IMG/VR virus record: IMGVR_UViG_3300037634_002773
Location: 1 to 56,662 of that record
DNA: 56,662 nucleotides
Direction: 5' to 3' (one strand)
Origin: a virus
Taxonomy: Duplodnaviria; Caudoviricetes
Position 1 is the stretch's first letter, and every line of letters begins with the position of its first letter. The translations under genes were made by a program, and so were the position numbers. Under the pieces are notes generated by a model. That model was not told the DNA's origin. It did not search any database and worked only from the letters and a program-made list of their open reading frames with translations. Below, piece by piece: positions 1 through 56,662 of the stretch.

Positions 1-127
1 ATATTCTCTTCGTGACGACTGACGACTCCCCTGTAGGTCGGTAATACTACCACTTGAGCCTTCTTGGTTGCTCGTCTAATACTCTTCGTTTCTTTTATCG
101 TTTTACCGAAGAGACTATTGAAGGCAT
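1..127. repeat. Terminal overlap identical to 56536-56662 (circular assembly)
   Basis: The first 127 nt match the last 127 nt exactly; an ORF reads through the junction. Confidence 0.97.
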
Positions 128-290
128 TGTCGATAGTGGTATCGTCACAAGGCTCAATCTCTTCCTCTTCGGTCTCCCCTTCTTCTAGGTCAATCCAATA
201 CTCACGTTCCTCGTCGGACATATAAGTATCACTTGCATTATCGACGAACTGCACGTCGGTTTCTATTGAGGTCATAATATAATCTTCCAT
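1..290 (-). CDS. First early gene, 109 aa, acidic N-half and basic C-half; wraps the junction and stops at 56496
   Basis: GAAAGGA SD before ATG at 290; reads MEDYIMTSIETDVQFVDNASDTYMSDEEREYWIDLEEGETEEEE...NHFNRGIK* across the junction; TAATG-coupled to the next gene; absent from the ORF track. Confidence 0.8.
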   Translation of the reverse strand, partial: MEDYIMTSIETDVQFVDNASDTYMSDEEREYWIDLEEGETEEEEIEPCDDTTIDNAFNSLFGKTIKETKSIRRATKKAQVVVLPTYRGVVSRHEEN

Positions 291-332
291 TTCGTTTTCC
301 TTTCGGTTTAGTGTTCGTTTTCGTGTTATTTG

Positions 333-383
333 TTGAAGGTGGCGAGGGAGTCGAACCCTCAATACTGCTCTACCATACCACCC
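333..383 (-). ncRNA. tRNA-like element (acceptor stem plus T-arm, no anticodon arm)
   Basis: Minus strand GGGTGGT-ATGGTAGAGCAGTATT-GAGGG TTCGACT CCCTC-GCCACCT-TCAA: 7-bp acceptor stem, 5-bp T-stem and canonical TTCGA loop. Confidence 0.6.
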
Positions 384-857
384 TTCTCTTCTCTTCGGAA
401 TACCCTTCCTGCATATCCCTGCAATAGACTAGAATGATTAAGCAATTATTAGTTTGGCTTCGGTGATGCAGGGGAAATTCATTATCCATCATATCCTCGT
501 TGTGCTTCTCGTCTTGAACTCCCTTCGTCTCAGGAGGTCATCCACTCTTCTCTTCTCGTCGTAAATGGTCTATGACTACTTTATCCCACTACTCCTCGGT
601 ATTGTCTGTTTATAACAGCCCCTTACATACCTACATTCTCTTCTATTCTCTGACCTTTATCCGATGGTGACTTTCAGCCCATGTCACCTAGTTCAGCTCG
701 GCATCTCCATTTCTCTTGAGGAGGGAGTATCAATTCTATCGAGGGTCTCCCCTTCTGTATGTACTCACCTCAATTACTCTGGTGATGTTGTCCACATGAT
801 TAGTTGTGTTATGTCAAAAAGCAAATATATTTAATCAGTTACTGCATCGATGCCATA

Positions 858-946
858 AATATAAGCACATAACATAGGTAACATACAACACATATATTTG
901 TTCCTCGATATGAAAATAATTATAATCGGTGGCTCAAACTAGCAAA
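858..946 (-). promoter_or_regulatory. Candidate tandem leftward early promoters
   Basis: Minus-strand TTTGCT-N16-TATAAT (946-919) and a second TATATT box (863-858) in AT-rich DNA upstream of the early arm. Confidence 0.4.
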
Positions 947-1424
947 ACAAGTAAGGATTGGTACATATAATAGTAGATAATAATGGTAAATGATACCGAT
1001 CACCGAGGGGACTAGGATTATATGCAGATCAAAAGATAGCAGTATAGCGACGAGGATCGCCTCAAATCATGGTGGATCTCGCCTCAATCAATTCTTATAT
1101 ACTATATACAGTGATACACTAGATGGTAATGGTATCCGATACCTGTATAGACTAACCGAGGACTGCACCAAATGGTATCTAATAATGATAGTAGTAACAA
1201 GTAGCGACGAGAAACTAGGTTGATATCTTACAGGTTGGTGACCATCGTCCCCTTCTCTACGTGTACAGGCTACCGACGGACACCGATGGGAGCAAATGGT
1301 CACCGAGGAGGATAACGTGCAGAAAAAAAACAAAGATAACGGAATCGCAAAACCGAAAAACCCTCGACGCCCCGCCCCCTTTAGGTTATTGGACGCGTAT
1401 TGTTTTGTACCATTTTTTTTAGGT

Positions 1425-1456
1425 TTTGTACTTTTGTAAACAATCCTTAACTTACC
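1425..1456 (+). promoter_or_regulatory. Candidate late promoter TTTGTA-N17-TAACTT(ACC)
   Basis: Lies just before the first plus-strand SD and ATG; TAACTTACC recurs before the scaffold/capsid genes. Confidence 0.45.
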
Positions 1457-1481
1457 CTAATTAATTAAAGGAGACATACAC

Positions 1482-1631
1482 ATGCCAGCAAACAAGCCGT
1501 ATCCAGGCGAGAATCCAGTAACTGCACAAAAGAGAATAGCCAAGAATAAGGTTAAGAAGGTTGATTCTAAGACTAAGTCCGACATGATGGCCGCAAATAT
1601 ATCCAGTACAATCAAGAACATGGGATACTAG
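1482..1631 (+). CDS. Small basic protein, 49 aa
   Basis: AAGGAG SD; MPANKPYPGENPVTAQKRIAKNKVKK...NMGY*. Confidence 0.7.
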   Translation: MPANKPYPGENPVTAQKRIAKNKVKKVDSKTKSDMMAANISSTIKNMGY

Positions 1632-1727
1632 GGGGATACAAGGGGGATCTATCCCCCATGCAAGGGGCTTAGTAAGGGGCTTATAGAGCCCCATAAGTAT
1701 AAGTATAGGTATAAGTAATAAGGTATA
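1630..1727. repeat. Iteron-like array, inverted near-copy of 49147-49240
   Basis: AGGGGGATACAAGGGGGAT (1630-1648) is the reverse complement of 49221-49239; TAAGTATAAGTA and GGTATAAGTAATA are also shared. Confidence 0.85.
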
Positions 1728-1769
1728 CGGGTATACCGCGAAGTTTAAAATAAAAAAGGGGGTATCACA

Positions 1770-1910
1770 TTGATTGAAGCAATTGTACTATCAACCCTAC
1801 TAAGTGTAGAGCCAGCGTTTCAAGACTACGAGCCAGAAGTTAAGCTTGAGAGGAAGCGCTCGCATAAACGTAGGCGGAAAATAAGAAAACCAGTTAAAGG
1901 GCTCAGATGA
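1770..1910 (+). CDS. Small protein, 46 aa, hydrophobic N-terminus and Arg/Lys-rich C-terminus
   Basis: AAGGGGG SD, TTG start, ATGA overlap with the next gene; MIEAIVLSTLLSVEP...RKRSHKRRRKIRKPVKGLR*. Confidence 0.55.
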   Translation: MIEAIVLSTLLSVEPAFQDYEPEVKLERKRSHKRRRKIRKPVKGLR

Positions 1911-2632
1911 GAACCTATAAAGTTAAAGGAGAGGATCATCACATATATGATCTAGAGTCTGAGCTCCCAGACGACATACACCCTATAGAAAATTGGCGCG
2001 ACGGTTACCCAGGGGATTGGGTTCGTGCTGATGATAATGCTTATGTGCAGATCTTAGAAAGAAAGAAGATTGGCAAGGGGGAGAGTGTGCGCACATGTGT
2101 CGGAACCTACATGGTGGCGCAAACCATGGATACCGCTGAAAGAGATAGTCGCTACACAATAAACGGAAAGCTTGACTCAAATACCGTTAAAGAGCGCAAA
2201 AAGCCCACAGATAAGGAGGTAATCTTCGCCAGTAAGGTAGTTAGAGGGGCAGACGCAGTTAAGGCCTACATGGAGGTATATAATGCAAACAGTAAAGATT
2301 ATGCTAAAAGGCGCTCTGCGCTACTTTTAAAAACAGAAAGGATAAATACACTAATGAATCCAACCAAAGAAGAATTAACTGAGGTCTTTGCAAGCCTAGA
2401 CGTAGATCTGAAGTTCTTAATACGAGAAGCAAAAGACCAGGTCGTAGATGGAAAGAACGGTAGCGATAAGATGAACGCACTTAAGATGTTATGGGAAGCC
2501 TTTGGGGTTGTTACTCAGAAGAAAGTTACTGAAGTAGCGGGCATATTCCAAGGATTTGAACCAGCCCAATTAAAAGAAGTAAAAAGACCGTCATTGCCAG
2601 AGCATCAAACAACTGGCGATGAGCCTATTTAA
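1907..2632 (+). CDS. Probable terminase small subunit with an N-terminal extra domain
   Basis: Directly upstream of and coupled to TerL; TerS-like helical segment (FASKVVRGADAVKAYMEVY...ALLLKTERI). Confidence 0.65.
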   Translation: MRTYKVKGEDHHIYDLESELPDDIHPIENWRDGYPGDWVRADDNAYVQILERKKIGKGESVRTCVGTYMVAQTMDTAERDSRYTINGKLDSNTVKERKKPTDKEVIFASKVVRGADAVKAYMEVYNANSKDYAKRRSALLLKTERINTLMNPTKEELTEVFASLDVDLKFLIREAKDQVVDGKNGSDKMNALKMLWEAFGVVTQKKVTEVAGIFQGFEPAQLKEVKRPSLPEHQTTGDEPI

Positions 2633-4197
2633 TGGCCAATATAAACACCAAAAACGTCTCAGAAGCAGAAGAACTACTACTGGCAGCCAAGAATGATATA
2701 ATTGCGTTTGGTAAGCTGTTTTTAGCAGATGATTTCTCAAGATCTGAGACCCCATGGTTTCACTATGAGATAGTAGACGCGGTAGATGAGATGGATGGAG
2801 AATTACATAAATATCGCAATCTTGCAATTATTATGCCAAGGGGCCACGGTAAGACCGTTATAACCAAGGCTGACATTATGAGATCCTTTTGCTTTGCAGA
2901 GGAGCCGCTATTTTATGGATGGGTATCAGCAACCCAGAAGTTGGCTGTTGGCAACATGGACTATATTAAAACTCATTTAGAGTTCAATGAAAAAATTAAG
3001 TACTACTTCGGGGACATGAAAGGAAGAAAATGGACAGAGCAAGATATAGAGCTTAAAAATGGATGCAAACTTATTTCAAAATCCAATATTTCTGGTATTC
3101 GTGGTGGTGCTAAGCTCCATAAGCGGTATGATCTTGTTGTATTGGACGACTTTGAAGACGAAAACAATACACTTACTTCAGAGTCTAGGTCTAAAAATGC
3201 AAATATGGTCACAGCTGTTGTTGCTCCTGCTTTGGAGCCTCACGACGGTAGGTTGCGCATTAATGGTACGCCTGTTCATTACGATTCATTCATCAATAAC
3301 CTCATTACTAACTATCAAAAATCTCAAAGCGAAAATAAAGACTTTTCTTGGAAAGTGATGCTCTATAAGGCAATACAAGAAGATCAAGCGCTTTGGCACA
3401 GTTGGTTTCCACTTACAAAGCTGACTGAGAAAAAGAAGTTCTACGTAGACTCTGGAAAACCTCATAAGTTCTACCAAGAGTATATGATGGAGGTTCAATC
3501 TGCTGAAGACTCTATCTTTAATATGAGACATGTTAAATACTGGGATGGGTTTTATAAGTTTGATGAGAATGAGATGATGCCATACTTGTACTGTGAGGGA
3601 GAAAAAATACCAGTTAATATCTTTGCTGGCGTAGATCCAGCCACAGACTCAGAGAGAAGAGATAGTGATTATAGTGTTATTATGATAGTTGCATGCGATA
3701 TTAATGCTAATATATACGTGCTGGATTATGTAAGAAAGAGATCTTTACCAGTACTTGGGATACCAGGTGAAAACAAAAAGGGGATAGTTGACCATATGTT
3801 TGATCTTAACGCCAAGTATAATCCAACTCTGTTTACAGTTGAAGATACTTCAATGTCAAAGCCAATATTTCAAGCACTCAGGAGCGAGATGAGAAGAAAG
3901 AATGATTTTAGCTTACGTTTCAAAGAAGAACTACCTGGAACTAAGCAGAGCAAGCTTGATAGAATACAGGGAGTATTAGCTCAAAGAATGTCAATTGGTG
4001 CGGTGAGGATACGAGACTCCCACTATGACCTTCAACATGAGATACTTACTTTCGGCAAAAGAATGGCTCACGATGACACTATAGATGCTCTCGCTTATGC
4101 GGTTAAGTATGCCCATCCACCAAATGGTTCTGAAAATCAGTCTGGAGACTGGATAAGAAGACAAATTGATAGACCAAAAAGCTGGGTATTAGCCTGA
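2632..4197 (+). CDS. terL: Terminase large subunit
   Basis: Walker A PRGHGKT, Walker B LVVLDD, RNase H-like nuclease motifs GVDPA and HDDTIDALAYA. Confidence 0.95.
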   Translation: MANINTKNVSEAEELLLAAKNDIIAFGKLFLADDFSRSETPWFHYEIVDAVDEMDGELHKYRNLAIIMPRGHGKTVITKADIMRSFCFAEEPLFYGWVSATQKLAVGNMDYIKTHLEFNEKIKYYFGDMKGRKWTEQDIELKNGCKLISKSNISGIRGGAKLHKRYDLVVLDDFEDENNTLTSESRSKNANMVTAVVAPALEPHDGRLRINGTPVHYDSFINNLITNYQKSQSENKDFSWKVMLYKAIQEDQALWHSWFPLTKLTEKKKFYVDSGKPHKFYQEYMMEVQSAEDSIFNMRHVKYWDGFYKFDENEMMPYLYCEGEKIPVNIFAGVDPATDSERRDSDYSVIMIVACDINANIYVLDYVRKRSLPVLGIPGENKKGIVDHMFDLNAKYNPTLFTVEDTSMSKPIFQALRSEMRRKNDFSLRFKEELPGTKQSKLDRIQGVLAQRMSIGAVRIRDSHYDLQHEILTFGKRMAHDDTIDALAYAVKYAHPPNGSENQSGDWIRRQIDRPKSWVLA

Positions 4198-4517
4198 TGG
4201 CTGACAAAGGCGGTGCACGATCTTTTAAGGGCGAGGTGATCGGAGGAGATTCTTTTTCTGTCACTTTGAATTTTAAGTGGTTATTGCAGATAATAGCAGC
4301 CACAGCAATAGTAGTCTATTCCTTCTGGCAATTAGAGTCTAGAATACAAGAATTGGAAAGAAATATGGATCTTGCCCTGCAAGAAATAGAGCTACATGAT
4401 CAGGAAAGGAAGGCGGCAGAGCAGGAGCATATTCAGTCAATGCAAGAGCAGATGGACTGGTATCAAAGAGAGTTAAATTTAAATCCATTTAGTTGGGGCA
4501 AAAAGAAAGGGAAATAA
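4197..4517 (+). CDS. Single-TM coiled-coil protein
   Basis: Hydrophobic WLLQIIAATAIVVYSFW followed by a coiled coil; coupled on both sides. Confidence 0.75.
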   Translation: MADKGGARSFKGEVIGGDSFSVTLNFKWLLQIIAATAIVVYSFWQLESRIQELERNMDLALQEIELHDQERKAAEQEHIQSMQEQMDWYQRELNLNPFSWGKKKGK

Positions 4518-6796
4518 TGGCAAAGCAGACAGCAAAAACAAAGGCTGATAGGGTAAGAGATCTCTATATTAATCTAAATGGTGCAAGCCGCCAGCGATGG
4601 GAAAAGGTCAATCAACAAGGGCACGATTTTTACTTAGACAATCAGCTTACTCAAGAGGAAAACGAAACTCTTGAAAGGCAGGGAATGCCAACATTTACTA
4701 TTAATCGTATTATTCCTATTGTAGAAATGTTAAACTTTTATGTTACTGCAAATCAGCCAAGATGGCAGGCGATTGGAGCAGAGGGTTCTGATATAGATGT
4801 TGCCAATGTTCACGCTGATGTTGCTGACTATATTTGGTATGAGAGTGATGGTCAGAGTAAGTTCAGCCAGGTTATTAATGACGCGGCAACAAAGAGTGTT
4901 GGGTATTTTAAGGTGTCGGTTGATGCCCACTCTGATAGGGGCCTCGGAGAAGTAAGGGTAGATACGGTTGAGCCGTTTGATATCTTTATTGATCCAAAGA
5001 GTAGGGATATATTCTATCGTGATGCTGCCTATATAATGGTTCATAAGGTTATTCCCCAGTCACACCTTCAAAAAATATTCCCAGAGTATGCAACTAAAAT
5101 TAAGAATGCTGGTGCGGCAGAGAGTGATAATTATAGCTATAGTCAAAAGGCTGAGGGCGGTGATTTCCAGTATAAGGATGTGATTGATGAGACATTTGAT
5201 TATTTTGGAGAAGAAGACCGCAGGCTTGACTATTTTGAGATGTATGAAAAGATTAAAATTGCGTATATGAACGTATTCTATCGCATAGAGCCAACCCCTG
5301 AAGAAATTAGCAAAATACGTGCTCAGGTCGATGTGGAAATGGAGGCCATTGAAAAAGAAATGCAAGTAAAGGTGCAGGAGACCATATTGCAGCTCAACCA
5401 GCAGTTAGAGTCTGGCAATATAATAGAAGAAAGATTTACTCTTGAAATAGAAAAGCTAGAGAAACAATCAGAGCAGCAAATTACTCAGACCAGAGAGCAG
5501 AAGATCTCTCAAGCTATGGAGGCGGTTAGTCGTGTAGAAAACAATGTAGTCTCTGAAAAAGAATTTAAAGTATTAATGAAGGGAGAGCTTAAAAACAGTC
5601 TTATAGATGCTATTAAGTTCTATGAAGCCAGAATTAAGTTGAGTTGTGTGATCGGTGACACTTTCATGTATGAAGCGGTGCTGCCAGGACTAGAATACCC
5701 AATAGTACCTATACACTATAAATGGACAGGGACTCCGTATCCTATGTCTGCAGTATCTCCACTGGTAGGGAAGCAGCAAGAGTTAAATAAAGCTCACCAG
5801 CTGATGATACACAATGCCTCATTAGGCTCCTCCCTAAGGTATATCTATCAGGAGGGAAGTATAGATGAAGACTACTGGGAACGTTATGCATCTGCTCCTG
5901 GCGCACTCTTACCAATAAGGCAGGGCTTTGAGGCTCCAAGTATTGTTCAACCAGCTCCAATCTCTACTGCATTTGCTAATATTGTAGAGCTTGGCAAGAC
6001 TGATATGGAGTACTTGGCTGGCATTTATTCTTCAATGCAGGGAGATATGAAGGCTCAGCATGATACATTTAAGGGCCTTATGGCAAACGATGAGTACGGA
6101 ACTCGTAGGGTTAAGACTTGGATGAAGAACTCAGTAGAGCCGTCATTACAACATTTAGGTGAGGTAGTCAGGGACTATGCGCAAGCTACCTATAAGTCAA
6201 ATAAAGTATTTAGAATAGTAGAGCCTAATAATCAGAAGGTTAAGGATGTTGAGGTTAACATTATTCAATATAACAAGTACGGTGATGCAATCGGGAAGTT
6301 TTTTGATTATGAAACAGCCAAGTTTGATGTTAGACTTATTGCTGGCTCAACAATGCCAGTCAATCGCTGGGCATACTTAAAAGAGTTAATGGAAATGTTA
6401 AAGCTTGGCATAGTAGATGATATAGCGGTACTTGCAGAGGCGGACATTAAAGACAAAGAACAGATTGCGCAAAGAAAAAGTAATCTTGCACAGATGCGTT
6501 CTGCTCTTGAAAGTGCTGAACAAGAGATTAAAGAGGGCAAGGGCACTATTGAAACCTTATCTAGACAGCTTGTTCAGGCAGGCATTAAAGATAAGACCAG
6601 AATGGCTGAGCATGATATGCGCAAACAGATACTTGATACAAGTGCGAAACTAAAGGGAGACACTGCTGCCGCAAGGGCAAACCAGGATCTCCAAAATGAA
6701 AGATCGAAGGACATGCAAAGAAACCAAGAGAAAGAGTTTAAACAACTCGTTCAAAATGGTTTGGCAGAAAAAAAAGAAGGTAATAACTTACCATAA
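4517..6796 (+). CDS. Portal protein, P22-like (start probably 4517)
   Basis: Position after TerL; P22-type motifs (PTFTINRIIP, EPFDIFIDP, YPIVP, QQELNK); C-terminal coiled coil; TAATG coupling. Confidence 0.9.
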   Translation: MAKQTAKTKADRVRDLYINLNGASRQRWEKVNQQGHDFYLDNQLTQEENETLERQGMPTFTINRIIPIVEMLNFYVTANQPRWQAIGAEGSDIDVANVHADVADYIWYESDGQSKFSQVINDAATKSVGYFKVSVDAHSDRGLGEVRVDTVEPFDIFIDPKSRDIFYRDAAYIMVHKVIPQSHLQKIFPEYATKIKNAGAAESDNYSYSQKAEGGDFQYKDVIDETFDYFGEEDRRLDYFEMYEKIKIAYMNVFYRIEPTPEEISKIRAQVDVEMEAIEKEMQVKVQETILQLNQQLESGNIIEERFTLEIEKLEKQSEQQITQTREQKISQAMEAVSRVENNVVSEKEFKVLMKGELKNSLIDAIKFYEARIKLSCVIGDTFMYEAVLPGLEYPIVPIHYKWTGTPYPMSAVSPLVGKQQELNKAHQLMIHNASLGSSLRYIYQEGSIDEDYWERYASAPGALLPIRQGFEAPSIVQPAPISTAFANIVELGKTDMEYLAGIYSSMQGDMKAQHDTFKGLMANDEYGTRRVKTWMKNSVEPSLQHLGEVVRDYAQATYKSNKVFRIVEPNNQKVKDVEVNIIQYNKYGDAIGKFFDYETAKFDVRLIAGSTMPVNRWAYLKELMEMLKLGIVDDIAVLAEADIKDKEQIAQRKSNLAQMRSALESAEQEIKEGKGTIETLSRQLVQAGIKDKTRMAEHDMRKQILDTSAKLKGDTAAARANQDLQNERSKDMQRNQEKEFKQLVQNGLAEKKEGNNLP
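6761..6792 (+). promoter_or_regulatory. Candidate late promoter TTGGCA-N17-TAACTT(ACC) for scaffold/capsid
   Basis: Same TAACTTACC as at 1448; lies 30 nt before the scaffold start. Confidence 0.45.
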
Positions 6797-6822
6797 TCGT
6801 AAATTAAAGGAAAATACGAAAA

Positions 6823-7722
6823 ATGACAAAAGAGAACGAAGGTAACTCCGAACAAGTTGTAGAAGAAGTAATGGATACAATGGTTGAGGACTCCAATGCA
6901 GACTTTTTTGACGCATTAGAAACGAAGGTTAATGGTGCAATACAGGATACCCCAGCGGAACAGGCTGTACAAGAGCCAGTTTCAGATCAGGTAACTCCAC
7001 AAGTGGACTCCAGTTCTAGGGAAGTGCCTCAAAATTCCAATTGGGAAGATGAGAGCAATCCGTACAAAGTACGGTACAGCGATTCATCACGCGAAAATAC
7101 AAAGAACAAGGCTGTGCTAGATAAGCTCAAACCCTATGAGTCTTTGATAGGCGTGTTGGAACAAGATGCTGAATTAGTAGATATAGTACGTGGTTATTTA
7201 GATAAAGGGACGAAGCCTGACATGAAACAATCGCTAGACCTTGGAGACGACTTTGTGTTTGATATGGATGAAGCTATATCAGATCCAGACTCAAAATCTG
7301 CTCAAGTATTTAATACTATAGTGGATAAGAGGGCCGATAGAAAAGTTGGCGATAGAATTGCAGCTGAAAGGCAAAATGCTAAACAGGCAGCACAGAAACG
7401 AAATATGCAGAGCCAAACTAAACAGTTTGTAGATGCAAATGGAATGAACAAAGACGAGTTCTCAGAACTTAGCAAATGGGCGCAGACTCATCAACTTTCT
7501 TGGGATGATATAAATTATCTTAAGAATCGCGATAAGGCAAACGCTAAGATTGCTAATAATTCTAAGCAACAAGTCTTAGATCAAATGAAAAATGTGCAGT
7601 CTATGCCAGCAACAGCCAGCGCAGCTGGAGGTGAAAATCCTGGAGATCGTGACCATAATGACTCTATATTCGACCTAATTCAGAAAGCAGATAATAATCT
7701 AGATAATGTATTTGGTGAGTAG
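6823..7722 (+). CDS. Capsid scaffolding protein
   Basis: Acidic helical protein between portal and capsid; RYSDSSRE motif. Confidence 0.75.
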   Translation: MTKENEGNSEQVVEEVMDTMVEDSNADFFDALETKVNGAIQDTPAEQAVQEPVSDQVTPQVDSSSREVPQNSNWEDESNPYKVRYSDSSRENTKNKAVLDKLKPYESLIGVLEQDAELVDIVRGYLDKGTKPDMKQSLDLGDDFVFDMDEAISDPDSKSAQVFNTIVDKRADRKVGDRIAAERQNAKQAAQKRNMQSQTKQFVDANGMNKDEFSELSKWAQTHQLSWDDINYLKNRDKANAKIANNSKQQVLDQMKNVQSMPATASAAGGENPGDRDHNDSIFDLIQKADNNLDNVFGE

Positions 7723-7765
7723 ATAGGTTTCTACTTACTAGGTCTAATATAAGGAGATCAGTAAA

Positions 7766-9277
7766 ATGGCTGATTTATTTTATACGGGTGGGACAACATC
7801 TAGTCTGAATCTTGACACTGGTGCGACTTATGGCACTATTGATACTGGCGATTTAAGGCGTAAGTATAATTTTGGTGATAGAGTTTCAGAGCTAGCAATT
7901 GCTCAAGACCCGTTCTTTCGGTTTGTATCTAAACTGAATAAAAAACCAACAGATGATCCTCATTTTCAGTTTACTGAAAAGAGAGGTTCATACCATAAGC
8001 GCTATGCTTATGTAACAGACCATGGAGCAACTTCCGCTCTCGGTAACTCTGGGGATTCCACATGGGATTCTGGAGAAAGCGATCAAGGTGATACCTACTA
8101 CTTTAAAATGGGTACTGACTATTTATCAGCTGGCAATCGTCAGAATGTATATGGTCAAGTTACCAATGATATATCAGTAGGTGATTCTGGAACAGCTCCA
8201 GAGTTCTTCATGGAAGGCCAATTAGTTAAAATCAATACACATACAGCAGGCGAATCGCCTGGTTCTGGTGGTGGCGAGGTTGATAACTATGCAGTAGTTA
8301 AAGTTGAAAGCGTCACCACAAGTGGTGAATTTAAAGTACTTAAAACTACTGTCATTAAAGAGCCTTTTGCTTCAGCAGCTGCAGTAGAAATTGCATCATT
8401 TGATACTAATACTCCAAAGGGTACTGGTGTTACTATGTATGGCAGTTCAATTGCTAGTGCTTTGGAACAACAAAGATGTTATGTGGTTGGTAACGCAAAT
8501 AAAGAGGGATCTGGATTCCCAGAAACCTGGAAAGATCAACCCTACTTACTAAAAACTGGCGCAACTCAGATTTGGAAAACCACAATGGCAATGTCCAACA
8601 CTGCACGCGCAACAGTTCTTAGATATGAAGGTAATGAGTGGGCACGTATCTGGAAAGAAAAACTAATCGAACATAAGTGGGACATTGAGGCTGACTTATT
8701 GTTTGGTACTCAGTATATTGATACTACTAATGGTATCCAGTATACACAGGGTGCTGTAGACTATGTGTTGACTAATGGCAATATCTTTACATTATCAACA
8801 ACTACAAAAACAGCTGACGACTTTCTTGATGACATGTCTAACTATCTTGATCCTCGTTATAATGGCAGCTCAGCTAATGTATTTTTCTGTGATACAGAGA
8901 CTTACAATTGGTTGCATAAATTAGGTGGATACTTCAAAAACAATATGGAAGTTTCCTCTAACTTTAGTGCTGACCTTGCTGTAACAGGTCGTAAAAAAGT
9001 GCTCGGTCTGGACACAACAACAATCTCAACAGTTTATGGTGATATGAATGTTGTACGTAATGTACATCTGGATGGAAGTCCTGTAAAAATTCTTGCTATG
9101 AACATGAAGAACTGTTTTTATCGTCCACTGGTTGGCAATGGTATAAACCGCGATACTGGTATTTATGTGGGTGTGCAAACACTTGAAAATAGTGGTATTG
9201 ATCGTAGAGTTGATCAAATCTTAACTGAAGCTGGTATGGAGTTCGGAATGGCCGAATCTCATGCTGTCTGGAAATAG
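7766..9277 (+). CDS. Major capsid protein (SU10/DUF5309-like)
   Basis: Follows scaffold; strong SD; motifs QIWKT, EHKWDIEADLLFG and DQILTEAGMEF. Confidence 0.9.
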   Translation: MADLFYTGGTTSSLNLDTGATYGTIDTGDLRRKYNFGDRVSELAIAQDPFFRFVSKLNKKPTDDPHFQFTEKRGSYHKRYAYVTDHGATSALGNSGDSTWDSGESDQGDTYYFKMGTDYLSAGNRQNVYGQVTNDISVGDSGTAPEFFMEGQLVKINTHTAGESPGSGGGEVDNYAVVKVESVTTSGEFKVLKTTVIKEPFASAAAVEIASFDTNTPKGTGVTMYGSSIASALEQQRCYVVGNANKEGSGFPETWKDQPYLLKTGATQIWKTTMAMSNTARATVLRYEGNEWARIWKEKLIEHKWDIEADLLFGTQYIDTTNGIQYTQGAVDYVLTNGNIFTLSTTTKTADDFLDDMSNYLDPRYNGSSANVFFCDTETYNWLHKLGGYFKNNMEVSSNFSADLAVTGRKKVLGLDTTTISTVYGDMNVVRNVHLDGSPVKILAMNMKNCFYRPLVGNGINRDTGIYVGVQTLENSGIDRRVDQILTEAGMEFGMAESHAVWK

Positions 9278-9289
9278 GGGGGATTAATC

Positions 9290-9793
9290 ATGGCAAATCC
9301 ATTATATGGACAAAATAAAAACGATGGTGACATGGCTCTCTATGGCAGAGGCAAAGCGCAAGTTATCTTAAATGGCGGGACTACTGTTGTATTAACTAAT
9401 GAAGACAGTGGTGCATATTGCATTTTTGATACTGCAGGAGCTTCTCAGTTCACATTGCCTGATCCTGATCTAGGAGTACGCTTCACTTTTATAAGTGTTA
9501 TCCTAGCTACATCTGATCATGTAATACAGTCAAACACTGATGATCATGGATTCTTGGGTGGTATAATCGGAGCTTCAACAACAGAAGCTAAGGCTATAGC
9601 CCATGGTGCGGCAACTGATGGTAATAATGATTTTATTACCTTAGATGGTGCAACATTAGGTGGAGCACCAGGAACAAGAGTTGAAGTTGTTGCGATCCTT
9701 GACGCTTCAGCGGCTAAATGTTGGGCAGTGAGTGGTCAAATAGCAGCTGTTGGTTCTTCAGTAGCAACGCCATTTGGTGACGCACAACTGTAA
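9290..9793 (+). CDS. Probable capsid decoration/cement protein
   Basis: Beta-rich protein just after MCP; DSG...TLP...G motif shared with the next gene. Confidence 0.6.
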   Translation: MANPLYGQNKNDGDMALYGRGKAQVILNGGTTVVLTNEDSGAYCIFDTAGASQFTLPDPDLGVRFTFISVILATSDHVIQSNTDDHGFLGGIIGASTTEAKAIAHGAATDGNNDFITLDGATLGGAPGTRVEVVAILDASAAKCWAVSGQIAAVGSSVATPFGDAQL

Positions 9794-9804
9794 GGGGGTA
9801 GATA

Positions 9805-10212
9805 ATGGCTAGAGCAAAAATGGGCGCATCTTATGGATGGGAAGGTAATTACGTTGAGTCAGCAACGGCTAGTTTTAGTTTAGAAGTTGGCGATTCAGGT
9901 AAAACCTTTATATTAAAAGATGCAGCTGTAACAGTTACTCTCCCTACATTGAGTGATATAGAAGCTGGGTATTCAGTTAGATTAATATCTGGTGACGATA
10001 GCGAACATATATTAACTGGCGGTGCTAGTAAAATATATGGGCATGCTATAGATGGTAGTGGTACGGCTGCTGAAACAGTCTTGCCTCTAACAGGCCATTC
10101 AACTATTACTCCAGGTGCTGGTATGATTATAGGTGACAAATATGATATAGTTAGTGATGGCACTAACTGGTATGTATATGTCATTGCTGGTGCTGAAGTA
10201 GCAGGTAGCTAA
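9805..10212 (+). CDS. Probable capsid decoration protein, paralog of 9290
   Basis: DSGKTFIL...TLPTL...AGYSVRLI pattern. Confidence 0.6.
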   Translation: MARAKMGASYGWEGNYVESATASFSLEVGDSGKTFILKDAAVTVTLPTLSDIEAGYSVRLISGDDSEHILTGGASKIYGHAIDGSGTAAETVLPLTGHSTITPGAGMIIGDKYDIVSDGTNWYVYVIAGAEVAGS

Positions 10213-10228
10213 ATAAAAAGTAGATAAG

Positions 10229-10273
10229 GGCTGCCCCTCAAGGTGTTCATCTCGACTCCTCGTAGGGGTAGCC
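10229..10273 (+). other. GC-rich hairpin after the capsid genes, no U-tract
   Basis: GGCTGCCCCT pairs with AGGGGTAGCC (one G-U on the plus strand). Confidence 0.6.
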
Positions 10274-10277
10274 TACA

Positions 10278-10307
10278 TCTCGTTCACGGTAAACCAAACC
10301 TTAGAGA
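10278..10307 (+). promoter_or_regulatory. Candidate cis-regulatory RNA motif, copy 1
   Basis: TCTC-GTTCAC-GGT-loop-ACC-TTA-GAGA overlapping the SD of 10317. Confidence 0.65.
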
Positions 10308-10316
10308 GGAAGAAAA

Positions 10317-13300
10317 TTGGCAACATTTGAAGCACAAGTAGAAGCACTAACAGGAATCTCAATCAGCGGTTCCTCTAGCCCAACTCAAACAGAGTTGTCA
10401 TCATTTTTAGTAGATGGCGTTATAGATGTCGTCAATAGAGTGATTATGACTCGGCCTGCAGAACTTTCCAAATTTACCAAAACAACAAACGCAACTGATT
10501 CAGTAGCTAAAACAGGAAAAATATTATCTGTTGTTAGAGAGCATGATAGTACGACTATTTTAAGAAAGTGTGCAGAAATAGATCCAGGCGATAGATACGA
10601 TGCAACAGATACGGATAGCTTAAATTATCGCTCAAAGACAAATCCTGGCTATTATGAGTTAAGCGGGCTTATACTCTGTGTGCCTGAGGCATCTTCTGGA
10701 AACAATGATATTATTGTAACCCAGGTGCACTACGATACAGGCCTGATAAATACAGATAATTATCAAGCAGGCGCGATAGAAAATTTTCCAAAAGATTATG
10801 AATACTTAGTGGCAATATATGCCGCCATTCAATCATTAAGGGCTACCATGGGGAATAATGTGATATTACTTACTTCTGTTCCACCAGATGTACCTAGTTT
10901 GGCTACAGTTAGCTTTAGTGAGTCAAATTCTCTAAGTATTTCGGCAACTGCCCCAACTGCCATTTCACTTGCAACAGTTTCATATACTGATGCAGTAAAT
11001 GCAGATGCTAGTGCAACTGCTGTTGGAGCTATAACCGTAGCAACAGTAGCAAAGGCCGATATTAGTGGGGACGTTCCAGCATATACAAAGCCAGGACATC
11101 CAGCGCAGGTAGCATTTGCAGACTATTGGACAGTTGGAGATTTTGGAGATAGCGATCCAGGCGAACTTACTGTAACAGCAGTTCTTCCTAGTACTCCAAC
11201 TATCACAGCGGCAAGTGTCACAATAACAGGTACTGCTCCTACATATACAAAACCTTCATTAGCATTAAAGGTAGCTCCAACAATCTCAGACTTATCAATT
11301 ACAGCAGTTCCACCAGATACTCCGTCAGCTCCTAGCGTTGCAGGAGTTGCTATAGCATCTGTCGCCAAGGGATCATTAGCAACGTCAGCTCCAGCATATA
11401 CAAAGCCTGGGCATCCAACGCAGGTTGCATTTACCGATTATACAAGTGGATTATCTGAGACTGATCCTGGAGTATTAACAGTTACCTCTGTGACACCAGT
11501 TCCACCAACCGCACCAAGTTTCTCAACTCCAACAATAGGGGCTGTGACAGTTGGGTCTACAACACTTACTAATTTAGGCGTTGCTCCGTCATATACTTCA
11601 CCGACAGCAACAATTAGCGGGACTGCATGGGCAACCGCATATCCAGATGAATATACTGCTCTCAATATAGCTCTTGCTGCTATAACTACTGAAGTAGGAT
11701 TAGCAAAGGCAGAAGCTGCGGAAATTGTAACACAAACAGATAACAGTAGCGATTTTGCAACAGCACTTACTGCTATGAATGGAGAGCTTGATAAGGTTGA
11801 TGATATTATAGTTGAAGCAAGTGCAGAATTTGATAAATCTTCTGCACTTCTTCTTAAAGGAGAAGTTGATAGCGAAAGTGCTGTTAATGACGCAGCAGCT
11901 AAAATAGTAATAGAATTAGATGATACAAGGGCTATATGCGATAAGGTTGGGACATCAGCAGATAGTGCGATAACAGCTCTTGGTAATATGGCTACAGAAA
12001 TAGCACTTGCAAATGCAGAAGTGGATGGCGTGACAACAACATTAGCACAGGCTCTAGCGTTAACTGACTCTGGTAGCACTGACATTAAAACAGCTTTAAC
12101 TGGTATGCAAACAGCAGTTGCTAAATTTAGAGCTGATGGAAGTGACCCTGCCCTCTTTGGAGATGAGTCTACATATACTACTGGAAGTTCAGCCATGACA
12201 AATGTAAAAACGCATTTAGATAGAGCCATTAGTTATGTGAATGGTGATTTTCCTGAAGCTGATTCTGACTTAGTTCAATATCTTAAAGATATTAATGATC
12301 AGGTTACAGATGAAGATACAGAGCTTGCAGCTTCATTTATGCAAGCAGCGCAAACAACGATGAATGCAATGCAGGCTGATCTTCAAATAGCTCAAACATA
12401 TATAACAGAATGGAATGCAATGGTTCAAACTCTTGTTTCCGAGATTAATGCATTTTCATCTGAGGCTAGTTCTAGGTTTGGATGGATTAATGCTAAGGCT
12501 GTTGCATGGCAAGGAAAATTATCAGCAGCTCAAGGATATATGGGTACGGCAGGAGATTATGCAAATCAAGCAAGTGGATTTAATTCAACTGCACAAACTT
12601 ATGCTTCAGAGGTTCAAGCTAGGATTGGCTTGGCAAATGGATATGTAGCAGAGATTAATGTAAGGCTAGCACAGGCAGGTGTAAAAAGACAAGAATCTCA
12701 GTCGAGATTAACAGCTGGTAACGCTTATATTCAGGAAGCTCAGGCATATATCGCCCAAGCTAATGGATATGCTCAGGAAGTTTCTGCTCGTGGTGGTTTT
12801 ACAGCTGCTAAATCGCAGGCAGTGCAGGGATTTATACAGACCGCACAGGGTTATGCTAATGAGGTTCAAGCACTATTATCACAAACGCCATCAAAAGTAT
12901 CTGAATATCAAGCTAAGGTGCAGGATGCTTTAAATGAGTATAATAAAGAAAACGCATCATATCAAGCTAAATTACAGGAATCTATTCAGCAGGCACAAAT
13001 AAATGCTCAAAAAGCACAACAACAGGCTCAATTAGATGCAACAGATTCACAACAAGAAGCAAGTTTAAAGCTTCAAAAAGAGAACCAAGAGTATGCATCT
13101 AAACTTCAAAAGTATCAAGCTGAAGTCTCAAAATATCAAGCAGAAGTTAATACTCAGATACAAGAGTATGGACAAAAATTATCACAATACCAATTAGAAT
13201 TAAATACTGCTTATACCGCTTGGGCTAAAACAGAATCTGACAATATTCAAGTATTCCAATCCGACATACAGAATGAACTAAATGAGTTTAATAAAGAGAG

Positions 13301-14387
13301 TGCTGCCTATCAAGCGGATATTCAACTTGTTCTTGCAAAGTTTAATGCTGATGTTCAAGACGCTCAGAAAGAGGGAGATTTAACCTTTCAGGCTGATGTG
13401 CAGAACGAACAACTTACACTACAAAGATATTCTCAAGAACTTCAACAATATCAGGCAGAAGTAAATACAGAAGTTCAAGAGTATCAACAAAATTTAGCTG
13501 GAGATATTCAAGTATGGCAAGCTGAAAGATCAACTGATCTACAGAAATATAGCGCAGATGTTCAAAGCGAGTTAAACGAATATAATAAAGAAAATGCAGA
13601 GTATCAAGCTAAATTGCAAAAAGATATACAAGATGCTCAACTAGAAGATGCGGAAGAATCTAAAAAGCTACAGAAATATCAATCTGAGATAGGAGCATAT
13701 AGTGCACAGGTAAATAAGGATGTCCAAGAATATGGACAGAAATTTTCTCGATACCAACTTGAACTTAATACTGTTTATCAGGCATGGGCTAAAACAGAAT
13801 CAGATAATCTGCAAGTATTTCAACTAGATATACAGAATGAACTAAATGAATTTAATAAAGAGAATGTTAGATATCAAGCTAATATACAGGCGGAACTTGC
13901 AAAGCACAATACTGATCTGCAGAAAGCTTTAACGCAAGCACAATTAGATGCGGCAGATGCACAACAAGAAGCAACCCAAACTACCAATATAGATCAGTTT
14001 AATAAGGCTCAGGATCAAGCATTAGACTTAGCCAATAGGGCAAAGCAAATAGAAGATGATATATCTAATAATAATTCAAAGGTTGCTCAATTTCAAGCAG
14101 AAGCACAGCATTACGCTACTCAAGTTAATGAAGATGTACAAGCATATACTTCTCAGTTGCAGTCAGATGTTCAGACTATGCAGGCTATAATAGCTAACAA
14201 TCAGGCTTTACTAACTAAGTATCAGGCTGAAACTGCAGAGTACCAAGCAGAAATAGCTGCAGAAACACAAGAACAAAGTACAAAGATGCAGCAATATCAA
14301 TTACTGTATAATCAATTAAAGACGGAGTATGATCAAACATTTATGATTGCAGCTCCACAACAACAAGCAGCCCAAGAGGCTGCATAA
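10317..14387 (+). CDS. Head-tail adaptor-like protein with a ~1,150-aa fibrous insertion
   Basis: Adaptor-like N-terminus ending FPKDYEYLVAIYAA; four P-x-Y-T-(K/S)-P Pro/Thr repeats; four LNE(Y/F)NKE Gln-rich helical repeats. Confidence 0.7.
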   Translation: MATFEAQVEALTGISISGSSSPTQTELSSFLVDGVIDVVNRVIMTRPAELSKFTKTTNATDSVAKTGKILSVVREHDSTTILRKCAEIDPGDRYDATDTDSLNYRSKTNPGYYELSGLILCVPEASSGNNDIIVTQVHYDTGLINTDNYQAGAIENFPKDYEYLVAIYAAIQSLRATMGNNVILLTSVPPDVPSLATVSFSESNSLSISATAPTAISLATVSYTDAVNADASATAVGAITVATVAKADISGDVPAYTKPGHPAQVAFADYWTVGDFGDSDPGELTVTAVLPSTPTITAASVTITGTAPTYTKPSLALKVAPTISDLSITAVPPDTPSAPSVAGVAIASVAKGSLATSAPAYTKPGHPTQVAFTDYTSGLSETDPGVLTVTSVTPVPPTAPSFSTPTIGAVTVGSTTLTNLGVAPSYTSPTATISGTAWATAYPDEYTALNIALAAITTEVGLAKAEAAEIVTQTDNSSDFATALTAMNGELDKVDDIIVEASAEFDKSSALLLKGEVDSESAVNDAAAKIVIELDDTRAICDKVGTSADSAITALGNMATEIALANAEVDGVTTTLAQALALTDSGSTDIKTALTGMQTAVAKFRADGSDPALFGDESTYTTGSSAMTNVKTHLDRAISYVNGDFPEADSDLVQYLKDINDQVTDEDTELAASFMQAAQTTMNAMQADLQIAQTYITEWNAMVQTLVSEINAFSSEASSRFGWINAKAVAWQGKLSAAQGYMGTAGDYANQASGFNSTAQTYASEVQARIGLANGYVAEINVRLAQAGVKRQESQSRLTAGNAYIQEAQAYIAQANGYAQEVSARGGFTAAKSQAVQGFIQTAQGYANEVQALLSQTPSKVSEYQAKVQDALNEYNKENASYQAKLQESIQQAQINAQKAQQQAQLDATDSQQEASLKLQKENQEYASKLQKYQAEVSKYQAEVNTQIQEYGQKLSQYQLELNTAYTAWAKTESDNIQVFQSDIQNELNEFNKESAAYQADIQLVLAKFNADVQDAQKEGDLTFQADVQNEQLTLQRYSQELQQYQAEVNTEVQEYQQNLAGDIQVWQAERSTDLQKYSADVQSELNEYNKENAEYQAKLQKDIQDAQLEDAEESKKLQKYQSEIGAYSAQVNKDVQEYGQKFSRYQLELNTVYQAWAKTESDNLQVFQLDIQNELNEFNKENVRYQANIQAELAKHNTDLQKALTQAQLDAADAQQEATQTTNIDQFNKAQDQALDLANRAKQIEDDISNNNSKVAQFQAEAQHYATQVNEDVQAYTSQLQSDVQTMQAIIANNQALLTKYQAETAEYQAEIAAETQEQSTKMQQYQLLYNQLKTEYDQTFMIAAPQQQAAQEAA

Positions 14388-14402
14388 TAAGGAGAATAAA
14401 AA

Positions 14403-14882
14403 ATGGCAGATAAAGGAACTGCAAGTTTATCAGCATCTGTTTTTATGGATGATATAAAATCATCAATGGGAGGCTCTTCCAGTTATGAACCTAAAGACGC
14501 TAATGATAAATGGCTTTTTGCAGAAGTCGCAGTTAGCAATTCTTCAACTGACTTAATAGCAGATATGGATTATTTAGGTTCTACTGCTACTACGGTTGTA
14601 GCAGATGATGATGTAGCTTGGATAGCTATTAAAAACACATCAACCACAAGTACTGATGGTATTGCTATAAGGCTTGACGCAGGAAGTGCTGCTCATAATA
14701 GTGCAGGTAATATTTATATTGGGTCAGGTGAAATGGTAGTTTTAAAGACTTATACAACTCCATTAGCATCTATTCATGCAATTTCTGTTACCATGGATGG
14801 CACTTATGGTTATCCAAATGCAACTCATGCAGGAACTGTTAGTTGTCAAGTAGCAGCTATTGTAGATGATGGTGGTGTGTAA
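14403..14882 (+). CDS. Virion structural protein (hypothetical)
   Basis: SD; beta-rich S/T/G/A composition; structural cluster. Confidence 0.7.
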   Translation: MADKGTASLSASVFMDDIKSSMGGSSSYEPKDANDKWLFAEVAVSNSSTDLIADMDYLGSTATTVVADDDVAWIAIKNTSTTSTDGIAIRLDAGSAAHNSAGNIYIGSGEMVVLKTYTTPLASIHAISVTMDGTYGYPNATHAGTVSCQVAAIVDDGGV

Positions 14883-14884
14883 TA

Positions 14885-15265
14885 TTGGCAAAGCGAATAC
14901 TGTATAAAGCACATTGTACTCCACAAGAGCAAGTATCATCTGGCGGTAGATACTACTTAGATGGTGATTGTGGAAGAAAGCTTGCAGGTTCTAATCTATA
15001 TGAACTTGGAAGTGATACAACTGTAACTAATACAATAACGTCATCTGGGGCTATTGGGACAACTATAGATTTTATAGCTGTAACTGCTACATCAATTTCT
15101 GCTGATGCAACAGTTCATATTTCTCTAGACAATAATACAACAATACCCATCAAGCTTTTAGAGGGAGAATGTTTTGCCTCTAAAATAGATAGTAGTGCTC
15201 AACCTTATGTAAGAATAACTAACAACTCAGGTTCAGCCTCAGTTGATTATATGACAGGGACTTAA
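14885..15265 (+). CDS. Virion structural protein (hypothetical)
   Basis: Operon context; N-terminal RI...H..PQ pattern shared with 15269. Confidence 0.7.
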   Translation: MAKRILYKAHCTPQEQVSSGGRYYLDGDCGRKLAGSNLYELGSDTTVTNTITSSGAIGTTIDFIAVTATSISADATVHISLDNNTTIPIKLLEGECFASKIDSSAQPYVRITNNSGSASVDYMTGT

Positions 15266-15268
15266 ATT

Positions 15269-15826
15269 ATGGCAACACCAAATGATAGAAGGATAATATG
15301 GGGAACGCATGTAATACCTCAAGTGAGTTATTCAACCACAAGTACTGAGGAAACACGTGAAGAGGGTTCAACAGTTGGCACAGCTTCATATACTGACTAT
15401 AAACTCGATACTACAGTTGCAAAGAGATTTGGTGGTAAAGGTAGCGTTGATATAAGATCAGATCAAGGTACGGATGAATGGGTATCATTTTTAAGTCCAA
15501 TTGATAGTTTATGGGAAGCAGTAGATAATCTTTGGGAAGCTACCTCTGCTGTATGGGATAATGCATTTTCTGTTACAGCTAGTTCATCTACTCTTAGAAC
15601 TGATTCGGTAAATGTAGACTTTTTATATGTAAAGAATTTAGGTAGTGTAGAATGTAAGTTGGCTCTCCATTATGACGATAGTGCATCAAATGACAACCTT
15701 GATATACTTATCCCACCTGAAGCAGCTGTATCAATGAGGGTAAATAGTATGTCCTCAGACAATATTAAAGTACAAACAGCTTCTAGCACTACAACAATAG
15801 AATACGTAATAGCAAGAACGCCTTAA
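15269..15826 (+). CDS. Virion structural protein (hypothetical)
   Basis: Operon context; VDFLYVKN resembles VAWIAIKN in 14403. Confidence 0.7.
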   Translation: MATPNDRRIIWGTHVIPQVSYSTTSTEETREEGSTVGTASYTDYKLDTTVAKRFGGKGSVDIRSDQGTDEWVSFLSPIDSLWEAVDNLWEATSAVWDNAFSVTASSSTLRTDSVNVDFLYVKNLGSVECKLALHYDDSASNDNLDILIPPEAAVSMRVNSMSSDNIKVQTASSTTTIEYVIARTP

Positions 15827-15841
15827 TAGGGAGATACTGAA

Positions 15842-18253
15842 ATGGCAGAAACATTAACAGGAAAAACAATAGCAGCTACTTATAAGACTTTGCTTAAAGC
15901 TGGATCAAATAATCCAGTAGCATTAGCAAGTGGCAGTGGATCATCTGAAAGGCTTGTATTTGGAGAAGATGATGCAGCAGATGTAAGAACAGCACTATAT
16001 GTAACTCAAGATAGACTCGGCATTGGGAAAGCTGATCCAGATGCCTCGCTTCATATAGGTAGTGGTGATATTTATATAGAAAGAGGTGGTGAATTAAATT
16101 TCTATGCTGATGGTTCTGGTGAGAGGGCAGGAATAGCAGCAACCAATTCTAGTCCATATAATGAATTGCAATTTTTTATTGGAAGCCATTCAGAAGCAAT
16201 GCGTATTGACGATAGTGGTAATGTCGGCATTGGGACTGATGCACCAGCCACTATCTTTGAAATTGAAAGCTCTGCCTCTGAGACAGCTTTAGGTATTGAT
16301 AATCATGGGACTGATAGTGACCCTGTTATTAGATTTAAACTAAGTGGTACTACAAATTATATGATGGGAGTAGATGATAGTGATTCTGATAAATTTAAAA
16401 TAGCAACAAATTCAATGGCTAATGCTAAAATAACTTTACAATCTGATGGCAATGTCGGTATTGGGACTACTTCACCAGAATGCGATTTGCATATTCAAGA
16501 TGCTACAATTCCCAGAGTTTTAATAGATTCATCAGCAACATCAGGTTCAGATATGAGGGGTATTCTTGATATGAAGGATGGCAACAATGATGGCTGGAGA
16601 ATGGTTTATATTGCAGATGATGCCCAGCAATATTTAGCTTTTGAGGCTATTGAAAATGACTCTCATACTACAGCTATGGTTATAGAGGATACTGGCAATG
16701 TCGGTATTGGGACTACTTCACCAAGTGCAGTATTGCATGTTGCTTCAGGAGCTGCAAATCCAGCAAAAATTATTACAAGTTCTAGTACTAATTCATCATT
16801 GCTAATAGGTAATACATCTTCAGGTACAGCTGCATTAGTTTTAGATGCTTCTAATGGCGATGGTGAAGGTAGTGATTATATGCACCTATGGCAGGCAAAT
16901 GACTTAGATGGTCATATTGATATGAAAGCTTCTGGTTATGATTTAATACTACAGGAATCAGGTGGCAAAGTCGGCATTGGGACTACTACGCCAGCAACAC
17001 CATTACATATATATAGTAGCGATGAAAGTCTAGCAAAGTTTCAATCTACAGATGCTAGTGCATATATACACATAAGAGATAATAATGATAATTGCTATGT
17101 TGGAGTACATGATGGGTCAGGCGATAATATTTCATATATTGGAGGAACAGCTGGAGCAAGTGCACTTAATCTGAATGTAACATCAGCTGGCAATGTCGGT
17201 ATTGGGACTACTTCACCTGATTATCAATTAGAGTTGTCAAAAGATGGGGCAGCTCACCTGGTTCTTTCTTCTTATTCTGATACAGAATCCCATGCACCTA
17301 CTGTAATTTTGCGTCACGCTGAAGGTAGTGAAGCAAGCCATGCTAGTGCTGTTGATAACGCTTGCATATTAGGTCAGATTGTCTTTCAGGGATATGATGG
17401 TGATAGTTTTGAAAGTGGAGCAGCAATAAAAGTTCTTACCAATACTGATTCTGCCAATGGCGATATGAGGTCTGATATGTCATTTTGGACAACTCCAGAT
17501 GCTTCTGCGACTGCTGTTCAAAATATGACAATAAGATATGATGGCAATGTCGGTATTGGGAGCACCACCCCAGGTGCAAAATTTATGGTTGCAGATTCAA
17601 CAACAACAACAACATCAGTAGCTTATTTTTATAGTAATTCAAGCAGTACTTCAAGTAGAAATATAGTATCTATAATCAATGACCACGTTGATGCAGATGA
17701 TGCTGTATGTCTCAGAATTGACCAAGATGGTGGTGATTATATGATTAACGCTGTTGGGTCAGGTACTTTTCGTGTTCAAGCCGATGGAGATTGTGAAAAT
17801 ACTGACAATGATTATGGTGCAATATCTGATATTAGGATGAAGGAAAATATTACAGATTGTACTCCTAAGCTTGATGATATAAACAAACTTCGTATTGTGA
17901 ATTTTAACTTTAAAGATATAGGCGATGGACATAAGCAAATTGGTGTAATAGCTGACGAAGCAAAGGAAGTATTTCCCGCTCTTGTTAAGGTTTCTGATGG
18001 AAGGGAATATAAGGAAGAGAAGGTTCAAGTAACTCCAGCAGTAGAAGCTAAAGATGCAGTATTGGATGGAGATGGGAATATTCAAGAAGAAGCAGTTGAA
18101 GCTGTGGAAGCAGAATATGAAGATGTTCTTACTAGTGAAGTCATAAATGGTTATGAAGACCAACAATCTTTTTCATATTCAATACTAGTACCAATGTTAG
18201 TAAAAGCAATACAAGAATTATCAGCTAAGGTAACAGCCTTAGAAAACGCATAA
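15842..18253 (+). CDS. Tail fibre with GNVGIGT repeats and a C-terminal S74 intramolecular chaperone
   Basis: Six G(N/K)VGIG repeats; SDIRMKENI...IGVIADE...LVPMLVKAIQELS. Confidence 0.9.
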   Translation: MAETLTGKTIAATYKTLLKAGSNNPVALASGSGSSERLVFGEDDAADVRTALYVTQDRLGIGKADPDASLHIGSGDIYIERGGELNFYADGSGERAGIAATNSSPYNELQFFIGSHSEAMRIDDSGNVGIGTDAPATIFEIESSASETALGIDNHGTDSDPVIRFKLSGTTNYMMGVDDSDSDKFKIATNSMANAKITLQSDGNVGIGTTSPECDLHIQDATIPRVLIDSSATSGSDMRGILDMKDGNNDGWRMVYIADDAQQYLAFEAIENDSHTTAMVIEDTGNVGIGTTSPSAVLHVASGAANPAKIITSSSTNSSLLIGNTSSGTAALVLDASNGDGEGSDYMHLWQANDLDGHIDMKASGYDLILQESGGKVGIGTTTPATPLHIYSSDESLAKFQSTDASAYIHIRDNNDNCYVGVHDGSGDNISYIGGTAGASALNLNVTSAGNVGIGTTSPDYQLELSKDGAAHLVLSSYSDTESHAPTVILRHAEGSEASHASAVDNACILGQIVFQGYDGDSFESGAAIKVLTNTDSANGDMRSDMSFWTTPDASATAVQNMTIRYDGNVGIGSTTPGAKFMVADSTTTTTSVAYFYSNSSSTSSRNIVSIINDHVDADDAVCLRIDQDGGDYMINAVGSGTFRVQADGDCENTDNDYGAISDIRMKENITDCTPKLDDINKLRIVNFNFKDIGDGHKQIGVIADEAKEVFPALVKVSDGREYKEEKVQVTPAVEAKDAVLDGDGNIQEEAVEAVEAEYEDVLTSEVINGYEDQQSFSYSILVPMLVKAIQELSAKVTALENA
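16216..17561 (+). repeat. DNA-level repeats inside the fibre gene
   Basis: TGGCAATGTCGGTATTGGGACTACTTCACC is exact at 16447, 16693 and 17188; variants at 16216, 16963 and 17542. Confidence 0.9.
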
Positions 18254-18271
18254 CAAACAAGGAGAGTAATA

Positions 18272-18514
18272 ATGGCGAAAGCAAAAGAAGTAGAAACACA
18301 AGGCAAGTCAGTAGAGGAGCTGAAAGAAATAGCTCAGACCTTACAGACTCAACTTAATGAACATCAGAGGCAAGCTAATCATCATCAGACGATGGCAACT
18401 AAGGCTCAAGGAGCTCTAGAAGTACTACTACAACTGATTCCAAAAGAGGAAATTGAAGAGATGGTAGAAAAGGAGAAGGATAATAGCAGTAATGGAGAAG
18501 TAGTTGAAGGTTAA
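18272..18514 (+). CDS. Small coiled-coil protein
   Basis: AGGAG SD; helical sequence; follows the fibre gene. Confidence 0.75.
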   Translation: MAKAKEVETQGKSVEELKEIAQTLQTQLNEHQRQANHHQTMATKAQGALEVLLQLIPKEEIEEMVEKEKDNSSNGEVVEG

Positions 18515-18785
18515 AGAACTTATGGAACGTGTTGGCATGACTCAAACAGGTCGTGCCATTGCGTATATTAAGGATGGATTGGATGAGATGAATATGATGG
18601 CAGAGACTCATGTCACTACTGAACGTATTGATATTGCTGAGAATCAAAGATTCTATGATTTTCCAAATGACATGATTAAAGTTATCGACATTAGATGTAA
18701 AAATCATGGTAATGCGGCAGATGAGTATAGAAGTGTACCAAGAGCTATAAACCCACCAGCAACGGAGGACGCAGATGGCATCTAG
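18504..18785 (+). CDS. Adaptor-like protein, N-terminal part
   Basis: YIKDGLDEM...NQRFYDFPNDMIKV resembles adaptor N-halves. Confidence 0.55.
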   Translation: MKVKELMERVGMTQTGRAIAYIKDGLDEMNMMAETHVTTERIDIAENQRFYDFPNDMIKVIDIRCKNHGNAADEYRSVPRAINPPATEDADGI

Positions 18786-19473
18786 TAAATATTATGCTTA
18801 TTACATAAGGGGGAGGCAGCTTGCTGTTGTTCAGCACGATTATACGCTTGGTAGCGGTCAAACCTTATCTCAACCAGGATTAAATTCAGTAGGGGCTAGG
18901 GGTGATGTGTTGTGGAAAAGTCCAACTGAAGCAATTGCAGATGGTATAGAGATAGAGTATGCTTATAGTCCTAGATATAGCATTGATGAGACTGATGACA
19001 AGAATACCGCTATAGATACATATGTATCGCTTGATGGATTGCTTAAAATTATAGATCAAGGAGATGATGACTACTCCGCCTCTCCTGAAAGTTTAAGTGA
19101 TGGAAGCTATATAGTGCTAAAGAAAGCTGGGAGATGGAATGGACTACATAAAGTTAAAGCAGCTGGTGTAGGATATATCACCCTTTATACACGATTTAGT
19201 GGCAGTGCTAGTGTGCAAAAAGCATTTGAAGAAGCTCCAGAATTATACTATAATGTATCAGCGCTACAAGATGAGTCAGATACGATAGATCTCCCAGAAT
19301 ACTTAGCTAAAGCCTTGGTGTATTATGTAAAAGCCAAGATCGCTGAGGATAGGGGTGAATTAGAGCAAAAAGAATATAATATGCGCGAGTTCAAGCGCTT
19401 ACTAGAAAGAAATGAGAGCTCAAAAATATGGGGAGCTCGAAGGATAGGAACAGACGAAACAGCAATCAAATAA
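18775..19473 (+). CDS. Adaptor-like protein, C-terminal part
   Basis: DTIDLPEYLAKALVYYVKAK...YNMREF resembles adaptor C-halves. Confidence 0.55.
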   Translation: MASSKYYAYYIRGRQLAVVQHDYTLGSGQTLSQPGLNSVGARGDVLWKSPTEAIADGIEIEYAYSPRYSIDETDDKNTAIDTYVSLDGLLKIIDQGDDDYSASPESLSDGSYIVLKKAGRWNGLHKVKAAGVGYITLYTRFSGSASVQKAFEEAPELYYNVSALQDESDTIDLPEYLAKALVYYVKAKIAEDRGELEQKEYNMREFKRLLERNESSKIWGARRIGTDETAIK

Positions 19474-19475
19474 CA

Positions 19476-19504
19476 GCCCATTCACGCCAGTCATGGCTTA
19501 GGGC
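19476..19504 (+). promoter_or_regulatory. Candidate cis-regulatory RNA motif, copy 2
   Basis: GCCC-ATTCAC-GCC-loop-GGC-TTA-GGGC immediately before the AGGAGG SD of 19516. Confidence 0.65.
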
Positions 19505-19515
19505 AGGAGGTTAAA

Positions 19516-19890
19516 ATGGCAAGAACATCGGGCTTACACGCCTTTACAGTACAAGAGGCTACAAATTATGAAGCCTTTACATCATGGAACTTTCAGGCAA
19601 TAGATGTTAGTGGTGATGCAATAGATGATCCAGGCGTTACTGCAACTTATATAACATCAGCTGATCCAGCAAAAAAGGTTATTCTTTACGATAAGGGTGG
19701 ACTACTAGAGGCTGCCGATAGTATATCTATTACTTTAAATGGAGAAACAGATGCCAATAAGGTTATTATTGTAGATGGTTCAAATTTACCATTCACACTA
19801 TCAGGCTTAACTATTACAAGCTTTAAAATAACAATACCTGATGGAGATACTACCGCTAGTGAAGAGCTAGGCTTAATATCATTCCATTAA
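19516..19890 (+). CDS. Virion structural protein (hypothetical)
   Basis: Strong SD; beta-rich. Confidence 0.75.
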   Translation: MARTSGLHAFTVQEATNYEAFTSWNFQAIDVSGDAIDDPGVTATYITSADPAKKVILYDKGGLLEAADSISITLNGETDANKVIIVDGSNLPFTLSGLTITSFKITIPDGDTTASEELGLISFH

Positions 19891-19900
19891 GGAGGATATA

Positions 19901-20863
19901 ATGTCAATATTTGGAACAAAGAAGCGCAGAATCCCTGTCAGTAAGGATGATATTAAGAAGGCTATTAGAGCTGCCAATGATAGATTCAAAAGAGTTAATA
20001 AAAGGTTAGAGCAGGATATAGTTGATAAGAAAAAGTCTCTTTCGTCCATTGGAAAGGAAGTAAGCGTCCACAATAAAGAGCTTAAATCAATAGCATCTGA
20101 AATAGGATCTGCCAAAAGCGATGCAATCGGAACTAAAAAAGAAGCCAGTAAAGAGCGTGTCAAGCTGTCTAAGCTCAAAAAGCAGCTCACTGAAGCACTT
20201 GCCGATAAAGACATTGCTCAGTCAGAGTTAAACAATTTAACTAAAGAATCAAAGATATTAGATAAGAAGGTCGTTAAGATGAATGATGACCTAGCTATTG
20301 TATCTTCTATTAAGGGAGAGCTCAAGCTATTAAAGTCTGATAAGAAAGAAGAGTCAGAAGAATTGAAGAAAATAAAAAGTGAGGCTGATGGCATTAAAAA
20401 AGAGTTATCGAAATTACGGGCAGAATCTACTGCGAAGAAAGAAGTACATAGAGAATTACTTTCTACACTTGATGCGGAGACTGAGATTAAGCAGAAGGCC
20501 TTAAAAGCAGTTGATGGTGAGTATGCTATCAAAATAGCTGAGCTCAATACAAAATTTATCTCTTTAGAAGAAGCTTTAAAAGATAAAGCGCAAGAAGACG
20601 AAGTTATGGATTCATTAATAGGCAAGAAGGAGCAGGAGTTTATAGAATGGGAAGTTAAATGCAGAAAAGCAGAACATATGCTTATGAAAGCAAAAGAATT
20701 GGCTGATGATCAAATAGAGCGCTCCAAAAAAGAAATTGATAGACAGCAAGAAGCGGCCAAAAGATGGAAGGTTGGTTTTTTTGAAGAGATTGCAAGGGTT
20801 AAGCTTAAAAAGAAAATAGAAAATATAGAAATGGCAGGTCTCAAGGAGGCTTTTGATGGCTAA
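19901..20863 (+). CDS. Lys/Glu-rich long coiled-coil protein
   Basis: AAGGAGG SD; heptad-rich composition. Confidence 0.8.
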   Translation: MSIFGTKKRRIPVSKDDIKKAIRAANDRFKRVNKRLEQDIVDKKKSLSSIGKEVSVHNKELKSIASEIGSAKSDAIGTKKEASKERVKLSKLKKQLTEALADKDIAQSELNNLTKESKILDKKVVKMNDDLAIVSSIKGELKLLKSDKKEESEELKKIKSEADGIKKELSKLRAESTAKKEVHRELLSTLDAETEIKQKALKAVDGEYAIKIAELNTKFISLEEALKDKAQEDEVMDSLIGKKEQEFIEWEVKCRKAEHMLMKAKELADDQIERSKKEIDRQQEAAKRWKVGFFEEIARVKLKKKIENIEMAGLKEAFDG

Positions 20864-22253
20864 TGTAGGATCGGGCACAAGTAGAATTATTGTAGATGCT
20901 GATGGCGAGGCAGCAACAGTCACAAGTAATCGTCTGGATGTAAATGCATACCTATCAGCCACTCCCACAATAGATATTGGTGATGTATCTCTATTACTTG
21001 GAGGTACAGCAGCTGATACTGGCTTAGGGACATATGGTGCACAAACTCTTCGTGTTACACTTGCAAGTGATGATTATCAATTTGGGGCACATGATGATGG
21101 TGCATCATCTACTGGTTCTATTCATGCAAAACTAAGAAGTATATTTAATAGTCTAGCAATACTACCTAACATACAAACATATACATCCAGTACATCACAG
21201 GTTGTAGCTCATGCTTCAACAACTACAGGTGGTGAATATGCAGAAGGTGATGGTGGATTTATGGCTACTGGAGTTAGAAATGATACTCTTGCAACTCTTG
21301 TATCAGTTGACCATGACCATGCTCCACTACAAGTAAATGCTTCTGGTGCATTATATGTAGATATTGCTGATGGTGGTCAGTTAGATACAATTATAGATAC
21401 ATTAGAGACTACATTAACAGCTATTGAAACAGACCAAGCAGCTATTGAAGCATTACTAATTACAATTGATTCGGATACCGATGCAATTAAGACAGCAGTG
21501 CAGATTCTTGATGATTGGGATGATAGTAACTATGCAAATGTAAATCTTAATCTTGCTGGTTCAGATGCTCCAACTGGTGGTGGAGTTGAATCTGGAGCAT
21601 TAAGAGTGACTCTTGCTAATGATTCAACTGGAGTTATTAGTATTGATGATGGTGGTAATACAATAACTGTAGATGGAACAGTTACTGCAAATCTTGGCAC
21701 TACAGATAATGCTGTACTAGATGCTATGGTTATTAATTTAGCATCTATTGAAACCTTGCTTACTGGCATAGATTCTGATACTAATAATACACAAGGCTTT
21801 TTATCAAATCTAAGTGGTGCACAATATGTAGATGATGCTGATTGGACTGATAGCACAAGTAAACATTTACTTGTTGGTGGCTTATATCAGTCTTCAATGC
21901 AGAGCGTTACAGATGGAGATGTTGCCCCATTCCAAGTTGATGCTAATGGAGTAATAAAGGTTGCTCACGCTATTACTGGTGGGGCAGATGGCGTTACAAC
22001 TGTATCATCCGCTGGTACTGATGTAGTGCTTGGTGGTGATGTTGCATGTAAAAAGATAGATATACAGGCTCAAACGGATAATACAGGACTTATAGCGGTA
22101 GGCTTTACAGGAGTAGATGCAACTGAGGCTACTGGTACTGGCGTTATATTGTATGCTGGCGATACATATTCTTTAGAAATGGTAAACTTAAACTTAATTT
22201 ATATTGATTCAACTGTAAGCGGAGAAGGTGTGAGATACACCTATTTTACATAA
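20853..22253 (+). CDS. Fibre-like structural protein
   Basis: Internal repeats LRVTLA(S/N)D, IE(A/T)LL..IDSDT and APxQV(N/D)A. Confidence 0.75.
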   Translation: MMANVGSGTSRIIVDADGEAATVTSNRLDVNAYLSATPTIDIGDVSLLLGGTAADTGLGTYGAQTLRVTLASDDYQFGAHDDGASSTGSIHAKLRSIFNSLAILPNIQTYTSSTSQVVAHASTTTGGEYAEGDGGFMATGVRNDTLATLVSVDHDHAPLQVNASGALYVDIADGGQLDTIIDTLETTLTAIETDQAAIEALLITIDSDTDAIKTAVQILDDWDDSNYANVNLNLAGSDAPTGGGVESGALRVTLANDSTGVISIDDGGNTITVDGTVTANLGTTDNAVLDAMVINLASIETLLTGIDSDTNNTQGFLSNLSGAQYVDDADWTDSTSKHLLVGGLYQSSMQSVTDGDVAPFQVDANGVIKVAHAITGGADGVTTVSSAGTDVVLGGDVACKKIDIQAQTDNTGLIAVGFTGVDATEATGTGVILYAGDTYSLEMVNLNLIYIDSTVSGEGVRYTYFT

Positions 22254-22837
22254 TGGCTTCTAATAAAGTCAGTCCAAATAAACATAATCTTGTACAAGAC
22301 ACTAAGCTAGCTGCTACAAAGAAGCTATATCTTGATGGTGGTGGTGATACCTATATTTATGAAAGTGCTATTGATACTGTAAGATACGTTGTAGGTGATG
22401 ATATTGTAATGATACTAGCAGAAGCAGGTTCTAATGGTAATACAGTTCAGTTCGGTACTTCATGTGCAGGATTTACAGCCTTTCAACCAACCTATAATGC
22501 AACAACTACTTATGTGCGTTTTGCGGCAGAAGGACAAAAGGCTGAACTATTACTTGATGGTGGCAATATAACAAATTTAAGACTTGTTTTCCCTGATGTT
22601 TCTTGTAATTGTGTTTTAGTAATAAAACAGGATGGAACAGGTAGTCGAACTATAACTAATTATGAAACTTATGACCAAGCAGTTGGAAATGCATCTACTC
22701 TTTATTTTCCCAATGGTGGCACAAGCCCGACTTTAACTACTACTGGAAATGGAGTTGATATACTTTCTATATATTGGGACAATACTCAGCATATAGCTTA
22801 CGGAGTAATGAGTTTAGATTTTGAGGCAAGCTCTTAA
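22253..22837 (+). CDS. Tail-associated protein
   Basis: KLYLDGGGDTYIYE and IKQDGTGSRTIT...PTLTT..GVDILS motifs, typical of fibre accessory domains. Confidence 0.7.
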   Translation: MASNKVSPNKHNLVQDTKLAATKKLYLDGGGDTYIYESAIDTVRYVVGDDIVMILAEAGSNGNTVQFGTSCAGFTAFQPTYNATTTYVRFAAEGQKAELLLDGGNITNLRLVFPDVSCNCVLVIKQDGTGSRTITNYETYDQAVGNASTLYFPNGGTSPTLTTTGNGVDILSIYWDNTQHIAYGVMSLDFEASS

Positions 22838-23385
22838 TGGCATTTAAAGATACTATATTAACTTTTGAAGATGATAAGATTTTAACTGAAGATGATGGAG
22901 AAGTAATGATGTCATGGGAAGCTCCAATAATGGAGAAAAGTGCAGAATATATTTGTCAAAGCAAAGGAGATATTTTAGAGATAGGATTTGGTATGGGTAT
23001 TTGTTCAGACTATATACAAGCACAAGGAGTTAATTCTCATACAATAGTAGAGATACATCCACAAGTAATTGAGAAGTTAAAAATATGGGCAGTAGGCAAA
23101 TCTAATGTTACAGTCATTGAAGGCAATTGGAATAGTGTAGAGCTTGGAACTTATGATGGTATATTTCTTGATACTTATGGGGACTTAAATTTAGATAGGT
23201 TTAAATCATTTGCTTTATCTAAAGCAAAAGATGGAGCAAGGATAACATATTGGAACAATGAAGAAAATGAACATAATCCATACTTATTTGATTCTGTTAG
23301 TTATGAAACAGTAAGTATTTCTCCTGATGAAAATATTTATACAACAATGAAAAGTAATTATTATATGCCAAAGGTAGAAGCATAA
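22837..23385 (+). CDS. SAM-dependent methyltransferase, GAMT/Rmt2-like
   Basis: VMMSWEAPIM, ILEIGFGMGI, HTIVEIHP, VIEGNW and YDGIFLDTY match GAMT/Rmt2 motifs. Confidence 0.85.
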   Translation: MAFKDTILTFEDDKILTEDDGEVMMSWEAPIMEKSAEYICQSKGDILEIGFGMGICSDYIQAQGVNSHTIVEIHPQVIEKLKIWAVGKSNVTVIEGNWNSVELGTYDGIFLDTYGDLNLDRFKSFALSKAKDGARITYWNNEENEHNPYLFDSVSYETVSISPDENIYTTMKSNYYMPKVEA

Positions 23386-24074
23386 TGCCTACTATTACAA
23401 CAACTGCTGACAGTTCTGATGGCTGGGCAAGAAATGCTGTGCCATTTGCTAGTGGTTGGGTAGCTACACAGGGGGATGAAACTACAACTGGGACTGGTAG
23501 TAAATTTACAACTTCATATTATAGTTTTGGTGTATATAATATACGAATGGCTGGAAGGGGTGTTGATACATATTATAATGCAAGAAGTTTTTATGAATTT
23601 GATTTAAGTGGAGAATCAGGAACAGCTACTTCTGCTACTTTTAAATCAAGAATGGATCACATGGGTGTTGGTACAGGAACTGAAGATGAAGTTATTATGG
23701 TAGCTGCAACAGCTTTAGCTGGGAGTAATGCTGACTATGGTAATGTGTATAGTAGTGGAACTACTTGGGGAACAGCTTATTCATCAAATACTGCAATAAG
23801 TACAACTCTTGGTGTTCAAACTATAACTTTGAATGCTGCTGCTATAACTGCGATTAATAGTGCAATAGGTAGTGGTAAATTTATTTGTGCAATGGTTGGT
23901 CACTATTTTGATTATTTAGGTAATACTCCACTTTTAGCAGATTCAGGAAACCCATACACAAAAATACGGCTTGAGTTTTCAGAAGCACCAGCATCATTAA
24001 GACCAATATTAACAACAACCACCTCTGGAGCAGCAGTAACAGATAACGCAGTATTTTTTGGAGCAAACTTTTAA
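23385..24074 (+). CDS. Structural or receptor-binding-like protein
   Basis: T/S/G/A-rich; RSFYEFDLS..SG.ATSAT motif; coupled. Confidence 0.65.
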   Translation: MPTITTTADSSDGWARNAVPFASGWVATQGDETTTGTGSKFTTSYYSFGVYNIRMAGRGVDTYYNARSFYEFDLSGESGTATSATFKSRMDHMGVGTGTEDEVIMVAATALAGSNADYGNVYSSGTTWGTAYSSNTAISTTLGVQTITLNAAAITAINSAIGSGKFICAMVGHYFDYLGNTPLLADSGNPYTKIRLEFSEAPASLRPILTTTTSGAAVTDNAVFFGANF

Positions 24075-24517
24075 TGGAAAAATCAATAAAAAAGATTATT
24101 AGATGGACACTTGAGTATCTACATATGGATTCTGAGGATGCTAGGGATTTGATATATAAAACTGGAATGGCTGAGTCTGGTTATAGGGCACTAGAGGGCT
24201 ATGGTAAGAACCCAGCTATTGGGTTCTGGCAAGTAGAGCCTTTTACCATGTTTGATACAATAGATAATTATATAAATTATAGGCCTGAGCTTAAAGCTAA
24301 GATATATGGTTTAGGATATGACGAGAAGGATGCAGAAATGAGGCTCATGTCAAATATGTCATTACAGGTTGCATTTTGCCGCTTAAAATATAGGCGTGAC
24401 AAATATGCGCTTCCAGGCATGGATGATATGGAGGCTCAAGCAAAATATTGGAAAAGAGTATATAATAGCGAACAGGGACGTGGAACTGTAGAGCATTTTA
24501 TTAAGGCGAATGGATAA
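24074..24517 (+). CDS. Lysozyme-fold protein, probable endolysin/transglycosylase
   Basis: TGMAESGY...GFWQVEP...QAKYWKRVYNS..G.G. Confidence 0.7.
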   Translation: MEKSIKKIIRWTLEYLHMDSEDARDLIYKTGMAESGYRALEGYGKNPAIGFWQVEPFTMFDTIDNYINYRPELKAKIYGLGYDEKDAEMRLMSNMSLQVAFCRLKYRRDKYALPGMDDMEAQAKYWKRVYNSEQGRGTVEHFIKANG

Positions 24518-24684
24518 TGGATACGTTAAGAACTGTGTTAAAATCTCCGATAGGGGCAGCTTTAGAGGGTACGCTGGGAATACTAATTACACTTTGGGAT
24601 AGGCTCCCAGAGATAATTAGGGTACTGATTGGGATGGCAACATTTATCCATATTCTAGTTAGAATAAAGAAGGATATAAAATGA
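24517..24684 (+). CDS. Holin-like membrane protein, 55 aa
   Basis: TAATG and ATGA coupling; two hydrophobic segments and a basic C-terminus. Confidence 0.6.
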   Translation: MDTLRTVLKSPIGAALEGTLGILITLWDRLPEIIRVLIGMATFIHILVRIKKDIK

Positions 24685-25553
24685 TATGCCCTTATTGCAT
24701 AAGTGGTATAACCGAGCTGGCAAAAAACAGCACGACTAATGACAAGTATAAATGCAAGTCATGCGGAAAGATATTTTATGCTCCTAATGAGAGCTTAGTT
24801 ACTAATGAGCCATGTATGGATATCGAACCAGGCAAGGTTCTCAAGGTGTCGTATGATAAGGCTATTAAGATCCATTGTGCTACGGACGTTCATCATGGCG
24901 CAAAAGAGCATCATTATACTAAATTTAATGAGCTTATAGAGGAGGTAGACTCTGATCCAGATGCAAGATGGTTCTTAAATGGCGACAATATAGAGTTTAT
25001 ACCTCCTAATTATAAGATATCCCAGAGAGGTCAAGTGATGGAGCCAGATGAGCAGCACCTCACATTTATAAAAAGAATTGAAAAGATTGCAGATAAGTTA
25101 TTATTTATTAGGGGTGGTAATCACGATATGACTAGAAGTGTCAATCTTTTAGGTGTTGATGTGTGCAAGCTCTTGGCGGATAGACTGATGGTTCCATACT
25201 TTAGGATGCCTGGCTATAGCGAAATACAGATAAAAGACAGGAAATGGTACATGGTATCAGGTCATGGGAAAAGTGGCGGAAAAAATGGAGATTTGGAACT
25301 AGATAAGATGGCGGCAGTCTATAGTGATGGAGATGTTTTTATACTTGGACATAACCACCAGCTGTATGCAAAGCCACTTGACAGTGTTATGGTTGATGGA
25401 GACGAAGAAAGGTTACACAGAAGATGGTATTGTCGGGGTGGAAGTTTTTTGAAGTACGCTGACTATGCGCGGTATAGTTTTTACCCAATTGTACGCGCAG
25501 GTTGGGTTACGATAGAATTTGGAGAAAATGAGATCAAAACGTGGACAAACTAA
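24681..25553 (+). CDS. Calcineurin-like metallophosphoesterase with an N-terminal Zn ribbon
   Basis: CPYC...CKSC; DVH, GDNIE, GNHD, HG and GHNH motifs. Confidence 0.9.
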   Translation: MICPYCISGITELAKNSTTNDKYKCKSCGKIFYAPNESLVTNEPCMDIEPGKVLKVSYDKAIKIHCATDVHHGAKEHHYTKFNELIEEVDSDPDARWFLNGDNIEFIPPNYKISQRGQVMEPDEQHLTFIKRIEKIADKLLFIRGGNHDMTRSVNLLGVDVCKLLADRLMVPYFRMPGYSEIQIKDRKWYMVSGHGKSGGKNGDLELDKMAAVYSDGDVFILGHNHQLYAKPLDSVMVDGDEERLHRRWYCRGGSFLKYADYARYSFYPIVRAGWVTIEFGENEIKTWTN

Positions 25554-25805
25554 ATGGACATTTTTGGCATAATAGAGACTCTGGGAATACCAGTTGCAGT
25601 AGCTATCGGCCTTGGGTATGCGCTAATGTATCTAATCAAGTTTATTACCAAAGACGTAACTGCGGACATAAAAAATCTATACAATATTGTAGTGAAACTG
25701 ATAGATAGCAATAGAGAAGCTAAGGACGAGGTGAAGAAGACGATGACTGGCATGAATGTGATAAAGGATATAATGATAAAGTTATTTAGAAATGGGAAAA
25801 AATGA
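25554..25805 (+). CDS. Membrane protein, holin-like
   Basis: N-terminal TM IIETLGIPVAVAIGLGYALMYLI followed by a coiled coil. Confidence 0.65.
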   Translation: MDIFGIIETLGIPVAVAIGLGYALMYLIKFITKDVTADIKNLYNIVVKLIDSNREAKDEVKKTMTGMNVIKDIMIKLFRNGKK

Positions 25806-25953
25806 CTTACTTAAGAGAATTGAAAAATTAGAAAAAGACTCACACCCGCCTGTATCTTGGAAAGGCAAGATAGAGAGTATTATTAAGAGGGTGGATGAAC
25901 TTACTAGGTTATATGGTGAAATTATCACCAATTTGATGAAACAAAGGAAGTAG
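25792..25953 (+). CDS. Small protein, 53 aa
   Basis: MGKNDLLKRIEKLEKDSHPP...MKQRK*; fills the gap in the operon. Confidence 0.55.
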   Translation: MGKNDLLKRIEKLEKDSHPPVSWKGKIESIIKRVDELTRLYGEIITNLMKQRK

Positions 25954-25995
25954 AAGTTTTAAAAACAATTAATAAATTACTATAAGGAGAAAATC

Positions 25996-26139
25996 ATGGA
26001 TTTTTTAATGAATAACTGGGAATACGTTGTAATAGCAATAATGGCAATCGACAAGGCAGTTGCACTTTCACCGTCTGAGTGGGATGACCTCATTTGGACA
26101 TCAATCAAAAAATCACTCTATAAAATAGTGGGGAAATGA
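25996..26139 (+). CDS. Small membrane-associated protein, 47 aa
   Basis: AAGGAG SD; MDFLMNNWEYVVIAIMAIDKAVALSPSEWDDLIW... Confidence 0.7.
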   Translation: MDFLMNNWEYVVIAIMAIDKAVALSPSEWDDLIWTSIKKSLYKIVGK

Positions 26140-26295
26140 ATGTTAAAAATAGCAATAGCTAAGTATGTAAAGAAGCACGGTCTTATTCCAATCTTAATGA
26201 AAGTTGGCGATATTGCCGTTAAGGTTACAAAAAGTAAGAAGGACGACGAAGCATGGGCAAAAGTTAAGAAGGTTCTTAATGACTTAAATGCCTAA
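26140..26295 (+). CDS. Small protein, 51 aa
   Basis: Abuts the previous gene; TKSKKDDEAW parallels SPSEWDDLIW of 25996. Confidence 0.65.
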   Translation: MLKIAIAKYVKKHGLIPILMKVGDIAVKVTKSKKDDEAWAKVKKVLNDLNA

Positions 26296-28870
26296 GCAAA
26301 CCTTCACAATAAACGATTTCAGCGGTGGTGTTAACGGATACGTCGATCCGTTCGACATCGCTGATAATGAATTATCTCAATGTCAAGGCTTTAAGCCTGA
26401 ACCTGGCACAGTAATTGTGCTCGGTGATATGAAAGGGGCATATACTCCATCTGCGGCAAATGGGTCTGATCAAATAACGATAGAATCTGGCTATGGTATA
26501 TTCTCTTTTTCGCATGATTATGATAAAGATGGCGATCTCAATACAACAAATTATCTAGTATTGATGGATGGAGTTACATTTGATACCTATGATGATGATG
26601 GTGATGCATGGATAACGGGAACTACTGCTCCAGCATTCAATCTAGGAACAGTAGCCTCAGATGCATCATTTGCAGGCAGTGTTAAGCCATGCTTTTTTAT
26701 AGCAGATGGAGCACTTCGTGTTTCTCCAGGGAATTTTACAGCTAATGATAATGGAGAACAAACAGATGAGGTAATAGCTCCTAAGACAGTTTATGGTGAC
26801 TACCATACTATTACTACAGACGCGGGGACTGCCTCAGGTTATATGACTGCTGGGGATACTATTGTAATATCAGGGCAGGAAATGATCGTCCTTCGGGTTG
26901 TAGACGCAGGTGGTGACGATACGATACACGTTGCAAGAAATATGACTGGTACATTTACATCTGGATTGCCTGACAATCAAACTGTTTATTCTGTGCTGGA
27001 AACTAGATGGCGTGGAGTGGTAATACGTAGAAATTTTGCCGCCCTAACAACAACAGGAACATTTATAAGCTGGTATTCTACATATTCCAATCCAAGACCT
27101 CCAGTATTACATAATGCTGCTATTGATCACGGTAATGTTACTGATCATACGATATGGCCATTTTTAGTTGCGTGGCATAATGAAGGTGCTACTGCACCTA
27201 ATGATGGCGGAGAGGCTGGAGTGGTAAATGTTGGCTGGTATGAGGCAACCTCGAATGATGATGCAACATGGGATGGTGCTACTGTAAATCTTTATATAAC
27301 TGCATTGTATGATGATGTAAAGCAAGAGTCTCAGCCCCATAAGTATACTTCAACTTTAACAATACCAGCTGCAACACAACTCGCTGTATGGATTGGTGTT
27401 GAATATGATGACGATGCCGAAGGTGGCTATAGGCTCAATAAGCGCGTTACTGGTGCTAGGCTTTATTATGAAGATACCACTAATGATCCAGGTATATTAT
27501 TTCAACTTCTTGAGATAGATTTTGAGCAGGGCTGTAAGAAAGCAGATGCAGAAAGCTTTACATCTTGGGTGGAAAGTGTTGAAGACATATCCGTATCATG
27601 TCCGCATGATGCTGGGAAAGCGCCTGCCTCAAGAATAGATAATTCAGGGACTCTTCAAGCTTTTATATTCCCAGATCCACCAAAGGCATTTTCATATGAA
27701 CTAAATAATGGGTATCCTCCTAATGTAAATACTCATGCCAGATATAAGACGGCAGTCGTATCTAACAGGCGCTTGTTTGTTGCGAATGTATATCAAAGTG
27801 GTAAGGCAGATGGAGACCGTATGATATCTTCACCAGTTAATAAGTTTGATATATTACCAGAATATGGTGATTATATTATTGATGTGACAAAAGGAGATGG
27901 GGACGAGATAGTTAAGCTTGAGGCTTATGCAGATAGAATACTGCAATTTAAAAAGAGAACATTATATATTATCAATGCTGGTGGCGGTCTTGGTGATGAG
28001 TTTTTAGAGTCTCAACATAAAAATATGGGCGTAGAAAATCCATCTCAAACATGCATGACAGAATATGGAGTGGCTTGGGTTAATTCACATGGCGTATTCT
28101 TATACGATGGCCAAGAAATAACAGACCTTACATTAAATAAACTGCAGATGACTAATACAGCAGCGCCACATAGACCTCGCGCGCTCAATATTATAGAGTC
28201 TGATATACCCACTATTGGATACCATCCAGATAATAAATGGCTTATAGTTAATGTAGCATCTAATATATCGTCTTCTTTTGAGGCAGAAGCATGGATACAT
28301 GACTTTAAAAATGGTTCTTGGACATACTCTCAAGAGTTTAGCGCTGATGCAGACTATAAGACTAATATGATTTGGACTCCAGATAATAATTTGGTATTTG
28401 CTGCTGGCACAAACTCCTCAAATACTCCAGATTTTTTTAAATATCGATATTCATCAGCAAATGTTACTTCTGGCAACTTATTATTGTTAACAAAAGATTT
28501 TAATTTAGGCGCTCCAGGCGTTAAAAAGAAACTACGCAGTGTGTATGTAACTTATGCAGCAGCTGCCAATACTAAGATAGAAGCAGATATTCAATATAGG
28601 CATGTAACTGGTGTAACATTTACTGAGGAAAGTTTAGTAGAAGCAAATAGTGGATCTACTTATTATACTAATGCAAATGGATTCCTAAGCACAGGAGGAT
28701 CATTGGCATCTCCAAATATAAGGACTGTAGAATTAGTTCCAACCACTCCAGTGAGTAATGCATATTCATTTAAGTTAAAACTACATGCTCCAGATGCAGA
28801 CTATGTGTATACTTCATATTTTCAACTATATAATATATCATTCGTATATAGACCCCTGGGGGTTAGATAA
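26288..28870 (+). CDS. Tail nozzle/stabilisation protein (P22 gp10 / T7 gp12-like)
   Basis: N-terminal FTINDFSGGVN, beta-propeller-like repeats, C-terminal TKDFNLGAPGVKKK. Confidence 0.75.
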   Translation: MPKQTFTINDFSGGVNGYVDPFDIADNELSQCQGFKPEPGTVIVLGDMKGAYTPSAANGSDQITIESGYGIFSFSHDYDKDGDLNTTNYLVLMDGVTFDTYDDDGDAWITGTTAPAFNLGTVASDASFAGSVKPCFFIADGALRVSPGNFTANDNGEQTDEVIAPKTVYGDYHTITTDAGTASGYMTAGDTIVISGQEMIVLRVVDAGGDDTIHVARNMTGTFTSGLPDNQTVYSVLETRWRGVVIRRNFAALTTTGTFISWYSTYSNPRPPVLHNAAIDHGNVTDHTIWPFLVAWHNEGATAPNDGGEAGVVNVGWYEATSNDDATWDGATVNLYITALYDDVKQESQPHKYTSTLTIPAATQLAVWIGVEYDDDAEGGYRLNKRVTGARLYYEDTTNDPGILFQLLEIDFEQGCKKADAESFTSWVESVEDISVSCPHDAGKAPASRIDNSGTLQAFIFPDPPKAFSYELNNGYPPNVNTHARYKTAVVSNRRLFVANVYQSGKADGDRMISSPVNKFDILPEYGDYIIDVTKGDGDEIVKLEAYADRILQFKKRTLYIINAGGGLGDEFLESQHKNMGVENPSQTCMTEYGVAWVNSHGVFLYDGQEITDLTLNKLQMTNTAAPHRPRALNIIESDIPTIGYHPDNKWLIVNVASNISSSFEAEAWIHDFKNGSWTYSQEFSADADYKTNMIWTPDNNLVFAAGTNSSNTPDFFKYRYSSANVTSGNLLLLTKDFNLGAPGVKKKLRSVYVTYAAAANTKIEADIQYRHVTGVTFTEESLVEANSGSTYYTNANGFLSTGGSLASPNIRTVELVPTTPVSNAYSFKLKLHAPDADYVYTSYFQLYNISFVYRPLGVR

Positions 28871-29499
28871 TGGGTAAATTTGCAAGCTCAGGAGTGGTTG
28901 TTGGTCAGACAAGATCATCTAACAGGGAGCAAAGGCTCCAGCATCTAAAGGGCACCAAGGTAACAATGGGCTCTAATTCTCCAAGAAGTGGAGAGGGGAC
29001 TATTGGAGACATAACGATTAGAACTATTGGAAATAAAGGCTTCAGAGCTTATGTGAAGACGGCCAGTGGTTGGGTTGACCTTAACTCAATGGTAGCGCCA
29101 GATATTATAGAATGGAGAGATATGATCTTAGCAGCCAATATATCTCACGATACTGATGGTATAATTCCTCAATATACTAGGGATCCAAATGGATTTGTTC
29201 ATTTGCGTGGTCTTTTTGATAATAGCAGTACCGTGACTAATACTATAACAACATTGCCCCCTGGTTTTAGGCCAGCAAAAACTGTTTATGTCCCAGGGGT
29301 TCATGCAAATTCAACTGGCGGAAATGTTGTTTACAGAATTACAAATGAAGGTGTGATAAATGCTATTAGCGGTGCACACGCAAATAAAACTTCATTAGAT
29401 GGAGTATCATTCTTTGCATGGCAGGATACATCGTCTAGTGGCGGTGGTAGTGGTGGACATGTTTTAGACCCAGGATCAGGTGGAGACGCACCAGGCTAA
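28870..29499 (+). CDS. Tail-associated protein
   Basis: GFVHLRG...TLPPGFRP motif of fibre-tip domains. Confidence 0.7.
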   Translation: MGKFASSGVVVGQTRSSNREQRLQHLKGTKVTMGSNSPRSGEGTIGDITIRTIGNKGFRAYVKTASGWVDLNSMVAPDIIEWRDMILAANISHDTDGIIPQYTRDPNGFVHLRGLFDNSSTVTNTITTLPPGFRPAKTVYVPGVHANSTGGNVVYRITNEGVINAISGAHANKTSLDGVSFFAWQDTSSSGGGSGGHVLDPGSGGDAPG

Positions 29500-29515
29500 A
29501 TAGAGGAAATAAATT

Positions 29516-30826
29516 ATGACAAATGAACAGATAGCAAGAATTTATAGTATTAAGATGCAAAATCTTATGAATAAGAATGCTCGACGCGAGCAAGAGCAAG
29601 ATGATGCAGATAGGGCGGCATTTCAAAAGAAGCAGAAACTTTATGGAGATATATCTGCTGGCCTTTCAATTGCAGGCATGGGTAAAGATTTATACGAATG
29701 GAGACAGGGGAAGCTTTTAGATATTAAATATAAAGAGGATGAGAATATTTTAGGAGGACTTAAGTCATTTAAAAAATATAAACCTAAAGAAGACAGATCA
29801 TTTAAAGAAGTAATAGGAGATATTGGTACAGGCGAGAATATAAAAAGATTAACCCCTAAAGGCTCACTAGAAGAAACAGAAGGCTATAAGGAGTTTAAAG
29901 CATCAGAGATATCATTAACTGAGGAAATGATTGAGGTGGATGATTTGCCTTCGCCTGCGCCACAGCCAGATTATGCTAAAATACAAGGTGCAGCTGAAGA
30001 TCAGAAATTGCAAGCCTTAAGGGAACTAGAAACCACTCCAGGCATTACTCCAGAAGTGTCAGCCGATCCAAAATTAGAAAAAGCATTAGGAGGCCTAGAA
30101 AAATTAAAAGCTCCAAAGGTTAAAGGCTCAGACGAAGTGCTACCAGAACAGCTTAGAGCAAGCGCTGGTATGTCAGATATGCCTGATGTAGAGGCTCCAG
30201 ATGCTAAGCCAGGCGGTAAATATGTAGGAAAAGCATTAGAAGCTCTTCAAACATTAAAAACTATGCAAGGTATTGGAGAAACATTAACAAGTGAAGAGGC
30301 TAGCGGTGCAGACAAGGCAATAGCGGGCACTCAAGCCACTAAAATGTTGGCAGATATGGCGGCAAAAAGAGCTGGTCAAGAGACTGCATCCCAGATAGGC
30401 AGTAAGGCCGCTACTCAATTTATAAAAGGAAAAGGCCTCCAAGAGGGTGTTAAGCTTGGCGGTAAGCAAGCAGTTGGTGCAGTAGCTGGTGGTGCTATAG
30501 GTGCATATACAGCTGTGACTGAGGCTAAAGAGACTGGCGAATCTTGGAAGGAAAAAGATTATGATGAGGCTATTCTTCATGGTATGGGTTCTGCCTCTGG
30601 AGTGCTTCAAACAGCTGGAACTGGTATGATGTTGACAGGGGTAGGTTCTCCAATAGGAGCGGTACTATATGGGATCGGAACAGCTGGCTCAGCTATATCT
30701 AGCGCTGGGTTAATGTTGGAAGGCTTGTTTGGCGGTGGTGGAGAGCCTGATAAACCAAAAAAACCAAAGTTTAATGCTGCCAAGTATTTGCAGTCAATTA
30801 GAGGTCAAAGAAGTTATGGGAGATAG
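29516..30826 (+). CDS. Probable ejection (internal virion) protein
   Basis: Position after the nozzle; Gly/Ala-rich hydrophobic C-terminus. Confidence 0.6.
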   Translation: MTNEQIARIYSIKMQNLMNKNARREQEQDDADRAAFQKKQKLYGDISAGLSIAGMGKDLYEWRQGKLLDIKYKEDENILGGLKSFKKYKPKEDRSFKEVIGDIGTGENIKRLTPKGSLEETEGYKEFKASEISLTEEMIEVDDLPSPAPQPDYAKIQGAAEDQKLQALRELETTPGITPEVSADPKLEKALGGLEKLKAPKVKGSDEVLPEQLRASAGMSDMPDVEAPDAKPGGKYVGKALEALQTLKTMQGIGETLTSEEASGADKAIAGTQATKMLADMAAKRAGQETASQIGSKAATQFIKGKGLQEGVKLGGKQAVGAVAGGAIGAYTAVTEAKETGESWKEKDYDEAILHGMGSASGVLQTAGTGMMLTGVGSPIGAVLYGIGTAGSAISSAGLMLEGLFGGGGEPDKPKKPKFNAAKYLQSIRGQRSYGR

Positions 30827-30829
30827 ATT

Positions 30830-32506
30830 ATGAGAATATATACAGAAGTCAATTTTCAGTGGGATGATAAGAAGGGCAAATTAGTCGAAGTATCTTCTGA
30901 GTCTTTTGATTATAGTGGTGAGATGGCGCTGTGTAAATGGTCAAATGACTGGGGAGATCATTTATGGGATGATGCTGGATATGAATATAAACAAGATGTT
31001 GAAGAGCATGCTGGCTGGACGGGAAATATAAGAACCGCAAAATTATACAGAAGAAAAGCTGGCGGGGAATGGGTACGGTATGGTAGTACGCAAACAGAGA
31101 ATCTAGATGATAGTAATGCACGCGCGCGCTTCAAAAGGCTCGTTAGTGAGGCAAGCACTATATCTGGGGATGCTCATGCAGATAAAATGGCTTGGCAATC
31201 TTGGTGGGGAGGGCACTTTAATGGTAATGATCCTTTTGATGATCCTACTACAAATCAAAATTATTTAAATGAAAAAGAAAATCCAACGGGTAACCTAGCA
31301 TATACATATACCTCGGAAGATGAAGGCTTGTCTGAGGGAGACTATGGCGCACTTAGCGATGAAGAAAAAGATCTGTATCTTAAAGATGAGGAATCAGGCA
31401 CATGGCTTAAAAAAGATGAGACATATTGGTCGGACGAAGAGAGTAAGAGTTACGAAACACGATTAGCCGAACAGGCCCTAGAAGGTTACATAGAAAACTG
31501 GGAAGAAATAACTGGGACTGAGATAAATGATTATCAACGTGACGTAATAGCTGCCACACAGGTTCTTGAATCTGCCGAAGGCGATGTAACGTCTGCGTTT
31601 GAAGAATACGAAAAACAAATTGGCAGAGCTGGAACAGAATACGAAGAAGATGTAGAGGCATTGACAGGCGAGCAGGTTATTGATCCTATAACGGGAGAAG
31701 TAATTAGTGAGGGAACCTTTACGGCTGGTATGCGCACGGCACTAAAGGAAAAAGAAGAGGGCCTGGAGACAACAGTCACAACGAGGGAAGCAGGGTTAGA
31801 AGCTTTAAGAGAAGAGGCGGGGGGAGAAATTAGAGCAGCTGAGGCCAAAATAGGAGCGGCTGGATTTGCCTCAACTGGAGTTGGTCAAACAGCTAGAGAT
31901 GTATTAGCAGAAGAAATTGGTGAAGCGGCAAGAGATATTGATGAGGTCTTTACTGAGGGCAGAGAAGATATAACAGAGGGCTATGAAGAGACAAAGACAG
32001 AGCTGACAATAGGCAAAGAAGGGCTTCTTGGTGATTATTTGAAAACACGCGAAGAGGCTGGTGAAGATTTAGATGATCCATGGGAAGCAAAAACAACGGA
32101 CTATCAGGAATTATTGAAATCCTATGGGATTGGGGAAGATGCAGTTTTAGCACCATATGCAGATATTACGTCAGAGGCTGAGGGGGCATTAAGCACGATT
32201 CAGTTCAATATTCAGTCGCTTATCGAAAACACAAAAGGCATAGAGGGAATGGAATCATGGGATCCCTTTACAGAAGCTGGGGGATATGAAGATAGGGCCG
32301 ATGAGCTGGGATTTGTAGCAGGATCAACCGTATACGATACATCGGCTGTTAAAGGGGCATTTCAGGCATCAATAGATGAATATGGGTATGAACCTACCGA
32401 GGGACTAGAACTATATAATCCAAATATGAAAATGCCATGGGAAACAGGTGGCGGAAGCAAGCCTAAAGACCCATACAAACCATACATACCAGGCGGACAA
32501 AGATAA
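30830..32506 (+). CDS. Probable ejection protein, very acidic
   Basis: Position; distinct N-terminal module MRIYTEV...FDYSGEMALC. Confidence 0.6.
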   Translation: MRIYTEVNFQWDDKKGKLVEVSSESFDYSGEMALCKWSNDWGDHLWDDAGYEYKQDVEEHAGWTGNIRTAKLYRRKAGGEWVRYGSTQTENLDDSNARARFKRLVSEASTISGDAHADKMAWQSWWGGHFNGNDPFDDPTTNQNYLNEKENPTGNLAYTYTSEDEGLSEGDYGALSDEEKDLYLKDEESGTWLKKDETYWSDEESKSYETRLAEQALEGYIENWEEITGTEINDYQRDVIAATQVLESAEGDVTSAFEEYEKQIGRAGTEYEEDVEALTGEQVIDPITGEVISEGTFTAGMRTALKEKEEGLETTVTTREAGLEALREEAGGEIRAAEAKIGAAGFASTGVGQTARDVLAEEIGEAARDIDEVFTEGREDITEGYEETKTELTIGKEGLLGDYLKTREEAGEDLDDPWEAKTTDYQELLKSYGIGEDAVLAPYADITSEAEGALSTIQFNIQSLIENTKGIEGMESWDPFTEAGGYEDRADELGFVAGSTVYDTSAVKGAFQASIDEYGYEPTEGLELYNPNMKMPWETGGGSKPKDPYKPYIPGGQR

Positions 32507-32517
32507 AGGAATAAATT

Positions 32518-33855
32518 ATGGCAGGAAGATATCCAGATTATGATTGGCGAGGAATAGCAATGTTAACCCAACAGCTCGGACAACTGTTTGAGCCGAGTAA
32601 GGCCAAGATGATGTCTCAACAACAAGACCATGAAATGAACATGTTAATGGCTAAGCAGTCCTGGAAAATGCAGTCAGATGACTTGGACGCATTAAAGTTA
32701 AAGCGTAAAGGGCTATTAGTCCAATTAGACGCTCAGACTACGGCCGTTAATGAGCTCGGACTTAGAGATCTAGTTAACGCTGGCAAAAGCGACGGTGCTA
32801 ATGTGGGAGAGGCTGCAGAAATGTTTGAAAAGAATGATATTAGAAAACTAAGCGATATACAAGATGCGGATAGTATGCATCGTGATGCGATAAGGGAACT
32901 GGAAAATAATCTTTCTTACATGAAGACGCTGAACGAGGAAGCTAAGATAGGTCAAGCATGGCGTAAAGGCTCTATGACTAAAAAGGATCAAAAGGGTGCT
33001 ATGATAGACTATTACGAAGCCGCTAATCAGGATAAGATAGCGGGACTCTCCTACGAAGAGGGTCAGAACGCAATCAAGAAATATATAACTGACAACTATT
33101 CAGTTGCTGAAGGCGAACAAGGAATGGAAATGGATTTCGGCACAGGAGGCAAGCCAGATATTATAATGGTCAGACCAGAGGCTATCGCATTTAAATCAGG
33201 ATGGGACTCTGGAACTGGTACTGGTACTGGCAGGGGTAAGGCTGAAAAAGGAGAAATATCAGATAGGCAATCAATTAAAGATGCTCAAAATAATTTATTA
33301 GGCGGCAAGACTCACTTGAAAATGACAAATGAAGAGTTAATCAAATCTGTCGTGTATAATAAGGATCTATACGAAGGCATAGACAATAGAATGAAGGGTT
33401 CAGAGTACCCATTAGGATTATCTATGGAGCTGGCAGGAACGGGAGATTTTCTCGCAACAGAAGTTGCCTATCAGCAGGGGACGGAATATGGTATAGATAG
33501 ATCTACTATACATCAATATTCAGCCGCTTATACTAACTATAATCAGGGCATGAAAGAAATGCTAAAAAGGCAAATATCGCTACCAGGAAAAGTAACTCAG
33601 ACAAGTGGAATATTAACTCAAATGCAGGTTCCTAATGATCAGGCAATACAGATAATGCAAGACTTTAATACTTATAATTCAAACCCAGATACTTTGTTAA
33701 CGCAGATTAATACTTATGAGCCGTCAGACGCAACAGGTGCGCCTAAAGAGCAGCTCCATCAAGCCTATATTGACTTTTTAAAGCAATTGCCAACTATGGA
33801 TCCGCAGAAGAGGCGGGAAGGTATACAGCAATTTACTAATATACTGAGCAGATAA
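32518..33855 (+). CDS. Probable ejection protein
   Basis: SD; helical; coupled to the giant protein. Confidence 0.6.
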   Translation: MAGRYPDYDWRGIAMLTQQLGQLFEPSKAKMMSQQQDHEMNMLMAKQSWKMQSDDLDALKLKRKGLLVQLDAQTTAVNELGLRDLVNAGKSDGANVGEAAEMFEKNDIRKLSDIQDADSMHRDAIRELENNLSYMKTLNEEAKIGQAWRKGSMTKKDQKGAMIDYYEAANQDKIAGLSYEEGQNAIKKYITDNYSVAEGEQGMEMDFGTGGKPDIIMVRPEAIAFKSGWDSGTGTGTGRGKAEKGEISDRQSIKDAQNNLLGGKTHLKMTNEELIKSVVYNKDLYEGIDNRMKGSEYPLGLSMELAGTGDFLATEVAYQQGTEYGIDRSTIHQYSAAYTNYNQGMKEMLKRQISLPGKVTQTSGILTQMQVPNDQAIQIMQDFNTYNSNPDTLLTQINTYEPSDATGAPKEQLHQAYIDFLKQLPTMDPQKRREGIQQFTNILSR

Positions 33856-36800
33856 TGTCGTACGAAGATTTTTTAAACCAATATAGCCCACAGACAGAGG
33901 TCGATACTTTAAGCCCTTTTGATCAGTTTTTAATTGATCAACAATTAAGGGAGCAGAAAGAAAAAGAAGAACGTCTACGCCTGGAAGAAGAAAATAGAAT
34001 TAAAGAGGCTGAGCGTAAAGCTGCGGAAGTAGAGGCTGCTCGTGTTCCTGAAAACCCTACATTTGACGAAGTCGAAAAATATATGATATTTGCCGAGTCA
34101 AGCGGGAATAAAGATTCTGTCAAAGTTAATGATGATGAGACTATGGATGTGTCACTTCATGGAATAAATGAGCGTTGGATCAATCAATTCCCAACATCAG
34201 GGAAAAAAGACCCTAAAAACAATGGAATAAAGCCATGGAATGAGCAAAAAGATGGCACATTAGACCCTGTCTACGCAATGGTACATAATTATATGCGAGA
34301 GCAAATTCCAACCTGGGATAGTGTAAGCGACTCAAGCAGGCTTGAGATAGTTAAAGATGAAGTATATTCTCGGCCTATAGCAAAATTTATACATGACTAT
34401 AGGGGGCCAAAGCAATGGTCTTCGTATAATAGATTTATGGAGGCCTATCAGACCGATCTTAGAAGCCAATCCGTAGACAGTCTAGCGACAGGGGCATTAC
34501 AGGGGAATAATCCAACCTTAGATGACATAGCTAGTAAAATTAATCTTGATACCACTGCTGTTGCTGAATCCTCTGGAATAGCTCCTATTGATGTTCGTTC
34601 CGAAGATGAAAAGTGGGAGGATAGAATAGCTGAGGCTCAAAGGGAGAAAACATTCTTTGACGCAGTTTCTAAGTATGCAAACGACCCAGTCAGACTGGTT
34701 CCATTCTTAAATACCTCAAGCGATGTAAAAGAAATAATAGATATTACAAGTATAATGGGGCGTGTAGATAAGGCCACAGAGGACGGTATAGAGCCAAGCC
34801 GAGAAGATATGCTAAAGCTGTATGAGTATCAGCAGGCAAATCAGTCTGAAAAAAGCTTTGGATATAAAGTAGGAACTGTGCTTGGTGAGCTTCCAGCGTT
34901 TGCTGGTGAGATTGGACTTACTGGTGGAGTATATAGTGCTGGTAAAAAGGCTACCCTCACGGCAGGTAAGGTAATGATTAAGAAAGCGCTTGGTAAAGAG
35001 GCTAGAGATAAGACCGCTAAATATCTAGCGAAGCATAAAATGTTAGATGGAACATTAAAATTTGGGGCTAAATCAGCTGCTGCCATAGCTGGCGCGACAA
35101 TGCAGACAACTTTTAATGAAGGAATAAAGGAAGTTGGGGCTTGGGCAACAGATGATTTCCTTCCAGGCGGACGTATTCGCCTCGGCATGAAAGAGCATAT
35201 GATGGGTACTTTGCCTATAACTATGGAGGAAAGCGGAGAACTAGAGGCTGCTGTATTTACCGAGGGTGACGACTTTAACGAAGCATTCGCCAAGTCTGCA
35301 ACTGATCTATGGATAGAGATGGTGTCAGAGCGTAGTGGTGGAGCGTTTCCAAAAATAGGCTCAGTGGCTAGAAAGTGGGCAATCAAGCAGGGAATCTTAA
35401 AGAATTTTCTTAAATTAAACCCAACGAAAAAAGCAAAAGATTTTAATAAACTTCTTGATCGTGTTGGTTGGAATGGTATGCTTGGCGAGATGGCTGAAGA
35501 AAGAATTGGCGAAGTAGGCAGGGGCATTGCCTATGAGGTGGGTATTGAGGATGAGGGCTTTAAGTATAAACTGCCAACTATGGAGCAGTTGGCTGTTGAG
35601 GTAGTAGCGTTCTCAATTCCAGGTGTAGGAATAGCTATGACCCAAGGCCTTTTTGGTAAAACTGGGGAAAATAAAGATCCAATTGTAGAGTTTGATTTAA
35701 ACGATCCAGCTGAGGTCAAGAAGGCTATCAAGGCTCAAGGGCTTACAGTTGAGGTGGTAGAGAATGAGGGCGCTTGGGATGTTAATACATATATTGGAGA
35801 GACATTAATAGATCAGTCTACTGGCCATGAAGATAAAAAGAACGCAGATGCGGTAGCTGAAAGCATGGAGAAAGATCTATCTCACTTTGCTAATGCTAAA
35901 GAAGTAGAGTTTGAGGGTGAGCGTCCACCAATAATGGAAGAAGAAGGAACTACTGTTGAGGCAAAGCCATGGTTCCAAGAAAAGGCTGAAGAGGGCAGGG
36001 CAATGGTTAAGGCCGCTGAAGACATGGCTGGAGCCGTTCCAACCTCAGAACAGATAACAGAAAGCCTTGAGCAGGTATACGGTGAAGAAGCGGTTACAGG
36101 AGAGGCTCCCGTTAAGCCAGTTGTTGAGGAGAAACAAGATTACAATAAGATGGTTATTAAGGATCTCAAGTCTGAGCTCAAAACTAGAGATCTATCTCGT
36201 GCAGGCAAGAAAGCTGACTTAGTTGCTAGACTACAAGAGGCAGACAAAGAAGTTGCTCCAGTAGTAGAGCCAGTTGTCGAGGAGGAAGCTCCAAAGATAG
36301 TAAATGATATAAAATATACTACATTATCACTCCCTGAAGGTAAGGTTGTCATTGGTGAATATGCAAAAGATATGGCTGGTAAAAAGAAGGGTGATACATT
36401 TATAGATGAGATAAAAGTAGATAAGGATAAAAGAGAAAGGGGTATAGGAAGTAGACTTCTTCAGTCGGCATTGGAAAAACATCCAAATATAACAGGTCAA
36501 GCATCTAATGATGCTGCTGTTAAGATGAATTATAAGCTCGGAATGAGAGCGTTTGATTCTAAAGGTAATGCATTAACATTAGAGCAAACACTACAGAAAC
36601 GTAAAGAACAGACTTCTGTGGGCATGCGACTTACTGAAGAAACTGCCCCAGTAACAGAAGAAGCTCCAGTAGCTCCAGACATAAAACAACAAGACCTTGA
36701 TACTAGAGTAAATACTGAATTAACTGAAGATGAGAGCACTCAAGTATATCTAGACGATATACGTAATGGTAAGACTGGCAAGCCATTAGCTTGGGTTAAA

Positions 36801-39800
36801 AGTATAAAGCCTAAAAACATTAGTGGATTTAAAAAAGCAGCTAATAAGCTCCAAAGATATGTAGATGACCATTATGGCAGTGAGAATGAACAGGCTGACA
36901 TGAACGCTGAAGAGGCTCAAAATGCTATTGATTCAATGGAGTCTATACTGGCAGAAAGAAATTTAGGATTTGATGATGACTTTAATATAGTAGATCTAGG
37001 TGTCGATGAGGTTGCCCCAGTGACAGAAGAGGCTGAAATGCTCGAAGAACCAAAGGCGACTATAGACCAGTTCAAGAAAATGTCTGATGTCAAGGTTTAC
37101 AAGTCATATCCTAAGTCTAATGGGAAAACTAGATATGGTGTAAAAACAGCTGGTGGAAAATGGAGCGCTATTTGGGCATTTAGTGAGGCAGAGGCTTATG
37201 ATATAGCATATCAGAAATCAGAATGGTCAGGCAAGGAAGCATTAACTCCAGCTCAAAAATCAAGTAGAGAGCGTTCTCGCGAGAGAAGAAAGGCGGAAGT
37301 AGAAGATACTCGTACTACAGAAGAAATAGAGGCTGAGAACTTAGCATTACAAGAAGAGATGGGTATTACTGAGACCAAGGAAGAAGCAGGTAAGGCTGAG
37401 CTACCTCAAGGCATGATTAAAGAAGAGATTGAGGGGATTGAAGAGATAGATGAGGTAGAAGCTAGAGAACAAAAAGCCATAGAAAGGTTAGAAAAAAGCA
37501 TAGGCGTTAAGAAGTTCTTCGATGACACTGATCCTAATTATAAGCTCACAGACAAGATAACCGATGCGGCTGTTGTTGGCGCAGGCATTATTAGGCGTGG
37601 TGCTAAAAACTTTAAACAGTTTAGCACTGAGATGGTTACTAAGATCGGCAAAGGGGTTAAGCCCTACCTCAAGAAGCTATATAATAATGCTAAGGCTTAT
37701 GTTAGAGAGTATATAAAGAATCCAAAGATTGGGGCTAGCATTCAAGTTGTACATGGTGGAGTAGCCTTTGAAGGGCCATTTAAAACATCTAAAATAGGCA
37801 CAGGGGAGGGCGCACAAGCATTTGGGCGTGGGCTATACTTTACTAATAAAGAGGAGATTGCGGAGCATTATGCGAGGGGGATAGGATATGATTGGATAGA
37901 GCCTACTGACCCTAAAAAGCTAAAAGAATTTAAAGCACTCCAGAAAAGAGAGTTAGAGCTAGAACTTAAGATAGAAGATTTAGAAGATGCACATGGTTAT
38001 GATCCCACTGCAGTTCCAAAAGAATTGAAAGCCCCAATAGAGGCTGAATTGGATTTAATTGAGAAGCAAATATCTGATATTGCGGTAAGGCCTGGAAATA
38101 AGATATACAAGGCCACTCTACATAAAGGGAAAAAACCCTCTGAATATGATTATATAACATGGGCGGATGAAGTTGCCCCAGGGCAGAGAGATAAAATAAA
38201 AAATACTGAATTTACTGATAAATGGGGAAACACTTATAACAAAGATAATCCATATTCATTAAGTAAGGGTATTCGGGGAATGGAGCTTTACAGGCAGCTT
38301 ACCTTAGAGCTTGGCTCTGATCAAAAAGCCTCTGAAGTTCTCTTACAGGCTGGTATAGACGGCATACGTTACCCAGCCCAAGGAATGACAGGCGGTAGAT
38401 TTGGTGAGAATGAAAACTTTGTAGTATTTGATGAGAGAGCTATAACTATTGAGGCAACTAGAGAACTGGGTGAAAAAGAATGGAAATCTCGTAGACCTCT
38501 TGCTCCAAAGCCAATAGACTTTAAGAACACTCCCTTGAAAAACAAGAATGATATTGTTTATACATATATATTTGATAAAGGTATAAGCAAGGCTGAGTTT
38601 ATTAAGGACTACACGTCTGTAGCTCCATCAAGAGAATCTAGAAAAGGTCTTAGCAGGGGAGAGTACAAGATAGAGCTATCTAAAATGTACGATAAAGGGA
38701 AGAAGGAATATAAAAAGGGGGTTACTAAGCTTGTTAAGAATGCTCAAACCAAACAAGGACTAAAGAAAACTCTTGAGTCTGGCAAACATATGATGGAATG
38801 GTATGACGGATTCTTTCCTTACATGCAGAAGAAGTTTGGTAAAGATGCTGGTTTAATTACAGACTTTATTGCCATCACCAGCCCACAGGCAAATCTTAAT
38901 GTTAATATAGGCTTTGGACTTAAGGCATACTCTCAGTATAAGCTAGGAGAAGAGTTCTCGGCTGGTAAGTATCCTAACGAGATGAGAAAGCGTCTTCTTA
39001 ATGCTGTAAAGAACCATGAACAGGGAACAAGTTTGCCGATAGGGGCGGATAAAATATCTAATTTCTCAAGAGCTCTTAAGGGAGATCCGAATGCTGTGGT
39101 GCTAGACCTATGGATGGCTAGAGAGCTTGGTATTAAGAAGACTCCCAGTTCAGAGGGTGAAGGGTTCACAGAGGCTCAATATAGAAGGTATGAAAAGATT
39201 ATTAAAGAGGTAGCCTTTGATATGGGAGTTACTCCTCGTCAAGCCCAGGCAGCTATATGGTTTGGTGTGAGAGAGGGGCACTCCCCAATGCACAAAGGGG
39301 ATCCAGGCGGTCTAGACTCAGTCACTTATGAGCAGATATTAGAAAGAATAATGCCAAACTTTACCTATACAGATAAGAATGGTAAAGAGCATAGCCTCAC
39401 AGATTTAAATAAATCAACAATTCAATATCTTAATGGCTCATTTGGACTGACTCCTGAGGCGTTAGACACAATAGGAAAAGCCTTAGTAGACACAGGGCGG
39501 TATGTTTACGACAATCTATCTCCATCAATGCAGAAGATGGGCGCTAGACTGGGTGTTAATACTCAAAACTTCAAATTAAAATTTGCTCAATTCAAGAACG
39601 ATGCCAAGGGCATGACCGACAATGCCAAGAGGTGGTTCAAGAAAGTGGTCGGCCAAATGAAAACATGGTTTAAAAAGAATGCTCAAAGCCTAATAGATTC
39701 TAAACCAGTCCAAAAAGCATATGACAGACTAGAAAACATGGTGGTTCTTAAAGCGGTTCCAGGGGGAGACGTACTAGCGGATGTAAGAAGCGCAATAGAG

Positions 39801-42602
39801 AAGGCTGAGGCTGAGGCTAAATCTAAGGGTGGAAAACAAAAAGAATCAAATGAGGAAGCCTATTGGAAGAAAGTAAGGGCAGGCAAGGTAAGTCCAAAAA
39901 TAGAGGCTGACAAGGTTTCTGGGAAAATATCTCAAGCATTTTACTTGTTATCAAGCAGATTAAAGAATGTTAAGGGCGGAATGGGATTGTTGAGAGTTCT
40001 GAGGAGGTATGAAGAGCACGCTTTAACAATAGAGAAAGATATGAGAAAGCTAGAGCCGTGGTTTAAGTTTCTACATAAAATAAAGCCTAGCAAGCTAAAG
40101 CCGTTTAGAGAGAAAGGGGATTGGAAAGAGTTAGAATTGGCCCTATTAAGAGGGAATACTGCTAAAATATTAGAGATAGTAAAAAAGCATGATAAAAAAT
40201 ATAATGCTGTAAGTGCCTATGAATCTATGAGAGAGGTTATGAATGAAGTCTATTATAGGGCTATAGGACTTGAAAAAGAAGAAAAGCTGGAATATGATGA
40301 GCTGGTTAAAAAATTATATGGAACAAAGGAGGTAGACTCTAAGACTGGTGAAGAGAAATCTGTTCCTGGCCTATATGGAACTATACCGTCTGATAATTGG
40401 ACTGCAGATAAAATAAAAGAATGGTTGGACGATAAAGGTGTTCAATATACTGCTAAAGATAAAAAAGAAGATCTTTTAAAATTAGCATCTAGCGCTAAGG
40501 GAATGAAGGGGAAGGCTAAAGAGTTGGAAGAGGCTGAGGAACGATTTAATAAATTAGATGAAAAAATTATTTATAACTTCCCATATTGGGGAAATGATGC
40601 AAGCGTGTACTACCCAAGAGACGTTACCGATCCTTTGAAGTATAATACCTATCTAGAGAACAGACTTAAAGAGAAAAAGGTAGATCAAGGCATGCTTGAT
40701 AAAATGCTGAAAGACTTGGCTGATAAGTATAATGTTTCCGTAGTTAATCTCCCAGAAGATGTTAAGGCGCAAGCCATAGATACATTTATAAGAACTGGAG
40801 GATCCTCTGTAAGGGGCATAAGGCCAGGCTTTATACAAGGCAGGGTAGTCGACATAAAGACAGAAGATGGTGTGACTGATGATATGGTAGGATTTTATGA
40901 GGATCCAATCACTTCTATCATGTCATATATACATACAATGAATGAGTCAATTGCTAGACAAAAATTATTTGGCAAGGGTGTAGATGTAGATAATTTTAAT
41001 AATGAGTCAAGTGTTGGGGCGTATGTAGCTGGATTGCTAGAAGCAGGCCAAATAGACCGTAAAGACCAAGCAGAAATAAAAGATATTTTTAGAGCAAGAT
41101 TTGCTAAAGATAGCAATGGGTTTTTTGCAAATTCACTGCAAAAACTTAGAAGTATTACATATATGACAACCCTTGTAGACATTTTTACAACCATGATGCA
41201 GGTTGGAGATCTCTTGACTGGCGCTGTCTATAGGGGGGTTGGTAACCCTATAATATTTACAAAATCTCTTTCAAAGGCTATCCTTGGTCAGATTCCAGGG
41301 ATTAACAGAATGATAAAGTCTCCTATAGATGCAAGGGAGTATGGTCTTATTAAGATATCGGCAGAGTATACTAATAAAGCAGATCCTTATTCAAAATTAT
41401 TAAATCAATTATTTAGAGCATCTGGGTTCTCAGCTTTAGATAGAATAGGCAAGGAAACATTAGTTAATACCGTAATAGAGAAAGCTAGAAAAGAGGCAAG
41501 GAAAGGTAAGTTTAGTAAAAATACTCAACTGCTTATAGATGATGCTTTTGGTAAAGACAGTGATAGAGCAAAAGATATAGTTGATGAGCTTAAAAGTACA
41601 GCTCCCCCTAGTGAAGATATAATATCTCTTGCATACTGGACTCTATTAGAGCATCAGCCAGTAGCCGAGTCAGAAATGCCAGCACTGTATTTAAAAAGTC
41701 CTGGCGCTAGGATGGCCTATCAGCTTAAAACATGGCAGTTAAAGCAGTTAAGCTTATGGAGATCAGAAACTATTGGGATGTGGAAAAAAGGCCAAAAGGT
41801 TCAAGCTATAAAAAATTCAGTGTTAATGACAACCCTCCTGGTGGCTGCGGGCGCTGGCCCAGATACATTAAGAGACTATCTACAGGGAAGGCCAATACAT
41901 TTAAAAGATTTCATGGTAGACAATATATTCAGGCTATTCGGCATAAGTAGGTATGGAGCAAGAAAGGCTGCCAAGGGAGATATAGCAGGATTTTTAGGAG
42001 GGTTTTTCCCTGCCGTAGGGACTATTGGAACCCCTATACAAGATATAGCCTATATAAATGACTGGCTAAAGTATTCAAGAGATCCAATTAGGTATAGGGC
42101 GGAAACGGGCAGAAAGAAACCTGTTGATTCTGGGATGTATGGCGTAAGCTCTTTAAGGATGGTTCCATTGGTTGGGAAGCCCTTCTATTATGGCTTAGCC
42201 TATCCTAGCGTGCCAAAGAGTATGAGTGAGCTAAAAGACCTAGCAACAGGCGTTCCTAAAAGAATAAATAAAAACACTAAAATTAATCCCAAGGTAGCGG
42301 AAAGAAATTATTTTCTTGTAGAAGGGTGGAGGGGTCGTAAGCAAATACTAAAAAGACAGCATACATATTATGATAACTTACTAAAACAGATCACTGTTAA
42401 AAACCTAAAGCGCCCTGCCAATAAGCAGATACCATGGCCCGATAATGCTATAAGCTTTAGGACTCAAGCGTCTCTTGAATTGGCCAATATTAAAATGCAG
42501 GAAAATTTAGAAAATGGATGGTGGATAAATACGATGAAGAAAATAGAAGAGGCTATGCCAGTGGATCCATTCAGTATACCGACATTCACAGTAAGAGATT
42601 AA
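33855..42602 (+). CDS. 2,915-aa polyvalent injected protein (lysozyme-like, SAP, GNAT, ART-like, HhH-like, HeH domains)
   Basis: AESSGN...DVSLHGIN..W; SAP DLKSELKTRDLSRAGKKADLVARL; GNAT KRERGIGSRLL; HGG...GEGAQAFGRGLYFT; AITSPQ...AVVLDLWMAR...QAAIW; WTADKIKEWLDDKGV...KKEDLL. Confidence 0.8.
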   Translation: MSYEDFLNQYSPQTEVDTLSPFDQFLIDQQLREQKEKEERLRLEEENRIKEAERKAAEVEAARVPENPTFDEVEKYMIFAESSGNKDSVKVNDDETMDVSLHGINERWINQFPTSGKKDPKNNGIKPWNEQKDGTLDPVYAMVHNYMREQIPTWDSVSDSSRLEIVKDEVYSRPIAKFIHDYRGPKQWSSYNRFMEAYQTDLRSQSVDSLATGALQGNNPTLDDIASKINLDTTAVAESSGIAPIDVRSEDEKWEDRIAEAQREKTFFDAVSKYANDPVRLVPFLNTSSDVKEIIDITSIMGRVDKATEDGIEPSREDMLKLYEYQQANQSEKSFGYKVGTVLGELPAFAGEIGLTGGVYSAGKKATLTAGKVMIKKALGKEARDKTAKYLAKHKMLDGTLKFGAKSAAAIAGATMQTTFNEGIKEVGAWATDDFLPGGRIRLGMKEHMMGTLPITMEESGELEAAVFTEGDDFNEAFAKSATDLWIEMVSERSGGAFPKIGSVARKWAIKQGILKNFLKLNPTKKAKDFNKLLDRVGWNGMLGEMAEERIGEVGRGIAYEVGIEDEGFKYKLPTMEQLAVEVVAFSIPGVGIAMTQGLFGKTGENKDPIVEFDLNDPAEVKKAIKAQGLTVEVVENEGAWDVNTYIGETLIDQSTGHEDKKNADAVAESMEKDLSHFANAKEVEFEGERPPIMEEEGTTVEAKPWFQEKAEEGRAMVKAAEDMAGAVPTSEQITESLEQVYGEEAVTGEAPVKPVVEEKQDYNKMVIKDLKSELKTRDLSRAGKKADLVARLQEADKEVAPVVEPVVEEEAPKIVNDIKYTTLSLPEGKVVIGEYAKDMAGKKKGDTFIDEIKVDKDKRERGIGSRLLQSALEKHPNITGQASNDAAVKMNYKLGMRAFDSKGNALTLEQTLQKRKEQTSVGMRLTEETAPVTEEAPVAPDIKQQDLDTRVNTELTEDESTQVYLDDIRNGKTGKPLAWVKSIKPKNISGFKKAANKLQRYVDDHYGSENEQADMNAEEAQNAIDSMESILAERNLGFDDDFNIVDLGVDEVAPVTEEAEMLEEPKATIDQFKKMSDVKVYKSYPKSNGKTRYGVKTAGGKWSAIWAFSEAEAYDIAYQKSEWSGKEALTPAQKSSRERSRERRKAEVEDTRTTEEIEAENLALQEEMGITETKEEAGKAELPQGMIKEEIEGIEEIDEVEAREQKAIERLEKSIGVKKFFDDTDPNYKLTDKITDAAVVGAGIIRRGAKNFKQFSTEMVTKIGKGVKPYLKKLYNNAKAYVREYIKNPKIGASIQVVHGGVAFEGPFKTSKIGTGEGAQAFGRGLYFTNKEEIAEHYARGIGYDWIEPTDPKKLKEFKALQKRELELELKIEDLEDAHGYDPTAVPKELKAPIEAELDLIEKQISDIAVRPGNKIYKATLHKGKKPSEYDYITWADEVAPGQRDKIKNTEFTDKWGNTYNKDNPYSLSKGIRGMELYRQLTLELGSDQKASEVLLQAGIDGIRYPAQGMTGGRFGENENFVVFDERAITIEATRELGEKEWKSRRPLAPKPIDFKNTPLKNKNDIVYTYIFDKGISKAEFIKDYTSVAPSRESRKGLSRGEYKIELSKMYDKGKKEYKKGVTKLVKNAQTKQGLKKTLESGKHMMEWYDGFFPYMQKKFGKDAGLITDFIAITSPQANLNVNIGFGLKAYSQYKLGEEFSAGKYPNEMRKRLLNAVKNHEQGTSLPIGADKISNFSRALKGDPNAVVLDLWMARELGIKKTPSSEGEGFTEAQYRRYEKIIKEVAFDMGVTPRQAQAAIWFGVREGHSPMHKGDPGGLDSVTYEQILERIMPNFTYTDKNGKEHSLTDLNKSTIQYLNGSFGLTPEALDTIGKALVDTGRYVYDNLSPSMQKMGARLGVNTQNFKLKFAQFKNDAKGMTDNAKRWFKKVVGQMKTWFKKNAQSLIDSKPVQKAYDRLENMVVLKAVPGGDVLADVRSAIEKAEAEAKSKGGKQKESNEEAYWKKVRAGKVSPKIEADKVSGKISQAFYLLSSRLKNVKGGMGLLRVLRRYEEHALTIEKDMRKLEPWFKFLHKIKPSKLKPFREKGDWKELELALLRGNTAKILEIVKKHDKKYNAVSAYESMREVMNEVYYRAIGLEKEEKLEYDELVKKLYGTKEVDSKTGEEKSVPGLYGTIPSDNWTADKIKEWLDDKGVQYTAKDKKEDLLKLASSAKGMKGKAKELEEAEERFNKLDEKIIYNFPYWGNDASVYYPRDVTDPLKYNTYLENRLKEKKVDQGMLDKMLKDLADKYNVSVVNLPEDVKAQAIDTFIRTGGSSVRGIRPGFIQGRVVDIKTEDGVTDDMVGFYEDPITSIMSYIHTMNESIARQKLFGKGVDVDNFNNESSVGAYVAGLLEAGQIDRKDQAEIKDIFRARFAKDSNGFFANSLQKLRSITYMTTLVDIFTTMMQVGDLLTGAVYRGVGNPIIFTKSLSKAILGQIPGINRMIKSPIDAREYGLIKISAEYTNKADPYSKLLNQLFRASGFSALDRIGKETLVNTVIEKARKEARKGKFSKNTQLLIDDAFGKDSDRAKDIVDELKSTAPPSEDIISLAYWTLLEHQPVAESEMPALYLKSPGARMAYQLKTWQLKQLSLWRSETIGMWKKGQKVQAIKNSVLMTTLLVAAGAGPDTLRDYLQGRPIHLKDFMVDNIFRLFGISRYGARKAAKGDIAGFLGGFFPAVGTIGTPIQDIAYINDWLKYSRDPIRYRAETGRKKPVDSGMYGVSSLRMVPLVGKPFYYGLAYPSVPKSMSELKDLATGVPKRINKNTKINPKVAERNYFLVEGWRGRKQILKRQHTYYDNLLKQITVKNLKRPANKQIPWPDNAISFRTQASLELANIKMQENLENGWWINTMKKIEEAMPVDPFSIPTFTVRD

Positions 42603-42992
42603 TTAAACGTCTTCAGGCTCCTTAATATACATATTTGCAAACTCAGCAGCCCATCTTATAATCTTATTAATATACTCAGTGAAGTCTTCTTGACTCATTC
42701 CCATAGTAGATTTGACTTCAAATTTGTCCTTGAGCGCCTCATGTAACTCCTGCTTAGTATAACCCTGAAACATCTCATTAGATAGCAGAGAGCCCTCTTT
42801 TGAAGGGCTCCCAATTACTTGTCCCCAGTAGTAGCTGTTCTGCAACTGGGTTCTATTTACGACCTCTTTAACCTCAATCTCTAGCATAGTATCTACATCA
42901 AACTCTCCTAGAAATCTATCAAAGCCCTCTCTATTTAATATTCTAAGCTTATACGGTTCGTCTATTACTGCCCTGAATGACTTATGCTTCAC
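42603..42992 (-). CDS. NinB-like protein
   Basis: RTQLQNSYYWG...HEALK...STMGMSQEDFTEYI..I..WAAE. Confidence 0.65.
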   Translation of the reverse strand: MKHKSFRAVIDEPYKLRILNREGFDRFLGEFDVDTMLEIEVKEVVNRTQLQNSYYWGQVIGSPSKEGSLLSNEMFQGYTKQELHEALKDKFEVKSTMGMSQEDFTEYINKIIRWAAEFANMYIKEPEDV

Positions 42993-43323
42993 CTATCTCT
43001 GGAGAGTCCACTACACTTACTGGAACTCCCATATCTTTTAATAGGGTGCTTCTGAACTTGCCAACCTTCTTGTCTTTGAGGCCCATTATAGTATTAAATA
43101 GATCCTCGTCTTTGAGATCCATATCTCCAAACATGCACTCAAGCGCAAAGCCACAGAGAGCCTGCATCTCATCCGAGGTATCTTCATCCCCAGCCTTTGT
43201 CTTCATTCTAAATATATTAAGAACAATTTCAAAGCATGCTAGATTGTGAACCTTCTCTTCAAACGTGGTTTTACCATCTTTTGGCATCTTCCATTCAAAA
43301 TTCATATTGGCTCCTTTAATCAA
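42982..43323 (-). CDS. Hypothetical protein
   Basis: ORF in operon; SD AAGGAG favours the second Met. Confidence 0.7.
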   Translation of the reverse strand: MIKGANMNFEWKMPKDGKTTFEEKVHNLACFEIVLNIFRMKTKAGDEDTSDEMQALCGFALECMFGDMDLKDEDLFNTIMGLKDKKVGKFRSTLLKDMGVPVSVVDSPEIGEA

Positions 43324-43597
43324 CGAAATATGACACTATAAGTTGGTGGGCGTCTTTCCATATATTAATTCTATACTTGTTCTGGAACTTCTCATTCCCA
43401 AGACTACCTCTTTCAGTATGGTGACCACGGCAGAGTGGTATACAGCTAAAGTCTTTCTTTGTGTTCGTAACTGTACCACCCTTGCCTGCCCCGCCCATTC
43501 CTCTAGCCTCCAAGTGATCTGGATCAACTGGGAACTTGCCACATACTCTGCAGCCGTTAGAGCGAATGTACTTAATATAGTCTTTGGTATCAACCAA
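43316..43597 (-). CDS. DUF968/HNH-like Zn-binding protein
   Basis: CRVCG...DPDH...CIPLCRGHHTE. Confidence 0.75.
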   Translation of the reverse strand: MVDTKDYIKYIRSNGCRVCGKFPVDPDHLEARGMGGAGKGGTVTNTKKDFSCIPLCRGHHTERGSLGNEKFQNKYRINIWKDAHQLIVSYFVD

Positions 43598-43802
43598 GGC
43601 CTAGTCTCGATTCTACTTTCTTAGTTCTGAGTCCGAGCTCGTCAAGATACTCATTGGTACTGTCAAGAGCGCTTAAAACGCCATCAATATCATTCTCTGC
43701 TTTCTCTATCCTCAATAGTATGTCGTCAATATAGGTCGTGCTTATTGCAGTCTCTTTCTTATCAACGCCATTCTTTACTTTAGGTGTAGCCTTTCCAGCC
43801 AT
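43590..43802 (-). CDS. Small coiled-coil protein
   Basis: AAGGAG SD; overlaps neighbours. Confidence 0.7.
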   Translation of the reverse strand: MAGKATPKVKNGVDKKETAISTTYIDDILLRIEKAENDIDGVLSALDSTNEYLDELGLRTKKVESRLGLG

Positions 43803-43912
43803 GTTAATTTCTCCTTTTTAGTGTTTTGTTCATGTGCTTCTGCTTCTTTTTCATATAGAAATTTCTTGCCGTCAGATGTAATCCAGACAGTATCGAGTTC
43901 TTTCGATATCAT
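43775..43912 (-). CDS. Small protein, 45 aa
   Basis: MISKELDTVWITSDGKKFLYEKEAEAHE...; fills the gap. Confidence 0.5.
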   Translation of the reverse strand: MISKELDTVWITSDGKKFLYEKEAEAHEQNTKKEKLTWLERLHLK

Positions 43913-43949
43913 GTAGTTCCCTTTTAAAGTAGGAGGTGGAATTTAAGAA

Positions 43950-44348
43950 TTATTCTGGAAAGTTCCAGTACTCTATTTCAACTAAACCCTCTTCTGCATA
44001 GACCTTCGTAGCCTCCAGAGCGCAGACAATTGAGTCGTCTCTCCAGAAGGCTCCAGTCATAGCATCTAAGTAAAACTTGACGATATTATCTATGTCTGGT
44101 TTAGATGTATGGAGCTTGGGTGCATCGGTTTTTAGTAAGTGAGAGTAGCGTCCCGTTCTATAGTGAGATTTTGGTCTAGGCATGTTGAATATCATCGAAA
44201 CGGATAAAGCTCCTTCTAGGGGGTGTTTTGGCTCAAATTTAGCACATTCCTTTCTAAACTTCTCCTTGTCTTTAGATGATGGGTCATACATGAAGACTCT
44301 ATTGCCAGCCCTTCTTGCTTTGTGGCGTTGTTGTGATAGTGGTCTCAT
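43950..44348 (-). CDS. rusA: RusA Holliday junction resolvase (alternative start 44411)
   Basis: KPDIDNIVKFYLDAM...WRDDSIV; GGAGG SD before ATG 44348. Confidence 0.9.
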   Translation of the reverse strand: MRPLSQQRHKARRAGNRVFMYDPSSKDKEKFRKECAKFEPKHPLEGALSVSMIFNMPRPKSHYRTGRYSHLLKTDAPKLHTSKPDIDNIVKFYLDAMTGAFWRDDSIVCALEATKVYAEEGLVEIEYWNFPE

Positions 44349-44349
44349 C

Positions 44350-44721
44350 TTAACCTCCAGAACTCCAGATTGTTGTTTGGGTTTCCTCTTGGGTCTTTCT
44401 TTCCTCTGCATGCCTGAGGCCTTCCCTGACTTCGCTTTGCTTTGCTTTTCTCGATTCATACTTCCTTCCACGAGTGGTTGGATAAAGCTCTTGACACTTC
44501 CTCCGTGCTCGTCTTATGGTTTCTGCCTTAGATATCGTACCCTTGGTTATATCGCCAAGATATTCAACCCATGACCTTTGTTGTAAGTTGTACTCCATTC
44601 CCTTTTTTCTGTACTCATTGTAGTGAATGACCTTCTGTAGGAGAATGTCGTTATCTCGTGCCTCTTGATTACTTTCCAGGACATACTTTACCATTTCAAT
44701 CATATTGCTGAGGTCAGCCAT
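44350..44721 (-). CDS. Hypothetical DNA-binding-like protein
   Basis: VKYVLE...RDNDILL...ETIRRARRKCQE. Confidence 0.7.
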   Translation of the reverse strand: MADLSNMIEMVKYVLESNQEARDNDILLQKVIHYNEYRKKGMEYNLQQRSWVEYLGDITKGTISKAETIRRARRKCQELYPTTRGRKYESRKAKQSEVREGLRHAEERKTQEETQTTIWSSGG

Positions 44722-44915
44722 TAAAACTGTTCCTTGTATACGATTGTGGTAACCGTGTCCTTACACCAGCTCAGTATAGCTTGAACTAGCGCTGGATTAG
44801 CATCATTTGTTATTACTGCCCTGGATATCATCTCGTGTACTTTTGCTGTGTCTTGTCTCATACTTACTCCTTTTATTTTATCGTTCATCTTTTCCTTTAC
44901 ATCTGGGACACTCAA
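44721..44915 (-). CDS. Hypothetical protein
   Basis: Coupled ORF; true start may be the second Met. Confidence 0.6.
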   Translation of the reverse strand: MSVPDVKEKMNDKIKGVSMRQDTAKVHEMISRAVITNDANPALVQAILSWCKDTVTTIVYKEQF

Positions 44916-45135
44916 CTTCTTTTAATTTATATGTGGGAAAATCATCATAATATACGGGGACGCGCTTTTTTCCAATAAGTCCATACTCCCAAGCTGTATC
45001 ACACTCAGGACACATCGCTACTGAGAAGTCTCCATAACTATAATTGTTCACCTCCCCAGGCGCCTTTTCTGGGGGGCTAAAATAATAATTAGGTATCCAC
45101 CATATCCTTTTTTTGTCTTTTTTTCCCAAATTCAA
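44878..45135 (-). CDS. Zn-ribbon protein
   Basis: CPEC...CPRC. Confidence 0.7.
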   Translation of the reverse strand: MNLGKKDKKRIWWIPNYYFSPPEKAPGEVNNYSYGDFSVAMCPECDTAWEYGLIGKKRVPVYYDDFPTYKLKEVECPRCKGKDER

Positions 45136-45527
45136 ACATCGTCTCTCTTCCCCTCCTTTTTATCAAAATGATAAAACACTTCCATTAGTCTAACCACATC
45201 TCTCTTTGATATTGTTATATCGTATCCATCAACAGATATGTTGACAGAATTAAGCACAACCACAGACTCACTGACTACAGTGGCCTCCTCTTCATGTGGC
45301 ATCTCGGCCCCTAATATGGTTGGCACTTGCTTAAGTTTAGCATTCTTTTCTCTTATCTCGACCATCTCTTGCTTAAAGCCAGACAGTTCCCTCATTCTCT
45401 CTTGATATTCCATTACCCAACGCCTCAATGCGGATAACGACATACCATATTTTCTTGACGTTTCAGACAGCGCCTGTCCATTGACACACTCTTTAACTGC
45501 CTGATTCTTGAAGCTCTGGTCGTACAT
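45132..45527 (-). CDS. HTH protein with an IS3 OrfA-like N-terminus
   Basis: MYDQSFKNQAV...SETSRKYGMSLSALRRWV; GAGGAGG SD before 45527. Confidence 0.75.
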   Translation of the reverse strand: MYDQSFKNQAVKECVNGQALSETSRKYGMSLSALRRWVMEYQERMRELSGFKQEMVEIREKNAKLKQVPTILGAEMPHEEEATVVSESVVVLNSVNISVDGYDITISKRDVVRLMEVFYHFDKKEGKRDDV

Positions 45528-45717
45528 CTTCAGCCTCCTCATTTTGTTTCGTAATAAATTCCCTGATCTTATCACTATCACCGTTCATCTCTATGTAGTG
45601 GGATAGCGTCATAAATAATGTGTCGATAGCATGGTTTTGCTTTTGTATTTCCATCATAAGTATGTCAGTCCTCTTCTCTAGCTCCTTATTATTACTAGGC
45701 TTTCTTTTAGTCTTCAT
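45493..45717 (-). CDS. Hypothetical protein
   Basis: GAGG SD; overlap-coupled. Confidence 0.65.
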   Translation of the reverse strand: MKTKRKPSNNKELEKRTDILMMEIQKQNHAIDTLFMTLSHYIEMNGDSDKIREFITKQNEEAEDVRPELQESGS

Positions 45718-45961
45718 CTTCTGTCCTCGTTAAAAAGCAGGGTGTGTTCTCTCCAACATAAGCACCAGCTGTGTTAAAATAAAAATATTCCACAGCCTCT
45801 TCATGCGTCATGTCCTTGGCTAATATTTCTATACATTTATCTTTGTCATAACAGGCTATACTGGGCATGCCTGCTCTTTCGATAAAGCCGACAAGCGCAT
45901 CATCAAATCCGTCGGCAAACAACATCTCCTCATTCGCCTCAGCCACCGCTTCTCTATTCAT
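45707..45961 (-). CDS. Conserved phage hypothetical protein
   Basis: LFADGFDDALVG...EEAVEYFYFN..GAYVGENTP. Confidence 0.75.
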   Translation of the reverse strand: MNREAVAEANEEMLFADGFDDALVGFIERAGMPSIACYDKDKCIEILAKDMTHEEAVEYFYFNTAGAYVGENTPCFLTRTEDED

Positions 45962-46157
45962 GTAGCTTGTTCCACTTCTTGGCATTCTTGCTTCCCGTTT
46001 CTCTTCTTGCACACTTCTTACACACATGCAGCTCTCTCCAGTCTACCAGTGTAACAACCTCTGGTGTTGCAAGGTACTTATCCCTGCCTCTATGGCCACA
46101 TACCTGACATGCAAATATATCACTGACACTTACTTTTTCTATGTAGCTAATTCTCAT
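45954..46157 (-). CDS. Zn-finger protein
   Basis: CQVC...CKKC. Confidence 0.65.
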   Translation of the reverse strand: MRISYIEKVSVSDIFACQVCGHRGRDKYLATPEVVTLVDWRELHVCKKCARRETGSKNAKKWNKLHE

Positions 46158-46416
46158 CGCTTCCTTGGTTTACCATTTTTAGCCTTCCGTTTATTGATGG
46201 CTTATGATCTCTCAGCCTGAGCACTACTGAATTGCCACCAAGCTGTTCATAGCGCTTCTCAATTGTGTCAATCAAAACATCGGTTATAGTTGTACCAGTT
46301 ATCTCACTTATACTGCCGACACCCATCTTATAGTAATACAACAATAACTGTGCATAACTATTTCTTATAAACCTCATCCTTGTTGTTGTACGCTTATCCA
46401 TTTCTACACCCTTCAA
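46147..46416 (-). CDS. Hypothetical protein
   Basis: ORF in operon. Confidence 0.6.
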   Translation of the reverse strand: MKGVEMDKRTTTRMRFIRNSYAQLLLYYYKMGVGSISEITGTTITDVLIDTIEKRYEQLGGNSVVLRLRDHKPSINGRLKMVNQGSDEN

Positions 46417-46568
46417 TACGGTTTTAGTAGTTTCTTCTGCTTGGCGTATCTCTCAACATTATACTCCCTCTTACACTCGTGACACATCGAGGCCCTTGTT
46501 AGTGCGTTCTTGTAAAACTGATCAATAGGCTTGACTTCCTTGCACCGAGTGCAGGCCTTAGTTTTCAT
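46413..46568 (-). CDS. Zn-finger protein, 51 aa
   Basis: MKTKACTRCKEVKPIDQFYK...MCHECKREY; overlaps both neighbours; absent from the ORF track. Confidence 0.7.
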   Translation of the reverse strand: MKTKACTRCKEVKPIDQFYKNALTRASMCHECKREYNVERYAKQKKLLKPY

Positions 46569-47559
46569 TTATAATATCTGCAATTAATTTGCCATAACGA
46601 TTTTTGGTTTTATTTGGAGAACTTAGTCTGTAATATTTTTCTCTTGACCTTATTCTTTCACATGGCTTACACTTTCCTATAATTGGATCAATACTGTTAT
46701 AGCTCTTATCAAACTCATTTACAGGCTTAACCTCACCACACTTTGTGCATTTCTTTTCTGTTCTATTTTTATATTTTTCTACCAATTCTCTATTCACTTT
46801 CTCTCTATGTTTCTCCCTACCTTCTTGTAACTTTTGCTTATTTTCTTCTGTCATTGGTACACCTCTATTCCAAGACGGCTTGCCATACATAGGATTATCT
46901 TTGCCCTTCCTGCCCTTTCCGTACATGGGGTTTTTCTTTCCCCCCCATCTCCCCATATCTTTATGTTTTTGTATCATTTTTTCTTTAAATTCTTTGTCTG
47001 CCCACACCTTCTTAGCTGATGCGCCTATTCTTCTCCTATGCTCTTCTGTGTGTACATAGTCGGAGTCCTTTTGAGCCTGACTCATCCTTGCCCTTATTTC
47101 TTCTGAATGTTTAATGCCAAATGAAGGGTGTAATTCTCCAACTCGTGCCCTCACCCATTTAACATAAGATTCTGGCATTGTTTTCCCTGTATTCGCCTCT
47201 GCCTGCCTTTCAATGACATGGGGTGCATTTTTAAAGGATTCCATGCCTCCAGTGGTACAATTATATCCATATTCGGGATCCATAGCATTATATTCTTTAA
47301 TATACTGCTTTTTTAATTTATAAGCCTTTTTCTGCGACACATTCATGTGGAGTGTCTCAAATTTAAAGTTATGCTCTCCGTGTCTAAGTACTGCTTTACT
47401 AAAAGGGTCTTTGCCTGTATAAGCATCCTTTAACTTCATTTTTCTTGGTTTCGCCCTTGCCCTAGAAATCCTTATAGACACAGCGTCATTAAGTGTTCGA
47501 CCAGACACGCAAATGTAAACCTTATCATTTAAACAGTTTGTTGCTTTGTAGACAATCAT
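46558..47559 (-). CDS. GIY-YIG-like protein with NUMOD3 repeats and a C-terminal Zn finger; catalytic residues appear substituted
   Basis: IVYKATNCLNDKVYIC...GYN; HSEEIRARMS and NPMYGK repeats; CTKC...CKPC. Confidence 0.8.
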   Translation of the reverse strand: MIVYKATNCLNDKVYICVSGRTLNDAVSIRISRARAKPRKMKLKDAYTGKDPFSKAVLRHGEHNFKFETLHMNVSQKKAYKLKKQYIKEYNAMDPEYGYNCTTGGMESFKNAPHVIERQAEANTGKTMPESYVKWVRARVGELHPSFGIKHSEEIRARMSQAQKDSDYVHTEEHRRRIGASAKKVWADKEFKEKMIQKHKDMGRWGGKKNPMYGKGRKGKDNPMYGKPSWNRGVPMTEENKQKLQEGREKHREKVNRELVEKYKNRTEKKCTKCGEVKPVNEFDKSYNSIDPIIGKCKPCERIRSREKYYRLSSPNKTKNRYGKLIADIINEN

Positions 47560-47582
47560 TCTCTTTCTCCTTTATTAATTGC

Positions 47583-47830
47583 TTGAGCAGACATTGTTGT
47601 GGTATGTGCAGGAATGCACGTTGCTATTGCTCATCAAGGCTAACATGAAATGCCTGCTCAATTCTCATCCCAGCTAGGCGCAGTTTACGCATATAACGAG
47701 GTTCTGCGCCCACATAGCTGGTATCAGGTGTGGTAGCGCTCACACTACCCACCATCTCACTCCTCCGTAGAGTACAATAGCCCAAAACAATACGGAAAAT
47801 AAGACTAATATTATATACATTAGTATTCTC
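47583..47830 (-). ncRNA. Candidate structured RNA of five tandem stem-loops
   Basis: Stems at 47583-47661, 47670-47721, 47727-47753, 47764-47796 and about 47805-47825; most mismatches become G-U on the minus strand. Confidence 0.55.
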
Positions 47831-47845
47831 ACTTAAACGGCTTCA

Positions 47846-48601
47846 TTAGTACAGTCTAACCTTTTCTTTGCTACGGAAATTGTATATTTCTTCAACCATA
47901 ATAATAGTTTCTTTTATTGTACTACAGGTCATCATCTTTCTAGATCCTCCAGAGTCCAACCTTTTTAAGAACCTTTCAAACTGAAAGTCTTTGTTGTTAA
48001 ACAGTGTTACCATGGCTAAAACAAAATTCCAAGTTCGACACCTAGAGTAGTATGGAGCGGTTTGCATAATCATGTCTGCCATTTTCACAGCCTTTTTGTA
48101 GTTCTTTATTGTAAATGTCCCATTATTAAATGACCTTGTGTTTATAGAATGTGTATTGGTTAATAACCCTATACAGCTTTTATATCCCATCCTATATTTG
48201 TCCATAAACTGCTTAAATCGAACATATTCAGGATACTCTCCCTCTCTCTCTAAATAGCAGGTAAGATAATTTTCATTAGTCCACTTTCTACTACTTGTGT
48301 TGAGGGCAATAACCTCCTCTAGTCCATACCCAGGCTCGACCGTATAATGGAATGGCTTCTCTAGCGTCTTGCAAGCCATAAACCTGTGTTGCCCGTCGCA
48401 TATTTCATCTTTTTCATTCACTATTCCAGTTGTAAATAATTGCTTATTTTGCATTGACTTTATCAAATTATTTAAATGGGACTTATTAATGGGCCTATTC
48501 CCCTTTAAAAACCTAAGACCATCATAATCGGTTGTTGATAGTATTGTGTTCATTTTATCTGTTTCCTTTTTTTTGTTATAGTTAATCTCTTTCTCCTTCA
48601 C
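47846..48601 (-). CDS. ParB/Srx-like N-terminal domain protein
   Basis: NRPINKSHL...IVNE...DGQHRFMAC. Confidence 0.75.
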   Translation of the reverse strand: MKEKEINYNKKKETDKMNTILSTTDYDGLRFLKGNRPINKSHLNNLIKSMQNKQLFTTGIVNEKDEICDGQHRFMACKTLEKPFHYTVEPGYGLEEVIALNTSSRKWTNENYLTCYLEREGEYPEYVRFKQFMDKYRMGYKSCIGLLTNTHSINTRSFNNGTFTIKNYKKAVKMADMIMQTAPYYSRCRTWNFVLAMVTLFNNKDFQFERFLKRLDSGGSRKMMTCSTIKETIIMVEEIYNFRSKEKVRLY

Positions 48602-48786
48602 TTTTCATCAAGCCCGTCAAGAAATACGTCAGCAACCCTCGTGTTTCCAGTATCACTGATAGTCTGAAAACCTTTACGGCACTCTTTTATAACAGAGTTG
48701 CTCTCCTGAAGTAATTGCTTTACTCGAATCAGCTCTCTACGAAGTAGCGCTATGTACTCTTTTAGTTTTTCTTGATCGTTTTCCAA
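48598..48786 (-). CDS. Small coiled-coil protein
   Basis: Overlap-coupled ORF. Confidence 0.6.
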   Translation of the reverse strand: MENDQEKLKEYIALLRRELIRVKQLLQESNSVIKECRKGFQTISDTGNTRVADVFLDGLDEK

Positions 48787-49621
48787 AGGTTTTTACGAAC
48801 TCCTTAAACTCGTCTGGGGCCCCCTCTTGGGGTAAAGACTTTCGCTCTTCAGCTTCTTTACGCCTAGTTTCGGCCTGTTTAGTTTCTTTGTGTTTAACTT
48901 TAGCCTTGTCTTGAAACCTTCTCCATCCATCCTCTAAGAAGAACTTGTTTGGAGCGGCTTTATACTCATCATTAAGTCTTGCATCACAGTAGGTCTTCCA
49001 GTCCTCCACACCCATGATATTTAAGGCCTCAGATAAAATCATCCTTGTTTTAGAGGTCACACTCTCGCCCATAAGGTTCTCCTCACCTACAAAGTACTTA
49101 TAAAGCCTTGCAATGTGAGATTCGCTTTGCGGGGTATCCGTGGTTACCGTATTACTTATACCATTACTCATACTATTACTTATACTTAAGGGGCTTATAT
49201 CCCCCTTGCTAGGGGGATCTATCCCCCTTGTATCCCCCTTGAATATCATTATGGTTTCTACAACATCAGCTGGTAACATGTTATATATATCAGGGAATCT
49301 TTCCTCATGCTCTATTATGCTTTTAATTATAGCAATATGAGCCTTGTTTTTAATATTTAACGGAAGGTTCTTTTGATGCTTGATGTGCTTTTTAATGAAT
49401 ATATATCCATCTCTAAGCAAAACAGATTTAGAGAGGGACTCAACAGTCCCCCTCACATCTTCAATACCTGTTCTAAGGGTCGCCAGTCTAGAATTAAACT
49501 CATAAAATCCAGCTATATCACATACATCGCATAGATATATAAACATAACTTTTTGTTTGAGATCTAATTCAGAGAACCAAACATCATCCCATTTTTTAGG
49601 ATCTGAGAATTTAATTGCCAT
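48737..49621 (-). CDS. Replication initiator / replisome organiser
   Basis: N-terminal WDDVWFSEL...FIYLCDVCDIAG; internal iteron-like DNA in the linker, as in lambda O-type initiators. Confidence 0.75.
   Translation of the reverse strand: MAIKFSDPKKWDDVWFSELDLKQKVMFIYLCDVCDIAGFYEFNSRLATLRTGIEDVRGTVESLSKSVLLRDGYIFIKKHIKHQKNLPLNIKNKAHIAIIKSIIEHEERFPDIYNMLPADVVETIMIFKGDTRGIDPPSKGDISPLSISNSMSNGISNTVTTDTPQSESHIARLYKYFVGEENLMGESVTSKTRMILSEALNIMGVEDWKTYCDARLNDEYKAAPNKFFLEDGWRRFQDKAKVKHKETKQAETRRKEAEERKSLPQEGAPDEFKEFVKTFGKRSRKTKRVHSATS
49147..49240. promoter_or_regulatory. Probable replication origin (iterons plus AT-rich repeats)
   Basis: Repeated ATCCCCCTTG, quasi-palindrome AGGGGGATCTATCCCCCT, adjacent TATTACTTATAC repeats. 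Confidence 0.7.
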
Positions 49622-50091
49622 CAGAAAGGTAGCTTTTCCTCAGCCTGCATATTCTTAAGCATTTGAATGACCTGATCAAGCTTCTGTTCAAGCCTAGCAA
49701 GCTCACCGTCTGAATTAGATGCTGGCGCTGTAGCCATCTGTGGAGGCATAACAGGACTCATAGCCTGAGGTGGGGCCTGCTGGACTAGATCATCCTTATT
49801 CATGCCGTTGATTTGAAAGAAAGGGAAACCACCTTTTGGATTCTCTACCTTCTCTATCTTCAATGGCTTTCCTGTCTTGTCTGGCATGACCTTTAACATT
49901 GCATCAAGGGTCTCTGAGGCCATAAAATACTGGCCATTAGTGCAGAGCCACTTATGCCACAAAAACGATGTTCCATCATCTCTTTTGGTCTGCCCCTCTA
50001 TAGGGGATTCTTGTTCTAGGGTTATTAGTTGTGGTATTGGTGATCCGTCGATGTCAGGGTTACTGAACTTTATTTGTGTTCTGTCTTCCAT
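49621..50091 (-). CDS. Probable single-stranded DNA-binding protein
   Basis: Between annealase and initiator; C-terminal EEKLPF. Confidence 0.55.
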   Translation of the reverse strand: MEDRTQIKFSNPDIDGSPIPQLITLEQESPIEGQTKRDDGTSFLWHKWLCTNGQYFMASETLDAMLKVMPDKTGKPLKIEKVENPKGGFPFFQINGMNKDDLVQQAPPQAMSPVMPPQMATAPASNSDGELARLEQKLDQVIQMLKNMQAEEKLPF

Positions 50092-50773
50092 GGTACTCCT
50101 TATCTTTTTGTTCGTTATCGTAAAGACTGGCCTCTCCTACTACATATGCTAACCATTCATTGACCTGCGCAGCTGTTGGATCTCCATCAATAACTTGAAG
50201 AACCTGTTTTTGCATACTGGTTCCTCCATTATCATTGGTGAACACTGTATGGGTGGTGACTACCTTCCTAATTCTCTCCAAGTCTGCTTGCTGTGCTTTT
50301 GTAAGCTTGCTCTTTTTCTTAACAGGAGCCTTCTCATTACTAGCAGGTGGACTGTCATTAGATTCTTGAGGTATGTCCTCACCAGCGTAGATGTAGTGTC
50401 CTAGTCCAAGCATAGCCATGCATTTAACTAGACATCTCATCTTAGTGTCGCTGATCTGCCTTGCGGTTGGGTTTTCTATGGCATTGTTCCTGTAGTCCAT
50501 CACTGGAAGCCACATCTTGCGAACTAGGTCATCAATCTTGAGCTCACACTCAACAGAACAAGTACCATCGCCATAGATAAGCACATCTTTAGTGACATAG
50601 TGTGTACCATCGGGATATTCCCATTCAGTAAAAGTGTATGTAGCTTGTGGATAATGATCCATAAGTTCACCCCATGCCCATGCCCATGACAGGTATGTAA
50701 GGTTGCCCTTCTTTTCGGTTTTGTTGTTTACGTCTATAGAAGACAGCGTCTTCCATACGGTTTCGTTGTTCAT
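50060..50773 (-). CDS. Sak3/DUF1071-like single-strand annealing protein
   Basis: LTYLSWAWAW...MWLPVMDYRN...RCLVK..A..GLG.YIYAGED. Confidence 0.9.
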   Translation of the reverse strand: MNNETVWKTLSSIDVNNKTEKKGNLTYLSWAWAWGELMDHYPQATYTFTEWEYPDGTHYVTKDVLIYGDGTCSVECELKIDDLVRKMWLPVMDYRNNAIENPTARQISDTKMRCLVKCMAMLGLGHYIYAGEDIPQESNDSPPASNEKAPVKKKSKLTKAQQADLERIRKVVTTHTVFTNDNGGTSMQKQVLQVIDGDPTAAQVNEWLAYVVGEASLYDNEQKDKEYHGRQNTNKVQ

Positions 50774-50976
50774 CTTCGTTCTCCTTTTATGTTTTCGACT
50801 AACACAATAAAATGGTTCTCCATCTCCTCAGTTAGCCTGCGCTTTCTGTTCAGTATTAGTGATAAGTATGGTGCTGATATTCCTAGCCTATCAGCTATCC
50901 AAGACTGCTTTATACCCTTCTCTTTAATAATCTCTCGAAGTTCCATGTATGCCCTATTTTTACTGAACCATCCCAT
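50770..50976 (-). CDS. XRE/Cro-like HTH regulator
   Basis: GIKQSWIADRLGISAPYLSLILNRKR. Confidence 0.85.
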   Translation of the reverse strand: MGWFSKNRAYMELREIIKEKGIKQSWIADRLGISAPYLSLILNRKRRLTEEMENHFIVLVENIKGERR

Positions 50977-51067
50977 ACTGTAATATACAGCTTGTTAATT
51001 ATTATTTACAAACCATTTATAGACATTAAGGGCTTTTAAGTGGCAGGATATATCCATATATTAGGAC
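50977..51067. promoter_or_regulatory. Divergent promoters, both apparently leaderless
   Basis: TATATT-N5-ATG on both strands; palindromes CTGTAATATACAG (50978-50990) and GGATATATCC (51046-51055). Confidence 0.55.
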
Positions 51068-51268
51068 ATGAAAAAGCCAAATAAAATATACACCTTAACA
51101 ATCGTTTACAATGACGACTCAGAAGAGGTTGAATATCTACAGGAAACAATCTGCGTAGATGATATGGGTGAGGTTGATAACGCATCCATACTTGTTGACC
51201 TCTCAGACTACTGGGACGAGGACACACTAAAGCAGCTTACAGATCACCACTATGTAGCCGAGGCTTAA
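51068..51268 (+). CDS. Acidic 66-aa protein, the only plus-strand gene in the early/middle arm
   Basis: Fills the gap between minus genes; 17 of 66 residues D/E. Confidence 0.7.
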   Translation: MKKPNKIYTLTIVYNDDSEEVEYLQETICVDDMGEVDNASILVDLSDYWDEDTLKQLTDHHYVAEA

Positions 51269-51447
51269 ACGTGCCCCAAGCTTGACTCGATCATCTCGGT
51301 CATCTTGTCTCTCATTGTTACACCATCTTTAACGCATTGAGTTTTAAACTTAATGAAAAGTTTCTTATCAATTGGTAATTGGAACAGGTGTACACTTTCA
51401 TCGTACTGAGGATACCTTAATCGTCCTGCCTTTTTATCCATCTTCAT
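51265..51447 (-). CDS. Ribbon-helix-helix (ParG/CopG-like) protein
   Basis: FQLPIDKKLFIKFKTQCVKDGVTMRDKMTEMIE. Confidence 0.75.
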   Translation of the reverse strand: MKMDKKAGRLRYPQYDESVHLFQLPIDKKLFIKFKTQCVKDGVTMRDKMTEMIESSLGHV

Positions 51448-51574
51448 TCTCCTTTTCTTCTATTTGTATTTCTATTGTTTCTAAGTTAAGCTCCAACTCT
51501 CGTAGCTCCAACCTTCTACTAGACACTTGATTGCGCATCTCTATTCTTACTTTATACAACTCATCTAACTCCAT
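51434..51574 (-). CDS. Small coiled-coil protein, 46 aa
   Basis: GGAGG SD; MELDELYKVRIEMRN... Confidence 0.65.
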   Translation of the reverse strand: MELDELYKVRIEMRNQVSSRRLELRELELNLETIEIQIEEKENEDG

Positions 51575-51583
51575 TTTACCTCC

Positions 51584-51907
51584 CTATGCAAAGTATACTG
51601 TTATTATTTTCTGTTCAAAGTCTATCTCAACACGGTCAGGAACAATACTTCCGTTTTCCCTGTCAAGATCTTCCTCTATCTCCCAACCCACACCGTCCAC
51701 AAAGACAAATTCATTATCCCCTATAGACATCTCTATCTTACTGACATGGGCATAGATGCCCTTGATACCATATTCTCTCGACTCAATATCTACAATAAAG
51801 TAAATAGTAGCATCGCTATGTGGCATATCACAGTCCTCATCAGCCCACTCCATCGGGGCATCATAGATGTCTATCTCTAGTGCTGGTAGTACGTGTTTAA
51901 AGTTCAT
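51584..51907 (-). CDS. Acidic early protein
   Basis: AAGGAG SD; ATGA coupling. Confidence 0.75.
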   Translation of the reverse strand: MNFKHVLPALEIDIYDAPMEWADEDCDMPHSDATIYFIVDIESREYGIKGIYAHVSKIEMSIGDNEFVFVDGVGWEIEEDLDRENGSIVPDRVEIDFEQKIITVYFA

Positions 51908-52341
51908 TTATTCTCCTTTATTAGTTTATAATTTCCGATGCTCATTATTTTATTTACGTCTCTCAAGGCTCTAACATCCGACTTATTAAGCCTATACCTT
52001 AGATTGGCAAGTTGCTTATTCTTCTTGTCGATCCTCTCCTCCTGTTTTGATCCCTTGATCTGAAGGTCTCGAATAGTATCAAGATGCCTTTTGTGAGTGG
52101 CGTTGGCAGATAGTTTTAGATCGTGTATCTCCAGCTTAAACTTCTCAACAACCTCATCACTTGCTCCAGCCAGCTTATCAATTATGATCTCGCCAATAGA
52201 CCCCATGTCATGCATGTTTAGAGTGCCAAACCTCACAATAAAATCACCCCAAGACTTGGACTGCTTCATTGTACCCACTCCATCTCTGGAAGCTAAGATC
52301 CCATTCTTATCTATATGTTTAATCACGCTATTTAAGGTCAT
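51904..52341 (-). CDS. Early hypothetical protein
   Basis: AAGGAGG SD; coupled. Confidence 0.75.
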   Translation of the reverse strand: MTLNSVIKHIDKNGILASRDGVGTMKQSKSWGDFIVRFGTLNMHDMGSIGEIIIDKLAGASDEVVEKFKLEIHDLKLSANATHKRHLDTIRDLQIKGSKQEERIDKKNKQLANLRYRLNKSDVRALRDVNKIMSIGNYKLIKENK

Positions 52342-52522
52342 CTGCCTCCTTATCCCAGCCTTTAGATTCGGCTAGATTTAGTAGTTTCTCAAACTCACCC
52401 TTACCATTATCAACTAAATGGTTGTATGAGCTAGGATTTGTTTTCTTCATGTGCATGAGCCATCTATAGACTCCCTGCCAGTTTGGTGTCATGTCTATGT
52501 ATTTATCCATTAGAATGGGCAC
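52328..52522 (-). CDS. Early hypothetical protein
   Basis: IDMTPNW motif; overlap-coupled. Confidence 0.7.
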   Translation of the reverse strand: MPILMDKYIDMTPNWQGVYRWLMHMKKTNPSSYNHLVDNGKGEFEKLLNLAESKGWDKEADDLK

Positions 52523-52737
52523 TCCTCTTCTTTAGGTTCTTCTAGGTAGGTTGGTTCTGTAGACTCAATCGGTTCACATATGGTTGCAGTATACAAGTCT
52601 TTTCTATTGAATAGCCTTCTATACAGCTCTTGAGCCTCTTCTAGTGTGTCAAAAGCCTGCCAGTCAGAGTGATATTCATACTCATTGGGTAACAGGTTCT
52701 TGCTCTTTCTTTTTGTTGTTAAGCATACTATGTACAT
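52510..52737 (-). CDS. Early hypothetical protein
   Basis: AAGGAG SD. Confidence 0.7.
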   Translation of the reverse strand: MYIVCLTTKRKSKNLLPNEYEYHSDWQAFDTLEEAQELYRRLFNRKDLYTATICEPIESTEPTYLEEPKEEECPF

Positions 52738-52901
52738 ATGGTCTCCTTTAAAAAATCGGTAAAGTCATCTTCACTATAATATCTTATGAGTTTATGCTCA
52801 TACTCTCTGTATTTATGTAGCAAGTCCATCATTGCACCAACATCGTGCAGTGAGAAGTGCTCCTCTAATGCCTTTTCTATATTGTTAAACGTCTCGGTCA
52901 T
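52728..52901 (-). CDS. Early hypothetical protein, 57 aa
   Basis: GGAG SD; MTETFNNIEKALEEHF... Confidence 0.65.
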   Translation of the reverse strand: MTETFNNIEKALEEHFSLHDVGAMMDLLHKYREYEHKLIRYYSEDDFTDFLKETICT

Positions 52902-53053
52902 TTATTCTCCCTCATTTTTAAGACACAACCTATAAAGCTGTGTAGGTCTATTAGTTGCTTTATTGAAACTTCTTCTGCTATAATGGTTTCTTTACCTGCA
53001 TCGTCAAATAGAACTATGCCGAAGTGTGGTTCATACTTCTCATTATCTATCAT
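52898..53053 (-). CDS. Early hypothetical protein, 51 aa
   Basis: GAGG SD; MIDNEKYEPHFGIVLF...; ATGA overlap. Confidence 0.5.
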   Translation of the reverse strand: MIDNEKYEPHFGIVLFDDAGKETIIAEEVSIKQLIDLHSFIGCVLKMRENK

Positions 53054-53089
53054 ACAAACCTCAAACTCAAGCCATTTATCGTATTCTCC

Positions 53090-53485
53090 TTATACTATTG
53101 GGTTATCTTTTAGTGTTTGAGCAGGACTTATCTCTTTCCATACACTCTCGTGGAAACTGATACCAAACACAGCCTTTATTGTATCAAGTATATTAGTATG
53201 GTCTTTATCTAAATCCTCAACGTGATACCAATTATCTTCTATGGCAGGATTGTCATCCATCTGACAACACATTAGACTTGCATCTCCGTCCTGTGCATCC
53301 ACACCAATCCATCCATCACCTGCATCATAGACCTCTGTATTATCAAACCATACACTATAGTAGTGGTCAGTTGCTCTGTCGGGTATTATTATCTTTTGAA
53401 ATTGTTTCCAATTTTCAAACCCATTATATATATCGTACTTTGCATTGGAAACTTGTACTCTTTTCTTTATTGGTGAACTTGGCAT
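53090..53485 (-). CDS. Early hypothetical protein
   Basis: AAGGAG SD; TAATG coupling. Confidence 0.75.
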   Translation of the reverse strand: MPSSPIKKRVQVSNAKYDIYNGFENWKQFQKIIIPDRATDHYYSVWFDNTEVYDAGDGWIGVDAQDGDASLMCCQMDDNPAIEDNWYHVEDLDKDHTNILDTIKAVFGISFHESVWKEISPAQTLKDNPIV

Positions 53486-53715
53486 TACTTGGTCTCCTTT
53501 GCTTTTTCCATTGCTATATGGTCTTGTTCTTCGTGATAGTGCTTGTCATCTCTGTCAGCAGGGTCTTCTACATAAGACTCTGCATAGCCATCAAATGCCT
53601 CAAACAGTTCTCTTTTATATGGATGAGCCATAAATAATAACTCCTCAATATATTCCAAAGCATCACTCCTATCTTCATCTAAAATGCATCCTGCTATGTA
53701 TCTATATTCTTTCAT
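53485..53715 (-). CDS. Acidic early protein
   Basis: AAGGAG SD; coupled. Confidence 0.75.
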   Translation of the reverse strand: MKEYRYIAGCILDEDRSDALEYIEELLFMAHPYKRELFEAFDGYAESYVEDPADRDDKHYHEEQDHIAMEKAKETK

Positions 53716-54122
53716 ACTTTCTCCTTATAAAAGTCACAAGTCCATTCATTAGTTTCTTTATCTCTCCAAACATCCATTCTCTCACTATACTGCTCGTTAC
53801 GAGTATCATCTTGACATCCAAAGTCTATGTTTACCTCGTAGTATGGATTGCCCTGCTCGTCTTCGTGTTCAAATTCAATCTCTGCTCTGCTCCATATTCC
53901 ATTAGTAGATTTATGGTAGTTTGAGTACAGAACATTGAGTCCGACTCCATCTATGTATTTCTGTAATCCGTCAGGTAGTTTTTCTTTAAGGTCGTCAGAG
54001 GTTGAGAGTATATCTGATTTCAATACTTTAGGCTTATAGTCGCCATTAGCAATATCAGTTAGTATTTCATATATATCATCATCTCCGAGCCAATGTCTCG
54101 TCATTTCATAGGTTATTTTCAT
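53712..54122 (-). CDS. Acidic early protein
   Basis: ATGA coupling. Confidence 0.75.
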   Translation of the reverse strand: MKITYEMTRHWLGDDDIYEILTDIANGDYKPKVLKSDILSTSDDLKEKLPDGLQKYIDGVGLNVLYSNYHKSTNGIWSRAEIEFEHEDEQGNPYYEVNIDFGCQDDTRNEQYSERMDVWRDKETNEWTCDFYKEKV

Positions 54123-54304
54123 TCGTCATCATCTCCATTAAATAGTTTTAGTTTAATTATGACATCCTCATCCTCGTTAGGAGTCCAACTCCACTCAAAT
54201 ACCTTCCCTCTCTGTAATTCATAGAGGTCGCTGTCAGTTAGATTAACATCACAGGTATAAAGTGGTTTTGTATTGATTGTATGAGGTCGAGCCATTATAT
54301 ACAT
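54119..54304 (-). CDS. Acidic early protein
   Basis: GAGGAGG SD. Confidence 0.7.
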   Translation of the reverse strand: MYIMARPHTINTKPLYTCDVNLTDSDLYELQRGKVFEWSWTPNEDEDVIIKLKLFNGDDDE

Positions 54305-54435
54305 CCCTCCTCTATTTCATCGGCATACTTACAAGCCTCATTATATAATTTGTTATCCCATTTCTGAACAGCATCAACGAAATTGTTGAACCATGCCAAT
54401 TGCATATCAGCCTTATTCATGTCATCTATAGTCAT
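54295..54435 (-). CDS. Early hypothetical protein, 46 aa
   Basis: TAATG coupling; MTIDDMNKADMQLAWFNNF... Confidence 0.65.
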   Translation of the reverse strand: MTIDDMNKADMQLAWFNNFVDAVQKWDNKLYNEACKYADEIEEGCI

Positions 54436-54641
54436 TATATCACCCTCTTTATTTTCATATCATTAATTTGCATATCTCGATTGATCTCAAGTCTAGCAAG
54501 AGTAATTAGGTGTACTTCCTCACATTTAAGCACCACCAACTCATTATTTGCTAACTTATTTATTATATCCACAAGTGAAAAGCACTTCGGATGGTAAGTT
54601 ATTGTATCGTCACCTTCATTTATTAGATAATGTCTATCCAT
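54435..54641 (-). CDS. Early hypothetical protein
   Basis: TAATG-coupled on both sides. Confidence 0.7.
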   Translation of the reverse strand: MDRHYLINEGDDTITYHPKCFSLVDIINKLANNELVVLKCEEVHLITLARLEINRDMQINDMKIKRVI

Positions 54642-54880
54642 TAGTCTAGAGTCCCTATCTCAACACCCTTGTCTCCAACCTCTAGCATCATATCCTTGGC
54701 AACATCCATCAACTCCTCAAGGCACTCATATCCACAATCTTCAGCATTGGACAATGCCCAACTGAAATTGTCTTTTGTCATCTCAAGGTGATATTTAAAG
54801 CAAACCATCCTGTCTGCCGATGTCAACTCTCTCACAGGCTTATTGCCTATCTTCTCATATTCCTTAATCCAATCTCTCAT
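54641..54880 (-). CDS. Early hypothetical protein
   Basis: AGGAG SD. Confidence 0.75.
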   Translation of the reverse strand: MRDWIKEYEKIGNKPVRELTSADRMVCFKYHLEMTKDNFSWALSNAEDCGYECLEELMDVAKDMMLEVGDKGVEIGTLD

Positions 54881-54900
54881 TACTTATTCTCCTAATTAGT

Positions 54901-54928
54901 GGGGAGCAATCCCTCAAGACTGCTCCCC
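54901..54928 (-). other. Hairpin after ardC, no U-tract
   Basis: GGGGAGCA pairs with TGCTCCCC. Confidence 0.6.
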
Positions 54929-54937
54929 TGTTTAATG

Positions 54938-55990
54938 TTACTTGCCTTCGAGTATGTAATGCACAGCCTTTGACGAGTCACGAAGTGCTGAAGCCATAAT
55001 CTTCGAGTCATTCTTTAGCCTTGACACCCACCCTTGTAGATATGCTTCAGTATTCCCTGTTGCTGAACTCGTGTCAAAGTTGAAGTATCTTGCTAACATT
55101 TCTGCACCACTCTCAGCAACAAGTTCCTCTTTAGCATACCTATGGTCACCCCATATACCAAGGTCGGTAATTCCTTCACGACTCAAACAGTTTTTATGAC
55201 CACTTGAGTGTACAAGTTCGTGACACCCTGTATGAAAGTAGTGACTCTCTGATGTTCCGTTATAGCCACTCTTATCTTTAAACTGTTTCATCGTCGGCAT
55301 ATGGATAGTGTGTTTGCTAGGACTATAACAAGCATTTCTTCCGTCTATTTTAAGAGCAGGTGAATTCTTCATCTCTTTAATTAGATTATGAAGAGTCTTC
55401 TCGACCTCTGTCTTCTTAAGTTTTTTAGTCTTTTTAGGTTTAGGAAGAGGTAGTTTAGTCTGTTCAATGTTGTAGACTAGGTGTATTCTAGGTTGTTGAG
55501 GGAATCTAACAACGAAATCCTCGTTAGTATGAGTTCCCTCTTCAATCATCCTAGCTTTCTGTTTAAAGGTTACCTTCTTCCACCCTTCACGAAGATAGAT
55601 ATTAGGAGTCCAATTTTCAACAGGCATTCTCTTCGCATCTACATCTTTTAACATAAGAGCCTTCAAGTCATTATACTTAACCTTCTCGTCATTCTTGTCG
55701 GCATACCAAAAGAATTTGCCACTTCTTACCTTCTTAAATCCCATCTTATTAGCTAGTTGGTCAAAGGTTATCCAAGCATTATGCTTATACTCCTCTAGTT
55801 GAGATATAAATGTTAGATAGCAATTTACTCCTCGATAGATATATCCTGTACTATGGTTATGAGCAAATACTCCCAAGTTTTGATTCCATTTCATCTCCCA
55901 AGGCATTTTCTTCTCTTTCTCGATACAAGATAAAGCCATTTCTGTAACACTATCGGCAATTATATCGATATTTGTCTTTTTATTTTTCAT
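54938..55990 (-). CDS. ardC: ArdC-like antirestriction protein (ArdC-N ssDNA-binding domain plus zincin-like domain)
   Basis: PWEMKW...YRGVN...WITFDQ...VYNIEQT; ACYSPSKHTIHMP...HELVH...YAKEELVAE...AYLQGW. Confidence 0.9.
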   Translation of the reverse strand: MKNKKTNIDIIADSVTEMALSCIEKEKKMPWEMKWNQNLGVFAHNHSTGYIYRGVNCYLTFISQLEEYKHNAWITFDQLANKMGFKKVRSGKFFWYADKNDEKVKYNDLKALMLKDVDAKRMPVENWTPNIYLREGWKKVTFKQKARMIEEGTHTNEDFVVRFPQQPRIHLVYNIEQTKLPLPKPKKTKKLKKTEVEKTLHNLIKEMKNSPALKIDGRNACYSPSKHTIHMPTMKQFKDKSGYNGTSESHYFHTGCHELVHSSGHKNCLSREGITDLGIWGDHRYAKEELVAESGAEMLARYFNFDTSSATGNTEAYLQGWVSRLKNDSKIMASALRDSSKAVHYILEGK

Positions 55991-55993
55991 CTC

Positions 55994-56341
55994 TTATTTC
56001 TCCTCGTTAATGTATCGTTCATTTAATTCTTTGAGCCTGTCGCCCATATTAGTATCACAATAGTGACAATATTTCTCGTCTGTATTGTACATATCATCAA
56101 GTTCAAAATGACACCATCTTGCCTTGCACAAGAATGCCTTCTCTTGATGTCTTTTTACACAATAGTCTTCAAAGGTCATTTCCTCGTCTTCCTGCTCTAA
56201 AAATTCCTTGAATAATTGCTCTTTATGGTCGAATAGATACTCGTCATAGTCTAGATTAGCACCAACACTACTGCTCTCGTTAGAATGGGCAATAGCACCA
56301 GCCTCCATCATCTCGTTATGAGTTACATTTTCTTCCATCAC
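55994..56341 (-). CDS. Acidic early protein with a Cys cluster
   Basis: SD; CKARWC...CHYC. Confidence 0.75.
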   Translation of the reverse strand: MMEENVTHNEMMEAGAIAHSNESSSVGANLDYDEYLFDHKEQLFKEFLEQEDEEMTFEDYCVKRHQEKAFLCKARWCHFELDDMYNTDEKYCHYCDTNMGDRLKELNERYINEEK

Positions 56342-56496
56342 TTTCTCCCTCGATTAATGTTAAATTGTACTGACGAGGTATTAGTCTTTCTAATCTCGTC
56401 ATCTGTTGTATTCTCTCGATAGTAGCGAGTATTGAATTCATACCCTTTACGTTCCTCGTCGGTCAATCCAGTTTTGTCTGTTGAATAGCAAATCAT
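56338..56496 (-). CDS. Early hypothetical protein, 52 aa
   Basis: TAATG-coupled to the junction-spanning gene and GTGA-coupled to the next; MICYSTDKTGLTDEERKGY... Confidence 0.65.
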   Translation of the reverse strand: MICYSTDKTGLTDEERKGYEFNTRYYRENTTDDEIRKTNTSSVQFNINRGRK

Positions 56497-56535
56497 TACT
56501 TGATCCCCCTGTTGAAATGGTTGGCAAGTCTATTC

Positions 56536-56662
56536 ATATTCTCTTCGTGACGACTGACGACTCCCCTGTAGGTCGGTAATACTACCACTTGAGCCTTCTT
56601 GGTTGCTCGTCTAATACTCTTCGTTTCTTTTATCGTTTTACCGAAGAGACTATTGAAGGCAT
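56536..56662. repeat. Terminal overlap identical to 1-127
   Basis: Exact sequence identity. Confidence 0.97.

Follow-up and report, generated by a model that had tools for sequence, protein, structure and literature searches.

In lambda O and other lambdoid initiators, the iterons are located midway along the initiator gene, in the part that encodes the linker, and iterons are typically direct repeats at a spacing of 10-12 nt. Lambdoid initiators are mosaic: the N-terminal part is inherited together with the iterons and the C-terminal domain recombines freely. Lambda is not known to have a second copy of ori. Two separated site clusters serve one initiator in P1 (incA and incC) and in phage P4 (ori and crr); P4 requires both sites for replication, P1 incA is an iteron array without origin features, and initiation is limited by P1 incA or by ectopic copies of the lambda ori.

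In Bacillus phage SPP1, one origin (oriL) lies within gene 38 and another (oriR) in the late region (PMC6316719, PMC3485210). G38P binds to oriL as well as oriR (PMC6316719, PMC5737612), each of which has repeats and an AT-rich unwinding element, and the proposed model has G38P at oriR stall the fork and bring about the concatemer switch by way of an annealing protein and a Holliday-junction resolvase (PMC6316719, PMC3485210, PMC3561973, PMC5737612); in these sources, the role of oriR is still a model. In a full-text search of the literature outside subscription journals, SPP1 was the only phage found with two origins bound by one initiator. The first-pass annotation of the genome studied here had suggested an undescribed control circuit linking an initiator gene to the packaging operon. 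SPP1 oriL and oriR are a precedent (PMC6316719, PMC3485210), and hence such a circuit has already been described.

Results

Two inverted copies of one repeat block

The window is the whole stretch of DNA that was analysed, 56,662 nt. Positions 1-127 equal 56536-56662 at 100%, and the genome is a circular unit of 56,535 nt; the source virus record has direct terminal repeats and is rated 100% complete. The features needed below are as follows.

1404-1436, plus strand: match to TTTG-N21-TAnnTTTG (Bacteroidota sigma-A type), candidate late promoter
1482-1631, plus strand: first small late ORF, 49 aa, conserved in relatives
1630-1695, plus strand: late-operon block, G-run iteron part
1696-1722, plus strand: late-operon block, AT-rich repeats with a 6-nt period (AGTATA/GGTATA/AGTAAT)
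1723-1745, plus strand: late-operon block, GGTATAC/GGTATACC pair, nearly invariant in relatives
1770-1910, plus strand: ORF between the late-operon block and the terS-like gene, 46 aa, TTG start, conserved in relatives
1907-2632, plus strand: terS-like gene (weak phrog_51 match, E=0.0016), abutting terL
2632-4197, plus strand: terminase large subunit (phrog_38, E=6.5e-79)
43950-44471, minus strand: RusA-like Holliday-junction resolvase (phrog_140, E=1.4e-31)
48737-49621, minus strand: initiator-like protein, 294 aa, with winged-helix-like N-domain, linker and helical C-domain
49130-49249, minus strand: intragenic block with the same three parts, inside ORF 48737-49621
50060-50773, minus strand: Sak-type single-strand annealing protein
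1620-1667/49202-49249: inverted repeat, 48 nt, 83%
1696-1740/49130-49174: inverted repeat, 45 nt, 78%
1687-1719/49163-49195: inverted repeat, 33 nt, 85%

We found that the three longest of the 427 inverted-repeat pairs in the genome all connect 1620-1740 with 49130-49249. The blocks align over ~110 nt at ~80% identity with one small indel cluster, between unrelated flanks. By BLAST, the block scores 50.7 bits against the rest of the genome, compared with a maximum of 29.5 in 200 mononucleotide shuffles, and an independent BLAST of the block gave E=2e-13 with 74% identity over query positions 31-128. In addition, AGGGGGAT occurs nine times in the genome (1.43 expected), with six of the nine occurrences inside the two blocks. 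The repeat pair is far beyond chance. The first-pass annotation had reported an inverted second copy of the intragenic repeats with shared strings in the same order, 8.9 kb away on the circle. The inverted-repeat scan, the alignment and BLAST all recovered this copy at 1630-1740, the strings agree in sequence and order (for example, a 19-mer at 1630-1648 on the plus strand and 49239-49221 on the minus strand), and the distance is correct. The annotated coordinates are right for the core of the blocks and too narrow at the edges, as the similarity extends to 1740 and 49130.

Reading the late-operon block on the plus strand (1630-1745) and the intragenic block on the coding (minus) strand (49249-49130), we found the same three parts in each: G-run iterons, AT-rich repeats that recur every 6 nt and a GGTAWCC-like pair. 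The iterons in both blocks are direct repeats 10-12 nt apart, accompanied by an inverted copy. The late-operon block starts at the stop codon that ends the 49-aa ORF, and its iteron part (1630-1695) has a direct pair of AGGGGGAT units (11 nt apart) with an inverted ATCCCCC, a direct pair of AAGGGGCTTA units (12 nt apart) with an inverted AGCCCC, and a 16-nt near-palindrome. Its GGTATAC/GGTATACC pair corresponds to the GGTAACC/GGATACC pair of the intragenic block, which spans nt ~373-492 of the 885-nt gene and encodes residues ~125-165. As the two blocks are inverted on the genome, they have the same sense in both local mRNAs. A G-quadruplex was dropped as a reading of the repeats, since four G-runs present at some late-operon alleles are absent from their intragenic partners, and a DNA-inversion switch was dropped since no invertase was found near either block.

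Genes and signals around the blocks

The late-operon block is followed by the 46-aa ORF, the terS-like gene, terL, the portal gene and head genes. The intragenic block is part of a conserved module composed of an HTH regulator, Sak, a 156-aa ORF, the initiator and a 62-aa ORF, with RusA and NinB further down. A late promoter had been placed ahead of the late-operon block; a sigma-70 scan of 1000-2200 did not bear this out, as the plus strand had no promoter-like site and the minus strand had three. The candidate at 1404-1436 is the sole TTTG-N17-23-TAnnTTTG match in the genome, lies 46 nt ahead of the first late ORF and is in a stretch that is invariant in all four aligned relatives. After the late-operon block, a search for an intrinsic terminator or a terminator-like T run found none. 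Cumulative GC skew has its minimum at ~1 kb and its maximum at ~42 kb and tracks gene strand; it was dropped as an origin indicator since, following gene strand, it is uninformative on origin use.

Between the divergent early and late arms lies 1.1 kb (362-1480) without a convincing ORF, with long blocks conserved in relatives L164, L166 and L001. tRNA and Rfam scans of 1-2200 gave no match, and 362-1480 may serve in regulation, encode a structured RNA or be a further origin region. Downstream of the initiator, 46558-48601 holds a ParB-like gene (47846-48601) and a GIY-YIG/HNH homing-endonuclease-like gene. No homolog of the ParB-like gene was found in the 30 close loci, among them the 25-kb contig with both sites, which was searched over its full length, and the endonuclease-like gene has one weak partial match among these 30 loci (L112, 39% over 49 aa); the two genes are probably a recent insertion in this genome. 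Elsewhere in the window, a 54-nt repeat occurs six times at 16195-17574 (spacing 225-354 nt) within a tail-fibre-like ORF (15842-18253), a DNA-repair-exonuclease-like ORF (24681-25553, plus strand; phrog_7339, E=6.5e-21) is found among structural genes, and a single ORF of 2,915 aa (33855-42602), with weak and local family matches only, ends the plus-strand arm.

Comparison with described systems

As a control, the script used here also finds the SPP1 pair (gene 38 nt 383-441 against 4889-4948; 60 nt, 85%, direct). The two phages are alike in having an origin block in the middle of the initiator gene (nt 383-441 of 771 in SPP1, ~373-492 of 885 here), a second block in the late region (~12-13 kb away on the circle in SPP1, 8.9 kb here) and genes for a single-strand annealing protein and a Holliday-junction resolvase nearby. 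They differ in that the SPP1 copies are direct and the copies here are inverted, and in that oriR lies between genes 7 and 8, whereas the copy here follows the first late ORF and precedes terS. The repeat sequences are unrelated, and G38P and the initiator here have no detectable similarity (BLASTP E=7.8). Unlike in SPP1, no G39P- or G40P-like loader or helicase was seen among the 50 ORFs scanned here; a PHROG scan of these 50 ORFs, beside which small ORFs without assigned function remain, returned no helicase, loader, primase or polymerase, which counts against reading the late-operon block as a second origin.

The locus resembles lambda O in the placement of the iterons between a DNA-binding-like N-domain and a C-domain (linker 131-165) and in a mosaic pattern of its initiator family. 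In contrast to lambda, the 294-aa protein has no O-like match in Pfam or PHROG, and no P-like loader was recognised here. It resembles P1 incA/incC and P4 ori/crr in having two separated clusters of putative sites for one initiator, and differs from P1 incA in that the whole origin architecture is copied.

The initiator-like protein

An AlphaFold model (29 homologs) has a confident, winged-helix-like N-domain (8-128), a disordered linker (131-165, pLDDT<50) and a helical C-terminal domain; the linker coincides with the DNA of the intragenic repeat block. The protein itself has no match in Pfam or PHROG, which counts against its being an initiator. A PDB sequence search with the family profile gave nothing below E=0.36, Foldseek gave nothing at E<=0.001 and only weak matches to winged-helix regulators (E at least 0.33), and tblastn against GenBank phages gave no match. 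We found 120 close metagenome homologs, none annotated, and one close relative only in IMG/VR; the genome collection held distant relatives only.

A profile search retrieved 7,930 clusters (50% identity) at E<=0.001, mostly over the N-domain and linker, and N-domain relatives at 30-49% identity are encoded on viral contigs. Among 51 N-domain relatives scanned, 12 match phrog_270 ('replication initiation protein') over residues ~5-100, and others match families named 'DnaD-like helicase loader', 'replication initiation O-like' and 'replisome organizer'. The matches to phrog_270, 16167, 1408 and 1701 fall on the N-domain; the 'O-like' families phrog_345 (4/51) and phrog_678 (3/51) are matched only by distant N-domain relatives. 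Support for 48737-49621 as a putative replication initiator, the identity given to it at first, thus comes entirely through transitive homology: relatives of its N-domain match initiator families and the protein itself does not. Seven of 15 distant relatives in genomes are from Bacteroidota-lineage MAGs, judged by record titles; together with the sigma-A-type match at 1404-1436, this is a weak hint to the host.

An origin-type signature across the initiator family

A strict pattern, in which two or more G4/C4 runs precede three or more hexamers, was found 250-700 nt past the gene start in 70 of the 144 distinct loci of the initiator family; inspection by eye showed looser versions in many of the other 74. 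In its commonest form, two to five direct AAGGGGCTTC units are followed by one inverted AAGCCCC and then by GGTAAW repeats. The AAGGGGCTTC units have 11-nt spacing (five copies in L181), and the signature sits ~330-450 nt after the start of the initiator gene (L001-L160, L175-L189). In 1.89 Mb of loci, the strict pattern has 105 matches, each of which falls within an initiator gene, on the late-operon site or on a single site in L032; this placement was scripted for L001-L080 and checked by eye for the remainder. In L032, the origin-type block (5345-5400) is intergenic, 1.5 kb upstream of an initiator homolog that has no block and that is followed by a DnaB-like helicase ORF (7614-8906). The inverted unit within a coding frame and the non-coding copies show that selection acts on the nucleic acid rather than on the peptide.

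In 79 distant relatives, no second copy was found within ~10 kb on each side, which counts against the second-origin reading. Hence, over that range, the second site appears dispensable for the family. Exact matches of 19-20 nt in L063 and L065 were rejected as second copies since they are unrelated motifs, and a match in L071 was rejected as a tandem repeat at the gene end. L063 also has a palindrome-like motif of 16-17 nt at 10170-10190, 11903-11919 and 18377-18395, with one site inside the initiator gene; this motif is unrelated to the origin block.

The second copy and its alleles in close relatives

Thirteen contigs with a related terS were compared; 11 reach the position and two (L163, L173) end short. 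The second copy, which the annotation had expected in relatives, is present in all 11 of those that reach it, each time immediately behind the first small late ORF. L172 has two additional genes separating the block from terS; hence, the position of the block is tied to the beginning of the late operon and not to terS. The sequence flanking the block is nearly invariant among relatives and all 11 keep its AT-rich hexamers and GGTAWCC pair, and the blocks comprise at least eight distinct alleles (GGGGGAT, GGGGGT, GGGGCT and GGAGGG/CCCTCC types). The terS genes of these relatives are 66-91% identical to that of the window; in the five loci with terS at least 89.6% identical, the allele is GGGGGT (two loci) or GGGGCT (three loci) and never that of the window. 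The late-operon allele is independent of terS.

Both sites lie on one contig in two cases only, the window and L001/L169, and the alleles agree in both. In the window, each site combines GGGGGAT iterons with AGTATA hexamers; in L001/L169, each combines GGGGCT iterons with GGTAAA hexamers, and the two sites have 36 nt at 94% in common. The pre-terS block thus matches the phage's own intragenic iterons in the one relative contig with both sites. The annotation had gone further and held that the initiator and both sites co-vary: the agreement of alleles holds, and the long-range part of the claim has n=2 only, with a chance of class agreement in both contigs of roughly 0.05 (from class frequencies in 102 homologs), which counts against firm co-variation. 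When the window late copy was compared with 17 intragenic blocks, the five of the GGGGGAT class scored 36-47 and the others at most 28; for the L169 late copy, the five of the GGGGCT class scored 36-40 and the others at most 25. The other late alleles also have intragenic class counterparts, which are weak for L167 and L172.

In L001/L169, the motif is arranged as four direct units and one inverted unit at one site and as two palindromic pairs at the other. The motif is thus common to both sites while its copy number and orientation differ, a pattern that suits binding sites more than wholesale gene conversion. Conversion could account for some of the sequence agreement between the sites (36 nt at 94% in L001). 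The phage group was found in runs of 19 studies. Among the matches listed in the metagenome scan, none of the close relatives extends 8.9 kb or further upstream of the gene, and Logan contigs of four runs over L001:800-10500 are pieces of 185-803 nt, none covering both sites.

Iteron class and the initiator N-domain

With 102 full-length homologs, we compared pairwise N-domain and C-domain identity with linker class. In the 566 homolog pairs with N-domain identity of at least 0.85, linker class differs in none. At C-domain identity of at least 0.85, mean N-domain identity is 0.93 for pairs of the same class (n=323) and 0.64 for pairs of different classes (n=338), and the mosaic breakpoint is at about residues 150-160. 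Iteron class is not tracked by Sak, orf156, orf62 or the HTH protein; in L087, for example, identity to the window is 94% for Sak and 93% for orf156 but 62% for the initiator N-domain, and the iterons are GGGGCT. The class-informative residues are at 93-165, adjoining the iterons, and not in the winged helix (20-76), and some proteins of the same class have N-domains only 0.58-0.66 identical. Hence, the association of protein and iterons may reflect physical linkage.

Discussion

We observed a repeat with a three-part anatomy that is conserved in relatives, agrees in allele in the two contigs with both sites and is found family-wide as a block in initiator genes. Our preferred reading, which we hold with somewhat better than even confidence, is that the late-operon block is a second, non-coding copy of an iteron-type origin that is bound by the initiator and acts like SPP1 oriR; we infer initiator binding, firing and fork arrest there from the anatomy and the precedent. 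The first origin copy would be embedded in the linker-coding part of the initiator gene, and the same initiator would bind the G-run iterons at both blocks. The late-operon block would then be either a second (late) origin or the seat of a tight initiator complex. Such a complex may stall forks arriving from the intragenic origin and so help replication change over to concatemer synthesis just where the packaging operon begins, with the Sak annealing protein and the RusA resolvase processing the stalled fork. Parts for a replication switch are present in the genome (Sak, RusA and NinB).

We hold other readings of the late-operon block to be less probable. The initiator might bind there with the block never firing, so that the late copy titrates the initiator or pairs with the intragenic origin (handcuffing). 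The iterons are common to both sites and matched in allele, and lambda growth is reported to be arrested by ectopic origin copies (PMC4488673, PMC3349717). Moreover, the blocks are inverted, 8.9 kb apart and on either side of the early region, and hence looping is possible. We nevertheless judge a sink or handcuffing site unlikely: the hexamers and the GGTAWCC pair kept in 11 of 11 relatives would be superfluous to a pure iteron sink, and hence the P1 incA-type titration raised in the first-pass annotation fits poorly with a late copy in which the whole origin architecture is retained. The element might instead work at the level of transcription, as an initiator-bound roadblock or as an RNA structure in early and late mRNA that ties late expression to replication. 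The position of the block between the first late ORF and the packaging genes would suit this, as would the shared orientation of both copies relative to local transcription, the L032 intergenic block in the same sense as its neighbouring ORFs, and an RNA fold of two hairpins at -38 kcal/mol. However, the z-score of that fold (-2.2) is modest, terminator-like T runs number 0, the direct repeats at 10-12 nt spacing are iteron-like, and the L001/L169 sites differ in motif number and arrangement, as fits protein-binding sites better than one RNA fold. A transcription-level role is thus improbable.

The second copy could also be a functionless relic of a duplication, kept similar to the intragenic copy by gene conversion, as the contiguous and nearly identical best match between the L001 sites (36 nt, 94%) and the absence of a second copy from distant relatives would allow. 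Yet 11 of 11 relatives, with terS identity of 66-91% and at least eight alleles, keep one three-part architecture at the same position, and beyond the common stretch the motif is kept in a different arrangement; hence, we regard a relic as very unlikely. Least probable, to the point of being highly improbable, is a role as the pac site recognised by the small terminase, or as the target of a different DNA-binding protein (the ParB-like one, for instance), even though the block lies ~170 nt ahead of the terS-like gene, has the 16-nt near-palindrome in its iteron part and shares the genome with the ParB-like gene at 47846-48601. A reverse-oriented copy within the initiator gene makes no sense for packaging, and both the pac and the ParB-parS readings were rejected on the independence of the allele from terS, the two genes that separate block and terS in L172 and the lack of the ParB-like gene in relatives.

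Building on the oriR-like reading that we prefer, we offer more tentatively, as a possible but doubtful extension, that the block is a portable, transcription-oriented origin cassette. Its iteron alleles would be specificity types, its late copy would be a late-activated origin or fork trap that times the concatemer switch, and the initiator and the two sites would form a three-way co-evolving set. If so, the late promoter would drive transcription through the late copy, and the early promoter through the intragenic copy, with the same sense in both cases, and an abundant marine phage population, within a family of 7,930 clusters, would hold replication specificity types.

The locus would be an independent natural case of an SPP1-like design in uncultured marine phages, with an initiator that has no detectable similarity to G38P. 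Its many natural iteron alleles open the purpose of the second site and the co-evolution of initiator and iterons to comparison and to binding assays, and the iteron-plus-hexamer signature could predict origins in thousands of uncultured phage genomes. Hence, we see the main value of the finding in this natural allele series and in the family-wide origin signature.

What the first reader, a model, noticed from the sequence alone, without database searches (positions are those of the whole stretch)
10278..19504. Covarying RNA motif (stem-RUUCAC-stem-UUA-stem) directly before two virion-gene ribosome-binding sites
Seen: 10278-10307 reads TCTC g TTCAC GGT aaaccaa ACC TTA GAGA, and 19476-19504 reads GCCC a TTCAC GCC agtcat GGC TTA GGGC. 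The internal loop (RUUCAC opposite UUA) is identical, while both stems differ in sequence yet pair fully. Both copies lie in rare intergenic gaps and abut or overlap the SD, 9-11 nt before the start. This pattern is typical of a conserved RNA structure, and I do not recognise it as a known family. Inference: a translational operator bound by a phage protein, a processing site or a small ligand-binding element that sets the stoichiometry of tail-module proteins.
Basis: partly seen in the sequence, partly recalled or inferred. Interest (0 to 1): 0.8.

Follow-up and report, generated by a model that had tools for sequence, protein, structure and literature searches.

The report
Start-codon-pairing leader pseudoknot in phages
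The two look-alike sites are real copies of a small, widespread and apparently undescribed RNA structure in marine phage mRNAs, whose hairpin loop base-pairs with the start codon of the gene behind it and so most likely gates that gene's translation.

Summary
The same element occurs in at least 120 IMG/VR contig stretches. It always lies on the sense strand, directly 5' of a strong SD. It precedes only two gene families, the homologues of window 19516-19890 and of window 10317-14387.

In 98 distinct copies, 98.8% of cells pair and 8 of 12 pairs show compensatory changes.

New here: the hairpin loop (GYCA) pairs with the start-codon region (UGRC), forming an H-type pseudoknot with the SD in the connecting strand. 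Whenever the second codon is not GCN, the loop changes to match:
- UCA with GACA
- CCA with GGCA
- GGA with CCCA
- ACA with GUCA

This held in 20 of 21 real scan hits.

The internal loop (RUUCAC/UUA) stays fixed while flanks and stems vary. There is no Rfam match, no copy in cellular genomes, and no phage gene whose distribution follows the motif.

Best reading: a cis-acting translation-initiation gate that works like the E. coli rpsO pseudoknot. Its partner is the ribosome or another conserved factor, not a dedicated phage protein. The function itself is inferred; no RNA data were available.

The parts
10273..10277 (+). Site 1: A-rich 5' flank (CTACA here; family consensus AACAA)
   Evidence: In 91 distinct copies, position -4 is A in 87, position -1 is A in 86, and position -3 is C in 70.
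10278..10307 (+). Site 1 core. P1 is 10278-10281 with 10304-10307 (TCTC/GAGA). J1/2 is 10282-10287 (GTTCAC). P2 is 10288-10290 with 10298-10300 (GGT/ACC). The loop is 10291-10297 (AAACCAA). J2/1 is 10301-10303 (TTA).
   Evidence: 44.4 bits. The same structure is recovered by RNAalifold on 98 copies.
10294..10297 (+). Site 1 pseudoknot, 5' strand: loop CCAA, pairing with UUGG of the start region
   Evidence: Read from the sequence. In the family register one pair (A10293 with C10321) is a mismatch, the single 'other' cell of pair 19-52. It is replaced by A10297-U10317, which the TTG start makes possible.
10304..10312 (+). Site 1 SD region GAGAGGAAG; its first four bases are the 3' arm of P1
10317..10320 (+). 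Site 1 pseudoknot, 3' strand: TTG start codon plus G of codon 2
   Evidence: Homologues start at the same position with ATG or TTG.
10317..14387 (+). Downstream gene 1: 1356-aa virion-module protein. The N-terminus MATFEAQVxxLTG...SQFLxDGV is conserved; the rest varies (220-1356 aa in relatives).
   Evidence: No Pfam, PHROG or PDB sequence match.
19476..19504 (+). Site 2 core. P1 is 19476-19479 with 19501-19504 (GCCC/GGGC). J1/2 is 19480-19485 (ATTCAC). P2 is 19486-19488 with 19495-19497 (GCC/GGC). The loop is 19489-19494 (AGTCAT). J2/1 is 19498-19500 (TTA).
   Evidence: -10.2 kcal/mol, z -2.4; 44.5 bits.
19490..19494 (+). Site 2 pseudoknot, 5' strand: loop GUCAU
   Evidence: It pairs with AUGGC at 19516-19520 as G-C, U.G, C-G, A-U, U-A.
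19505..19510 (+). Site 2 SD AGGAGG, directly after P1, in the strand that connects P1 to the pseudoknot
19516..19520 (+). Site 2 pseudoknot, 3' strand: ATG start plus GC of codon 2
19516..19890 (+). Downstream gene 2: 124-aa protein. The N-terminal peptide (LHxFTVQEAxN) is conserved; the body is a beta-sandwich.
   Evidence: 106 homologues. AlphaFold2 model with pLDDT 84.7. Only weak fold matches.
10228..10276 (+). A separate conserved hairpin in the same gap, between the stop of 9805-10212 and site 1. It is not part of the motif.
   Evidence: z -3.1 for the gap. In 10 relatives, 14 pairs are predicted and 10 of them show compensatory changes; the loop GGUGAGCUUCCC..UCCC is conserved.

Best explanation
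The element is a cis-acting mRNA leader of about 45-50 nt. Read 5' to 3' it consists of:
- an A-rich tail (AACAA);
- P1, 4 bp;
- an asymmetric internal loop that hardly ever changes (RUUCAC opposite UUA);
- P2, 3-4 bp, with a 5-7 nt loop;
- a strong SD directly after P1;
- the start codon.

Four or five loop bases (GYCA, sometimes plus one) pair with bases 2-3 of the start codon and the first two bases of codon 2. This is shown here by covariation. The result is an H-type pseudoknot. The start codon is masked, and the SD sits in the single-stranded connector.

Inferred mechanism. The 30S subunit can dock on the exposed SD, with the folded leader on its platform. It can only place the start codon in the P site once the pseudoknot melts. 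The leader therefore sets or gates the initiation rate of two virion-module genes. This is how the E. coli rpsO (S15) operator works.

Inferred partner. The unpaired bases are almost invariant in phages whose proteins have diverged to 30-65% identity, and no phage gene tracks the motif. The partner that reads the internal loop is therefore more likely the ribosome, another conserved host component, or the RNA's own tertiary fold, than a dedicated phage repressor.
For: Structure
- In 98 distinct copies, 98.8% of 1173 cells pair, against 86.1% in shuffles (0 of 500 shuffles reach the observed value).
- 8 of 12 pairs show changes on both sides. The covariation score is 0.367 against 0.132 in shuffles, and no more than 0.071 in any slid register.
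- RNAalifold recovers P1 and P2 on its own.

Pseudoknot
- The pseudoknot helix alone is 99.5% paired, with covariation 0.200 against 0.082 (0 of 500).
- Pair 20-51 is CG 59, UG 28, AU 6, GC 3, UA 1, other 1. Pair 19-52 is GC 95, CG 2, other 1.
- Three scans fixed only the 3' side. ATGH in IMG/VR gave 5 of 5 hits as ATGTCA with loop GACA. ATGGD in IMG/VR gave 2 of 2 hits as ATGGGA with loop CCCA.
- ATGH in metagenomes gave 15 hits: 1 chance hit without stems and 14 real. Of the real hits, 9 are ATGTCA with GACA, 4 are ATGCCA with GGCA, and 1 is an exception (U.U). Some of these records duplicate IMG/VR ones.

Sense-strand RNA
- The 28 U.G pairs in the pseudoknot, plus those in P1 and P2, would be A.C mismatches on the other strand.

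Link to the translation start
- Of 144 structural scan hits in all loci, 132 are followed by an SD and an ORF. Of the other 12, 2 are real copies (a mis-called start, a contig end) and 10 are chance hits in coding DNA.
- The spacing from P1 to the start is 9-12 nt.
- The distance to the upstream stop codon is 2-19 nt in 58 of 92 copies, 48-188 nt in 32, and undetermined in 2. Several different upstream hairpins occur. The element therefore travels with the downstream gene.

Invariant loop
- With the nine loop positions left free in the scan, 58 hits gave ATTCAC/TTA 53 times and ATTCAT/TTA 5 times, in 45 different flank contexts.

No dedicated phage factor
- None of the 80 window ORFs follows the motif across 8 motif-bearing and 4 motif-less genomes.

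Analogue
Against: - There is no expression or structure-probing data. No RNA run was listed for this phage, so the effect on translation is inferred only.
- The pseudoknot is short (4-5 bp). At site 1, P1 and P2 are weak (-3.2 kcal/mol, no better than shuffles), and one family pair is mismatched.
- Many close relatives lack the element at the same gene junction. At site 2 it is present in 3 of 14 informative loci. At site 1 it is present in 1 of 10 loci found through the upstream gene. It is therefore dispensable.
- UGGC after the A of the start codon is common to most genes of this phage. The pairing argument therefore rests on the minority of copies with other second codons. These may stem from few independent events.
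- Most copies came from scans that fixed TTCACG, CTTAG and GGAGG, and from my filter of at least 3 pairs per stem. This inflates the pairing percentages for P1 and P2 (but not for the pseudoknot).
- Strong SD and optimal spacing would also fit an enhancer rather than a brake. The direction of the effect is unknown.
Confidence: 0.55

Rival explanations
1. Operator for a phage-encoded translational repressor or activator. This includes autogenous control by the downstream protein. The protein would bind the invariant internal loop and lock the pseudoknot, as S15 does on rpsO or gp32 does on its leader.
For: The unpaired bases are invariant. There are only one or two targets per genome: 26 of 30 records have one copy, and the window, G052 and G053 have two. 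That number is typical of autogenous control. The start is masked.
Against: None of the 80 window ORFs is confined to motif-bearing genomes. The products downstream belong to two unrelated families. Within the main family the C-terminal domains differ in kind (90-190 aa, at least four types). Only a roughly 20-aa N-terminal peptide is shared, and it is not shared with the second family. The 124-aa protein is modelled as a beta-sandwich with no match to RNA-binding folds. A core virion protein present in all these phages is not excluded.
Confidence: 0.15
2. A riboswitch. The internal loop and pseudoknot would form a pocket for a small molecule or ion, and ligand binding would stabilise the start-masking pseudoknot. 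The architecture would resemble the SAM-II, preQ1-II, SAM/SAH and NAD-II translational switches.
For: The fold is compact, has about 14 near-invariant unpaired bases and an H-type pseudoknot that overlaps the initiation region.
Against: No Rfam model matches even at E <= 10. The regulated genes are virion proteins with no metabolic link. The element is absent from 185,579 cellular species genomes at the pattern used: 2 hits, both without stems. The comparison with the known switches is recalled from memory, not tested beyond Rfam.
Confidence: 0.08
3. An mRNA processing or stability element. It could be an RNase entry or stop site in the late polycistronic transcript, a 5'-terminal fold that protects the downstream mRNA, or a small self-cleaving ribozyme.
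For: A G-poor, A/U-rich single strand precedes P1. In 32 of 92 copies, conserved upstream hairpins separate the element from the previous gene, as at site 1. The core is invariant and includes a pseudoknot, as in small ribozymes.
Against: This does not explain why the loop must pair with the start codon and track its neighbours. No known ribozyme model matches. No end-mapping data exist.
Confidence: 0.1
4. A temporal gate of the T4 e/soc/I-TevI kind. Read-through transcripts would carry the inhibitory fold, while transcripts from a promoter inside or next to it would lack the 5' part and be translated.
For: T4 uses this logic at several initiation regions (PMC3014915, passages read). An A/T-rich stretch lies upstream.
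Against: No sigma-70-like promoter was found at either site. The masking strand is the P2 loop, only about 25 nt from the start. P1 covaries, so the full-length fold exists in a selected RNA. Promoters of unknown phage type cannot be scanned for.
Confidence: 0.05
5. A DNA-level module boundary or miniature mobile insert that has spread by recombination, with no RNA function of its own.
For: An identical 36-nt core occurs in 53 contigs with 45 flank combinations. L020 and L023 have the same flanks, with and without the roughly 32-nt insert. The downstream genes are mosaic, with a conserved N-terminus and swapped C-termini.
Against: Compensatory changes occur in three helices, one of them reaching into the coding region. 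G.U pairs occur on one strand only. The distance to the SD and start is fixed. Recombinational spread and RNA function can coexist.
Confidence: 0.04

Closest known systems
E. coli rpsO (ribosomal protein S15) translational operator pseudoknot
   Same: A hairpin loop pairs with the start of the coding sequence. The SD remains available for 30S docking. The fold must melt before the start codon reaches the P site. The fold is the point of control (PMC3858243, passages read).
   Different: There is no sequence or model similarity: Rfam gave nothing. The gene is a phage virion gene, not rpsO. The phage element is smaller. It has an extra basal helix, P1, and an invariant 6/3 internal loop. No repressor is known.
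T4/T2/RB69 gene 32 leader pseudoknot
   Same: It is a phage mRNA leader pseudoknot used in translational control. Loop 1 is short, so the geometry is comparable (the geometry is recalled from memory; the review passages were read).
   Different: The gene 32 pseudoknot lies about 67 nt upstream of the start. It acts as a nucleation site for cooperative gp32 binding over an unstructured RBS, and it does not contain the start codon (PMC3014915). Here the start codon is itself one strand of the pseudoknot. The downstream genes are not SSBs.
T4 e, soc, 49 and I-TevI initiation-region hairpins
   Same: Intramolecular pairing hides the SD and/or AUG of a phage gene (PMC3014915).
   Different: Those are simple hairpins that are bypassed from internal late promoters. 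Here the fold is a pseudoknot with an exposed SD, and no promoter was found.
H-type pseudoknot riboswitches (SAM-II, preQ1-II, SAM/SAH, NAD+-II)
   Same: They are compact leaders whose pseudoknot overlaps the initiation region (recalled from memory).
   Different: No covariance-model match was found. Those switches mask the SD, whereas this element masks the start codon. The gene context here is not metabolic.
Anonymous candidate structured RNAs 'DNAVirus_N' mined from IMG/VR intergenic regions (PMC10690425)
   Same: The source database is the same. That pipeline would consider intergenic regions of 30 bp or more with covariation, so the motif may be in its list of 8495 candidates (passages read).
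   Different: The main text describes nothing like it. The term search found 'tail' 0 times and 'pseudoknot' twice. The lists and models are in supplements that I could not open. Prior listing is therefore neither shown nor excluded.

Membership tests
Any Rfam 15 family | Covariance-model score at or above the family's gathering threshold | tested here: not met
   There were 0 matches over the whole window at gathering thresholds. At E <= 10 there were 0 matches around site 2. Around site 1 only three sub-threshold chance hits appeared, to snoRNA and lncRNA models, at 11-15.6 bits against gathering scores of 44-80.
rpsO/S15-type entrapment operator | The pseudoknot pairs a hairpin loop with the start of the coding region | tested here: met
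   Pseudoknot helix columns 19-22 with 49-52 are 99.5% paired, with 5 further pair types and 12 double-changed cells against 1.1 in shuffles.
rpsO/S15-type entrapment operator | The SD is left unpaired and accessible in the folded state | tested here: inconclusive
   The SD lies in the connector and is unpaired in all predicted folds of site 2. At site 1 its first bases are the 3' arm of P1. Tertiary contacts cannot be predicted with these tools.
rpsO/S15-type entrapment operator | It is bound by the product of the regulated gene (S15) and lies upstream of rpsO | tested here: not met
   The downstream genes are phage virion-module genes with no Pfam or PHROG family. The element is absent from cellular genomes.
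rpsO/S15-type entrapment operator | The 30S subunit docks on the folded mRNA and is stalled before P-site accommodation | not testable with these tools
   This needs toeprinting or cryo-EM.
T4 gene 32-type autoregulatory pseudoknot | The pseudoknot lies far upstream (about 67 nt) of the start, is followed by an unstructured A+U-rich RBS, and the gene encodes an SSB | tested here: not met
   The pseudoknot includes the start codon itself. The gene products are not SSB-like.
Metabolite riboswitch | Association with genes of one metabolic or transport pathway, and ligand-dependent folding | tested here: not met
   For the gene-association feature: only two virion-module gene families follow the element, 83 and 9 of 92 distinct leaders. 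Ligand binding cannot be tested here.
Intrinsic terminator | A G+C-rich hairpin followed directly by a U run | tested here: not met
   No terminator-like site was found on the + strand at either motif. The motif is followed by the SD, not by Us.
T4 e/soc-type gated initiation region | A promoter inside or next to the inhibitory fold that produces a truncated, translatable leader | tested here: inconclusive
   No sigma-70-type promoter was found at the sites. Phage-specific promoters are unknown for this clade.

The most novel reading that the evidence does not exclude
The element is a new class of sensor RNA. Its invariant 6/3 internal loop, A-rich tail and start-codon pseudoknot would form a pocket for a universal cellular ligand: a small molecule, an ion, or a defined site on the 30S platform or 16S rRNA. 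Alternatively they would form the core of a new small self-cleaving ribozyme. Either way, a family of uncultivated marine podophages would switch synthesis of their exchangeable receptor-binding or appendage proteins according to the state of the host cell. No phage protein would be involved.
Probability: 0.15. Interest if true: 0.85.

Novelty: new variant of a known kind. Interest (0 to 1): 0.64.

Why it matters
Start-masking leader pseudoknots are textbook cases, but they are known from very few systems: bacterial ribosomal-protein operons and, in phages, essentially gene 32. A 2010 T4 review still called gene 32 possibly the only viral example used in translational autoregulation (PMC3014915).

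This element is a compact one of about 45 nt, heavily supported by covariation, and present in well over a hundred marine phage contigs. The start codon itself forms one strand of the pseudoknot. Natural variants already supply the compensatory-mutation series that an experimenter would otherwise have to design.

It marks two genes whose N-termini are conserved and whose C-termini are swapped between phages. These are probably appendage or host-recognition proteins. It may therefore show how uncultivated phages dose or time such proteins.

Its near-invariant unpaired core points to a conserved partner that is still unknown. It is also small enough to be useful as a portable translational control part.

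Tried and rejected
- DNA similarity to cultured phages: none around either site. The terminase is at most 26% identical to any cultured phage. The 124-aa protein has no tblastn hit. Host and taxon remain unknown.
- Relatives of the 124-aa protein by peptide patterns in IMG/VR: none confirmed. Relatives were reached through the neighbouring genes instead.
- Bacteroidota-type 'SD-less host' idea: rejected, because SDs are common throughout the genome.
- Translational coupling to the upstream gene as the general mechanism: rejected. The stop-to-P1 distance ranges from 2 to 188 nt, and 32 of 92 copies lie 48 nt or more away behind other hairpins.
- tRNA or tmRNA: none found.
- Promoter or terminator at the sites: nothing on the + strand at the motifs.
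- Cellular origin, prophage or host copy: 2 hits in genome contigs, both without stems. My rough estimate for chance is about 3.
- Function of the downstream proteins. Pfam, PHROG and PDB sequence searches were empty. Fold search gave only weak jelly-roll and uncharacterised-phage matches: PDB best E 5e-3, BFVD best E 3.6e-4, TM no more than 0.6.
- Expression: no RNA holder was listed among the 24 sequencing runs, all marine DNA.
- The fifth pseudoknot pair (the base after CA with base 1 of the start codon) is facultative. It is A with the U of TTG in all 6 distinct TTG leaders. With ATG starts it is often G or A, which is unpaired. I did not count it as covariation.
- Complex prediction was not used, because no protein-protein claim is made.
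Full report
**1. The observation**

- Site 1 is 10278-10307. It lies in the 104-nt gap between ORF 9805-10212 and the TTG start of a 1356-aa ORF at 10317.
- Site 2 is 19476-19504. It lies in the 42-nt gap between ORF 18775-19473 and the ATG of a 124-aa ORF at 19516.

The window is a complete 56,662-bp virus record with direct terminal repeats. It has a P22-like portal (Pfam, E 1.3e-51) and a major head protein at 7766-9277 (PHROG, E 1.9e-12). It also has a tail-fibre-like gene at 15842-18253.

A generalised, post-hoc version of the motif hits the window twice. Shuffles expect 0.105 hits, and 2 of 200 shuffles gave 2 or more. On thermodynamics alone the case is weak. Site 1 folds at -3.2 kcal/mol (z -0.07) and site 2 at -10.2 kcal/mol (z -2.4).

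**2. Relatives**

No cultured phage is close. I reached uncultivated relatives through the genes upstream of each site.
- At the site 1 junction, 1 of 10 loci (L006) has the element, with a different inner stem. The others go from a conserved hairpin straight to the SD.
- At the site 2 junction, 3 of 14 informative loci have it (L023, L024, L025), with different stems. The rest have stop, SD and start with no insert. L020 has the same flanks as L023 but lacks the roughly 32-nt insert.

A covariance model built from six copies finds only the two sites in the window (44.5 and 44.4 bits; next best 11.2 bits). It hits 10 of 25 related records.

I then scanned IMG/VR with a pattern that fixes only TTCACG, CTTAG and GGAGG. 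Among the first 80 loci there are 37 distinct variants. Six of these (7 loci) are G+C-rich chance hits without stems. The other 31 have both stems.

In whole records, 30 of 30 carry the element. Twenty-six have one copy. G052, G053 and the window have two. G035 (104 kb) has two identical hits 56.7 kb apart, which looks like a concatemer.

Two hits in 185,579 cellular species genomes both lack the stems.

**3. Structure**

I aligned 98 distinct copies from P1 to codon 2.
- 98.8% of cells pair (shuffles 86.1%; 0 of 500 shuffles reach this).
- 8 of 12 pairs show double changes.
- The covariation score is 0.367, against 0.132 in shuffles and at most 0.071 in any slid register.
- P1 is seen as GCCC/GGGC, ACCC/GGGU, GCUC/GAGC, ACUC/GAGU, UCUC/GAGA, AUCC/GGAU, GUCC/GGAC and GCGC/GCGC.
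- P2 is seen as GCAC/GUGC, GGAC/GUCC, GGAU/AUCC, GCUC/GAGC, GCUU/AGGC and GCAU/AUGC.
- RNAalifold finds P1 and P2 unaided.

Caveat: my scans and my filter (at least 3 pairs per stem) favour paired stems.

**4. The new point: a pseudoknot with the start codon**

The loop carries GYCA, and almost all copies start AUGGCN. That pairing could be a coincidence, because most genes of this phage start ATGGC. I therefore scanned for copies whose second codon is not GCN, fixing nothing in the loop.
- IMG/VR, ATGH: 5 of 5 hits are ATGTCA with loop GACA.
- IMG/VR, ATGGD: 2 of 2 hits are ATGGGA with loop CCCA.
- Metagenomes, ATGH: 15 hits. One is a chance hit without stems. Nine are ATGTCA with GACA. Four are ATGCCA with GGCA. 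One (L228) is ATGTCA with GUCA, a single U.U mismatch.
- L136 has ATGACA with GUCAU.

Several metagenome records duplicate IMG/VR ones. The distinct leader sequences among these are about ten, carried on at least five different P2 stems.

For the four pseudoknot pairs alone, 99.5% of cells pair. Pair 20-51 is CG 59, UG 28, AU 6, GC 3, UA 1, other 1. Pair 19-52 is GC 95, CG 2, other 1. Covariation is 0.200 against 0.082 in shuffles (0 of 500).

With TTG starts, the base after CA is A in all 6 distinct leaders. This adds an A-U pair. In the window:
- Site 2 pairs GUCAU (19490-19494) with AUGGC (19516-19520).
- Site 1 pairs CCAA (10294-10297) with UUGG (10317-10320).

The many U.G pairs assign the structure to sense-strand RNA.

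The topology is H-type:
- P2 is stem 1.
- One loop base serves as loop 1.
- The pseudoknot helix is stem 2, stacked on P2.
- The connector holds UUA, the 3' arm of P1, the SD and the spacer.

**5. What is constant**

I left the nine internal-loop positions free and fixed only the commonest stems. The scan gave 58 hits: ATTCAC/TTA 53 times and ATTCAT/TTA 5 times, in 45 flank contexts. Elsewhere the first loop base is A or G.

The five bases before P1 tend to AACAA (position -4 is A in 87 of 91 copies; position -1 is A in 86 of 91). G is rare for 14 nt upstream. The SD follows P1 directly, and the start lies 9-12 nt after P1.

**6. Context**

The element travels with the downstream gene. Of 92 distinct leaders:
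- 83 precede small proteins (90-190 aa) that share only an N-terminal peptide, (L/I)(H/Q)x(Y/F/L)(S/T)VQE(A/S)xN, and carry at least four kinds of C-terminal domain.
- 9 precede proteins that start MATF(E/K)(A/Q)Q..LTG and range from 220 to 1356 aa.

The upstream context varies. The upstream stop lies 2-19 nt away in 58 copies and 48-188 nt away in 32, behind several different hairpins. It is undetermined in 2. General coupling to the upstream gene is therefore unlikely.

The 124-aa protein has 106 homologues with no annotation of value. It models as a beta-sandwich with a short N-terminal helix (pLDDT 84.7). Fold matches are weak only.

A conserved N-terminus with swapped C-termini is the usual pattern for phage fibre or appendage proteins. 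That reading is an inference from general knowledge, not a test.

**7. Is there a phage partner?**

I ran tblastn with 80 window ORFs against 8 motif-bearing and 4 motif-less whole records. Only nine morphogenesis genes are shared by all 8 motif-bearing records, at 26-70% identity. Each of the nine is also present in at least 3 of the 4 motif-less records. The missing cases are in G017 and G014, which are 80% and 74% complete. No ORF follows the motif.

The entire early region at 42.6-56.6 kb has almost no counterpart in these relatives. Yet the RNA core is identical to the base in genomes this far apart. That argues for a very conserved partner (the ribosome, a host factor, or the RNA's own tertiary fold), for recent spread as a cassette, or for both.

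**8. Mechanism**

*Shown:* a sense-strand leader fold in which the start codon is one strand of a pseudoknot and the SD lies in the connector.

*Inferred:* the 30S subunit docks on the SD with the fold on its platform, and the pseudoknot must melt before initiation. The leader therefore sets or gates initiation.

This is how rpsO works. [quoted passage not shown]

The direction of the effect (brake, timer or enhancer) and the identity of any partner are unknown. Rivals are listed with their tests: a phage protein operator, a riboswitch, a processing element or ribozyme, a T4 e-type promoter gate, and a recombination linker.

**9. Comparison and novelty**

No Rfam 15 family matches, even at E <= 10.

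The element works like the rpsO operator but fails that family's membership tests on gene, protein and sequence.

It differs from the T4 gene 32 pseudoknot. That one lies about 67 nt upstream of the start and does not include it (PMC3014915, passages read).

A 2023 survey mined IMG/VR intergenic regions for structured RNAs (PMC10690425, passages read).

My literature searches found no description of such an element. I therefore rate it a new variant of a known kind.

**10. Limits**
- No RNA data exist for this phage (see Tried and rejected).
- The host is unknown.
- The number of independent evolutionary events behind the compensatory changes was not established with a tree.
- Most copies were found with patterns that fix part of the motif.

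Noticed in passing
window 10228-10276 (+): There is a second conserved structure in the site 1 gap: an 11-14 bp hairpin just after the stop of 9805-10212. In 10 relatives, 10 of the 14 predicted pairs show compensatory changes. The loop is conserved and pyrimidine-rich (GGUGAGCUUCCC..UCCC) and contains an anti-SD-like CCUCC/CUCCU. No U run follows it, and it has no Rfam match. In some relatives the same hairpin type precedes site-2-type copies (L089, L154).
   Followed up: partly
L040, L041, L049, L055, L064, L078, L080, L082, L096, L126, L130, L133, L148, L150, L155 (about 30-95 nt upstream of the motif): Another recurrent nested hairpin, GTAGAACTATGGGG..(loop)..CCCCGAATCTAC, is followed by an A/T-rich stretch. 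It precedes the motif in many contigs. It could be a terminator, a processing site or a promoter region.
   Followed up: no
L020 versus L023, junction after the homologue of window 18775-19473: The two loci have the same flanks (..CAATAAACG / AGGTTAATATGG..), one with and one without the roughly 32-nt element. This is a precise insertion or deletion.
   Followed up: partly
53 IMG/VR contigs (loci): An identical 36-nt core (P1 through SD) sits in 45 different flank contexts. The genomes' core proteins are only 30-65% identical. This suggests cassette-like spread of the leader together with the conserved N-terminus of the downstream gene.
   Followed up: partly
window 29516-56662: The ORFs 29516-42602 include a 2915-aa ORF at 33855-42602 with only weak PHROG hits. 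These ORFs, and the whole minus-strand early region 42603-56496, have almost no counterpart in 12 related whole genomes. Those genomes share only the morphogenesis core.
   Followed up: no
G035 (104,488-bp IMG/VR record): It has two identical motif hits 56.7 kb apart. The record is probably a head-to-tail concatemer of a roughly 56.7-kb genome.
   Followed up: no
window 10317: The 1356-aa gene starts with TTG, where several homologues have ATG at the same codon. All 6 distinct TTG leaders have an A after the loop CA that can pair with the U of TTG.
   Followed up: partly
L002-L007, L059, L072, L106 (minus strand of the locus, inside coding DNA): A conserved coding stretch (ATAT/ACAT G TTCAC TATC..) satisfies the relaxed stem-loop scan by chance. 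It has no SD or start after it. It is a useful negative control for pattern-only searches.
   Followed up: yes
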